From: Squalus acanthias
Taxonomy: Eukaryota
Direction: 5' to 3'
Length of the DNA stretch: 64,000 nucleotides
Assembly (NCBI GenBank): GCA_030390025.1
Contig: CM059432.1
Coordinates: forward strand, 63,552,001-63,616,000
The notes beneath the pieces were generated by a model. It had not been told where the DNA came from. It did not search any database and saw only the letters and a program-made list of their open reading frames with translations. The position numbers and the translations under genes are program-made. Shown here piece after piece: positions 1 through 64,000 of the stretch. Positions within the stretch are counted from its first letter, which is position 1. Each line of letters starts with the position of its first letter.

Positions 1-1500
1 AGTTCATCCATGCAGTCTTTGAATGTTTGCCATTGCCTATCCACCGTCAACCCTTTGAGTGACATTCCCCAATCAATCCTACCCAATCGCGCCTCATACC
101 ATCGTAGTTTCCTTTATTTAAATTCAGGACCCTAGTCTCTGATTCAACTACTTCACTCTCCATCTTAATGAAGAATTCTATCATATTATGATCACTCTGA
201 CCCAAGGGGCCTCGTACAACAAGATTGCTAATTAATCCTTTCTCGTTACATAATACCCAGTCTAAGATGACTTGATCTCTGGTTGGTTCCTCGACATATT
301 GTTCCAGAAAACCATCCCATAAACATTCTAGGAATTCCTCCTCCACAGTATTTTTACTAATTTGGTTAGCCCAATCTATATGTAAATTAAAGTCACCCAT
401 GATGACTGCTGTGCCCTTACTGCATGCTTCTCTAATTTCCCTTTTAATGCCATCCCCAACCTCCGTATTACTGTTTGGAGCTCTATATACCACTCCCACT
501 AACGTTTTCTGCCCCTTGTTATTTCTCAGTTCTACCCATACAGATTCCGCATCATCAGAGCTAATATCCTTCCTTTCAATTGTGTTAATCCCCTCTTTAA
601 CCAGCAATGCTACCCCACCTCCCTTCTTTTTTGCCTATCTTTCCTAAATGTTGAATACCCCTGGATGTTGAGTTCCCAGCCTTGGCCACCCTGGAGCCAT
701 GTTTCTGTAATCCCAATCAAATCGTATTCATTTACCTCTATTTGCGCAGCTAATTCATCCACCTTGTTCCGAATGCTCCTTGCATTAAGCCACAAAGCCT
801 TCAGGCTTGTTTTTTTAACGCTCTCAGACCTATATGAATTATTATTTACTGTGACCATGTTTGATTTAAACCGTTGAGTTCTTTGCCTTCTACTTTTGTT
901 TTTCTCCTTCCTGTCTTTTGCTTTTATCCTTGTTTCCCTTTCCTCTGTCTCCCTGCTCAGGTTCCCAACCCCCTGCCACTTTAGTTGAAATTCTCCCCAA
1001 CAGCACTAGCAAACACTCCCCCTAGGACATCGATCCTGGCCCTGCCCAGGTGTAGACCGTCCGGTTTGTACTGGTCCCACCTCCCCCAGAACCGGTTCCA
1101 ATGCCCCAGGAATTTGAATCCCTCCCCCTTGCACCATTCCTCTAGCCACATATTCATTTGAAATATCCTTCTATTTCTACTCTGACTAGCACGTGGCACT
1201 GGTAGCAATCCTGAGATTGCTACCTTTGAGGTCCTATTTTTTAATTTACCTCCTAACTCCCTATATTCTGCTTTTAGGACCTCATCCCATTTTTTACCTA
1301 TATCTTTGGTACCTATATGCACCACGACAACTGGCTGTTCACCCTCCCCTTCCAAAATGCACTGTAGCCGCTCTGAGACATCCTTGACCCTTGCACCAGG
1401 GAGGAAACATACCATCCTGGAGTCTCGTTTGCGGCCGCAGAAACTCCTATCTATTCCCCTTACAATAGAATCCCCTATCACTATAGCTCTCCCACTCTTC
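1..1500 (-). mobile_element. CR1 LINE, 5' part: ORF1 SGNH esterase domain (981-1500) followed by the ORF2 apurinic-like endonuclease (858 to 1, frameshifted)
   Basis: ORF1 motifs AIVIGDSIVRG, CFLPGARVKDV, VVVHIGTKD, DGLHL. ORF2 motifs WLNARSIRNK, IGITETW, VGVVYRAP, IMGDFN, ILDWVL, SDHN. Frameshift near 610-640. Confidence 0.93.
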
Positions 1501-1508
1501 AAAGTAAA

Positions 1509-2267
1509 TCCAAACATATTCCGATCCCTACAGGTGGGTATGCGCTGTGTACTCACCCGTAGGGACATCGGAAATGCTGGTTTCAGGCATGCACTGCACA
1601 TGTGCTGGAAACCGGCATTTCCGATCTGTCAAGCAAGCTCTTGACAGATCCTCCGGCTGCCCGGGAGAAGGGCCTCTGCAGGTGGATAGTTCTGCTTTTT
1701 GGAGACCCTCCGCCCGCAGAAAACCCTTACAATTCTTGCGCCTGGTAAAAGCAGGCATTAGGCCTGCTTTTACCAGGATAAGAGTTGAAAAAAGTAAAAA
1801 AAAACATTTTTTTTCACTGATTTATCATTTAAAAATACTTTAAAAAAGGTAAGTTAATTTTTAGCCCTGTAAAAAACTTTAATTATTTTTTTCAAAAATT
1901 TAAATTTTTGTTTAAAATAGTTAATTTATTGTAATTTCAAGTCATTTTAAAAATGTGATTTAAAAAAAAATTTATTTAAAGTTTTACTATGTTTTGGGGG
2001 TGATCTCCATTCATATATTTGACAGGTCATCCTGTCAAATGTATGAAGAGAGATTCCCTTCTGTGATTGGCTCCCCATGGCCCACGTGATCTTAGGGACG
2101 CTGCAAACTACCTGCGCCTCTGTGATACGTGGGCCCTGCGCGCTGGCAGTTTGGAGAGGACTAGCATCGGAACTGTGCGTGTCCCGGAAGCCCTCAGGTA
2201 AGGGCGCAGATTTTTCCAGATTGCAGCCCTCCGCCCGCGGGAGGCCTGCGATCGGAGTATCTGGGCC
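1509..2267. mobile_element. Non-autonomous DNA element (MITE family A, copy 1, most diverged)
   Basis: Colinear similarity to 38053-38817 and 60478-61238. Ends catattccgatc / gatcggagtatctgggcc are roughly complementary. Confidence 0.8.
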
Positions 2268-2269
2268 AT

Positions 2270-4030
2270 TACAGCTACTGCATTTCTCTTGTCTACTCTT
2301 TCTGTCACTTCTTCAAATAATTCAATAAGGTTTATCAAGCATGATCTTCCCTTTTGAAATCCATGCTGACTATTCTTTATTATATTTTCAGTTTCTAGAT
2401 ATTTTTCTATTATATCTTGAGTAAAGATTTCATCATCTTTCCTACTACCAATGTTAAGCTAACTGGTCTATAGTTCCCTGGATTTGCTCTATCTTCCTTT
2501 TTAAATATAGAAATAACATTAGCTGTCCGCCAATACCCTTTTCGAATAAATTTTTATATAAATGTAAGAGTGCCTCTGCTATCTCTTCCCTAACTTCATT
2601 TAATATGTGCGGATGCAATCCATCTTGTCCAGGGGTTTAATCTTCTCTAAGTTTGATTAGTTTATAAATTATCTCCCCCTTTTCTATCTTAAATGTCCTT
2701 ATATCTATTTTGATCTCTTCTGATATCATACCCACCTTGTTAGTTTTCCTGTTAAATACTGAGGCAAAGTAACTATTCAATATTTCTGCCATTTCGCTGT
2801 CATTACCTGGGAGTTTATCTTGTACATCCTTTAGTGACCCTGTCCCTATCCTGATTTTTCTTTTGTTATTTGTGTCTGTAGAATATATTATTATTTCTTT
2901 TTATATTCCTCGATAATTCAACTTCATAGTTCCTTTTTGCTTTCCTAATTGTTTTTTTTACTTCTTTCCTAACCTCTCCGTATTCCCTTTTGTCATGTTA
3001 TCCTTTATTGTCTATGCACTTCGTGTATGCCTTTTTCTTTAGTTTCAATTTTACCCATATCTCTTTATTCATCCATGGTGTGTCATTATTGGTTAGTTTG
3101 TTCTTGATTTTTAGCAGAATATATTTCTCCTGAAATCTGTTGATCACGGTTTTAAATATTTCCACTGCTTTCTATCTCTTTGACTGTCAAAATGTTTTTA
3201 CATAGGAACATAGAACATAGAAAAATAGGAGCAGGAGTAGGCCATTCGGCCCTTCGAGCCTGCTCCGCCATTCAATATGATCATGGCTGATCCTCTATCT
3301 CAATACCATATTCCCGCTCTCTCCCCATACCCCTTGATGCCTTTGGTGTCTAGAAATCTATATCTCTTTCTTAAATATATTCAGTGACTTGGCCTCCACA
3401 GCCTTCTGTGGTAGAGAATTCCACAGGTTCACCACCCTCTGAGTGAAGAAATTTCTCCTCATCTCAGTCCTAAATGTCCTACCCCGTATCCTGAGACTGT
3501 GACCCCTCGTTCTAGAACCCCCAGCCAGGGGAAACATCCTCCCTGCATCCAGTCTGTCTAGCCCCATCAGAATTTTATAGTTTTCAAGTTTACCTTCCCT
3601 AGTTCCATTCTCATCCCCTCAAAATTAGCTTTTTTCCAATCTATTACTTTGGTCTTTGTCTGTCTTATTTATGTCTTTCTCAATCATTATTTTAAACCTT
3701 ATCATGTTATGATCACTATTGCTCAGACGTTCACCTACGCTTACTTCTCTTATCTGCTCTGATTCATTTCCCATTACTAGACCCAGTAGTGGTTCCTCTC
3801 TTGTTGGGCTTCTTATGTTCTGTGTAAGAAAGGAGTCCTGAACACACTGTAAGAACTCCATTCCCTTTTCCCCTTTCCCTACCTCTTTTTGCCAGTTTAT
3901 TTTGGGGTAGATGAAGTCTTCATGATTATTATTCTATTTCTTTTAGTCATTTCATAGATTTGCCTACATATTTGTTCCTCCACTTCCCTTCCATTATTAG
4001 GTGGTCTGTAGATTACCCCTATTAATGTGA
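2270..4030 (-). mobile_element. Decayed CR1 LINE ORF2 (endonuclease to RT), interrupted by a younger CR1
   Basis: EFLQCVQDSFLTQNIRSPTREEPLLGLV...SDHNMIRF, NYRPVSL-like sequence and LINLIELFEEVTERVD. Many stops. Confidence 0.85.
3198..3585 (-). mobile_element. 5'-truncated CR1 3' end nested in the older CR1
   Basis: GLDRLDAGRMFPLAGGSRTRGHSLRI...FFTQRVVNLWNSLP, with a (CATAGAA)n tail at 3201-3222. Confidence 0.9.
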
Positions 4031-4477
4031 TCTGCCTCTCCATCACTTCTCTCAACCTCTCAACTGTGTCCATGCTGTCAGACTGCTTGTCTTACATTAT
4101 GTCCTAGATGAGTCACAATGTCAACATTGGGAAGATCGAAGCCATTGGCCCGTAATTTGCAGCCAGTGGTGAAGTGACGGTGATCGCCGCTGACCTCAAA
4201 GAAACCTGACCACAAAGATCTAACAATCTCTGTGGCATCAATTTCAGCTCTCCCGACCTCAGTTTGAATCTGGGGTCGAATCAAGTGAATCACCAGCATC
4301 CAGCAGCAGTGATGGCATCAAGCTGGCTAAGCGGCCAATCACATTGAAGAATTCTCACGGACAGCAGACCAGGAAGTAAAATGTACATATTATAATTTAC
4401 TTTTAATAAATTTTACAGAGAGCAAAATAAAGATTGGGACATATATGTAGGATTAAGGTAGAAGCTGAAATATAGAG

Positions 4478-5733
4478 AAATCATAGAATCATAGAATGGT
4501 TACAGCACAGAAGGAGGCCATTCGGCCCGTCGAGCCCATGCCGGCTCTCTGCAAGAGCACTTCAGCTAGTCCCACTCCGCCGCCCTTTCCCCGTAGCCCT
4601 GCAAATTTTTTTTTCTTCAGGTACTTATCCAATTCCCTTTTGAAAGTCGTCATTGAGTCTGCCTCCACCACCCTTTCAGTCAGTGCATTCCCGATCCTAA
4701 CCACTCGCTGCGTAAAAAAGTTTTTCCTCGTGTTGCCTTTGATTCTTCTGCCAATCACCTTAAATCTGTGTCCTCTGGTTCTCGACCCTTCCGCCAATGG
4801 GAACAGTTTCTCTCTATCGACTCTGTCTAGACCCCTCATGATTTTGAACACCTCTATCAAATCTCCTCTCAACCTTCTCTGCTCTAAGGAGAACAACCCC
4901 AGCTTCTCCAGTCTATCCACATAACTGAAGTCCCTCATCCCTGGAACCATTCTTGTAAATCTCTTCTGCACCCTCCCTAAGGCCTTCACATCCTTCCTAA
5001 AGTGCGGCACCCACAATTGGACACAATACTCCAGTTGAGGCCGAACCAGTGTTTTATAAACATTCATCATAACTTCCTTGCGTTTGTACTCTATGCCTCT
5101 ATTTATGAAGCCCAGGATCCCGTATGCTTTGTTAACCGCTTGCTCAACCTACCCTGCCACCTTCAATGATTTGTGCACATATACCCCAAGGTCTCTCTGT
5201 TCATGCACCACCTTAAGAATTGTACTCTTCAGTTTATATTGCCTCTCCTCATTCTTCCTACCAAAATGTATCACATCGCACTTTTCTGCGTTAAATTTCA
5301 TCTGCCACGTGTCCGCCTATTCCACCAGCCTGTCTATGTCTTCTTGAAGTCTATCTCTATCCTCCTCACTGTTCACTATACTTCCAAGTTTTGTGTCATC
5401 TGCAAATTTTGAAATTGTGCCCTGTACACCCAAGTCTAAGTCATTAATATATATCAAGAAAAGCAGTGGTCCTAGTACCGACCTCTGGGGAACACCACTG
5501 TATACCTTCCTCCAGTCTGAAAAACAACCGTTCACCTCTGCTCTGTTTCCTGTCATTTAGCCAATTTTGTAACCATGCTGCCATTGTCCCTTTTATTCCA
5601 TGAGCTTCAAATTTACTGGCAAGCCTATTGTGTGGCACTTTATCAAATGCGTTTTGGAAGTCCATGTACACCACATCAATCGCATTGCCCTCATAAACCC
5701 TCTCTGTTACCTCATCAAAAAGCTCAATCAAGT
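4478..5733 (-). mobile_element. CR1 LINE 3' part (RT and C-terminus)
   Basis: YMDFQNAFDKVPH, GVPQRSVLGPLLFLIYIND, KFADDTK, LVRPQLEYC, TRGHRFK, and a (TCATAGAA)n tail. Confidence 0.93.
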
Positions 5734-5735
5734 TA

Positions 5736-8009
5736 TTTTTTATTCATTCATGGGATGTGGGCGTCGCTGGCAAGGCAAGCATTTATTGCCCATCCCTAAT
5801 TGCCCTTGAGAAGGTGGTGGTGAGCTGCCTTCTTGAATTGCTGCAGTCCGTGTGGTGAGGGTACTCCCACAGTGCTGTTAGGGAGGGAGTTCCAGGATTT
5901 TGACCCAACGATGATGAAGGATCGGCGATATATTTCCAAATCAGGATGGTGTGTGACTTGGAGGGGAACTTGGAGGTGGTGGTGTTCCCATGTGCCTGCT
6001 GCCCTTGTCCTTCTAGGTGGTGGAGGTCGCGGGTTTGGGAGGTGCTGCCGAAGAAGCCTTGGCGAGTTGCTGCAGTGCATCTTGTAGGTGGTACACACTG
6101 CAGCCATGGTACGCCAGTGGTGGAGGGAGTGAATGTTTAAGGTGGGTGGATGGGGTGCCAATCAAGCGGCTGCTTTGTCCTGGATGGTGTTGGAGCTTCT
6201 TGAGTGTTGTTGGAGCTGCACTCATCCAGGCAAGTGGAGAGTATTCCATCACACTCCTTACTTATGCCTTGTAGATGGTGGAAAGGCTTTGGGGAGTCAG
6301 GAGGTGAGACACTCTCCGCAGAATACCCAGCCTCTGACCTGATCTTGTTGCCACAGTATTTATGTGGCTGGTCCAGTTAAGTTTCTGGTCAATGGTGACC
6401 CCCAGGATGTTGATGGTGGTGGATTCGGCGATGGTAATGCTGTTGAATGTCAAGGGGTGGTAGTTAGACTCGCGCTTGTTGGAGATAGTCATTGCCTGGC
6501 ACTTGTGTGCCGCGATTGTTACCTGCCACTTATCAGCCCAAGGCTGAATGTTGTCCAGGTCTTGTTGCATGCGGCCATAGACTGCTTCATTATCTAAGGA
6601 GTTGTGAATGGCACCACAACCATCTTCCTTTGTGCTAGGTATGACTCCAGCCACTGGAGAGTTATCCCCCCGATTCCCATTGACTTCAGTTTTACTAGGG
6701 CTACTTGATGCCACACTTGGTCAAATGTTGCCTTGATGTCACTCTCACCTCACCTCTGGAATTCAGCTCCTTTGTCCATGTTTGGACCAAGGCTGTAATG
6801 AGGTCTGCAGCTGAGTGTTCCTGACGGAACCCAAACTGAGCATCGGTGAGCAGGTTATTGGTGAGTAAGTGCCGCATGATAGCACTGTTGACGACACCTT
6901 CCATCACTTTGCTGATGATTGAGAGTAGACTGATGGGTGGTAATTGGCCAGATTGGATTTGTCCTGCTTCTTGTAGACAGGACATACCTGGGCAGTTTTT
7001 CACATTGTCGGATGTTTGCCAGTGTTTTAGCTGTACTGAAACATCTTGGCTAGAGCCGCAGCTAGTTCTGGAGCACAAGTCTTCAGCACAACAGCGGGAT
7101 GTTGTCGGGGCCCATAGCCTTAGATGTATCCAGTGCGCTCAGCCGTTTCTTGATATCACATAGAGTGAATTGAATTGGCTGAAGACTAGCTTCTGTGAAG
7201 GTGTGGACCTCAGGAGGAGGCCGATATGGATCATCCACTCGGCACTTCTGGCTGAAGATGGTTGTCTTTTGTACTCACGTGCTGGGCTCCACCATCATTG
7301 AGGATGGGGATATTCATGGAGCCTCCTCCTCCACCACCATTCATGACTGGATGTGGCAGGACTGCAGAGCTTTGATCTGATCCATTGACTGTGGGATCAT
7401 TTAGCCCTGTCTATAGCATGCTGCTTCCGCTTTTTAGCATGCATGTAGTCCTGTGTTGCAGCTTCCCCAGATTGGCACCTCATTTTTAGGTACGCCTGGT
7501 GCTGCTCCTGGCATGCTCTTCTACACTCCTTATTGAACCAGGGTTGGTCCCCTGGCTTGATGGTAATGGTAGAGTGAGGAATATGCCGGGCCATGAGGTT
7601 ACAGATTGTGGTGGAATACAATTCTGCTGCTGCTGATGGCCCACAGCGCCTCATGGATGCCCAGTTTTGAGCTGCTAGATCTGTTCTGAATCTGTCCCAT
7701 TTGGCACGGTGGTAGTGCCACACAACGCGATGGAGGGTGTCTTCAGTGTGAAGACGTGACTTCCTCTCCACAATGACTGTGTGGTAGTCATTGCTAACAG
7801 TGCTGTCATGGACAGATTTATCTGTGACAGGTAGATTGGTGAGGACGAGGTCAAGTAGGTTTTTCTCTTGTGTTGGTTCTCTCACTACCTGTCACAGGCC
7901 CAGACTCACAGCTATATCCTTTAGTACTTGGCCAGCTTGGTCAGTAGTGGTGCTACCGAGCCACTCTTAGTGATGGACATTGAAGTCCCCCACCCAGAGT
8001 AAATTCTGT
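5736..8009 (-). mobile_element. CR1-superfamily LINE family B with internal deletions
   Basis: REPTQEKNLLDLVLTN, ISLLSIISKVMEG, QFGFRQ, MEYSPLAW. 3' UTR ends ...cccatgaatgaataaaaa. Confidence 0.9.
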
Positions 8010-8423
8010 ACCATCGCCGAATCCCCCACCATCAATATCCTGGGAGGTCACCATTGACCAGAAACTTAACTGGACCAGCCACATAAATACTGTGGCAACA
8101 AGAGCAGGTCAGAGGATGGATATTCTGCGGTGAGTGTCTCACCTCCTGACTCCCCAAAGCCTCTCCACCATCTACAAGGCACAAGTTAGGAGTGTGATGG
8201 AATAATCTCCACTTGCCTGGATGAGTGCAGCTCCAACAACACTCAAGAAGCTCGACACCATCCAAGACAAAGCAGCCCGCTTGATTGGCACCCCATCCAC
8301 CATCTTAAACATTCACTCCATTCACCACCGGCATACCGTGGCTGCAGTGTGTACCATCTAAAAGATGCACTGCAGCAACTCGCCAAGGCTTCTTCGGCAG
8401 CACCTCCCAAACCCGCGACCTCT
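8009..8423 (+). mobile_element. LINE family B fragment in inverted orientation, truncated at the palindrome
   Basis: Homologous to about 6020-6435 on the opposite strand. Stops abruptly at ccaaacccgcgacctct. Confidence 0.88.
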
Positions 8424-8680
8424 TCCCCTTTTCCTGGATCGCATTTGTTCAAAATAACTGAACATAATTTTAATCCAATATTCTATTATCCTGTTACTTA
8501 AACTTTATGTTGAACCTTTAGTATTCCACCTGTTCCTGCATAGGTGATGGAATTAATCCGTCACTATAACAACAACAGCCTACATTTATATATGATGCGG
8601 AGGTGCCGGTGTTGGACTGGGGTGGACAAAAGTGAGAAGTCGCACAACACCAGGTTATAGTCCAACAGTTTTATTTGAAA

Positions 8681-8718
8681 TCACAAGCTTTCGGAGCTGC
8701 TGCCCCTTCGTCAGGTGA
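8681..8718 (-). ncRNA. Minimal type I hammerhead ribozyme motif (mirror copy)
   Basis: Exact reverse complement of 9032-9069. Confidence 0.75.
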
Positions 8719-9031
8719 AGTAAAGGAATACGAATCGACAACGCATATATAGATAGAGAACAATGCATGTGTAGCGTACAATGCCAGATGACTACATTTA
8801 ATCCTCCTGATTGCCTTTCGTTACACCTCGGCAGAGAAACAATCAGGTCAGCCAGGAAGGCACCACATCAAAGACATATTGATGTGGTGCCTTCCTGGCT
8901 GACCTGATTGTTTCTCTGCCGAGGTGTAACGAAAGGCAATCAGGAGGATTAAATGTAGTCATCTGGCATTGTACGCTACACATGCATTGTTCTCTATCTA
9001 TATATGCGTTGTCGATTCGTATTCCTTTACT

Positions 9032-9069
9032 TCACCTGACGAAGGGGCAGCAGCTCCGAAAGCTTGTGA
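9032..9069 (+). ncRNA. Minimal type I hammerhead ribozyme motif
   Basis: tcac-CTGACGA-a-GGGGC agca GCTCC-GAAA-gc-TT-gtga. Helix I is tcac/gtga, helix II is 5 bp, and helix III is minimal with palindromic AGCT. Confidence 0.75.
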
Positions 9070-9879
9070 TTTCAAATAAAACTGTTGGACTATAACCTGG
9101 TGTTGTGCGACTTCTCACTTTTGTCCACCCCAGTCCAACACCGGCACCTCCGCATCATATATAAATATAGGCTGTTGTTGTTACAGTGACGGATTAATTC
9201 CATCACCTATGCAAGAACAGGTGGAATACTAGAGGTTCAACATAAAGTTTAAGTAACAGGATAATAGAATATTGGATTAAAATTATGTTCAGTTATTTTG
9301 AACAAATGCGATCCAGGAAAAGGGGAAGCAGACAGAAAAGTGCAGAGCACTGAAACATTGAATGATCAGTCCGTCATTAGGCATTACCTATTGTTTAGTA
9401 AGGTTTTGAGTTGACTGGAGGATACTCAGCAATGTTACAGCAAAAGGCTTTTACCCACTTCTGTTCAGGTGTTCTTTATCTACTTTTCTTTGGCTTCTAC
9501 CCATAGGTGTTTCTAGGAAGAGCAAGGATCGAGGGATATGGTGATGGTGGTTAGGTGGGTCAGTTAATTCAAATGAGATTGGTTTGTTGGGCCTAATGAT
9601 TGCTTTCTCTTCCTAAAACATGTTGGGACATGTTTTACACTCCTGGCTGTAGAAATGTTAATATCCCCATTTCTCAAGTTCATTTGGCCAACATTCTTCC
9701 ATGTGAAATACCTTTTATTACTTTGGCATTAATGTTAAAATCAAACATCTGGCCAATCCCTACTTAACGCTGACAACCTTAGATTTACATTTAACATCCA
9801 CTGAATGCTATATGTAACACTCACTGCCATTAACCCAGCAACAGAGAGCACATTTTTAAGGCTACTGCGTCTCAGCCGT

Positions 9880-11420
9880 GAACACAGAAAGCCTTTTCAC
9901 AGACAGGCTCTGTCTGAACTTGTGGATGTGGTGCTTGAATGGAGAGAGACTCTTTAGATAAGTAGGAATCATCACCAATTCCAGATATGAATGTTGAATG
10001 TTGCTGAGAGGGTGAATGTTGTGTCCTTGATCCACAGACAACAAATGAGACCAGGAAGAATTACAATGACTTGCGCAAAGGTGTGAAGATAAGCTAACAC
10101 TAAAACATAAAAATGGGTCAACGAGCAGATATGGATTGTAAAGTTATTTATGACAAGCTGCTTTGAATGTAAACATCCTGTTACCATCATTACATGAGTT
10201 AAATAAGGTTGCACAGTTAAAATTAATAGGCAAGTGGACTACACATAATGCAAGCACCCAGAAAGGTGGAAAGCTCAACCTGGATGTTACTATAATTTCA
10301 TATTTTCAAAAATGGCAGATGAATGTCTGGAAATGAAGAGCGAGATGTTATATGGGACAAACTATGGACCCTCTTTGTTATTCATGTCCTGTTTGAATTA
10401 TATCTGTGTACTTTCTTTTTTTGAAAGAAGTTAATATTTGGTTTATTCTATGTGAAGCTGCTTTACAAGCCAGAGCCAGCAGTGAGACTGGAGGGGTAAA
10501 GTTCTAGGAGAAGATTGTGCTGACCTACCGAGTTTATTGAGCTTAAGACCCTTTTAACAGTAGAATCTCTTGAGGTGGTATCTCTACGCCAAATATCAAC
10601 AGAATCCAGACAGTAAACAAAAATATTCACACTGTATGTACTGCCTTGACTGCGCAGTTATATTAATATGCTCTCCATTGTCTCATTCACTCTCTTCGCA
10701 GGTGAAGAGCCCAGCTAAGTGGTCACTACCACCTCCCAGGAGCAAGAGGCATGGCAGCAGGAGGAGTGTTCCCCTCCTTACTTCATAGGAGGACAGAATC
10801 ATCTATTTCACAATTTAGGGAGCTACATCATGATTCAGTCAGTAAAGATCAGAGCACTATTGTATGAGTGTTAACAGAGGAATAGGGTTATTTGTTCCTA
10901 CATTACAACAGTGACTACACTTCAAAAGTACTTCATTGGCTGTAAAGTACTTTGTGATGTCCTGAGGTCGTGAAAGGTGCTATAAAAATGCAAGTCTTTC
11001 TTTCTTCTTTTATAGGAATGCACAGGACCAGAAAAGACCATTTAAATCCAACTGGTCCCAGAGTTCAAAACTGGAATACACATTACACTACCCCTCAATT
11101 GATTTTCTTGTCAAATGCCTGCCCAATTCACTCATGATTACTGTTACTTGATTGCCTCCCTGAGTAGTCTATTTCAAACATCCACCACTGTCTATATGCC
11201 TGATTTGTCCAATTATCTTTCTTTTCAAAGTGGCACAGAGATATTGAGCAGAGGTCCACCCAATCTGAATCTTCTCCAGACACATTTAAGAAGCAGGCCT
11301 TTCAGTGACCCATTTGAGTAGAGCATGCTGGGCCATGTGTATGCTGCATCTATCTCAATTGTCTCCACAGGAAACATGATATGGCAATGTCTGGATGCTC
11401 TGAAAAAGGTATTGAGCATC
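9880..11420 (+). pseudogene. Ancient Harbinger-type Myb/SANT gene relic
   Basis: Across frameshifts it reads ALSELVDVVLEWRETL...NVAERVNVVSLIHR/TTNETRKNYNDLRK, then a gt donor at 10081. ETGG-like motif near 10485 and an acceptor near 10701. Downstream extent uncertain. Confidence 0.5.
10893..11010 (+). mobile_element. 3' fragment of Deu-domain SINE
   Basis: Matches the 3' end of 37497-37885 (ttacaacagtgactacacttcaaaagtacttcattggctgtaaag...aatgcaagtctttc). Confidence 0.8.
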
Positions 11421-11555
11421 CTAAATTACATGGTTAAGGTGATTGAAGAAGATTCTCCAGCCTGAGGTCTGATGTGTAGCAAATGTCAGCCCTTATAACA
11501 TGTGCATATTGTGAGGGGGAAAGCTCCTGCAGTGTAAGGGAAGATAACACACACG

Positions 11556-11924
11556 GGCCTAGAAATTGGATCGTGCAGCGCCTGTTTCTCAAGTGAAAAA
11601 TGGGTGCCCAAGAGCCCATTATGACGTGTAACATTCGCACACTCCATCCATGCCAGGAAAGCTCCACATGCCAATTTGGTTAGGATGCCCTGGAGTCATC
11701 CAGGTCTCTCACATGAAACAAGCGTCAGACCCATTGCCTGTGCAAATGAAGGACCTGTTCCTGGCCCCTTTCCGAAATTGGATTGTGACTAACCACAGCA
11801 TTTGCCGTGCATGCTGCGGTAGGTTTTTTCAGGCCCAAATCAGCCAAACCAACAGTCCTTAAAGTTCTAATATCGGGTTGGACATCTTTCAGCTGTACCC
11901 TGAAATAGGTCCAATTTCTACCCC
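11556..11924. mobile_element. Harbinger-like MITE
   Basis: TIRs ggcctagaaattgg / ccaatttctacccc. Confidence 0.65.
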
Positions 11925-12707
11925 AATGTGTAAGCAGCTGAAATGAGGCACTTTACCAAAACTTAAGGACTGAAAGTTCATTCCATGGCTGAGGAGTGAA
12001 TAGTGGGTGTAATCAAATGCTCTGAGCAGGGAGCTGCGCTCTCAGAGAGCACATTCTGAGAAATTATGGGCATACAGTTCATGAGTCCCAGAGATTAATT
12101 CGCTGCCAGCACTGCACCCACTAGATCATGGAATCATTCCTAATATTTGTCAGTAATTGCAGCAGCTGGGCTACAATGTTAAGTGCAGCTCACTCATGAA
12201 GACACTTGAAGACTCAGTAATGCAGCCAAAAAAACACAGTTTGAGATATTGAGCCAAATGGCTGTCACAGCATAAATGAGAAAACCCTTCAAAATGAGAC
12301 TGCTGTGTCCAAGACTAGGTGTACCTGGATTGAAGTGTGAGAAAGGCCATTTAACTTGAAAAAAGCACCAAAATAAGCCTAGGAAGCTGCAAAATATGTT
12401 GGGGGAGAAATTGGCGAACTATTGAAAGTGGGCGCAGGGATCGTGGTGTGTGATTAACCCACGCCCGTTCATTGTGATGCAGGCAGCATGTTAAATTCAT
12501 GCTGCCTTCAGTTTTAAATGATTGCTGTGTGCAGCTAACGCTACCCACGCTGTTCATTGGCTGCACGCATAAGCAGGCAGCCCGACATCGCGAGTAGCTA
12601 ACGCTACTTAAAGGCAGCCAGCACCTCTTAAAGGGGAGGTGCAATGTGGATGGAATAGGTGGTGGGAGTCCTTTGTGAACTGAATCTGTGTTGTCAAAGA
12701 TTGAAGA

Positions 12708-14499
12708 ATGCAGAGCATGATGGAGAGCGTGCACCAAGGTTTTCGGATAAAGTGCTGGAGGCCTTGGTGGAAGAGGTGGAACGGAGGGGAGACGCCCTGA
12801 ATCTGCAAGGGGGCAGGAGGCCCTCCAGACACATGCTAGGAGGCAGTGGGAAGAAATTGCGGCGGATGTCAATGCCAGTGTTGCTTCTTGAACATGGATG
12901 CAGTGCAGGAAGAAGATGAATGAATTCACACGTGTTGTCAAGGTGAGTGACTTCATCTTCAAATGGCATATCTGACCATCTGCACCACTAGCCTCATCCA
13001 CTGCTCGATTCACTACATCTCCATCACTCGCCTACCAACAATCTCCATCAATCAGGACTCAACCCTAAAATTCATATGCTTTACCTCACCCTCACACACT
13101 TAGCACTGTTGCAAGCCTCACATCCACAACTCACAGCTCGCACACACTGGCAGCTATTCAACCATGACAGCCACATCATATTACACAACACTCACTGACA
13201 CACTACCCTCTTTCTTGCATGCGAAGGTGGGGCATAACAAGAGGTAGCAGGAAAGAACTGGAGGAGGACAAGCGTGCCTGCATGTTTTAACCCCCATGGA
13301 GGAGACAGTGCTGGCCATCATGGGAAAGGGTATCGCTGAGGCCATGGCCACTGGCGGCGCTGAAGCGATTGATGATGAGGGTATTCGCATACCTAATCCT
13401 CCTTCCCTCATCCCACTTCTCCCTCATCCCTCAATATCTTCTGAGTGAGAAGCTACAGATGGTGTAAGCACGCACTTCTTACTTTCTCCTCTCCCCTCGC
13501 CACAACCCTCCCTTGTCCCTTTTTCATTTCAGATACCCAATCACTGGAATCTGCCCAGTCAGTGGAGGAACAGGAAGAAGACAGTAAAGATGAAAAGACA
13601 CCATCACTCGATCTTGCAGTCGCAGCCACCAGCTCAGATACTGACGCTGCATGGATTTAGACTCGGGTATAGAGGCGGGATCTGCACACGGTGAGACCCC
13701 GGGCACAAGTGCGCAGGAGCCAGGGCGGGGGGAAGGGATAGCCCAGGTGCCAGCTCGCAGAAGGGCGAGGTCGCACACTAGTTCTGCTGCAGAGGAGTCA
13801 GATGAGGACTTTGATGGGCCAGGCTACAGAAGAAGGCTGATGGATGTGCATACCCAAATACTTGGTGCACAGGAAAGCCGGCCAGAAAAGATGCACTCAA
13901 TGTCAAAGGGCATGGAGGAGTCCAGTGCCAACTTAGCACAGGGCTTTGCGCAGAGCTTGAAGCCCATCCTTTCCAACATGGAACGGGTGGTTACCTTCAT
14001 CAGCACACCTATGGAACCCAGCATGATGCAAAGTCTGAGGCCGATGTCTCAGCTTCCATTGCAATACAAGCAGCTTCCACTAAACGTCTGAGTGCTGCAG
14101 TGGAAGCTCAGACTGCTGCCAGGCAAGCTCAGACTGCTGCCATCATGGCGCTGGATACAACTGTTCAAAGGGGTTTCCAGGGCACCACAGCAGTCCATCA
14201 ATCTATTCTCCAACAGCGTACTAAGATTGCTGCCCCGTGATTGTGGTAGTGGTTCCATGGGGTATGAACCTTCTGTCCTCTCTCAGGATGACAACGTTCA
14301 TGCTCCCACCCCTGCCACTCCACCAGTGCCCTTGCTGTTGCCTGTCAGCCAGTCACCCAGATGGCTGCAGCCCAGGCCGAGATGGTGTAGTCTGAGGTCA
14401 ATTGGAGGTCAGCTGCCTTCCACCACCCATGCTGCAGCCACTGGGGAAGCACTGCGTAGGAGCACTAGGAGAGGCAAAGGCACACGGAAGAGGCACTAA
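12708..14499 (+). pseudogene. Harbinger Myb/SANT-like DNA-binding protein, 3 exons (about 12708-12942, 13221-13380, 13533-14499), disrupted
   Basis: ERAPRFSDKVLEALVEEV...QWEEIAADVNA...WMQCRKKMNEFTRVVK|gtgagt, then ERTGGG...LTPMEE, then acceptor tttcag at about 13532. Confidence 0.8.
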
Positions 14500-14693
14500 A
14501 GGAATACACAAGGGTGATTAGTTTATTTTTGTACGACATTACATCATGATTTCATTTGTAAATTTGGATTGGAATGTGCATTTTAAGTTGACGTTTATTT
14601 TTGTGTTGTCAGAAAGAGGATGATATGATGGTCAATGATAGAGGAAAGGTAAGGAGTGTGGGACTGTTGGTGAATGGAGAGTTGTGGTTGAGG

Positions 14694-15835
14694 TTACTGG
14701 TATCGCTCATGAATTATTTGATCACGTAGAGCCTGGGCAGAAAGTGGCTGTCTACGTTGTAACCTCCCTTCCTCTTCCTGTTCCTTCACTTCCTCTTGCA
14801 CTTCCTCTTCCACTTCCTCCTCCTCCTCTTTCTTGTGCTCCTGCTCCTTAGCTTCTCGCCTGATAGGTGGTGGCAAGGGCTGTTCCCTCATAATGGTGAG
14901 GTTATGTAGCATGCAGCATACTACCACATATCTTGATACCCGCTCAGCTGAGTACTGTAGGGGTCCTCCAGAGTGGGCTAGGCAGCAGAAGTATTGCTTG
15001 AGGATGCCGATTGTGTGCTCTATAATGTTGCTTGTGGCAGCATGGCTCTCATTGTATGTCTGCTGTGCACATGTGTATGGGTTTCAGACAGAAGTCATGA
15101 GCCATGTCATGAATGGATATTCCCTTGTGCAGAGTAGCCAGCCTTTGGCTTGCTGTGGTGGGTCAAATGCATCTGGCACAGAGGACTGCCACAGAATGAA
15201 GGAATCTCTACTCCTGCCAGGATGATGGGCATTCACACTGCCTGTGGCCACACACCAGCTGCACATTGAGGGAGTGGAATCCCTTTCAGTTCAGGAAAAT
15301 GGCCGAGTTCACTTGAGGCGCACGCAAGGCAATGTGCGTGCAGTGAATGGTGCACTTCACCATGGGGAAGCTTGCAATCCCAGCAAACGCTTATGCTTGC
15401 TCTGGCTGCTTGTCTCTGGCAAGAGAAAATGAGATTAAAATGTTTCTCTGTGTATAGAGAGCCTCAGTGACCTCTCTTATGCAGCAGTATGCTACAAACT
15501 GTGAGATGTTGCTTACATCTCCAGCAGCAGCCTGAAAGGAGCCAGACGCATAAACATTAAGAGCCACAGTCACCTTGACAGCCACAAGCAATGCGGTTCT
15601 TTCCCTGCTTTGAGGTTGCAGCTGCGTTTGCAGCAATTGGCAGAATTCAGCCAACACGTCATTAGTGAAGCGAAGACATCTCAAGCATTGGTCGTCGTTG
15701 AAGACCCTCGGTGGATATGGCCTCCTTCTCGCCCTCCTCCTCCCTCTTTTAGCATCTTCTCCTGCTCTGTGTGGCCTCACTTCATTCTCTCAGTCGTGCT
15801 TAATTCCAAGAGGAAGGCCTACCAGGCCACCCATG
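14694..15835 (-). pseudogene. Harbinger (HARBI1-like) DDE transposase, frameshifted
   Basis: RRRPYPPRV, VAVKVTVALNVYASGSFQAAAGD, HPGRSRDSFILWQS, WLMT, IEHTIGILK-like sequence, VVCCMLHN. Confidence 0.88.
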
Positions 15836-16189
15836 TCTGGAAGCAACTTGTTTCAGTACGACCCTTTAAACCACCAATAAAGTACTTCAGTACCAGCCAG
15901 ACCACTCCCTGTAGACTACTCAAACTTTAGACAAGTATAGGAAAGCTTCAGAAATGCATAGAATTCCACCAACAGTCAGAGGAAATAATCTAGCAACGAA
16001 CCTTTAAGTAGCGCAGGTGGAGGGGGGGCCTTCATTCCGTTTAACGTCATGTTTAACTGTGTGAGATTAAGAGAGGGTGTAGGCTGGAGTGTGGCCTTTG
16101 AAAATGGCAGCACTGGTGTTAAATCAGCATTGCACACTGATTAACATTATAATCTGCCTGCTCTGCATGCTGCCGGCGGTCATTGGGTG

Positions 16190-16277
16190 TTTTTTTTATT
16201 CGTACCTGGGATGTGGGCGTCGCTGGCAAGGCCAGCATTTTTTGCCCATATAATTGCCCTTGAGAAATTGGTGGTGA
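16190..16277 (-). mobile_element. LINE family B extreme 3' end (or tail of its partner SINE)
   Basis: ttttttttattcgtacctgggatgtgggcgtcgctggcaaggccagcatt is the reverse complement of the family B tail. Confidence 0.8.
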
Positions 16278-17331
16278 GTCCAAACATGGACAAAAGAGCT
16301 GTATTTCAGAGGTGAGGTGAGAGTGACTGCCCTTGACATCAAGGCAGTATTTGACCAAATGTGGCATCAAGGAACCCTAGTAAAATTGAAGTCAATGGAA
16401 AACAGTGAGAAAACTCTCCATTGGCTGGAGTCATAGCTAGCACAAAGGAAGATGGTTGTGGTTGTTGGAGGCCAATCATCTCAGTCTCAGGACATTGCAT
16501 GCAGCAAGACCTGGACGACATTTAAGCTTGGTCTGATAAGTGGCAAATAACATTTGCGCTACACAAGTGCCAGGCAATGACTATCTCCAACAAGCGAGAA
16601 TCTAACCACCACCTTTGACATTCAATGGCATTAACATCACCGAATCCCCCACTACCAACATCCTGGGGGGTCACCATTGACCAGAAACTTAATTGGACCA
16701 TCCACATAGCTACTATGGCTACAAGAGCAGGTCAGAGGCTGGGTATTCTGTGGCAAGTGTCTGATCTCCTGATTCCCCAAAGTCTTTCCAGCATCTACAA
16801 GGCACAAGTAAGGAGTGTGATGGAATACTCTCCACTTGCCTGGATGAGTGCAGCTCCAACAACACTCAAGAAGCTCGACACAATCCAGGACAAAGCAGCC
16901 CGCTTGATTGGCACCCCATCGACCACCTTAAACATTCACTCCCTCCACCACTGGCGTACCGTGGCTGCAGTGTGTACCATCTACAAGATGCACTGCAGCA
17001 ACTCTCCAAGGCTTCTTCGGCAGCACCTCCCAAGCCTACGACCTCTACCACCTAGAAGGACAAGTGCAGCAGGCGCATGGGAACACCACCACCTCCAAGT
17101 TCCCCTCCAAGTCACACACCATCCTGAATTGGTAATATATCGCCGTTCCTTCATCGTTGCTGTGTCAAAATCCTGGAACTCCCTCCCTAACAGCACTGTG
17201 TGAGTACCTTCACCACACGGACTGCAGCGGTTCAAGAAGGTGGCTCACCACCACCTTCTTGAGGGCAATTAGGGATGGGCAATAAATGCTGGCCTTGCCA
17301 GCGACGTCCAAATCCTGTGAATGAATAAAAA
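16278..17331 (+). mobile_element. LINE family B 3' part with internal deletion
   Basis: TALDIKAVFD, GVTIDQKLNW, YKAQVRSVMEYSPLAW. Tail gaatgaataaaaa. Confidence 0.92.
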
Positions 17332-18529
17332 ACAAGTATCTTTGACACAAACACATTAATATGCCTTAGTCATAAAAGGGTGGACATGTCATCACAAGTT
17401 GCCAGCTGCAGGTACTTAGGGGAATTAAAGTACGGGAAAATGAATTTGGAGGTAGCACAACTTATGCAGTAGCAAATCGACAGCCCTTTTTACAGCCCAA
17501 AAGAATGCATCCTAAGCATAACATGTGGTAGAAGCACTGAGGATAGTGCAGCAGATGGCTGGAGTAATGGTGGAGTCCACTGCCATCCTTTGTGGAATCA
17601 CCAGGAAAACCATATCATCATTGCAGGGTACTCTGGAGCATGTGGCAACTCCAAAAGCATCTACTGCCACACTGAAATACCTGAAATAAAGATGGACAAA
17701 CTTTAACATTTTTTTCTAAAATTTCTTAAAAATTTTAATTTTTTATTAAAATAGACAAATTTCATACTGCACAAAATTAAAATTATTTTTGCAGGCCCTT
17801 TACCTTTTTTTTAGCAGTCAATACGCTGTTAAAACTCCAGTTACACCTAATCCCTTTGGGTCTAACTTTTAGTGGGGAATTTAACAGCGTACTTACTGCA
17901 GAAGAGCCGAAGTTTTCATTAGTTTCTCTGATTTGGGTGATTACACAGATTGCCGGCTCTGTTGGGAAGGGGGGCAGGTGGGGTGGGGTAGGGGACACAG
18001 TGCAGCCTGTGTCAGAGCTGTGAATGACAGACCACAACTTCAGGATTTCCACATGCGCCTGTGCATGCAACAAATCTCGAAGTTGCGGTCAGTTTCAAAG
18101 GCGGAATTATGGCAAACGCTGCCAGTTCGCCATCATCCCGACCGCAAAATCCAGGCCCTGGTCATACTTTGCAGCCAGACGTCTCACACACCCATGATCC
18201 TCAGGTAGCACCTGGCAGGAGCACTAGATTAGGCCTGAGGATATCATGCAGGGGCACCAAGGGGAAGGGGGAAGCACAGTGTGCGTAAGCCGTAGGCACT
18301 ATAATGGCAGCAGGTGCTGAAAATAAACCTCTTGCTGATAGTAAGTGTACTATTTCGGTGCAATTTCCCTTGCCAGTTGACTCTTAACTTTGATGTTGGG
18401 TGAAATCTGTGTTAGCTGACTGACTGCGATAGTATTTGGTTTGTTTTAATTAGCAGAGAAGGTGTCCACAATAAGCTATCGAAGAATGGCTCTTGCAGTC
18501 AATAACAGTTGATCATCTGTGTCTTCTTT

Positions 18530-19250
18530 TGCTACTGCTCCTCTGCAAAACGTTGCCCCACAGCTGTATCACCTCCCTCCTTGGGGACATCAATGAGTAG
18601 GTCTTTCTGTAGGTTTAAATTGTACAGAATGCATGAACAATTATAATACAAGAGACTCTGCTGGGTGTATACAGGAGAACGATTCATACATATGAAACTA
18701 CCATTCAGCGTTCCAATGGTGTGCTCTATGAGAATGCAGGCGGCAGCATGGGCCTCATTGTAGCATTCCTGGCCAGATGTGATGAATATCCACACAGGTG
18801 TCATGAGCCACAGTGGCAATAGCCACCCAGGCAGTTGCTTGTCCAAGTGAAAGACAGCTGGCATGGTGGATTGGCATAAAAGGAAAGTGCCATGGCAGCT
18901 GTCAGGAAACGAAGTGATCATATGCATATCATTCGCGTTGTTGGTCACATACCAGCTTTATATTGAATGAATGGAAGCTTTTACGGTTCACGTACTTTTC
19001 AAGTATTGACATATGGTGCCCAAATGACCACATAGGCAGCATCTATGACACTCTGCATGTTGGGGAAGCCAGGTATATTACAGAAATTAATAGCCCTATC
19101 ATTCTAATGCTGGGGGAGGGTTCATTCCAAAGTTTACAAATGGGGCGGGCTTGCTAAACAAGTCATCAGTTACCTGACACATGCAGGTATGAACTGCATC
19201 GAAGATTCAAGATCTTGCCAAAACAAGTGCGAAAGAAAACTTGAACAGAA
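18530..19250 (-). pseudogene. Ancient Harbinger transposase relic
   Basis: FPDSCHGTF, GWLLPLWLMTP, YNEAHAAACILIEHTIGTL, CILYN. Confidence 0.7.
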
Positions 19251-19899
19251 GAAAGCATAATCAGAGATAGAATAGTATTTCTACATAGAGCCAGGGTACT
19301 AGGAAGAGCCCAAACTGACATTGAAAGATTGAATCAATATATGTAAAGTTAATGAATTAATAGCAAAGCAACTGAAAGAAGTACCCAGGAAAAATTGCAA
19401 AATTTAGCACAGAAAAAACAATGGTAACTCTAGTGGGAGTGGAACAGGAGAGCTGGAAATTAGGCTGGGACCCAGAGGGTGGGGCCAGAGGCGAGGCTGG
19501 GGCCACCCATTGTGAGGAGCTCTCAGGTCCTGGGCCCTTGGTGGTATCTGGTGTAGGACTGGTAAAATCGGGCATACTGACCTGCCAAAGGGTCAATGTG
19601 GGCCCCACATGGGAATTCAGGCCAGGATCATGGCCTGGACCACTGAAGAAGAGGCAATTTTTCTTTTTATTGATTACTTAACTGTAATCCCCAACTTACC
19701 CCACCAGAACTATCAAGTTGCATTGAGATTCCTGGCCTCTCCACCAGAGCGAGCAGTGCCCAAGATGCAACCCTTATGGCACAGATGCCCATCCATGCCA
19801 AGCACAATGGGGAATCTTCTCCTGATCCTGGAAATCTGGCAGGGCTAGCAATCGGCATAACCCTAACCTAATTGCTGGGATCACAGGTCTAAGGATTTT

Positions 19900-22110
19900 C
19901 AGGGCCAATGACTTTAGATAAAATTGTTGGAAAGTTCCTGAAATAGACTGTAAATACTGTGGAAAATATCATGTCTTTCTCAAGCTCAGAAGAATAATGC
20001 ATGTAGAGAAGAGAACCATTTTTCAGTTAAGTGTTTGAACAAAGATAAACAGCAACTACATACAGTAGATGAAGCTAGATGTGACCCAGATTAAAGTCAC
20101 ATTCTCTTGCTTGAAGTTGTTGGTAGTTGTATAAGACCAAACTGCTAACAAATTATATTCCAATATGCTCATAAACAACAAGCAAGCCAGGTTCCAGTTA
20201 GACCGTGGTACGACTGTCAATTTTCTACCTGAGACTAAATACCTGAGACTGATGATCCAAGTGGCAGAAAGCTTCAGTATTCTAAACTTCACGGGGGTGA
20301 AATTGAATTCAATGGAAGAGAAAATCAGGCATGGTGTAAAACGGGCTGCCAATTTATTACAAGCCCATTTCCCGTTACTGGTGTAGATCAATTTCATCCC
20401 ACTTCTCATGTTTAAAAGAACAGAAACAGTCATGAAATAGAAGACAGTAAATCATGAGAACATCATGACGATGAATGCTTTATCAATCACAAAACAAAAT
20501 GTAGTGGCCAAGTACCAGGATGTATTCAGAAGAGAGGGGAAGTTAGAAGGCCTACTGAACCACCAAATTAAGCTCAGAATCTCACCTAATTGATTACCAG
20601 CCAGGAAACTCTCTAGCTGAAAAATAACTTTTAAAGAAGCATGTTTAATGAGCTTGTTGATCAGAAAGTGTCTTGAATGACGCGGTACCTTTAGCGGTGG
20701 CAGTAACAAAAAGGAATGATTAAGTGTATCTGTGTGTCAATCCAAAGCTATTTAAAAGACTCTCAAGTATAATCATTAAGTACTTCGAACCACAGATGAT
20801 GTTCTGTCTAAACCAATGAAAGTGAAACTACTCACAGTTGTGGATTCAAAGAATAGGTTTCGGCACATTCTATTGGATGAAGAATTGAATCTCTAGACTA
20901 CTCTTTCTACACCATTTGGAAGGTTTAGATGCTTGTTCATGCCTTTCAGAATTCTCCAGCTCCTGATGAACTTCAGAGAAGACTTCACAGGATATTAAAA
21001 AATCTTGAAGGAGATGCTGTCATAATGGATGATATTTCAGTCTGCTGTACAGATGAACAGGCCATAATTGAAAACTGAAACCCAGTTGAAACAATTTCAA
21101 CAAGACAATATCAAACTGAACAAGGGTGAAATTAAGATGAAGGAATGAGAAATGGAATATTTGGATCACAAACTCCTGGAAGATAGATGAAAATCAGATC
21201 CTACTAAAGTTAAAGAAGTACAAATTATTCAGAGAATTCTTGGAATGACTATCTGCATCAGTTTGCTTCAAAGTTATCAAAGGTGACTGTTCTTCTTAGT
21301 GACCTACTGAAGAAAGAAGTTGACTTTACATGGGACTCACCATGAAAACTATCTGCATGAGGTCAAGAACCAGCACTAAAATACTTTGACAACAATAAGG
21401 ATGTGTGATGCATCTCAAAGAGAACAACAAGCGTGTCTCATGTAAAATAGTGAGCCTATGGTTTACCTCAAGATCTCTAACTGAAACACAGATAAATTAA
21501 GCTCAGACTGAAAAAAAAAGCTTTTAATCATTGGCTGAGAATTTCCTCGGAGGTGCACTGGCCCTGCCTCCGCAACTTTGTTGGAAATGCAGTGTAAATG
21601 GGGATTCCACTGCACTTCTGGAAAAGTTACAGTGGTGGAGCGGAAGCTGCTCTGAGGAAATACCCAGCCATTGTTTTTGGTTTGGAGAAATTTGAGCTGT
21701 ATATTTTTGGAAAGAAAATTACTGTAGAATGTGATAACAAACTGTTTGAAGCCATTTTGAAAAAGAATCATGTGATGTGCTCAAAAGTACTAATTTGATC
21801 TTGTCTTCAAGAGAGGCAGGGATATGTTTCTTGCTGGCATGCTGAACACATACTATCTACTTCATATTACCAGAAACAAGCAAATCATGACAATTGACAC
21901 ATGTTCAAAAGCAGAATAGGAGATAGATGCCATCAATATGCTGTAAATATGAGAATGGAATGACCAAAATTAAGCAAACTACCAAATGAGATGAAGATCT
22001 GAAATAGTTGAGAATGACAATAAATAAAGGATGACCTGACACAAAAGAAGTGCCACTCCAGATTGTTGTATATTTCACCATTAGAGAAGAAATTAACAGA
22101 AAAATGGACT
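19900..22110 (+). mobile_element. Decayed Ty3/Gypsy gag-pol (zinc knuckle, protease, RT, RNase H)
   Basis: CKYCGKYH, FQLDRGTTVN, VDSKNRFRHI, STPFGRFRCLFMPF, IMDD, IVFGLEKFELYIFGKKITVECDNK. Confidence 0.82.
21533..21669. mobile_element. 137-bp Harbinger-like MITE inside the Gypsy RNase H
   Basis: TIRs ggctgagaatttcctcggag / ctctgaggaaatacccagcc. ATT duplicated at 21530-32 and 21670-72. Confidence 0.85.
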
Positions 22111-22241
22111 GATCTTTTTAAAAGGGGTGCTGGAACAGAGAGACCTGGGGGTACATATACACAACTCTTTGAAGATGGCAAGAAAAGTTGATAGGACTGT
22201 TAAAAAAACCATACAGGATCCTAGGCTTCAAAATTAAGTAT

Positions 22242-23968
22242 GGACTAGAAATTAGTTACAGCCAAGGAATGGGCAGTGTTTAGACTAAAAATGGTGAATT
22301 AGCGCCAGGTGAAAATGATCTAGACTGAACACAATGTTCGTCCTCACTCCTCATTAAAATGATTGGAGCCATAAATCTAGTCTAAAAACCCAAGTTCATT
22401 GGCGTTACACTGAAAAGATGGTCCAATATCGGGTGTAGTCTAAATGCAAGTAACGATTGCCACAGGCTTTTTTCACTGCTTAAAGAGGAGGTCCATTAAA
22501 GCTGCAGCACCTCATTCTCAGCATTATTGGGTGTACAGCTGCATCAACAACCATAAGAAGAAGGACAAAGAGAAGGAGCACTTATTTACAAATGCTGATG
22601 GCAGACTGCTGCTCCAGGAAGCGAGCCTGGGGGTTTTCCAAGGAAGCTTTGGAGGCATTGGTTTTAGCGGTGGAGAGAAGGTGGGCGGTCCTGTACCAAC
22701 AGGTAGGAGGCCCTCGCCACAAGTCTGCCGGACTATGTGGAGGGAGGTGGCACACCACATCACGGGCAGCACTGTGGTTCCCACGTCCCACACCCAGTGC
22801 AGGAGGATGTTCAACAAGCTCTCACGGGTGGTCAGGGTGAGTGAAGGCTTCAACAAATGCTATATACCAGCATCTGTACACTGCTCAATGTACCACACCC
22901 CCAGCACTCACCCACCAACAAGCTCTACTTAGCAACACTCACACCCACATCTCACACCTTGCACACAATGGCAGCTATTCAACTATGGCAGGCACAAGTG
23001 TCATTAGTTATTAGAATTCATGTGATAGGTGTGATATGTTTATAGATAAATTTATTAATGGTGTTTGGAATATTTTGTGGTCTCTCTCATTTCACCTTTG
23101 TGCCCAGGAGGATGCTATGATACGCCATGAGACAGGGATTGTATGATAGGGATGTGGAGAGCTATGGGGATCTGGGGTTTCATTCATGTGAATCGGAGTC
23201 TGCTGAGCTGGTCACGGACAGCCCGTCCAGAAGGCCAATTGTCTTGCTGCCTCCGCCCTCCGCCCTCCATCCTGTTCCTCCTTGTCTTCTTCCTCCTCGT
23301 CTCGTCCTCATCCTCCTCGTCCTCGTCCGCCTCCCTCTGTGCACATGTTCCCATCTTTCTCGCTGCCTACACTCCCTCCACCGTAGATCCTGGAGGGCGA
23401 GGTGGGCATGACACCTTGCCCTCCAGGATCTACGGTGGAGGGAGCGTAGTCAGTACAGCCCCCATTAATCTTACCAAGTGTTGCAGTTTGAATCTTTGAA
23501 GAATAAATGTAGCTACTTTGTACTTGCCACAAGACTCCTGATACAAAAGAACCTTGAAATTACTCAATGAAACTGTTGCAGTAGCTGAAACTAACACAAA
23601 GCCACTGAAACTGTACTAACCTGAGAGGTGCGAGTGATTACTGATGATCCCTTTAAATAACGTCCCTGCAGCCGGCTTCCTGGTGCAGCATGCCAGATCT
23701 CCCTGTCGGTGTTTACTCCAAATAGTGAGGTAAGTGGCTAAAAGCAATTTGGGAAATCAGGCGTTCAGTGGGCATTGCACACTCACTGACGTCGCGATCT
23801 TCCTGGAGTTGAGGTCCCCGGCAATAGCTGTTACCGGCAGTGCTACGAGGGTCCCAATTTGGCGTGTGCCACTGGATTCGCCTTGCTCTGTCGGTACTGG
23901 TCTCAACACCGCATTAGCGCCATCTACTGGCACTAACGGGTGGCACTAAGGGGACGAATTTTTCCCTC
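22242..23968. mobile_element. Harbinger internal-deletion derivative
   Basis: TIRs ggactagaaatt / aatttttccctc. Myb exon FSKEALEALVLAVE...QCRRMFNKLSRVVR|gtgagt on +. Transposase N-terminus MGAVL... on -. Confidence 0.8.
23370..23446. mobile_element. 77-bp hairpin mini-MITE flanked by TA (Tc1/mariner-like)
   Basis: 35-bp TIRs with 2 mismatches, 7-nt spacer, TA at 23368-69 and 23447-48. Confidence 0.7.
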
Positions 23969-24485
23969 AAAGAGTACAAAAGCAAAGAAGTTATGTTAAA
24001 CCTTCATAAGTCACTGATTAGGCCTCAGCTGGAGTACCATGTCTAATTCTGGGCATCACACTTTACATAGGATTACATAGGATATACAGCACAGAAACAG
24101 GCCATTCAGCCCAACCAGTCTATGCCGGTGTTTATGCTCCACTCGAGCCTCCTTTAGGAAGAATGTTAAGCCTTGGAGAGATGCAAAGGAGATTTACTAG
24201 AATGGTACTAGAGATGAGGGACTTCAGTTATGTGGAGAGACTAGAGAAGTTGAGATTGTTCTTCTTGGAGCAGTAGGGTTTTGATGGAGTAGGGTAGGGA
24301 GAAACTGTTTCCACTGGCAGGAGGTTCAATAACCAGAGGACACAGATTTAAGATAATTGGCAAAAAAAAGGTGGGAGATGAAGAGAATTTTTTTACGCAA
24401 TGAGTTATTATGATCTGGAATACGTTACCTGAAAGGGTGGTGGAAGCAGATTCAATAGTAACTTTCAAAAGGGAATTGGATATAC

Positions 24486-25155
24486 AAGAACATAAGAACA
24501 TAAGAAATAGGAGCAGGAGCAGGCCATTCGGCCCCTCGAGCCTGCTCCACCATTTAATGAGATCATGGCTGATCCACTTTTGGCCTCAACTCCACTTTCC
24601 TACCCACTGCCCATAACCCTTGACTCCCCTGTTGCTCAAAAATCTGTCTATCTCAGCCTTGAATATATTCAATGACTCAGTTTCCACAGCTTTCTGGGGT
24701 AAAGAATTCCAAAGATTCACGACCCTCTGAGAGAAGAAATTCCTCCTCATCTCCGTCTTAAATGGGTGACCCCTTATCCTGAAACTATGCCCCCTCGTTC
24801 TAGATTCCCCCACGAGGGGAAACATCCTCTCAGCATCTACCCTGTCAACCCCCTCAGAATCTTATATGTTTCAATAAGATCACCTCTCATTCTTCTAAAC
24901 TCCAATGAGTATAGGCCCAACCTGCTCAACCTTTCGTCATACGTCAACCCTTCATCCCAGGAATCAACCTTGTGAACCTTCTCTGAACTGCCTCCAATGC
25001 AAGTATATCCCTCCTTAAATAAGGAGACCAAAACTGTACATAGTACTCCAGGTGTGGTCTCACCAGAGCCCTGTACAGTTGTAGCAAGACTTCCCTACTT
25101 TTATACTCTATCCCCCTTGAAATAAAGGCCAACATTCCATTTGCCTTCCTAATTA
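24486..25155 (-). mobile_element. CR1 3' end nested in the plus-strand CR1
   Basis: LYRALVRPHLEYYVQFWSP, SRTRGHSFRI, and an (AAGAACAT)n tail. Confidence 0.92.
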
Positions 25156-28100
25156 CTTACTTGAAAAAGAAAAAAAATGCAGAGCTATGGGGAAAGAGCA
25201 GGTGAGTGGGACTAATTGAAGCATCACTTCTTCACTTTTGAATTCCAAACCCCTTGAGATAAAGCTCAACATTCCACTGACACACAATGGCAATCATATT
25301 GACACATCTACCTTCTCAAAAGAAAATACATTTTTAAATAAGAACACTGGTGATTTGTGTCATGTGCTGGGAGCACAAAGGTTGGGATTTTCTGGGCAGG
25401 AGTATGCAGCTTCTTAAAGTGATGCCTTCACTTCCCGTTGGCAGCAAAGTGTCAACTGGGTATTTGCTGCTTTGTATTAGGTGAGATGAGGCAGGAGACA
25501 GCTAAAGTCCAGAGCGGAGGAAGGATTGCCTATGTCAGGCAAAATGTTTCGAATGATGGGGTTCAACAGTAAAGTAGAGAGCAAATAAACATCCAATCTA
25601 AAAAAACAGCCATTGTCTGGTCATGTACAATGTAGAACTTCCTTTATACTTCCCAACGATACATGCCAGTCCCAACCTAGCTTCAGATGATGGACACTCC
25701 AATATTTAATTATCTCACATAAATGTATTATTTTGGTTTGTGACCGAGGGTTCACAATTCTGGGCAGTTTTGTGCTATGAGTAAAGAGAGCAAAGAGGAT
25801 ACTGAAATGACAAAAAATGGTACAAACTAATTTCATATGAGACTCTTGATATAATCTGAGAGAGCAACAGAAAGAACGATCAAGTACATCTTCTAATGTA
25901 GATTTTGTGCCAACAAAAAATGCAGAACATTAAAATGTTATGAACCAAGTTCTGTTAAGAACAATACAATTACTAACTACCTGTACCAAGCTGGCCTTAA
26001 AGTTCAAGTTCATTTTCATTCTCTCTCCTTGTCTGTACTTTTTCTCCACTCCCACATGCAGCCGACACATGAATAATGGACATGCTGACCAGTTGAATTT
26101 GTCACTTATTTCACTATCTTATACATGCACAGAACTATGATTGTGATCTCATCCTAGTTCCTCTTAAATGCTACAAAGTAACATTTTAATTTGTATGCAT
26201 ATAGCATAATGACTACACAAATGTCTACTGTATAAATTATACTAACCTTTTAAATTTCATTCACTAACATTCATCAAAAAACATATTGATTTTCCTATTC
26301 ATCAACTACTCAATACTGCTGCAAATATGTTGATACAGATAGATGAGACATAACTAGCATTGTAATAAGTCCTTTCAGGCCTCACAAAAATAATGGCAAA
26401 CATTTTATATAGCACCTAATATACTACCAGTAATAATAATTACTAACACATCTCCCAAGGTATTGTTCAAGATAGGTCAGAGACTACAATGTAACAACAT
26501 TGTACTATCAGGGTTACTGGTATTTTTACTGATTGGGAATTGAGTTCCATGACTCATTATTCTGTGAAAACTGTAAATGAGCATCCTTATATATTAAAAA
26601 TAGTGCACAATCGCAACATTCCAAAGGTATTGCGCCTATAGTTGGTGCTGTGTGCATAATGTTACATCACATAACATTATGTGACAGGGCCATCTGAAGC
26701 AAAAATATATAAAATACCATTAAAGCCATGCAAGAGATAGAAAAAAAACCCTTTAAAAATTGGCAAGTTGATTGACCTCATAAAGATTGACCAAAGAAGA
26801 TCTGTTAAAGAGTGAGATGAAAGGAACCTGCTGTTAGCAGCAACTAAACGAGACTCGCAGAATAAGGCACCCTGATCTTCTCCTCTTCGAACCACCAATT
26901 GTAATTGTAATTGTAACATAGTTATTAATGTCACCCTCCCCAACACAGTCTAAAAAATCAGAGATTGCTGTCTGCCTTTTTCTCATTGTGTCTTTCTCTT
27001 TCCATCTCTCCTCTGTCTTATATTTATTGAAATGAGACTGTCCGACTTTCAGGTGTAAGCGATTAGGGTTGAGGTGGAGATAATTAGTTGGCTTCAAATA
27101 TCAATCGATCTTATTTTGAATATTGAATATTAGCATGAACAAAGACACTGGGATAAATGTTCATCTTCACCGCCTGGACGATGATCTGATGGAGAGGATT
27201 GCCCGCCTGTTGTAGAACCCGCCTGATTTTTATTCCATTGATTTCAGTGCTCCCTCTCACGCTCTCTCATCCTACTCTTTCTCACTAACCTCTCTCTTGG
27301 TCCGCTTAATACATCTGCTGAGGTCCACAGAACACAAGAGGAACGCTACAACAGGTGTATAATTAGTACACTGTCATTCTTTTCTCACACTCTCACATAG
27401 ACATACATTGACACAACCTTTAAAAAAAATACTCACCCACCCTATCCGGTGGGAGCAGGCTAGTGCGGGGGGGGGGGCATAAAATTGAGTGTTAGCCTTA
27501 CGGCCCCATTCCCTCTGGCCACCATGTCAACAACTTACTGCAGTTAGCTGGCTGAGGTACCCGCTGGAAGCAAGCAGGAGCCTCATAAATATTGCTAATT
27601 GGGACTTTCCCACCAATGAAGGCAGGTCGGCAGCTGTCAGGTGGACAAAGAGGACCCCAAGGTAAGTGAAGATCTTTTCTTTGTGGGACCAGAAGAGCAG
27701 GAGTGCTCGTCAAGACTTTCCCCTTACCTCCCACGAGGCCATCCCAAAATCACCTCCCCGTGACTTACCTGCTTGTTGACAAGCCTGTCTTCGGTGCCAG
27801 CTGGCACATGCCTGCCAGCCAGTTGCAATTTTCTGCCCAATTTGTGCGAGCAGATGACTGGTGGAATGCAGTCGAGGCACGGGCATTAAAATAGCCCAGG
27901 CCTGCCGGTGTACTTTGCTCTCGCCCTGCCCACTGCTTGCTTGAAACACGCTGGGCACTAGAATTGACGCCAATATAAATTATACCTTGATTAAACTTTT
28001 GTAAGTTTGTCCTCTTGCTTCTGAAAATTATTTAAAGGAAAGCCACTGAACAGAAAGTTGAAGAAGCTCAAAACAAAACATAGCTGGGCCTCTGACTGGA

Positions 28101-28588
28101 TATTTTTACTCCATAACAGTTAAAAGAGAGCTATAAATTCCATCTGTGCATTCCGAGCATGTGTCATATGCAGAATTTTCCAGAATCCAATCTTTGGACT
28201 TGAAATTGGCAGCCGTTAAGGCCGGTTTGGAAGAAAAAATGGCGGCCGCCTCGCTTCCGCCCATTTCTGGTGGGTCCAGCGGCGGCCACCATTTTGAACA
28301 GGTCGGCAGTGCTGCTGTTGCCTGTACTTGCTACAGGTATTTAGATGAGGCAGATCGTGACGTCAATAAGTGTGTAACGCTGATTTGATGCACGATCTGC
28401 CATTTTGGATATCACCGCTCCATTTGACGGCCGCTCCTAATCACGATCAGCTGACCATGCGTTCAGCAGCAGGAAGGACCCCCCCAGCAACGCTATTTAC
28501 AGGGATCATCAACAACTTGCAGCAGACTTGCTTTTTCATTTCTATTGGCTCTTTGTAATTATGTGCAACTTTTTTGAGCTTTCTAGAG

Positions 28589-30238
28589 TGTAAGGGGGCG
28601 TGTCTCAGACGGTGCTGGTGCGAGGTTAGGCCTTCGTTGCTTACTGCTATTGCTTGCTCTGGTCTTCGGCCAGCCTTTTTGCAATAAGCACCTGTGAGTG
28701 GTTCGACCCACTCGCCCTTACGGTTCTAACACTGGACTTAGGTGCAGGGAGCAGTAATGCAGAGAAAAACTCAAATAGACCCGGTTGAATAGTACGAAAT
28801 GGAAATCTTTATTGCATGGCGTCTAAAATCATGAAGTACATGTCATAGGCGCAAATCAACGAGAGTACAAGTATACATACATTCATAAAGCTTGGTCTAT
28901 GGAAATGAAGAACACACGGCACATCGTAAAAAGGGGAACACATTATATCTTAACCTTATTAAAACCACCCTCCCTTAACAATACCTACACTACGTCTAGA
29001 TTTGTAGGATCGGAAAACATGCTCACCACTCGTGTTACTTCGAAGATTTTTAAAGTGAGGCACTCAGCTCGTTTCGCTGCAGCGCCTGACTGTCACGTGT
29101 TTGGAAGGGTCTCTGCACCCCACTTGTTTACTTTCGCTGCTGCGAAAAGCAGGCCAGACTCTCTGTTGTCATGAAGAACTTGACGGAACTCGAATAAAAT
29201 TCAAAGAAGAGTCTTCCTGTGTTCGATACAGGTTGTCGGTAGAACTCAAAGAAAAGTTCTTTATTTATATTTTCGGGCGCGGTCGGGGTTTACTGACCGT
29301 GGCGGCACGTGGATTCTTCTCCTCTTCTTCTCATCTCGTCTCGTCTCTTCGGGCCTCCGGGTCCAGACACCGTTTACCGACACTCGGGATGGTGTACCCT
29401 GTTACTTGCCCTTATCGGGGCGGCTCGTTCCAATTGAACTCCACCCAACACTCGCATAACCGACCAGTACGGCTAAGAGTCAAGAGTCAACAAAGTCCAG
29501 AGAGAAAATCAAAAGCTCACCAGTCAAACGAGTCCATGAAGAGGCAAGCGAATAAGAGTTCAGCAGTCAGCAGAGAGATAAGAGAATAAGAGACCGATGG
29601 ACATTTGTTCTCTATAGTTATAGTGATGTGTCCGCTTATCTCCCGCTCAAATCTTAATGTTTGTCCTTTGTGTAATATTGGCGCTCAAAACTCCCAGCAT
29701 GGGGCGGTTATCTTCCTTAACGGGTTTCGGTAGCACCTGAAACTGGCCAACTATCCGTTAATGTTTTCCCCATTGTTGAACCAGCCAGGATGTGTATGAA
29801 TCGTCTCCCTGACTGGTTTTGGGGCCCCCCAAATACTTGCTTAATCACCCGTCGATGTCTCTCTCATTGTAGAGCCAGGGGGGTATTTGTGTGTTGATGT
29901 GTCTGGATGGGCCTTCGATTGCCCAGTACAATGGTCCTTACTGTGCATAGGAAAACGATTCCAGCACTTATATCTTTGCTATTGTTTCAAATGCAAACGG
30001 GTTGCATCCTGTCTTTATCAGTGTTTACCGAGTATGATCCAATCTTATACTGAATGTATATTCGACGCCATCTTGTCTGCCCACTGTGTTTCTGGAAGCT
30101 TCTGCCACGATGCGCGGCGGCCATTTTACAGGCTTCTGTGTCCTTTATTATCAGGACAGCATTTCGTTTAATAAAACTGATCAAACAAATCTGCTTCTCT
30201 TGTGTTATTATGAATCGCGATAATTGCGAAATTTTACA
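28589..30238 (-). mobile_element. Solo LTR, 1650 bp (ERV- or Gypsy-type)
   Basis: TGTAA...TTACA termini, AGAG TSD (28585-88 and 30239-42), minus-strand AATAAA near 28808, TATA-like box near 29615, CpG-rich. Confidence 0.85.
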
Positions 30239-30444
30239 AGAGTTGTTTAAAGTTGCTGAGGTGACAGGGAGTGTTGCTGCAAGTGGAGAATGACTTGCTT
30301 CTCATTTAAATGGTTCTGCTCACATCACTTGCTCCCAGTCATGGGGGCTCTACTTGCAGTTCCACTCGCGCTCGAGTATGACAGGGAGATGGAACGGTGG
30401 CAGCGAAGAAGAGGAAAAGATGCTCTCAAAGGGAGGAGGAGGAT

Positions 30445-31177
30445 TCAATCTGCCAATTACCACCCCATCAGTCTACTCTTAATCATCAGCAAAGTGATGG
30501 AAGGTGTCGTCGACAGTGCTATCAAGCGGCACTTACTCACCAATAACCTGCTCACGGATGCTCAGTTTGGGTTCCGCCAGGACCACTCAGCTCCAGACCT
30601 CATTACTGCATTGGTCCAAACATGGACAAAAGAGTTGAATTCCAGAGGTGAGGTGAGAGTGACTGCCCTTGACATCAAGGCCGCATTTGACCGAGTATTG
30701 TATCAAGAAGCCCCAGTAAAACTGAAGTCAATGGGCATCAGGGATAACTCTGCACTGGCTGGAATCATACCTAGCACAAAGGAAGATGGTTGTGGTTGTT
30801 GGACATAATCATCACAGCCCCAGGACTTTGCTGCAGGAGTTCCTCAGGGCAGTGTTCTAGGCCCAACCATCTTCAGCTGCTTCATCAATGACCTTCCCTC
30901 CATCATAAGGTCAGAAGTGGGAATGTTCGCTGATGATTGCACAGTGTTCAGCTCCATTCGCAACTCCTCAGGTAATGAAGCAGTCCATACCCGCGTGCAG
31001 CAAGACCTGGACAACATTCAAGCTTGGGCTGATAAGTGGAAAATAACAAATAACATTCACGCCACACAAGTGCCAGGCAATGACTATCTGCAACAAGCGA
31101 GAGTCTATCCACCTCCCCTTGACATTCAACAGCATTACCATTGCCAAATCCCCCTCTATCAACATCCTGGGGGTCAC
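30445..31177 (+). mobile_element. LINE family B internal RT fragment
   Basis: NYHPISLL, ALDIKAAFD, GVPQGSVLGP, MFADD. Confidence 0.92.
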
Positions 31178-34134
31178 TGGCTGTAGACTCCGCCACCTCG
31201 GCATGGGCGGCAGCAGTCTGGGCTGGCTGGATGACAGGCAGCAGCAAGGGCACTGGCAGAGTGGCAGTGGTGGGAGTAGGAATGCTGCCATCCTGAGAGA
31301 GGACTGTAGGTTCTTGCTCCACGGAGCCACTGCCACTCCCCTGGAGCGGCACCTCAGCATTCCTAGCCATCTGTTGGGGGACAGATTGCTGGAGTGCTGT
31401 GAGATCTTGCAAGCCTCTTTCCACACTCATAAACCCAACCACGATGGCAGTCGTCTGAGCTTCCATTGCAGCATTGGGTCGCTTCCACCTGTGCTACAGT
31501 GGAAGCTGCGACATCGCCCATCACATGAAGCAACATGGCTGGGTCCACAGGGTCCCTCATGGAGTTGGCAATTATTTCCATCCTGGAAATCATGGGCTCC
31601 AAGCGCCACACAAAGCCCCGTGCAATGTTGGAGCCGGAAGCCTCCATGCTCTTTGACACTGACAAGAGGCCCTCAGGCAGGCTTGCCATTGCACCTAGCT
31701 TTTCTGTGTGCATGCCCATCATCCTTCTTCTGAAGGCTGCCCCATCAAGGTCATCATCTGAGTCCTGTGCAGCAGAACTTGTGTGCGATCTTGCCCTCCA
31801 GGGAGCTGGCACCCAAGCTACCCTTTCCCCCAGCTTTGCTGCAGCCCACTCGTCACATGCAGATTCTGCCTCTATACTATCCTCTAAAGTATGCGCAGTG
31901 CCATTTTCTGAGCTGGTGTCTGCGAGTGTTAGATAAAGTGACGGTGTGTCTTCTTCTCCTCTATCACTGTCCTTCTCCATCACTTCGGGGACTGGCTGGC
32001 CAGGTTGGATTTCTTGGGTATCAGAAAGGAGAAAGGCACAAGGGTTGGGTTGTGGTGAGGGGAGGGGGGGGAATCCATCAGCAGCTTGTATGTAAGCAGA
32101 GATTGTGGGAGGAGGGGGAAGTGAGATGTGAAAAGAACGATTAGGTATGAGTATGCCATCATCATCAGCAATGCTTTCAACTTCCCCATTCGCCACAGAC
32201 TCTGTGATGGCCCCTCCAATGATCTCCAGAACTGCTTCCTACAGCACTGTCAGGTTCTGACGTCTGACTACACCCGATATTGGCACCCCTGTTCAGCGTG
32301 GTTAGTGCTGAGATCAGCACTGCAATCATGACAATGAGCAGGCAGCACAATTTTTGCATGCTGCCTGCACCACTTTGAACAGGCGTGGGCATATAGCACT
32401 GCGGGATGCTCATTCCCGTGTTTGAGCCTTATCCAATTTCTAGGCCTTTGTATTAGCAGGAGTTGAAGGGTGAAAGGGTATAAACCCTCATCTTGTGCCG
32501 AATTGAGGGTTCACTGCTTTTTCCAGAAGAATTTTAAAGCAACTGGAGATTGTATTCTCAAAGCTTTTGTTCAAGGCAAGTGATGAATTACATAAATATA
32601 TTATAATCATGCTTTTTTTTAAATTATGAACTCCTCATGGGAGTAATGGGAATAATAGCTGTTATCCTGTGAAGGATAACAGTGGGGAAATTAACAGCTG
32701 TTCATGATTTTTTGCTGATGATTAGAAAATAAAGCAGCGGTTGTTTGTAGAGACTGATCTTTTTAATGAATTATTGCTTTGAATTGTGTATGCTCAGGTA
32801 AAAATCTCTACTGAACCATTATTGAGGCTTAACAATTATGTATATCAAAACATAGAAACTGCATAAACAATAAACTTGGAGCATTTTATGGGATCATTTT
32901 TGTTTATGGAAATTTATGTTTATTAAGGTCTGTTCTGCATACCACTTAACCCAGCTATAACCCCATTTTGCTGGGCCAGTGAATTCCGAGGCCTGAAAAT
33001 ATTAGTGGTTGGGGCCTATATGGAGGGAGAAGAGGCCACGACTAAGCCCTTTCCCTCCATCATTTAAAGGCTACCTCAGGGACTACCTTTACCCTTCATG
33101 TGGATCCTGAAGTTGGCAGAAACAGTGACGGAAAGAAGGGAAATCCAGTGGCTTGTTGCATCCCACCTCACTGGCAGCATTTACATGCGTGGGTGGGGAG
33201 TGAGCAGTCGGCAGCCATCCCAATATATCCAGGGGGAAGTAAAAATGAAAGTTGAAACGAAAGTAGGTCTTGCTGCCCAATTTTCCTGCTTTTTCGGCCA
33301 TTCTCCCACCCAATTTTGGGCTGGATAACAAAGAAAAATCCAACCCTATAAGTCATTAAACTCATTAATAGTAGGCTTCTTGAGCATGCTAGGAGCGCAT
33401 ATCATGAGAATGTGCACTCCAGCCCATGGTTTTCTGTCCATTTAATTTTATACAACAGATAATTTATATTAAATGCTTGTAGGCAAGAATATAAAGATAG
33501 CAAGACTGATGGCGATGGGGAAAATAATGGTTGGCGTATCTGACATTGGGAACACGTGGGGTTGGGGTCCTGAGGGTTTGAAAGGGGCAATGGCACTTTG
33601 GGTCTTATTTTCCTGGGCCCCTTACTTGACAAGGCTGTAAATCCATGCTCTCCCCAATACAGCCAAATCCCAACAACTCCCAATGCTCCAAACTTCCTTC
33701 CTGACTCCTGGTGATCCTCAGGTTCTGTTTCCTCAGACCTTTTTTGCCCCAGATCCCACAACTCTGTGCTCACAAACTCCTCTAGGTTGCATTCGTAGTG
33801 CACCCGAATCCCATAATTACTCCCAATGCTCCCAGACCTTGAGAACTCTCTCCTCATTGTCCCTGGCTTCCAGGATATCTCTCCTAGTAATCCTAGACTC
33901 CAGGGCTGTCTCAGTGTTCCCAGAACCTTACTCTGCAGTGTTCCTGGAACACTGGAAGCCCCCTCCCAGGCCCTAGGAGCCCACTTCAATGTATAGCTAG
34001 TTACTGAGCCCTGCATACAAAACCTTACTTACTGTTGTCACTTTTTTCCTCTTTTGTGTCAACCATTTCCAGTAAAATGGTTCCTGTCACAGTGATTACA
34101 GGCTAAGTGTGATGTATTGTAATTTTCCCAGCAA

Positions 34135-36552
34135 TAACAACAACAACTTGTGTTTATATAGCGCCTTTAACGTAGTAAAATGTCCCAAGGCGCTTCACAG
34201 GAGTATTGTAAGACAAAAAATTGACACCGAGCCACATAAGAAATTAGGGCAGATGACCAAATGCTTGGTCAAAGAGGTAGGTTTTAAGGAGTGTCTTAAA
34301 GGAGAAGAGGGAGGTAGAGAGGAAAAGATGTTTAGGGAGGGAATTCCAGAGCTTAGGGCCTAGGCAACAGAAGGCACGGCCACCAAAGGTTGAGCGATTA
34401 TAATCAGGGATGCTCAAGAGGCCAGAATTAGAGGTGCGCAGATATCTCGGGGGGTTGTGGGGCTGGAGGAGATAACAGAGATAGGGAGGGGCAAGGCCAT
34501 GGAGGGATTTGAAAACAAGGATGAGAATTTTAAAATCGTGGCGTTGCTTAACCAGGAACTAATGTAGGTCAGCGAGCACAGGGGTGATGGGTGAACGGGA
34601 CTTGGTGCGAGTTAGGTCACGGGCAGCCGAGTTTTGGATTACCTCAAGTTTACGTAGGGTGGAATGTGGGAGGCTTGCCAAGAGTGTGTTGGAATAGTCA
34701 AGTCTAGAGGTAACAAATGCATGGATGAGGGTTTCAGCAGCGGATGAGCTGAGGCAAGGGCGGAGACGGGCGATGTTATGGAAGTGGAAATAGGCGGTCT
34801 TAGTTATGCCACGGATATGTGGTCGGAAGCTCATTTCAGGGTCAAATATGACACCAAGGTTGCGAACAGTGTGGTTCAGCCTCAGACAGATGCTAGGGAG
34901 AGGGATGGAGTCAGTGGCTAGGGAACGGAGTTTGTGGCGGAGACCGAAGAGAATGGTTTCGTTCTTCCCAATATTTAATTGGAGAAAATTTCTGCTCATG
35001 CAGTACTGGATGTCGGACAAGCAGTCTGATAATTTGGAGACTGTGGAAGGGTCAAGAGAAGTGGTGGTGAGGTAGAGCTGAGTGTCATCAGCGAACATGT
35101 AGAAACTGACGCTATGTTTTCGGATGATGTCGCCGAGGGGCAGCATGTAGATGAGAAATAGGAGGGGGCCAAGAATAGATCCTTGGGGGACGCCAGAGGT
35201 AACAATGTGGGAGCGGGAAGAGAAGCTATTGCAGGTGATTCTCTGGCTACGATTAGATAGATAAGAATGGAACCAGGCGAGGGCAGTCCCACCCAGCTGG
35301 ACGACGGTGGAGAGGTGTTGGAGGAGGATGGAGTGGTCAACCGTGTCAAAGGCTGCAGACAAGTTGAGAAGGACGAGGAGGGATAGTTTACCACTGTCAC
35401 TGTCACATCAGATGTAATTTGTGACTTTGATAAGAGCCATTTCGGTACTGTGGCGGGGTGGAAAACTGATTGGAGGGATTCAAACATGGAGTTCCGGGAA
35501 AGATGGGCACGGATTTGGGAGGTGACAACACGTTCAAGGACTTTGGAGAGGAAAGGGAGGTTGGAGATGGGGTGGTAGTTTGCAACGACGGAGGGGTCAA
35601 GGGTTGTTTTTTTGAGGAGAGTGGTGATGACGGCAGATTTGAAGGAGAGGGGGACAGTAGCTGAGGAGAGAGAATCGTTAACAATGTCAGCTAACATGGG
35701 AGCCAGAAAAGGAAGTTGGGTGGTTAGCAGTTTAGTGGGAATAGGGTCGCGGGAGCAGGAAGTGTGCCTCATGGACAAGGTGAGCACGGAGCGATCATGA
35801 GGGGAGATCAGAGAGAAACTGGAGGAAGGTGCGAGTTCAGGGCTAGGGCAGTGGGGAACCTTAGAGGAAGTTTGGCCTGGTAGGCTAGGGGAAGGAAGGG
35901 AAGTGGCAGAGGCAGCTGATTGGATGGTCTCAATCTTGGAGACAATGAAGTCCATGAGCTCCTCGCACTTGTTGTTGGAGGTGAGGGTGGAGGAGACAGG
36001 GAAGAGCGGTTTAAGAAGACGGTTAGCAGTAGAGAATAAAAGCTGGGGGTTATCTTTGCATTCCAGAATGATTCTGGAATAATGAGCAGTTTTGGCAGAC
36101 GAGAGCAGGACTTGATAATGCTTTATGTGGTCCAGCCAGATCTGGCGGTGAATGGCTAAACCAGTTGTCCGCCATATACGTTCAAGTCTGCATCCCTTGG
36201 ACTTAAGGGAGCGAAGATGAGGACTGTACCAGGGGGAACGGCCAGGGTGAGAGAGAGAGTAATTGTTTTAATAGGGACTAGGGCATCGAAGGTGGTGGTG
36301 AGGGTGTGGTTGCGCAGATTGGTAGCTGTTGAAATGTCATGGTGAATGGAGGGCCAGAGGCTGAACAGTTGAGATTTCGTAAGTGCAATTGTAAGAGAGT
36401 TGGGAGAGAGTTTTTCCATGGGCGGACACAGAAGGAAGTAGGGTTGAGGCAGGGAAGGGGGATGTGGGTGGAGAGCGATACAAGGAAGTGGTCAGAGATG
36501 GCCTTATCTGTGATTGACACGATGGGAGTAGCGAGGCCACGAGAGATGGCAA
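34135..36552 (-). mobile_element. L2 (LINE2) element, 5'-truncated
   Basis: ISDHFLV, NYHPISNLPFLSKVLE, LSAAFDTVDH, GVPQGSILGP, FADDTQLY, LIHAFVTSRLDY, and a (GTT)n tail. Confidence 0.93.
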
Positions 36553-37496
36553 TTCAAATTACTTAAAACTTTTCATTGCCATCCTCCACGTCCCCCAATT
36601 CTCCCCTCCCTCACAGTAACTAAAATTAGTGTCTCAACTAAGGGCTGGAATTTAAAATATATATATATGCATGTCACAATAACGTGATTAAATTTATCCG
36701 TTGAGATATATTTTGTGCCTTTTTCAAAAGCCTGAGCTTGCAATCAATATTTGTCCAAAACTGATGCTTTTCGCTGAATTCAGATTGTGCTGTTGGAGAG
36801 TGTGCAGTGTATCCAATTTCCCAGATGCATCAGTGCCATTTAGTACCTGAACACTTAATATTTTTTCTTTAATTTCGAGTAGCTTCTGCTCATTTACTTT
36901 TCAAAATTAGTTGAAACAACTCTGCGCAAAAATATCGGATCCAACCCATGCTTTTGGGAGAAGCTGAAGCTTTTAAGTAAAACTTTAGTGAATATATTAA
37001 AAGACACAAAGCAATTCAGTGGATAAATGTAATCGTGCTATTGAAAAATATGTATTATTTCAAATTTTTAATTTTGGATAAATTACATTTGGGATATTAG
37101 AAATTTCAATTACTGAGGAAAAAATGCAAAGGAAGGTATTTTCGAAAAGCATTTTGAGTGATTCACTTAGCTCGTTCACGACTGTTAAATTTTGGCATTT
37201 CCTATGTATTTTTTCCATTATAAATATTAAAATTATTACAGTAACTAAGGTTTGCGTATAGGAAATGCATGCCGCATTCAATAACATCTATAGATTTTAT
37301 AATGTCCATGTAATCATATGTAAATATTTTGCTGTCATAGTTTGGCTTAAGATACTTATTTACAAAAACTCTTACAATATAATAGGATGTTTTCCGAGTT
37401 GCTGATTTATTTCTTTGTAAATGTATAAAACTTTGTGTCTAGTTTAATGACCTATTTCCATTTGAATTTTTCATGGTTTATTCGGAGTGGTTATGC

Positions 37497-37885
37497 TTGA
37501 GCACAAAAATCAAGGCTGACACTCCAGTGCAGTGCTGAGGGAATGCTGCACTGTCGAAGGTGCCATCTTTTGGATGAGACGTTAAACCGAGGCCCCGTCT
37601 GCTCTCTCAGGTGGATGTGAAAGATCCCATGGCACTATTTCAAAGAAGAGCAGGGGAGTTATCCCCAGTGTCCTGGCCAATATTTATCCCTCAATCAACA
37701 TCACTAAAATTGATTATCTGGTCATTAGCACATTGCTGTTTGTGGGAGTTTGCTGTGTGCAAATAAGCTGCCGTATTTCCTATATTACAGCAGTGACCAC
37801 ACTTCAAAAATACTTCATTGACTGTAAAGCATTTTGGGATGTCCTGAAGTCGTGAAAGGCATTATATAAATGCAAGTCTTTTTTA
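37497..37885 (+). mobile_element. Deu-domain SINE (SacSINE1/AmnSINE1-related), head missing
   Basis: ttttggatgagacgttaaaccgaggccccgtctgctctctcaggtggatgtgaaagatcccatggcactattt resembles the Deu domain. L2-like tail. Confidence 0.8.
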
Positions 37886-38052
37886 TCATCATATGAAACT
37901 CTTCTTTACAAGGCTATGATATTATTGAAACAACCCCACTTAGTACAATTGCTTTAGATAGTTTAAGAAGCAATGCGCAGTTCTCTAAATGTCTTCCATT
38001 TTATAGGTTTACTAGATTGTAAAATTTAAGATTAGAAATCAAACAAAAGAAT

Positions 38053-38817
38053 GGCCCGAAAATTAGACCTAATGCGGGAGATTACGCACTGTGTACTCTC
38101 GCGTATTAGGTCCCGAATTGCCGGTTTCCTGCATGCACTGCACATGCGCGGGAAACCGGCACTTCGGGTATTGCGAAGGGGGCGGTTCCTAAGTGAACCG
38201 CGTGCGCGCTACAGGTTGTGCGCATGTAGCGCACTTAGTTTTTTTTTCAGGTTTGAACGTGCAGGTAAGTGTTGAAGATTTTACACATAAAGAAAGCAGG
38301 CGTAAGACCCCCTTTTAACAAGGTAAGTAGTTAATTAAGTAGTATTTTAAATTTTTTTCAACAGGTTTATCTTTTTTAGAGACTTTAAAGAAAGGTAAGT
38401 TTATTTTTATAACTTTTAAAAAGAATTTAAATTTTTTCAAAAATTTAAATTTTTGTTTAAAGTGGTTCATTTATTTAACTATAGTTATTTTATTAATGTG
38501 ATGGCTTTTTTTTAAATTTAATTGAGGTTTAGCTGTTCTTTTGGGGGCTTGTTGTATTCATAGTTTTGACAGCTCTTCCTGTCAAAACTATGAATGAAAG
38601 ATGGTGTGCTGCCATTGGCTCTAACTGAATCACGTGATCCCAGAGGTCGCATCGCACTAACTGCGCCTCTGGGACATGCACACACTGCGTGCCGGCACCA
38701 GGGAGAGGCCCAGGAAATGAAGTTCGTGTGGGCCAAAACCAGAAAGGCAGGCGCGGAGTGCGATATCGCGGGGGATCCTTACCCCCGCGGCAACCATCGA
38801 AATCCAATTTCTGGGCC
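38053..38817. mobile_element. MITE family A, copy 2 (765 bp, Harbinger-like)
   Basis: TIRs ggcccgaaaatt / aatttctgggcc, AAT TSD at 38050-52 and 38818-20. Confidence 0.88.
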
Positions 38818-40379
38818 AATATGTTATACCATGCAGAATGATGCCAGCTTAATAAAATATTTTCTTAATTCACAGAGATGATGGCCGGAATTTTCCGGGG
38901 TGTCAGCGGGCGGGTTTGGTGGTGGGTCGGGTGGGAAATTAGATTTTTTTGACACATCCCCATCTCACTAGCCACCCCTTCACCCCGACTCCACTGTCAA
39001 CCCGCCGCAATGCGCCTTTCCCAATGGCACGTGTGTGATCTCCGATCCGACCCGACCCACAGAGGCGGGCGACCCAATTAAACCAATTACTGGGTTGTTG
39101 ACAGACCCTTAATGATGCTTTTAACCTTACCTTGTAACTTAAACTGCTCGCCCACAGGGTCCAAGCTGCTCGGGGACCACATGTGTGAACCTGAGGCAGG
39201 AGTTGAATGGCCATTGCTCCAGCTGATTACTTGACAGCTTCAAATGTATAGTAAAAGCTCCCATCTGACAGCTCATCACTTTCCTTAGCCACAAGCTGTT
39301 TCTCACTCCATTTCCAGCACACATTCTGCTGGCTTTCCACTTTCCACTCTCCATCCACTCTTACCTTATTGGAAGAACTCTCTCACCATTGACAGAATGC
39401 TTCTGTCATCTCTACTTCACCTGCGATCTATTCCATCAACATGGGTGCCTTTTATACTCTCTCACCTTGGTCCTCAGAATCCCACCACGATCAGCCCCAA
39501 TACCAGCACCACCAGGCACACCAGCAGCACCAACAACAACACCAACCTTCTCCACAATCACCTGATGCTGCACAGGACAGAGGTCATCAGCACCCGAGCA
39601 CATTGCTGCCTGGGAGGCCAGGAATGGCCTCACCATGGCCAGATTTACTTCACTTGATGATGTACACCTTTGCTGCTGCATGATGCACCAGGTTGGCACC
39701 ACCCCACATCAACACCATAAAGCATCCCTACAATGTCCAAGCCATTCCTTTCACACTCATCACCATTGCGGTGGGTACCGTTATGTCTCACCATTCACTG
39801 CAACTCACTAAGCCACTTCCAAAGGTGCACACAAATCTGTCCAAGAACACAAAATGTTGAAAATAAAGGTTTCAATGTTTGACACCACATTAACAGAAAT
39901 TTTACATGAACATTTGATAAAACACCAAAGTGCCTACCCTTGTGTGTTGTTAGTTGGTATGATTGCACGAGAATAAGGGTGAGTGTGAGGGGTGGCTAGT
40001 GAGATGGGGATGTGATAATGTAGATGGGTGGAGGTGCAAGGAAAGTTGGTGTGAGTAAGGATGTGCAGGAGTTCGGTAGGGAAGGCAGAGTGATGGGGAT
40101 GTGATGAGAGGCACAGCAGGGTGAGGTTGAGTGTGGCTTTGTTCTAAGGTTTAGTGATCTGATGAGATCATTGAAAGGTTTACAAGGTCCTCCTGACCAC
40201 ATCATGGGAGAAGCTGGGTGCAGCCCTGCACCTCTGTGCAGTGATTGTCAGTGTTTGCAGCACTTCAATGCTGTAGAACACTGACAGCTAAAATGTCAAA
40301 AGAAAGTTGGCCATGGTCCCTTTAAGGAAACCGACTGATGACACATCATGAATGACGTCACCAGACCCGCTTTCTCTAA

Positions 40380-43300
40380 TTTTTTTTAAAATTCGTTTAT
40401 GGGATCTGGGCGTCGCTGGCAAGGCCAGCATTTATTGCCCATCCCTAGTTGCCCTTGAGAAGGTGGTGGCGAGCTGCCTTCTTGAACCGCTGCAGTCTGT
40501 GTGGTGCGGGTACTCCCACAGTGCTGTTAAGGAGGGAGTTCCAGGATTTTGAAACAGCGACGATGAAGGAATGACGATATACTTCCAATTCAGGATGGTG
40601 TGTGACTTGGAGGGGAACTTGGAGGTGGTGGTGTTCTCATGTGCCTGCTGCCCTTGTCCTTCTAGGTGGTGGAGGTCGCGCGTTTGGTAGGTGCTGCCGA
40701 AGATGCCTTGGCGAGTTGCTGCAGTGCATCTTGTAGATGGTACACACTGCAGCCACGGTACGCCGGTGGTGGAGGGAGTGAATGTTTAAGGTGGTGGATG
40801 GGGTGCCAATCAAGCAGGCTGCTTTATCCTGGATGGTGTCGAGCTTCTTGAGTGTGGTTGGAGCTGCACTCATCCAGGCAAGTGGAGAGTATTCCATCAC
40901 ACTCCTTACTTGTGCCTTGTAGATGGTGGAAAGGCTTTGGGGAGTCAGGAGGTGAGACACTCGCCGCAGAATACCTAGCCTTTGACCTGCTCTTGCTGCC
41001 ACAGTATTTATGTGGCTGATCCAGTTAAGTTTCTGGTCAATGGTGACCCCCAGGATGTTGATAGTGGGGGATTTGGCGATGGTAATGCCATTGAATGTCA
41101 AGGGGTTAGACTCTCGCTTGTTGGAGATAGTCATTGCCTGGCACTTCTGTGGCATAAATGTTACCTGCAACTTATCAGCCCAAACCTGAACGTCGTGCAG
41201 GTCTTCTTGCATGTGGGCATGGACTGCTTCATTATCTGTGGAGTTGTGAATGGCGCTGAACCCTGTGCAGTCATCAGCGAACATCCCCATTTCTGACCTT
41301 ATGATGGAGGGAACGGTCATTGATGAAGCAACTGAAGATGATTGGGGCTAGGACATTGCCCTGAGGAACTCCTGCAGCGATGTGCTGGGGCTGTGATGAT
41401 TGACCTCCAACCACCACAACCATCTTCCTTTGTGCTAGGTATGACTCCAGCCAGTGGAGAGTATTCCCCCTGGTTCACATTGACTTCAGTTTTACTAGGG
41501 CTCCTTGATGCCACACTCGTTCAAATGCTGCGTTGATGTCAAGGGCAGTCACTCTCATCTCACCTCTGGAATTCAGCTCCTTTGTCTATGTTTGGACCAA
41601 GGCTGTAATGAGGTCGGGAGCTGAGTGGTCCTGGCGGAACCCAAGCTGGGCATCAGTGAGTAGGTTATTGGTGAGTAAGTGCCGCTTGATAGCACTGTCG
41701 ATGACACCTTCCATCACTTTGCTGATGATTGAGAGTAGAGTGATGGGGCGGTAATTGGCCGGATTGGATTTGTCCTGCTTTTTGTGGACAGGACATACCT
41801 GGGTAGTTTTCCACATTGTCGGATAGATGCCAGTGTTGTAGCTGTACTGGAACAACTTGGCTAGAGGTGCGGCTAGTTCTGGAGCACAAGTCTTCAGCAC
41901 GATAGCCGGGATGTTGTCGAGGCCCATAGCCTTTGCTGTGCCCAGTGCGCTCAGCCGTTTCTTGATATCACGTGGAGTGAATCGAATTGGCTGAATACCG
42001 ACTTCTGTGATGGTGGGGACCTCGGGAGTAGGCCGATATGGATCATCCACTCGGCACTTCTGGCTGAAGATGGTTGTAAACGCTTCAGCCTTGTCTTTTA
42101 CACTCACGTGCTGGGCTCCACCATCATTAAGGATGGGGATATTCTTGGAGCCTCCTCCTCCCGTTAGTTGTTTAATGGTCTACCACCATTCACAACTGGA
42201 TGTGGCAGGACTGCAGAGCTTTGATCTGATCCGTTGATTGTGGGATCGCTTAGCCCTGTCTATAGCATGCTGCTTCCGCTGCTTAGCATGCATGTAGTCC
42301 TGTGTTGCAGCTTCCCCAGGTTGGGACCATATTTTTAGGTACGCTGGTGCTGCTCCTGGCATGCTCTTCTACACTCGTTGCTGAACCAGGGTTGGTCCCC
42401 TGGCTTGGTGGTAATGGTAGAGGGAAGGATATGCCGGGCCATGAGGTTACAGATTGTGGTGGAATACAATTCTGCTGCTGCTGATGTCCCACAGCGCCTC
42501 ATGGATGCCCAGTTTTGAGCTGCTAGATCTGTTCTGAATCTATCCCATTTAGCACGATGGTCGTGCCACACAACATGATGGAGGGTGTCCTCAGTGTGAA
42601 GACGGGACTTCGTCTCCACAATGACTGTGCGGTGGTCACTGCTGCAATGCTGTCATGGACAGATGCATCTGCAACTGGTAGATGGGTGAGGACGAGGTCA
42701 AGTAGGTTTTTCCCTCGTGTTGGTTCTCTCACCACCTGTCGCAGGCCCAGACTGGCAGTTATATCCTTCAGGACTCAGCCAGCTCGGTCAGTAGTGGTGC
42801 TACCGAGCCACTCTTGGTGATGGACATTGAAGTCCCCCACCCAGAGTACATTCTGTGCCCTTGCTACTCTCAGTGCTTCTTCCAAGTGGTGTTCAACATG
42901 GAGGAGTACTGATTCATCAGCTGAGGGATGGCGGTAGGTGGTAATCAGCAGGAGGTTTCCTTGCCCATGCTTGACCTGAAGCCATGAGACTTCATGAGGT
43001 CCGGAGTCAATGTTGAGGACTCCTAGGGCCACTCCTTCCCGACTGTATACCACTGTGCCACCACCCCTGGTGGGTCTGTCCTGCCGGTGGTGAAAGGATT
43101 CGCAAAATTTCATGTGTCCCCCCCCGAAGATTTTATTGGACTTATTAAAAGGAACCCTGGTTAGACTGAGTTTTAAAATCCAGGGCATGGCTGCGGTCAG
43201 ACCTTGTGACCAAGAGCCTGGCAGTTTTCATTTCAGACGCTGGCAAACTATCAGCTTGTGTATTCCGATGCATTGGGGACAAACCCAATTACAATCAGGT

Positions 43301-44145
43301 CTACGCATAAGGCTTTCAAGGTGTTTGCTCAAATAATCAGCGGGGACAATGAGACTGGGCTGGCCAATCATCGAACCTGTCGGACAAAGGGAGCAGTTGA
43401 AGGTCTGGTATGATACAATTACCGGCCATCTAACATGATGGGCCAAGATCGGAACCTTTTGTTAAAATTCATTATGCCCAGATCAGACAATAGAAATGAG
43501 CAGATCTGGCGGGAGATTAGGACGACCGGGAGGGTATAACTGGGAAGGCCCAGCCACTCGCTCTCTCTCTCTCTGTCTGGGTCCCGGTTCACCCTATCTG
43601 TCTGCTAGCAGCCAAGAAAGCAGACCGTCCAGAAACTTCGTAGCCACGTTTCGACGGCAGAGACAGGGTACAGGGCCAGGTTTTTCCATCCATTTCACCG
43701 GTGAGCATTATCTTCTTCTGGCTGTCGCAAGACAATTTTAGTTAGGCATAAGGGTGGGAATTAATGGGGATATTGCTAAAATTGTAATTTTAGGATTTTC
43801 CCTCGATGTGTCCGTTTCTCCTCCCATGTTAAGTGTAAAACCGTACTGCATAGTGATTTTGTTTTCTTCATAAAATACTGTTTCTCTGTAGTTTCACTTC
43901 TGTAAATAAACATTGGTTTTCCTTGCACCAATCCACGGGTCTGATCGTTTGTCCTTATCGCCGCTCGATAAGTCCTGGGCTCAGAACTAGGAAGGGGATA
44001 GCGATTCGCAACCGCACAGTGGGCAGGGCAGCCCAGGAAAACATAACTGGCTGACCTACAAATAAGCCCCTGAGACAAAATCCCCTTACAGTGGTACAGG
44101 ACATACCCAGGGATGGTAATAGAGGAGTTTGGGACATTGGGACTG
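40380..44145 (-). mobile_element. LINE family B, nearly complete ORF2 (endonuclease and RT), disrupted, with an LTR inserted
   Basis: ITIPGY|HRQDRPTRGGG, WVGDFNVH, REPTRGKNLLDLVLT, NYRPITLLS, MFADD, and an intact 3' tail. Confidence 0.93.
43091..44090 (+). mobile_element. Solo LTR, 1000 bp
   Basis: TG...CA termini (tgaaaggatt / aatccccttaca), GTGG TSD (43087-90 and 44091-94), TATAA near 43534, AATAAA near 43905. The LINE reading resumes across it. Confidence 0.9.
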
Positions 44146-44867
44146 GGAAACGCGATGGGCGGGCTTAACAAGCCCTATCAACATAAATTGATTTTCCAGA
44201 GTGGGATCGAGCCAGCAGCGGGGCCGCGACCCACCACCGGCATCGCCCGCCCCGGACCTGAGGTAAGGAAAATCCCGGCCGCTGTCACAGTTGAGGACTG
44301 AAGGCACTGTGAAAAAACATTATTCACAGAGATGCCTTCCAACCACTCCCCAATCAATGCATCCATATTGTTCCCATTTAAAACTAACATTTATAGCCAA
44401 CTTTTATCATTTTAATTTTGATTACTAACATAGTTTGTGATATAAAGAGAATATAAAATGAGGAGCTTTCGGATAGTGTCTGTATTCCACTCACGGTACT
44501 GAGTATAACTTGCTATCAACCTTATTGCTGAATAAGTTATCATGACAGTCACTTACATCATATCCCACTGTTCCCCATAATTGTATCCTACAGTTATATA
44601 ATGGAAGTAGGTATAACAGAGATTTATTCAAATGATTTTGTAAAAATATATAATAAAAATTGAATTTATGAGATATTCTTCAAGGTGAATTAATTTCAGT
44701 GTTGGGAATGCAAGGTTTTTTACACTTCCTTTTCCCACTGTCAGCATTCCATGCCAGGCATGACGCAGGTCAGATCTAACCGTAACTTCAGAAAAGTTGC
44801 TTTTAAAATCCATAAATGTGGTAAATTCTCTCCCCAATGATTGAACCATACACTCCAGGAAAGTCCC

Positions 44868-45178
44868 AGGTCCCAGAAGGGTCAGTAACCAGAGGACACA
44901 GATTTAAAGTAATTGACAAAAGAACCAGAGGCAACATGAGGAAAACATTTTTTACATAGCGAGTAGTTATGATCTGGAATGCACTGCCTGAACGGGTGGT
45001 GGAAGCAGATTCAATAATAACTTTCAAAAGGGAGTTGGATATCTGCTTGAAAAGGAGAAATTTGCAGGGCTATGGGGAAAGGGCAGGGGCGTGAGATTAA
45101 TTGGATAGCTCTTTCAAAGAGCTTTCACAGGCACGATGGGTTGAATGGCCGCCTTCTGTGCTGTATGATTCTATGATT
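44868..45178 (+). mobile_element. CR1 3' end
   Basis: TRGHRFKVI...IWNALPERVVEADS, with tail tatgattctatgatt. Confidence 0.88.
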
Positions 45179-48100
45179 CACAGCCTCACATGTGTAAACC
45201 TTTTCTATTTCTCACATCATCGATCTTTATAATCTTATTGAACTTTAAAGTTGTATTGGATTATGAGCAGTTTGTGCTGTTAACTTGTGCCCAGTAGGAT
45301 AAGGCTTCCCAAATTCATTTCACACCCAACATTAAGAGCAGACTTTCATAACATCAGTCTGATTTGGATTCAAATCCACTTTCAGAGGCAGCCTTCACCT
45401 CCCTGAATATTACATCAGACTGAATTGCAACTGTGCCTATTTATTATAAAAAGATTTTCTTGGTAGTTTTTCAAGTTGGCAGTGATACAATCAGAACCTC
45501 TTGGAACTGAGAATGCATTAACACGTGAATATTTGTTTAGTTTTTTTTAAGTGGAAACTGCCATGATTCAGGATTTTTTACTATCTTTCCATGATTTTGG
45601 CGTCATTTATGGAAAAATAATGATATTAAGTTAAATTTGACTTACAAGAGGTTCAATCCACAACACAGAGCTACAGGGAAATGCAGATTAGATTCAGATG
45701 AAGTGTCTGTCCTGATTGTTTGAGACAATAACAGTTTGTTAAATGATTCCCAGTAACATTAGGAGACTTGACTTTGAAAAGTGGTAGCTGGTTTAGCTGG
45801 CCAATCCTTGGACTCACAGAACTCAGAGAGGGTCAATGGTCAAGAATGTGTTTCCTGTCCAGCTAGGAAGAAGGGAAAGAAACACATGGACAGTCTAGTT
45901 TGAGTTGGCAGGGAAGCCAGGAATTGAGATTGAGAAAGCTCTCTCTTTAAGTTCAGGGCCAACTAGTTTCAAGGAAATTTCTAGTCAGAAAAGTGCATTT
46001 AGCCCACCAATTGGACAACGTGGCACACTTTGTTATTTTTTTTGTTAGGAGGAAGGTTGCAAAAATATGTTGAAGATTTACAATAGAATGTTACTCTATT
46101 TGTTCATACATTGTTTGTAACTTAAATCAGTCTGTTGGTTTATAATCAGCCTTGTTTCACTAAAGTGTTTATTCAAAGACCTTTCTGAAGATTGGCAAAG
46201 TGCACAAGATGACACATGTGGAAGAATATTATTCAGTTCATATAACAAGGGGGCATCATTGTTACAGCCCCTGCGATATGCTATGGCTCGATATTGTGTA
46301 GTAAAAGATAAAGTCCAGTCTGTAATGGACGCAGCATCCATTTCATGGGAGAGACCCAAGAAAATATCTAGTGCAGATCCAAAATTTGTAACTGCCTCCC
46401 TTAGAGGCCAGTCACCTTCGTGGCGAGTTCTTCAACCCCCGGCAATTTACACCATAGGATTCTTCATGACCACCACCACTGCTGCAGTTTAATTGGCTGA
46501 ACTGGGAGGTGATTGTGGTGGAACTGTATTAGTTTTCTTTTGTTGAGGTAGATAATTCACTTCACTAGCGTACTTACTCCAGTAAAAGCCAAGAAACACA
46601 AAAATGGGCTTAGGTCTGGTAGATGGACGTGTGACATGGAGTCTTGGACCTGAAACCTGCTATTATTGGTGGAAGTCAAACTCTACACTACTAGGCAATT
46701 CTGCAATGAAAATATTCTACTGTAACAACATATTTAAAAAATACAATGACTGCGCGAATAATCGGAAGGGTGCTTGATTAACAATGTAAAGGTAGGAATT
46801 TTAACTTCTAGACTCATCTGATACTTAAAATTTCTTGGATTGTGACTAAAGCCACTTACTGGTAAAACAGAAGAAAATGGTAAGAGAATAAAATACAAAT
46901 AAAATTAAATATGAAAAGATGGCTGAAGTTGCTCCTTCTGGGTATATGTCTAACTCTGAGTCCTTCTACAAATGGACAATTACATCTGTAACTGGGTGGG
47001 AATGGGAATATAATGCTGACAATAAACCACAAAACAAATATACGAAGCGTGCTCAATATTCTTTTTCATGCATAGATAATGAATGAGGGAAGGAATTGTA
47101 TGAGTGGTCATATTATTGTAGTGAAATTACACTCTACATAAGTTCCAGGCATCACTGACATTTTGTTTGTGCATTGTACAGTTATGCAATCTTTAACATC
47201 CATCTGAACCATTGGAACACGTAGATGAGAAGCAAGTTTGACATTTAATTTGAAGGATAGGAAACTGCTGTTAGGGAAGAAGTTATTAGCTCAGAAAAAC
47301 CACGTGCATCTTTTCATATTTCAATTAATCAATGTACGCCTTTAATATGTGATAATACCCACTAATGACAGTTAAACAGAGAGAAAATTAATTTTCCACC
47401 ATTTGATTTCCTTCTGTTGAGCTGAATAATCAGGGAAGAATGATATCCTACTATGTTCTCGTCACTAAAATCAATTGTTGTTATTGAGGGTGTCATATTG
47501 TAGAAACACTTCAGGTCATTATCACTGATGAATGCAGTAACATGTGATGAATAAAAGGTTTCGAAGTGGAGATCTTCTTCTGCTGAACTGCACATTGAGC
47601 ATTTTCATTGATTACTGAGTCCTATTGCAGTGTGATTTGTACTTATGCTGAGATATTCATACTAATTGCTGGCTGCTTGAATACAGTAAGTCACCAATTT
47701 TTGACATATCAATTTCTCTCAATTAGAAAGAAAGTCATCAATTCTAAATACTGGGCTACTTGCAGCACCGGCATTTCTTCCTCTCACTGCCTTTGAAAAA
47801 AGAACTGATGGAACAATTCAAAGTTCTCAAATGCACAGATTTTGTTAAAATAAGTTTAATTTAATAAAATGTTATCTTGCCATGCATTCTGATGCAGAAC
47901 CCATCATTGTACAACGTAAAAACCTGCATGCTGATCAAATAGAGGGTTTGCGGTCGATGGAGAGCAATGGATTGACTGTGGGCTTGTCTCCACATTCATG
48001 CAGCTAATGACACCCCAGGGTTTCGGGAAAGGCACAAATGGTTTGAAATTGCTGCTGTTTCACCAATTCACCAGTCATGTCTTAAATGCAGGAGGACATT

Positions 48101-48619
48101 GTTCTTTAAAATTCTACAAAATATATGGGAATATGGGAGAATGGGAAAAAGGCAGGGGGATGGGACTAAGCGATTAGTTCTTTCAGAGTGTCCATGTAGG
48201 GGCAATGAATGGAGTGGTCTCTTTCTGTTCTATGTAACTCTATGATTCTATGTTAATATCTGATAATATCAGCTATATTTGCACCAGGTGACCAGAATGA
48301 GTGCAGTTGTGGCCTTTCACAGCCAGACAAATTCTAGTTTATGGGAAGATCATCAAGTCATCTTCCACCAGTTGACACTGCTCAGCAATTAGTAGGGCCT
48401 CAGGTTCATTTGGCACTGCTCCTCTATTGGTGCTTGGCATGATATTCTGATCCTGTAGGCCTTTTCTATTCAATATACTATTCTCATGAGGAAAGGAAAA
48501 TTGGGCGCAAAGTCGAAACAAGCTGCCTATTTGCTATGAACCCATTTTGTGCTACTTGTGTAGACCAATTTACCCACCCGCCCACCCGCCCCCCCCCCCT
48601 CTCTGGTGTCTTTGAAGAA

Positions 48620-49180
48620 TTTAAAGAAACAAGTTGGCATTTCCCCATTGAAGATTGTCAAAGAGATTACAATATAATGATGCAGGAGGGCAAGAGGTTG
48701 TAAGTACTTGGCAACTTGGCATTATATCTGAAGAAACTTGAAGAATGTGGAGTGGAATCACTAGCAAAAGAATGGGTAGTTGGATGATAAGTTGAGGAGG
48801 TCAAATATATGGAGAAAGAACAGAGTTGTAAAGAGAGCATAGCTCTGGGAACTGCTCAGTTAATGGAAAAAGAATCAGCAGATGAGCTATCAACTACAGC
48901 ACAGAGAGAGCAATTTGAGAAGAAACTATCTAACCACAAACATAGTTTTGGTGGGAGGCAATATGATGTAACTTGTTAGAACACATGGCGTCAGACCATG
49001 TGAACCGCTTTGAGATGTCAAGAGCAGAATTCCAGAGGCGGTAATGTAGGCAGAAAGATCATCAGTGGAAGAGTCATGCCATAAACTTTCATGGTATTGG
49101 CTAATTTAAGAGTTAACACCAGCTTCAATAACTTCTTCCATAACAGCAGTTTCCTATCCTTCAAATTAAATGTCCTACAT
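48620..49180 (-). mobile_element. Ancient CR1-group RT relic
   Basis: Minus strand reads ALDISK at about 49010-49026 and has a VPQG-like remnant near 48850. Highly decayed. Confidence 0.45.
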
Positions 49181-50171
49181 GCTTCTCATCTACCTGTTCC
49201 AGTGATTCAGATGGATGTTAAAGAGTGCATAACAGTATTTGAAGAAGAACACAGAGTTCTCTCAGTGTCATCGCCTCCATTAACCAACATCAGTATTTCA
49301 ATGGGATGTTGCTGGGGCTGAGTGCCTGCTACAGTTTCTTCCATGTCTAAGGTAATTCAGTGTATGAAGCACTTTGAGATACTTCAATAGTCAGGCACTG
49401 TGTCAACAGTGGCCATGTGACTCACAAGCCACATGAGACTCTTCTGTTGTTCTTTGACCTTTAAACACAATTGATAATAATAAGGTTTTCTGGTTAGACA
49501 TTTGGAGCAATCATGGGCACTGCACTGTACACTATACGCTGTTTCTCTGGGATTTCCACAGATCCACAAAATTTACAGTGGCCAATTGGGAGAACCCCCA
49601 TGGAAATTCAACCCCCAGATTTCAATAAAATAGTGAATAATAAAACCTGTCAAAAGTCACATTGACTCATGTGCCGGTATGTACCTTGTGCAATTTTAAT
49701 TGTAGTTACACTGAGACTAACTTTGAGTTACTAGTGTTAGAGGGGCGTCATTATTTATAATCAGAAATGATTGAATTTTGATTCTTGTGGTTAAATGCTA
49801 AGATTATGGCAACTTTTTGAAATCAAATAAGCATCAGTTAAAAAAATTACAATTGGAATTTTGTTGCAACGACTCTACTCAATAAATAAAACATGCCATG
49901 GGGGATTCCACTGAAAATATCCATACTAGTATATACCAAGTAATATTTTACATTAAGATACTTTTAATCTTAATTGGTGTCGTGAAGTACATTTTCTTGG
50001 CTCTCATTATTTTGGTGGTACTCCTAAACATAGATGTCATGACCTTTGTAGAGCCAATAGTAGCTCAAATCTACTTTTGGCATTACTGTGCTAGAACCAA
50101 GCTCGAGTGCAAAAAGAAAGGCCTGAACACTGTAGAATCTTTGTCAGATAATATTTTTTTTGGCTCTTAAA

Positions 50172-50431
50172 TGCATGGGAACACCACCACCTCCAAGTTC
50201 CCCTCCAAGTCACGCATCATCCTGACTTGGAAGTATATCGCCGATCCTTCATCGTTGCTGGGTCAAAATCCTGGAACTCCCTCCCTAACAGCATCGTGGG
50301 AGTATCTTTACCACACGGACTGCAGCGGTTCAAGAAGGCGGCTCTCCACCATCTTCTCAAGGGCAACTAGGGATGGACAATAAATGCTGGCCTTGCCAGT
50401 GACACCCACATCCCATGAATGAATAAAAAAA
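50172..50431 (+). mobile_element. LINE family B 3' end
   Basis: Matches 17075-17331. Confidence 0.9.
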
Positions 50432-50631
50432 GAGTAGTAATCCCACAGCCACTGCACTGGGACTGCATTATCAGCTTTTAAATATCTGGTACTCTTCAGG
50501 CACTGCACCTGCCTGCACTAGACTGATGATCTTGCACTGTAATGCAAGGTTAGCTCATTTAAACATTAGCCCAGCACTCCCAGTGTACAGCATGTAATGT
50601 ACAGGTAGCGCACAAAATCGAAGGGGTGGGA

Positions 50632-51052
50632 TTTATTTTTTCATTCTCAAGATGTGAGCCTCAGTGTCAAGGCCAGAATTTATTGCCCATCCCTAGAACC
50701 CCAAGGTGGTGGTGGGCCTTCTTCTTGAACTGCTTCAGTCAATTCTTGATAGCAGTTTGATACAACTGAGTGGATTAACAAAGGGCAGTTAAGAGTCAAC
50801 CACGTTGGTGTGGGACTGGAGTCACATACAGGCCAGATTTGATAAGGACAGCAGGTTTCCTTCCCTAAAAGACATTAGTGAACCAGATAAGTTTTTATAA
50901 CAATTGGATAGCTTCATGGTCACATTTACTGATACCAGTTGTTTATTTCCATATTTTTAAAATTTCAACTCAAATTGTCAAACTGCCATGGTGGGATTTT
51001 AACTCATATTATCTGGATTACTAATTCAGTAACATAACCACTACACTACCAT
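50632..51052 (-). mobile_element. tRNA-derived SINE with a LINE family B 3' tail
   Basis: Minus-strand head ggtagtgtagtggttatgttactg (A box) and gagttaaaatccc (B-box-like). Tail resembles the family B 3' UTR. Confidence 0.75.
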
Positions 51053-51763
51053 ACCAGTTCCAGCAGCTTTCAAAGGCCTGCATATTGCCCTTAAAGAGGA
51101 ACTAGCTCAAAATTCCAAAAATGTTAGAAGCAAAACTCAGAGGGAGATGGGGTCCAGCTTTAAGAAGTTAAATTAATATCTTGCAAAGCAGATTAACATA
51201 TTAACAGGCAAACACTCAGCACCAACGAAGCACAGAAATAGGTGCAAATAACCACAGCAGCTACTGGGAGCATGTCACTTGTGTTAAAGCTAAAGGACCC
51301 AACATATGGGAAGGGCTTCTCAGTCGGTGCCTGTTTCATACAGGCACTGAATGCTTGAAGTACTGTTTAAGTGCTGCAAGTGCACTATGGGCAATCACCT
51401 AATTTGAATAAAATGTTGTCCCATAATAGTCTAATCTATGATAGGTGTGTAGGTTCTCAACATGAGAAGCACTTGCTAACTCCATTGTTACATGCCCTAT
51501 GCAGACATGAGGCAGTGCACACTAATACGCAGCAATGTGCATTACTGCCGCCCAACAGTATTAAATATGCAAAGACAGCTAAATATGACTAAATATGACC
51601 ATGGGGCTGATAATGTTATCTTTGGTGACTACAGCACTGCTGTGCATACCATCCATTCTATGTCAGACTGGATGGAAATTTACTAACATTTATTATTTGC
51701 CTACTTGTTCTCATGGTTTTCATTGCTTTAATACAATAATATGATCATATTCCTGCAGATATA

Positions 51764-52174
51764 GGGTAGACTTTCCTAACCCTTTTACGTTGCTCCGGGA
51801 TTTCCTGTGGGGATGGAGCTGGGTCAGCATCTGCAGTAGGGTTAACAACGTTTCTCCACAGATGCTGCCTGATCTGCTGAGTATTTCCAGCATTTTCTAT
51901 TTTTATTTCCGATTTCCAGCATCCGCCGTATTTTGCTTTTGTTGCAGTAGGGGAAAACCCATTGTAGCCATATTACCGAGGCGGAGAGGGTGTTCACCGC
52001 CTGCCGCCTCACCTTTTCAAGACACGCATCACTGATACATCCTCACAGGCATTGGTCGTCCAGCCCGACTATGATAATGGCCTCATCCCTCTCTTTGGTG
52101 ATTGGTAGACTTAGCCTCCGCGCCGCTGCACTATGTTTACACTGAAGGAGCAGGGCCAAGGGAATTTTGGCCCC
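51764..52174. mobile_element. Harbinger-like MITE containing a short repeat fragment (about 51840-51945, possibly another Penelope-type terminus)
   Basis: TIR-like gggtagactttcc / ggaattttggccc. Internal ctccacagatgctgcctgatctgctgagtatttccagcatttt. Confidence 0.5.
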
Positions 52175-53070
52175 AGACTGTTTCAGAGCATCAAACTTTA
52201 CTGCACTGAGCCCCCTGTAGACAGATGTGCCACATGTGTGTTCCAGCATCTTCTGCTCAAAGGTACCCACTGAGAGGTCTACTTCCTCAACTGTCTGGGC
52301 AGAGCCACTGAGCCTCCATTCGGCACCACTGAGCTTCTCTGAAACTCCTCTGGTGATGATCCCTTACCAATAGTGCTGTTCCCTGCTCCTATTTGCGAGT
52401 GATTCCTGGACTGCCTCCTATCCTGTGTGTTTTCCCCTATGTTGGGGTCTCTTATAGCTTTGCATAGATCACTGATCGTCTTCCTGACCTCAATCACAGT
52501 TCAGTGGATCAGGGACGCAGCACTCACCCTGTTAACAACCACATGTCAGGTGTGCTGTTGCTTTGGTTCAGAGATGTTAATTTCTGCAAAGCCAAAAGAA
52601 GCCTCTGTCCTTCTCAGGCCTGCACCAACAAGATCAGACAGAGATTGTTATGCAAAGCAAACTTTACTTCTGCACAACATGGATATGGTAGCTCTTGAAC
52701 TCTTCTTGATGCTTCTGGGTGTTACATTAACAATTAAGAGCCATGAAAACACTATCATTATGAGAGATAAGTCAGGAAAGGCTAGATTTCCATCATTGAC
52801 AATAAAATGTAGAAAAAATAATGAGCATATTGCAGAACATGTAAGGGTAGATTTTCCTGCCCACCCACCTACTGTGCACCCAAAATTCACTGCTCCTGCC
52901 CACGCTCAAAAGCCGTGGCATTTCCTGACCTGGGTTATTAACATGCCCCGGGCAGGTCCTAACACTGGCAGTAGGGACAAGAAATTTAAGTGTCTGCAGC
53001 TGTGTGGCGGCCTTCTGAGATTGGAGCCATCCATCAGCTGATGGAGATTAGCAGCTAGAAGATTCCATCA

Positions 53071-53290
53071 TGCTTGCCTCTCTTCCGCGGCCACGTTAGC
53101 GCCCGGGTGGCCCTGGAGATGGAGCACGTGGTGTCCGCCGGCACGCTTGAGGCCTTCCGCGACCGGTGGGCACCGCAGGGACTGGAGTGCATCATCACCC
53201 CCGGCAACAAAATTTTAATTTAATTGTTAAGTTTTCCTTAATTTTTTTTTAGTTACAGTCTATTTGTTTATTGTTTTCCACCAAAAAGAG
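53071..53290 (+). mobile_element. Tx1/L1-clade LINE 3' end
   Basis: GC-rich frame CLPLFRGHVSARVALEMEHVVSAGTLEAFRDRWAPQGLEC...ILI* (53071-53223), then a T-rich UTR. Confidence 0.65.
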
Positions 53291-53628
53291 CTGCCGAAGC
53301 ATGCTGCGTGAAGGTGTTCAGCTTAGAAAAAATTACAAAACTTTGAAAACCTTTCAGTGTTTGGTCGGCCTGCAGGATCCCCTCAGTGGAGGTCCAGGGA
53401 CAGGCCACAGCGCTCGGATAGGGCCTCACAGAAATGGTGTAGCAGAACTATTCAGCTCCCAAAAACTGTTGGGCTATCCCTGCAAGGTAATTGTTTCCCA
53501 TTTTGTGGCATGTAACAGACCCAGAATGAAACCTGTACTTGCTATAACATTTTGGGATACGGTATATGAGTAATTTGAGACATGACATGTGGTAAGTGTA
53601 GCATGGAAGGAACTGGTTACTTTGGACC

Positions 53629-54025
53629 TTTTTCATTCATTCCTGGGATGCGGACATCGCTAGCAAAGGCAGCATTTATTGCCCATCCTAATTGCCCTTG
53701 AGAAGGTGGTGAACCGCTGCAGTCCGTGAGGTGGTTTCATAGCGGTTTGATACTAAGTGGCTTGTTTGGCCATTTCAGAAGGCAGTTAAGAATCAACCAC
53801 AGTGCTGTGGGTCTGGAGTCACATACAGGCCAGACTGGGTAAGAGCAGCAAATTCCCTTCCCTAAAGGACATTAATGAACCAGATGGGTTTTTACGGCAA
53901 TCTAGTAGTTTCACAGTCACCATTACTGATACTAGCTTTTTATTCCAGATTTATTTAATTAACCAAATTCAAATTCCACAACGGCCTCTGGATTACTAGT
54001 CCAGAAACATTACAACCATGCTACC
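53629..54025 (-). mobile_element. tRNA-SINE with a family B tail, second copy
   Basis: Colinear with 50632-51052. Confidence 0.75.
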
Positions 54026-54803
54026 ATTCCCAAAGCTGTCCTCACCTCCTGTCTGGATCTGTAGACTAATTGATAGAGATTGATTGCTATGATAAGTCAA
54101 CAACTCCATTATCATTCTATCATGCGAATACCAGGATGAGAGAAGGTGAACTAGCTGGACCGGGATCTTCTTTCATCTACCAATTGCAATGTTCCTTGCT
54201 CTCAGCAGGCACAGGCTCCATTGGTGGAGAACGGGGCATAATTTCCCAGGACATGCTCCCTTGATGTGAGAGTGTGTGTGTATGTGGGGGAGGGGGGGGA
54301 GGTGGGGGTTAATGACATGTGAAGATCCACCCTCTCCTCCCCACCAAAATCTCTTGGCCTCTTCTCCATGGGGCGGATTCCTGGTTGAACCTAGCAAGAT
54401 CCTTCTGGTAGTTAGACTGAAGATGCACCCTAACCTCTGTGTCCCAGCTCTGGAGTAGGTTGAACAAAATGGATAAAGAAATCAAGAAAGTCTTCTCCAA
54501 CCTGACGTCCCAAGTGTAGCAAGTGCTAGCCCTTTTGGCATGCACTGTCGCAGCCTCAACAAGTGAAACCATAGCATAGCCTAGATGTTCACACTGCAGC
54601 TATAAGAGACTTGAATGAAAAATGCAGCAAGTTGTGCAGAACAACTTTAATTCAGTAGGTGCGACTGCAGAGCATTCTGGACGAGGGATTGCAAAAGCTG
54701 ACACAGGTACATAGTTCTGTAATGAAGAATTTGTTCCATCTTAGAACACACAGCAATCAGTGTATAAAGCCCTTAATAATCCTTAATTGGTATTATTAAA
54801 GGT

Positions 54804-55230
54804 AGAAAGAACTTGCATCTATATAGTGTCTTTCATCAGCACTGGACTTCCCAAAGCACTTCACAGCCAATGAAGTACTTTTTAAAGTGTATCCACTGTA
54901 GGAAAATGTAGCAGCAACTTTGTGCACAGCAAGGTGCCACAAACAGCAATGAGATAAATGACCAGCTAATTTGTTTTCGTGGTATTGGTTGAGGGATAAA
55001 TATTGGCCCGGACACCCTACTCTTCTTCAAGTAGTACCATTGGATCTTTTATATCCACTTGAGAATGCAAACTGGGTTTAACATCTCATCCAAAAGACGG
55101 GACCTCCACCAATGCAGCTTTCCCTCACTGCTGCACTGAAGTGTCAGCCTGGATTCAAGCACCTCAAGTAAGGCTTGAGCCCCACAACCTTCTGAGTAAG
55201 AGGCGAGAATGCTACCACTGAGCCAAGGCT
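54804..55230 (-). mobile_element. Deu-domain SINE with tRNA head
   Basis: Head ccttggctcagtggtagcattctcgcc. Body homologous to 37497-37885. Confidence 0.8.
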
Positions 55231-56654
55231 GACATCTTAGGTGGTATTATTACACACCAGGGGGAGGGAATTTTCTCCGTGTGCTAGCTGCTGTAAAATT
55301 GTAAAACCATTTATAAAGTTAAGATTTCACACCACTTATCATAAAGAGGAATTTTTCCTCAGAATAAAAATTTGAAACATCGCTAAACGTGTTAGCTGAT
55401 GCTGCTGATTTTTTTTTAACAGTTCTCGTGTCTCATTTAATGTTAAGTTCCATTAGCTCTCGAAGGGTATATCATACCTGGATGTCCAAAATAGTATTTG
55501 ATTCAGAGCCTATGGGGATTCTAATAGATTGCATTTACTTTGTTTTTCACTGGCAAATACTTTCTACAGCCAGTACCTGCTAATTGATTTCTATTAAGTT
55601 ATATCATAAGTAAATTGTAATTATGTTTCTAAGTGACTTTGTTTGGTTAGAAGACTTTTGCGATAACTGTACTGATCATCATGCGCCAACACTGAAAATG
55701 CTTATTAGTAAAACTGAAGCAATGACAAGCACACATTATGTATTGATATAGGAATGATAAATACTCTCTATTCTGTGTCTTCAGCTGGCTCATTTGCCAT
55801 GCCAACAGAGGCAGCGTTACTATATAAACCCCAGGAAACCTACAGTGATGATTTCATCCTTTGTTGAACAAGAATGGGAAAGAATGATTCTCTATTACAG
55901 AACCATAGCCAGGGCTGAAGTAATACCTCCTACTGGGTTTCACTTGAATTAAATAATTTCTAGTTTGACATTTAATGGTTGGTACATGACAGTCACTCTT
56001 TTCCCCTCTCTGCTGTCAGTAATGTTCATTTTGTGTTAAGTCTAGCTTGGTAAGCTATGTAAAGCAACAGAATATTAAAAAAAACACATATTAAGAAGGT
56101 GCCTTTTTCACAGGTCGATGTTTACAATCTAGTTCCCTTTGAGAGTATAATAAGCTAACATGAAATTAATCTTAAATAAATACATTAATGATTGCTCAGT
56201 GGGTTTCTCTGTCCTGGCAGTCATTTACGTTAGGACCTAAAGTGGTAAGTCTGTATAAAATGTTTTTTGGTGTGGGAGGGGTGGGGTTAAAGAGGTCATT
56301 ATGCTACTTATTATGTAATGCCTGATGGTCCAAGACCTATTGCTGCTGAATCAGTTGTGAAGTTCCAAGACATGGACATAACGATTACATGGGGACGCTC
56401 AATCACATCATACTTAAGAATTCAAGATTGGACCACTACATATATAACACAGTAAGTAGGTTATAATAATGTCAAGGCACATCCAGTGCTTCATTACTAT
56501 ACAAGTCCTTAATATTATTCAATGACAGATACAAAACTAGTTATTAACAGATAAAACTTATGATTCTATTAAAAATAAATAACTTTGATACGGGAATTCT
56601 GTCACATTATGGACTGAAGTCCATTACTGGCCTGCCTTTTATTGTGGAGTCAAT

Positions 56655-57128
56655 TTTTTATTTTATTAATTCATGGGATGTGGGTGCCGTTGGCAAGGCC
56701 AGCATTTATTGCCCATCCTTAATTGCCATTGAGAAGGTGGTGGTGAGCCGTCTTTTTGAACCGCTGCAGTCCATATGGTGAAGGTACTCCCACAGTGCTG
56801 TTAGGTAGGGAGTTCCAGGATTTTGACCCAGCGCGATATATTGCCAAGTCAGGATGGTGTGCGACTTGGATGGGAACTTGGGAGGTGGTGGTGTTCCCAT
56901 GCGCCTGCTGCCCTTGTCCTTCTAGGTGGTAGAGGTCGCGGTTTGGGAGGTGCTGTTGAAGCCTTGGCGAGTTGCTGCAGTGCATCTTGTAGATGGTATA
57001 CACTGCAGCCATGGTGTGCCGGTGGTGGAGGGAGTGAATGTTTAAGGTGGTGGATGGGGTGCCAATCAAGCGGGCTGCTTTGTCCTGGATGGTGTTGAGC
57101 TACTCGAGTGTTGTTGGAGCTGCACTTA
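56655..57128 (-). mobile_element. LINE family B 3' end
   Basis: IGTPSTTLNIHSLHHR and the 3' tail. Confidence 0.9.
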
Positions 57129-57459
57129 TTTGTTTAGGCAGTATTCAATTAGAAATAAAACCATTTTTATCTAAATATATATATGCATTTCTCATACCAG
57201 CACAGGATAAAAATTGGACTATCTTTGCATTATCTCACCTCAATGTAACTTCTCGTGTCTAAAGTCAATATTACTACTGAGTGAATAAATATGAATTCTG
57301 TAAACAGAACATTAACAGAGAGAGATTAAGGGCTTGATTCTCCACTGTGATCGTACCCCAAATCAGGCAAGATTGTGGTGGAGGTGAAAGGCCCGGATCT
57401 GGAGTCAACCTTCCCAGCGGTTCTACCGGAACTCAGCCGGTGCAGGTAAGTAAAAGGGG

Positions 57460-59578
57460 TGGGGCATGGAGGTTAGGGCATTGGGGGCGCGGAGGATAGG
57501 GCATTGGGGGTGCAGAGGAAGGGCATTGGGGGCACAGAGGATAGGGCATTGGGGGCGCAGAGGATAGGGCATTGGGGGCGCAGAGGATAGGGCATTGGGG
57601 GCGCAGAGGATAGGGCATTGGGGGCGCAGAGGATAGGGCATTGGGGGCGCAGAGGATAGGGCATTGGGGGCGCAGAGGATAGGGCATTGGGGGCGCAGAG
57701 GATAGGGCATTGGGGGCGCAGAGGATAGGGCATTGGGGGCGCGGAGGATAAGGCATTGGGGGAGTGGAGGGTAGGGCATTGGGGGTGCAGAGGAAGGGCA
57801 TTGGGGGCGCAGAGGATAGGGCATTGGGGGCGCAGAGGAAGGGCATTGGGGGCGCAGAGGATAGGGCATTGGGGGCGCAGAGGATAGGGCATTGGGGGCG
57901 CGGAGGATAAGGCATTGGGGGAGTGGAGGGTAGGGCATTGGGGGAGTGGAGGGTAGGGCATTGGGGGCATGGAGGGATGGGCATTGGGGGCACAGAGGAT
58001 AGGGCATTGGGGGCACAGAGGATAGGGCATTGGGGGCGCGGAGGATAGGGCATTGGGGGCGCGGAGGGACGGGTATTGGGGGCGCGGAGGAAAGGTCATC
58101 GGGGGCGCGGAGAATAGGCATTGGGGGCGCGGAGGATAGGGCATTGGGGGCACAGAGGATAGGGCATTGGGGGCGCGGAAGGATGGGCATTGGGGCGCAG
58201 AGGATAGGGCATTGGGGGCGTGGAAGGACGGGCATTGGGGGCGCGGAGGATAGGGCATTGGGGGCGTGGAAGGATGGGCATTGGGGGTGCGGAGGATAGG
58301 GCATTGGGGGCATGGAGGGATGGGCATTGGGGGCGCGGAGGATAAGGCATTGGGGTGCGGAGGATAGGGCATTGTGGGCATGGAGGATAGGGCATTGGGG
58401 GCGCGGAGGGACGGGTATTGGGGGCGCGGAGGAAAGGACATTGGGGCCGCGGAGGATAGGACATTGGGGGCGCAGAGGATAGGGCATTGGGGGCGCGGAG
58501 GATAGGGCATTGGGGGCACGGAGGATAGGGCATTGGGGGTGTGGAGGGATGGGCATTGAGGGTGCGGAGGATAGGACAATGGGGGCACGGAGGATAGGGC
58601 ATTGGGGCGTGGAGGGATGGGCATTGGTGGCGTGGAGGGATGGGCATTGGGGGCGCGGAGGATAGGGCATTGGGGGCGAGGAGAATAGGGCATTGGGGGC
58701 ACGGAGGATAGGGCATTGGGAGCGCGGAGGATAGGGCATTGGGGGCGCGGAGGATAGGGCATTGGGGGCGCGGAGGATAGGGCATTGGGGGTGCAGAGGA
58801 AGGGCATTGGGGGTGCAGAGGATAGGGCATTGGGGGCGCAGAGGATAGGGCATTGGGGGCACGGAGGATAAGGCATTGGGGGAGTGGAGGGTAGGGCATT
58901 GGGGGAGTGGAGGGTAGGGCATTGGGGGCATGGAGGGATGGGCATTGGGGCGCAGAGGATAGGGCATTGGGGGCGTGGAAGGACGGGCATTGGGGGCGCA
59001 GAGGATAGGGCATTGGGGGCGTGGAACGATGGGCATTGGGGGTGCGGAGGATAGGGCATTGGGGGCATGGAGGGATGGACATTGGGGGCGCGGAGGATAA
59101 GGCATTGGGGTGCGGAGGATAGGGCATTGTGGGCATGGAGGATAGGGCATTGGGGGCGCGGAGGGACGGGTATTGGGGGCGCGGAGGAAAGGACATTGGG
59201 GCCGCGGAGGATAGGACATTGGGGGCGCAGAGGATAGGGCATTGGGGGCGCGGAGGATAGGGCATTGGGGGCACGGAGGATAGGGCATTGGGGGTGTGGA
59301 GGGATGGGCATTGAGGGTGCGGAGGATAGGGCAATGGGGGCACGGAGGATAGGGCATTGTGGGCGTGGAGGGATGGGCATTGGTGGCGTGGTGGGACGGG
59401 CATTGGGGGCGCGGAGGATAGGGCATTGGGGGCGCAGAGGATAGGGCATTGGGGGCGAGGAGAATAGGGCATTGGGGGCGCGGAGGATAGGGCATTGGGA
59501 GCGCGGAGGATAGGGCATTGGGGGCGCGGAGGATAGGGCATTGGGGGCGCGGAGGATAGGGCATTGGGGGCGCGCAGG
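57460..59578 (+). repeat. G-rich minisatellite, 23-bp unit GGGCATTGGGGGCGCRGAGGATA, about 92 copies
   Basis: Directly visible tandem array with variant units. Confidence 0.97.
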
Positions 59579-60477
59579 GCAGGTCATTTGGGGCATGGGT
59601 TTTGTGGTGGAATAATGTCCCACAATAATCATTTAAAAAGCTTTTCTTTTTGACTTTTTTGGAGTGGCCTGCAAGGTCCCTTTAAGGACTGCGGGTTAGG
59701 CCTTTGTATGTCAAGTACCAATAGTCAGCTCATTAGTCCTTCAAAATTACATCGGGGCCCTATTGACATCATAGGATGCCGATTTGCATGGGCTAATGAG
59801 GCTGCTGGCTGTTTCCGATCTGCCCGTTTAAAAGCCCTCACCAAAAAGCAGTGATGTAACGGCAGGAATGGTGCAATAAGTCGTGCGTTGATATTTTCAT
59901 CATTCTACCACCCGGGTGGGGGGATGAAAATTGCCCGATGACTTCAATGGAAAGGAAAATTGGGAGGGGTGTATAACGGGTTGCTGACCCACTGCCACCC
60001 ATTTCCCACCTGGTGGGAACAGTTAATATCAACTCCGTTATTTTTTCAGTCATGTCACAGCTGATATTATGGTATATCATAGAATCACTCAACTTAATCA
60101 TCTAATGGTTTTTGGCTAAAAATTCCAACATAGATAATAAAAGGTTGAACGCTCACTGGGAATTGTTGAAATTATTCGTGAAGAATAAGATTGTGGTGAT
60201 TGTCTATGGAATAGATCATGACATTTCTACAATAGAATGAGCTAATCTGAATAAATAACCCTTCCTTCTTTCTAAGCTTCACTTATATACTTATGAACGG
60301 TGCCACACTTAAAAACTTCCCAAGCAGTATTTGAACTGATTGCATATCATCTCTGTGTAGATTATTTTCTCAGGAAGGAAATCTTTCTGAGGATGCAATC
60401 AAATGCCAACTGACCTGTAGGACACCTTATCCTTTTAACAATGATAGTCTAGAGTACTTTTCCTAAAATGAAATAAT

Positions 60478-61238
60478 GGGCCAGAAATTCGGCACTTGCC
60501 GGGTGAGTACGCGCTGTGTACTCACCCGTAAGTCCTCCTGAAGTGCCGGTTTCCTGCATGCACGGCGCATGCGCGGGAAACCGGAACTTCCGGTCTCGTG
60601 AAGGGAGGGGTTCAGAGGTGAACCGCGTGCGCGGGAGAGGCTGCGCACACGCAGCGAACTTCGTTTTTTTTTCAGGTTTCTCCGGGAAGGTAAGTATGGA
60701 AGAAGCTGCGCTTTTAAAAAGGAGGCGCAAGACCCGTTTTTAACAAGGTAAGTGATTAATTAATTACAATTTAAAATTTTTTCAACAGGTTTATCTTTTT
60801 TAGATACTTTAAAGAAAGGTAAGTTTATTTTTAGCAGTTAAAAAGTATTTTAATTCTTTCAAAAATTTAAATTTTTGTTAAAAGTAGTTAATTTATTTAA
60901 CTTATAGTTATTTTAAAAATGTGATGGTTTTAAAAAAAAATTATTTGAAGTTTAGGTGTTGTTTTGGGGCTGATTTCAATTCATAGATTTGACACATCTT
61001 CCTGTCAAATCTATGAATGAAAGATGGTCTGCTGCCATTGGCTCTCCATGGCCCACGTGATCCCAGGGGACGCATCGCACTAACTACGCCCCTGGGATAC
61101 ACAAGCACTGCGCGATGGCAGCTGCAGGAGGCCCAGGAGCTGAAGTCCCCGTGGGCCTAGAGGTCGACGGCAGGCGCGGTAGGTAGGTGCGCGCGGGATC
61201 CTTGCACCCGCGGGAAGCCAGGGAGCCGAATTTCTGAC
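60478..61238. mobile_element. MITE family A, copy 3
   Basis: TIRs gggccagaaattcggc / gccgaatttctgac. Colinear with 38053-38817. Confidence 0.88.
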
Positions 61239-63014
61239 AACGCTTGGGTTCTGTGTCACCTAATCTCTTCACAGATAATATAAACTATAAATCTGTGAGT
61301 TACTATGTCACAGTTATCTTGGTTACTAAGGCTGTAAAACCTATCCAAAGTATTCATTGTTGAATATTCACTGTGTATTGGCTAAAATCTCACATGCACA
61401 TAATTACATTAACCTTTGCTTGCTCTGCTGCCTGCGATGCTACATTTGAACACCTTGGGTGAGGGAGGGTAAGAACTCCTTTGGTTTAAAAGAATGTGTT
61501 TCTGATTTTGTTAGAAATACCCAAGGAAGTCTTCATGAACACATTTATGACATTGCTACACACATTGATCAGATGAATTCTTACCACCCCTGCCATGATT
61601 GACTGAGGAACCAGAATTACAATTCTGTTAAATACCTGGAGGTGTGAGATGCTGGACGCAGTTACATATTGACCTTGTAACGGACAAGATTTATTTGTTG
61701 CAAACTGTACAGTTAGTTCCGAGAGAGCAACCAATGTCAAGGATGGCTGTCCAAAATAGTGATTACAGAAGTTAGTAGATTCTCACCATCATTAAAACGC
61801 AAAAATTATTTCCTTATGCTTTAAAATATCGAGTGTTGTTCCAGTTTGAGTGAAGTCCAGTAACTTTTTCTCAGGCCAAGTGCAATGGAATGCTTCCACA
61901 TACAGCTCCACACCTCTTGTGAACCAAACCATTACATTGGGGTAAATTTTCATCTTCACTTCCTGGGTGGTAATCTGGCAGAGCAAATCACCCACCCATT
62001 GTAGAAACTGCCCAATTTTTGTCCTATTGAAATGAGAATCAGGTGGCTTCTACAAAGGGTGGTGAATGCACTCCACCAGATTACTGCCCATGTGTTGAAG
62101 ACATAAATTTGCCCAATATGTGCAAAATAATCTGGGACAGTGGACCGCAGGGTGAACAATGAACCTTTTTACTGATGAGGTACACATCGGAAATGGTATG
62201 GGTTGCCATTGTAAGATTTGAATCTTTCCAAAGGAAGGAAAAGCAGATGTGCTCCACTCAAGTGGATTAGAAGCTCCCAACTTAATGGACCTGTTGGCTG
62301 TTATGAAAAATAGCTGCCAGATAGCCCCCAGCTTCACAGAGGAGTCCTGCTGCACCTTGGAAAGAGAGTATTAAACTTACATCAGGTTCCAGTAGCTTGC
62401 TGGCAGACCCTTCATCTGTAATGCCCACTTTCTTTAGCTGGTTTTCTCTGTTGGCAGGTGCTGGGCAAAACCCGGGGAAAATGCCATGGGTGGCATTATA
62501 ATATCACTCTTGTGCGATTCACATAAAATTTATGTGGCCCCGTCTGCTTCAGCTACAGGCTTCCCTGGAAATGTACATTAAAGGAGCCAGAGACCTGACA
62601 TAATGTGCCTCCACCCTTTTTTATTCTGCCTAGTGTCCTGGAAACAGATGGACACAGAACGCTAGGCTAAGGAATATCATATTCTCGAGAGAGTTGTTTG
62701 CTAATGTTAATGGAAACATTAATGCATTTATTTTAAATTGCCTTCATTAGAATAGTGGGTAGAGAACTGAATAAATTATTTAACTAAAAAACTCATCTTG
62801 TGGGCAAATGAGGACATAATGAAAGCTGAACATTGTCGAAAAGTTCAGTTAAAACTGAAAAGTACAATATATTATGAAATGATCAGGCTAATTCCATGAT
62901 ATGTGTAGATTTTTACTTCTCAGGAAGAACTTGGGAGTCACTGGAAGAAGAGATAGCTATCAAGGAAGTTTGGTAAAAATTAACTAATTTGAAATTCGTA
63001 ACAACAAGGATAAT

Positions 63015-64000
63015 AAGACTTGTGCTCCAGGACTAACCGCACCTCTAGCCAAACTGTTCCAGTACAGCTACAACACTGACATCTGGAAAATTGCCCAGGT
63101 ATATCCTGTCCACAAAAAGCAGGACAAATCCAATCAGACCAATTACCGCCTCATCAGTCTACTCTCAATCATCAGCAAAGTGATGGAAGGTGTTGTCGAC
63201 AGTGCTATCAAGCAGCACTTACTCACCAATAATTTGCTCTTCAGTTGTCAGCTTGGGTTCTGCCTGGACCACTTGGCTCTAGACCTCATTACAGCCTTGG
63301 TCCAAACATGGACAAAGGAGCTGAATTCCAGAGGTGAGGTGAGAGTGACTGCCCTTGACATCAAGGCGGCATTTGACCGAGTGTGGCATTAAAGAACCTT
63401 AGTAAATTTGAAGTCAATGGGAATCAGGGGGAAAACGCTCCACTGGCTGAAGTCATACCTAGCACAACGGAAGATGGCTGTGGTTGTTGGAGGCCAATCA
63501 TCTCAGCCCCAGGACATTGCTGCAGGAGTTCCTCAGGGCAGTGTCCTAGGCCCAACCATCTTCAGCTGCTTCATCAATGACCTTTCCTCCATCATAGGGT
63601 CAGTAGTGGGGATGTTCGCTGATGATTGCACAATGTTCAGTTCCATTCGCAACTCCTCAGATAATGAAGTATTCCGTGACCGCATGCAGCCAGACCTGGA
63701 CGACATTCAAGCTTGGGCTGATAAGTGGCAAGTAACATTCGCGTACCAGGCAATGGCTATCTGGAACAAGAGCGAGTCTAACCACCGCCCCTGGACATTC
63801 AATGGTATTACCATCACCAAATCCCCCACCATCAACATCCTTGGGGTCACCATTGACCAGAAACTGAACTGGACCAGCCACATAGATACTGTGACTACAA
63901 GGGCAGGTCAGAGGCTGGGTATTCTGCGGCAAGTGTCTCACCTCCTGACTCCCCAAAGCCTTTCCACCATCTACAAGGCACAAGTCAGGAGTGTGATGGA
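63015..64000 (+). mobile_element. LINE family B RT region, running off the window
   Basis: NYRLISLLS, ALDIKAAFDRVWH, GVPQGSVLGP, MFADD. Confidence 0.93.

What the first reader, a model, noticed from the sequence alone, without database searches (positions are those of the whole stretch)
8422..9328. 907-bp palindrome built from two head-to-head Penelope-like termini plus inversely duplicated flanking DNA
Seen: 450-bp arms, a 7-nt loop (AGACATA) and no indels. The inner ~280 bp per arm is a PLE-like terminus and the outer ~170 bp is unrelated AT-rich flank, also mirrored. The left edge cuts a LINE mid-sequence at a CT microhomology. Known: PLE insertions often include inverted pLTR segments. 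Inference: insertion went through a hairpin or fold-back intermediate that kept copying into target DNA and rejoined with a deletion, so a PLE generated an inverted duplication of host DNA. Transcription would give a long dsRNA hairpin, and the DNA could extrude a cruciform.
Basis: partly seen in the sequence, partly recalled or inferred. Interest (0 to 1): 0.8.

Follow-up and report, generated by a model that had tools for sequence, protein, structure and literature searches.

The report
Penelope palindrome that mirrored host flank
Two head-to-head end-pieces of a Penelope-like jumping gene plus 170 bases of neighbouring chromosome form a 907-base mirror image, and the direction of its 7-base centre suggests the host DNA was likely copied by a strand switch between two separately made arms rather than by one copy folding straight back; it is likely a rare repair scar, similar to ones described at human LINE-1 insertions.

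Summary
The palindrome is as described: 450-bp arms, 7-nt spacer, no indels, 4 mismatches, all in the outer 170 bp. Public-run contigs show 8879-9158 is a very high-copy repeat with a minimal hammerhead and a 36-nt tail. 9159-9328 is host DNA continuous with the right flank, and two related organisms appear to have the empty site. The left junction cuts a LINE about 290 bp short of its 3' end, with 1-2 bp microhomology. A second individual shows an indirect fork exactly at the arm end; no listed contig bridges the junction. New point: the spacer is the element's own next 7 nt, continuous with the LEFT (copied) arm. Best model (0.45): an ordinary two-armed Penelope insertion, then a template switch between its arms copied tail plus flank and rejoined with a deletion. 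The scan noted mirrored-flank Penelope insertions before on other DNA (3 unchecked notes); L1 analogues are in print. No sign of function. New variant of a known kind; interest 0.3.

The parts
4486..5735 (-). Older LINE fragment (CR1-like, label recalled) into which LINE A inserted; its frame stops at A's 3' end and no upstream half was found right of the palindrome
   Evidence: RVT_1 hit on 5447-5743 (E 5.6e-6, below Pfam's cut-off); frame begins NLIELFDEV at 5735; the upstream motif occurs only at about 2368; no repeat of the 10-14 nt left of A elsewhere in the window
5736..8012 (-). LINE copy A, 3' end at 5736, 5'-truncated at 8012
   Evidence: 88-92% identical to the copy at 40382-42859, whose frames hit RVT_1 and Exo_endo_phos
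8009..8422 (+). LINE piece B, joined head to head to A and cut about 290 bp before the family's 3' end: the left breakpoint of the rearrangement
   Evidence: 94.2% to A 6023-6436, 93.7% to 40672-41084; too diverged to be a copy of A made with the palindrome (arms 99.1% alike)
8422..8591 (-). Inverted copy of the 170-bp host flank 9159-9328; starts with 1-2 bp (C or CT) shared with the LINE
   Evidence: outgroup contigs match it end to end and go on into the right flank, not the LINE
8592..8627 (-). Inverted copy of the 36-nt tail; canonical insertions often carry the tail at one end only
   Evidence: mirror of 9123-9158; PMC8557442 passages
8628..8871 (-). Left Penelope-like end-piece, with a minimal hammerhead at 8681-8718
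   Evidence: identical to 8879-9122; motif scan
8872..8878 (-). 7-nt spacer: the element's own next 7 bases, continuous with the left arm and inverted relative to the flank-attached right arm
   Evidence: loose ends before 8879 end in TATGTCT in X1 (9 contigs) and X6 (2 contigs); the reverse complement of the spacer is TATGTCT; chance of a 7-mer match 6e-5
8879..9122 (+). Right Penelope-like end-piece, 5'-truncated, very high copy
   Evidence: depth and loose-end tables
9032..9069 (+). Minimal type I hammerhead motif: CUGACGA, extra A, 5-bp helix II closed by G-C, GAAA, palindromic GC, 4-bp helix I; predicted to be locked in the long hairpin in a read-through RNA
   Evidence: features match passages of PMC4209133; no Rfam hammerhead hit
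9123..9158 (+). 36-nt tail between the two main 3' end positions of the family
   Evidence: loose ends pile at 9122 (66 contigs in X1, 42 in X5) and 9158 (91 in X1, 92 in X5, 30 in X7)
9159..9328 (+). Native host flank, AT-rich at the insertion point; the template of the mirrored copy
   Evidence: flank-level depth; contigs of X1, X3, X7 and X8 run from it into 9329+

Best explanation
This 907-bp palindrome consists of two head-to-head end-pieces of a very abundant Penelope-like repeat plus a mirrored 170 bp of host flank, and it most likely arose when a strand copying the left arm of an ordinary two-armed insertion switched onto the complementary right arm, copied on through the tail into host DNA, and rejoined inside a LINE with a deletion. 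Steps: (1) inferred: the element cut AT-rich DNA at 9158/9159; the right end primed a cDNA at the tail start and the left end primed a second one. (2) Shown: the two element copies end 7 nt apart and meet with no homology; inferred: they were end-joined. (3) Inferred: the minus strand, having copied the spacer and entered the left arm, paired with the 244-nt complementary right arm, either during second-strand synthesis or later at a fork or break. (4) Shown: tail, junction and 170 bp of flank are present twice. (5) Shown: the left neighbour is a LINE lacking about 290 bp of its 3' end, joined at 1-2 bp homology; inferred: a deletion removed that end, the target-site duplication and the original left flank. 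The element supplies the inverted repeat; host repair most likely did the copying.
For: Spacer continuous with the left arm, which fits this model and not a run-through snap-back. No priming homology at the turn (spacer ends in A facing A). Two family end positions 36 nt apart match the two RT start sites and both-strand cleavage and extension of PAc (PMC11167929 parts 1-2). Head-to-head inverted copies, often with a one-sided tail, are a common PLE layout (PMC8557442, PMC3846280). A tail on both arms with the same junction means the outer left arm was copied from DNA. Template switches at existing inverted repeats are known (PMC5453318, PMC8604942 passages), as are fold-back inverted duplications closed by end joining with 0-5 bp homology (PMC11724301 section 15). 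The site appears empty in organisms C and D. The fork at the arm end in sample S2 speaks for a real junction.
Against: Orientation alone does not single this model out: 4 of 7 symbolic models match, and the same model with the right cDNA longer does not. If the flank was copied after or with the inner arms, the outer part should not be the more diverged, yet it holds all 4 mismatches; this needs later homogenisation of the centre, which could also have flipped the spacer and erased the signal. No precursor allele was seen. Two runs of sample S1 give single unbranched contigs across 9328. No listed contig bridges 8421/8422 (32 of 42,690 pieces shown). That two-armed palindromes are common in this genome rests on unchecked notes; no genome was held to test it.
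Confidence: 0.45

Rival explanations
1. One cDNA, primed on the right flank, was sealed to the top strand as a hairpin-capped end, or its two replicated sister ends fused. A nick 170 bp into the flank on the cDNA-bearing strand then unfolded it and the new end joined the resected left end. This is a fold-back at insertion.
For: Matches the spacer orientation (model H1), the blunt centre, and the tail on both arms without a second priming. Foldback junctions holding the TPRT insertion on the primary RT end are described for L1 (10.1101/2024.12.14.628481 passages).
Against: Needs a second nick on one specific strand; the other strand gives the wrong orientation (H2). In the L1 examples read, foldbacks are resolved by translocation, triplication or large changes, not shown as a 170-bp local repair.
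Confidence: 0.2
2. One reading: the flank-primed cDNA snapped back, ran through its own priming site 170 nt into host DNA and joined the left end; a later exchange between the arms flipped the spacer and homogenised the centre.
For: One later event would explain both the inverted spacer and 0 mismatches in the inner 280 bp. Spacer inversion with arm homogenisation is documented (PMC8604942 passages; PMC5453318). L1 foldback duplications of 52-220 bp are the same size (PMC10191854 passage).
Against: Needs two events; no templated priming base pair at the turn; the direct product has the wrong orientation. The mismatch skew is only P about 0.02, post hoc, and overall arm divergence (0.9%) is close to the haplotype differences (0.5%, 0.85%).
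Confidence: 0.15
3. A solo insertion sat here and an unrelated replication template switch (four-point type 1-3-4-2) jumped from the LINE to 9328 on the other strand, copied back through the element, and returned 7 nt further on. The element is a bystander.
For: This type gives an inverted repeat with an inverted spacer and made up 23% of events in human-chimp data (PMC5453318 passage); matches.
Against: Those events are tens of bases long; this one needs a 457-nt copy and a U-turn with no homology that happens to fall inside the element, whose 5' part must then be lost.
Confidence: 0.08
4. Assembly or chimeric-read artefact: two haplotypes or a fold-back read joined head to head.
For: No listed contig bridges the left junction or the centre; sample S1 shows no fork at 9328 in 2 of 2 runs laid; no raw long reads were available.
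Against: In sample S2 the flank contig starts at 9299, the first 31-mer that holds 9329, and bin depths require a second contig (depth about 6.9) covering only about 9299-9328. Each arm carries one derived change against the outgroups (8518 left, 9214 right). The spacer is element sequence, not adapter.
Confidence: 0.07
5. Two primings at the same site on two chromatids or homologues were joined head to head, or the LINE landed later and cut a once longer left arm.
For: Flanks from two alleles would differ while both cDNAs are identical, as seen; P of 4 or more differences in 170 bp at 0.85% is 0.06.
Against: Needs two identical cuts and a further break. LINE pieces A and B differ by 5.8%, above the 4.3% between this genome and organism C, which lacks the element here, so the LINE looks older.
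Confidence: 0.05

Closest known systems
Complex insertions of endonuclease-bearing Penelope-like elements (PMC8557442 passages; PMC3846280 passages and Discussion; PMC11167929 parts 1-2 of 4)
   Same: 5'-truncated copy with an adjacent inverted copy, head to head; 30-40-bp tail; minimal hammerhead; AT-rich target
   Different: Tail on both arms, 170 bp of host flank mirrored, no target-site duplication, left flank lost; no ORF in the window
L1 insertions with short foldback inversion (PMC10191854, passage: 52-220 bp, n = 3, 0.3%, plus 1 with an internal inversion too)
   Same: Inverted duplication of target-site DNA of the same size, ascribed to extra DNA synthesis at resolution
   Different: There the duplicated DNA lies upstream of the target site; here the flank on the primed (3') side is duplicated together with the element end
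L1-induced local inversions, inverted duplications and foldback junctions (bioRxiv 10.1101/2024.12.14.628481, passages)
   Same: Remodelling of retrotransposon-made break ends, foldback junction containing the insertion, short deletions
   Different: Somatic and experimental L1 events; here an apparently inherited event with a Penelope-like element, resolved locally
Template switching at inverted repeats and fold-back inverted duplications (PMC5453318 and PMC8604942 passages; PMC11724301 abstract and section 15; PMC3907307 abstract)
   Same: A 3' end pairs with an inverted repeat, copies flanking DNA backwards, and rejoins with little homology; spacer orientation records the route
   Different: Seeded here by a 244-bp element-made repeat; size lies between the short yeast and human cases and the large human ones

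Membership tests
Penelope-like element (EN+) | ORF with telomerase-like RT and GIY-YIG endonuclease | not testable with these tools
   The arms hold no long ORF; no genome held; 0 loci from 5 collection scans
Penelope-like element (EN+) | Minimal hammerhead in the terminal repeat (extra base after A9, G10.1-C11.1, palindromic 15.2-16.2) | tested here: met
   9032-9069 against PMC4209133 passages; Rfam gave no hammerhead hit
Penelope-like element (EN+) | Optional 30-40-bp tail between two 3' end positions | tested here: met
   Loose-end piles at 9122 and 9158 in X1 and X5
Penelope-like element (EN+) | Dispersed high-copy repeat, 5'-truncated, AT-rich target | tested here: met
   17,221 contigs laid in X1, nearly all the depth on 8872-9161; diverse flanks after 9158; target reads ATATAAATAT
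Canonical inverted PLE insertion | Adjacent inverted 5'-truncated copy, head to head | tested here: met
Canonical inverted PLE insertion | Tail usually at one end only | tested here: not met
   Tail on both arms
Canonical inverted PLE insertion | Direct target-site duplication around the unit | tested here: not met
   Left of the element lies an inverted copy of the right flank, then a cut LINE
Run-through snap-back duplication | Spacer continuous with the arm attached to native flank | tested here: not met
   Spacer is continuous with the copied left arm; a later flip cannot be excluded
Run-through snap-back duplication | Priming homology at the turn | tested here: not met
   0 bp on either side against the family's upstream letters; an untemplated base could hide it
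Fold-back inverted duplication with deletion | Duplicated DNA is native single-copy flank | tested here: met
   Depth and outgroup contigs
Fold-back inverted duplication with deletion | Adjacent deletion with 0-5 bp homology at the rejoin | tested here: inconclusive
   LINE B lacks about 290 bp of 3' end, the older LINE lacks its other half, 1-2 bp homology; the ancestral left flank was not read
Fold-back inverted duplication with deletion | Junctions confirmed by spanning reads | tested here: inconclusive
   Only contigs available; indirect fork in S2, none in S1
MITE or DNA transposon with terminal inverted repeats | The whole unit recurs as a family with its outer ends | tested here: not met
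   Outer 170 bp at flank-level depth; no other copy in the window
miRNA precursor | Rfam score above the family's gathering score | tested here: not met
   All 16 matches are below their gathering scores; 15 lie on the hairpin centre

The most novel reading that the evidence does not exclude
Head-to-head Penelope insertions are recurrent germline seeds of inverted duplication plus deletion of host DNA in these genomes, and the orientation of the few spacer bases is a readable record that separates two-ended priming from snap-back. Scored over all mirrored-flank copies, it would settle how the inverted PLE layout forms, which the papers read here call undefined.
Probability: 0.3. Interest if true: 0.6.

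Novelty: new variant of a known kind. Interest (0 to 1): 0.3.

Why it matters
How Penelope-like elements make their inverted structures is described as unresolved (PMC8557442 passages). This locus offers a cheap test: which arm the spacer belongs to. It also suggests, with three unchecked scan notes on other DNA, that such insertions occasionally duplicate and delete host DNA as L1 does. The locus itself lies among dead repeats and shows no sign of function: 10 of 79 frames scanned hit Pfam, all with domains typical of mobile elements apart from one weak low-complexity hit. A mirrored host flank at a PLE insertion did not turn up in the listings of my searches, which cover open-licence papers only.

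Tried and rejected
No whole genome was held, so no copy count, family consensus or ORF link. Pattern scans found nothing: viral contigs 2 scans, metagenome contigs 2, prokaryote genomes 1. Run search: 24 rows in 9 studies, no RNA holder listed; this says nothing on expression. I laid 6 of the 24 runs (X1, X3, X5, X6, X7, X8), all contigs. The letters of the empty-site flank (121 nt in X7 and X8) and of the second X5 branch were not among the loose ends shown (24 of 493 rows, 24 of 207), so the deletion could not be sized. X5 and X6 have no cover over parts of the outer arm, which proves nothing. Two short junction contigs (59 and 67 nt, 1 difference each) occur in both X3 and X5; I could not tell alleles from arms and drew nothing from them. 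Rfam hits are hairpin look-alikes below threshold. The isolated hammerhead stretch folds no better than shuffles (z 0.52), so the motif call rests on sequence features. LINE B as a copy of A made in the same event: rejected, 94% against 99%. RNA-editing origin of the arm differences: the two that can be polarised are C to T and G to A, not A to G. Outer 170 bp as element sequence: rejected. Scan notes: nothing by sequence, nothing near this place, nothing on spacer orientation. Pfam was given 70 of 257 non-repeated frames, all in the first 30.3 kb, plus 9 other frames, mostly LINE-type, so host exons are not excluded. No supplementary files were read; Supplemental Fig. S1 of PMC5453318 may bear on the event-type labels.

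Full report
Observation. The inverted repeat is at the stated place: arms 8422-8871 and 8879-9328, 450 nt, no indel, spacer AGACATA. The arms differ at 4 positions, all transitions and all in the outer 170 bp; the inner 280 bp are identical (P about 0.02 under a uniform rate, post hoc). No other copy of the arm lies in the window. No whole genome was held. That the organism is a shark or ray comes from unchecked scan notes and my recall of the repeats, not from a test.

What the inner part is. I laid contigs of 4 public runs on 8872-10600. Summed depth is about 2e5 to 5e6 over 8872-9161 in X1 and X5 (organism A). It falls to flank level by 9220 where covered. Organism C (X7) has no cover over 8872-8987, so that part of this subfamily was not seen there. 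Contigs leave the element at two main places, 9122 and 9158, into diverse flanks: a 36-nt optional extension like the 30-40-bp tail of Penelope-like elements (PMC8557442 passages; PMC11167929 parts 1-2 of 4, where it lies between two RT start sites). A minimal hammerhead sits at 9032-9069 on the + strand with the features listed in PMC4209133 (passages). Rfam gave no hammerhead hit. The defining RT and GIY-YIG ORF could not be tested, so 'Penelope-like' rests on the ribozyme, tail, layout and abundance.

What the outer part is. 9159-9328 is host DNA. Contigs of X1 and X3 (sample S1) run from it into the right flank, and organisms C (X7) and D (X8) each give a 530-bp contig that matches 9158 onward and has 121 unmatched letters on the other side. 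I read these as the empty site; the letters were not shown. So the right arm is the native one and the left outer arm is the copy.

The left junction. Left of 8422 lies LINE piece B (8009-8422, +), joined head to head to LINE A (5736-8012, -). B stops about 290 bp before the 3' end of the copy at 40382. A sits in an older LINE whose frame ends at 5735; neither its upstream half nor a target-site duplication was found right of the palindrome. Both point to a deletion at 8421/8422. The shared bases are C, or CT if this copy had T, as 2 of 4 other aligned copies do. B is 94% identical to A, too low to have been copied from A together with arms that are 99% alike.

Is it real? No listed contig bridges 8421/8422 with 31 letters on each side (32 of 42,690 pieces shown), and both runs of S1 give one unbranched contig across 9328. 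S1 may lack the mirror, or the assembler may have pruned a thin link into a huge repeat (inference). For it: in X5 (sample S2, another study) the flank contig starts at 9299, the first 31-mer that holds 9329. Depth there is 18.5 at 9309 but 11.6 from 9336, and the bin means (10.9, 11.5) fit a second contig of depth about 6.9 covering about 29-30 bases up to 9328. That is a fork at the exact arm end, though its letters were not seen. Against the outgroups each arm has one derived base (8518 left, 9214 right); the other two sites could not be polarised. The right flank differs from S1 at 7 of 1416 and from S2 at 11 of 1302 bases, so neither laid contig is the window's haplotype. I put artefact at 0.07.

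The centre. Loose ends before 8879 end in TATGTCT in X1 (9 contigs) and X6 (2 contigs), and in X1 continue with letters unlike the arm. TATGTCT is the reverse complement of the spacer. The spacer is therefore the element's next 7 bases and continues the left arm, the one attached to copied flank. A cDNA primed on the right flank that snaps back and runs on would put those bases on the other strand. In a symbolic test 4 of 7 routes give the observed order: two cDNAs joined with the left one longer plus a switch between arms; a hairpin cap opened on the cDNA strand; an inter-strand 1-3-4-2 switch; and snap-back followed by a spacer flip. Plain run-through, a cap opened on the top strand, and two cDNAs with the right one longer do not. 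The turn has no templated priming base pair.

Mechanism. I favour an ordinary two-armed insertion whose 244-bp inverted repeat let a growing strand change arms, copy tail and 170 bp of flank, and rejoin in LINE B (0.45). The layout is common for these elements in print, and unchecked scan notes report thousands of such palindromes with one tail in this genome. Those notes moved me from a solo-element switch to this model; I could not test them. Timing, at insertion or later, is open.

Known relatives. L1 insertions with 52-220-bp foldback duplications of target DNA (PMC10191854 passage) and L1-induced inverted duplications and foldback junctions (10.1101/2024.12.14.628481 passages) work alike. 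General fold-back and template-switch routes are in PMC11724301 (abstract, section 15), PMC5453318 (passages) and PMC3907307 (abstract). A PLE with mirrored host flank did not appear in the listings. The scan has noted the same kind before: 322 bp in this genome, and about 140 and 230 bp in others (unchecked); the first two were explained by snap-back.

Function. A read-through RNA is predicted to form one 450-bp hairpin that would lock both hammerheads. No RNA holder was listed and no RNA run was laid. Of 79 frames scanned, 10 hit Pfam, all with domains typical of mobile elements apart from one weak low-complexity hit. Nothing suggests function.

Verdict. Real in all likelihood, a new variant of a known kind, interest 0.3. 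Its value is the spacer-orientation test, which can be run genome-wide.

Noticed in passing
window 5736-8422: Two pieces of one LINE family meet 5' end to 5' end at 8009-8012 with a 4-bp overlap; B repeats part of A in inverse (94%). Could be a two-ended LINE insertion or two separate insertions.
   Followed up: partly
window about 6612 and 16278-17335: LINE A lacks about 158 bp present in three other copies (30796-30954, 41254-41412, 63484-63640); the copy at 16278-17335 aligns across the same point without the gap, suggesting a deleted subfamily.
   Followed up: no
window 9158-9182 and 10980-11010: The insertion point lies in a TATATAAAT...GTTGTTGTT motif with raised contig depth even in organisms lacking the element here; it resembles the repeat end at 10980-11010 (L2-like 3' end, label recalled), so the element may have landed in an old repeat's tail.
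   Followed up: partly
window 57461-59594: G-rich 23-bp minisatellite, about 93 copies, giving long proline-rich frames on the minus strand.
   Followed up: no
window 14697-15083 and 18535-18957: Frames with DDE_Tnp_4 hits (E 4e-11 and 4e-5), likely Harbinger-type DNA transposon remnants (family label recalled).
   Followed up: no
window 21598-21795: Weak RT_RNaseH hit (E 1.4e-4), a likely LTR-retroelement fragment.
   Followed up: no
window 47-1628: 5' part of a LINE with a GDSL esterase frame and an AP-endonuclease frame on the minus strand.
   Followed up: no
window 9062-9065: The hammerhead's predicted cleavage triplet is CUU; U at position 17 cleaves poorly (recalled), so this copy's ribozyme may be weak even if unlocked.
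   Followed up: no
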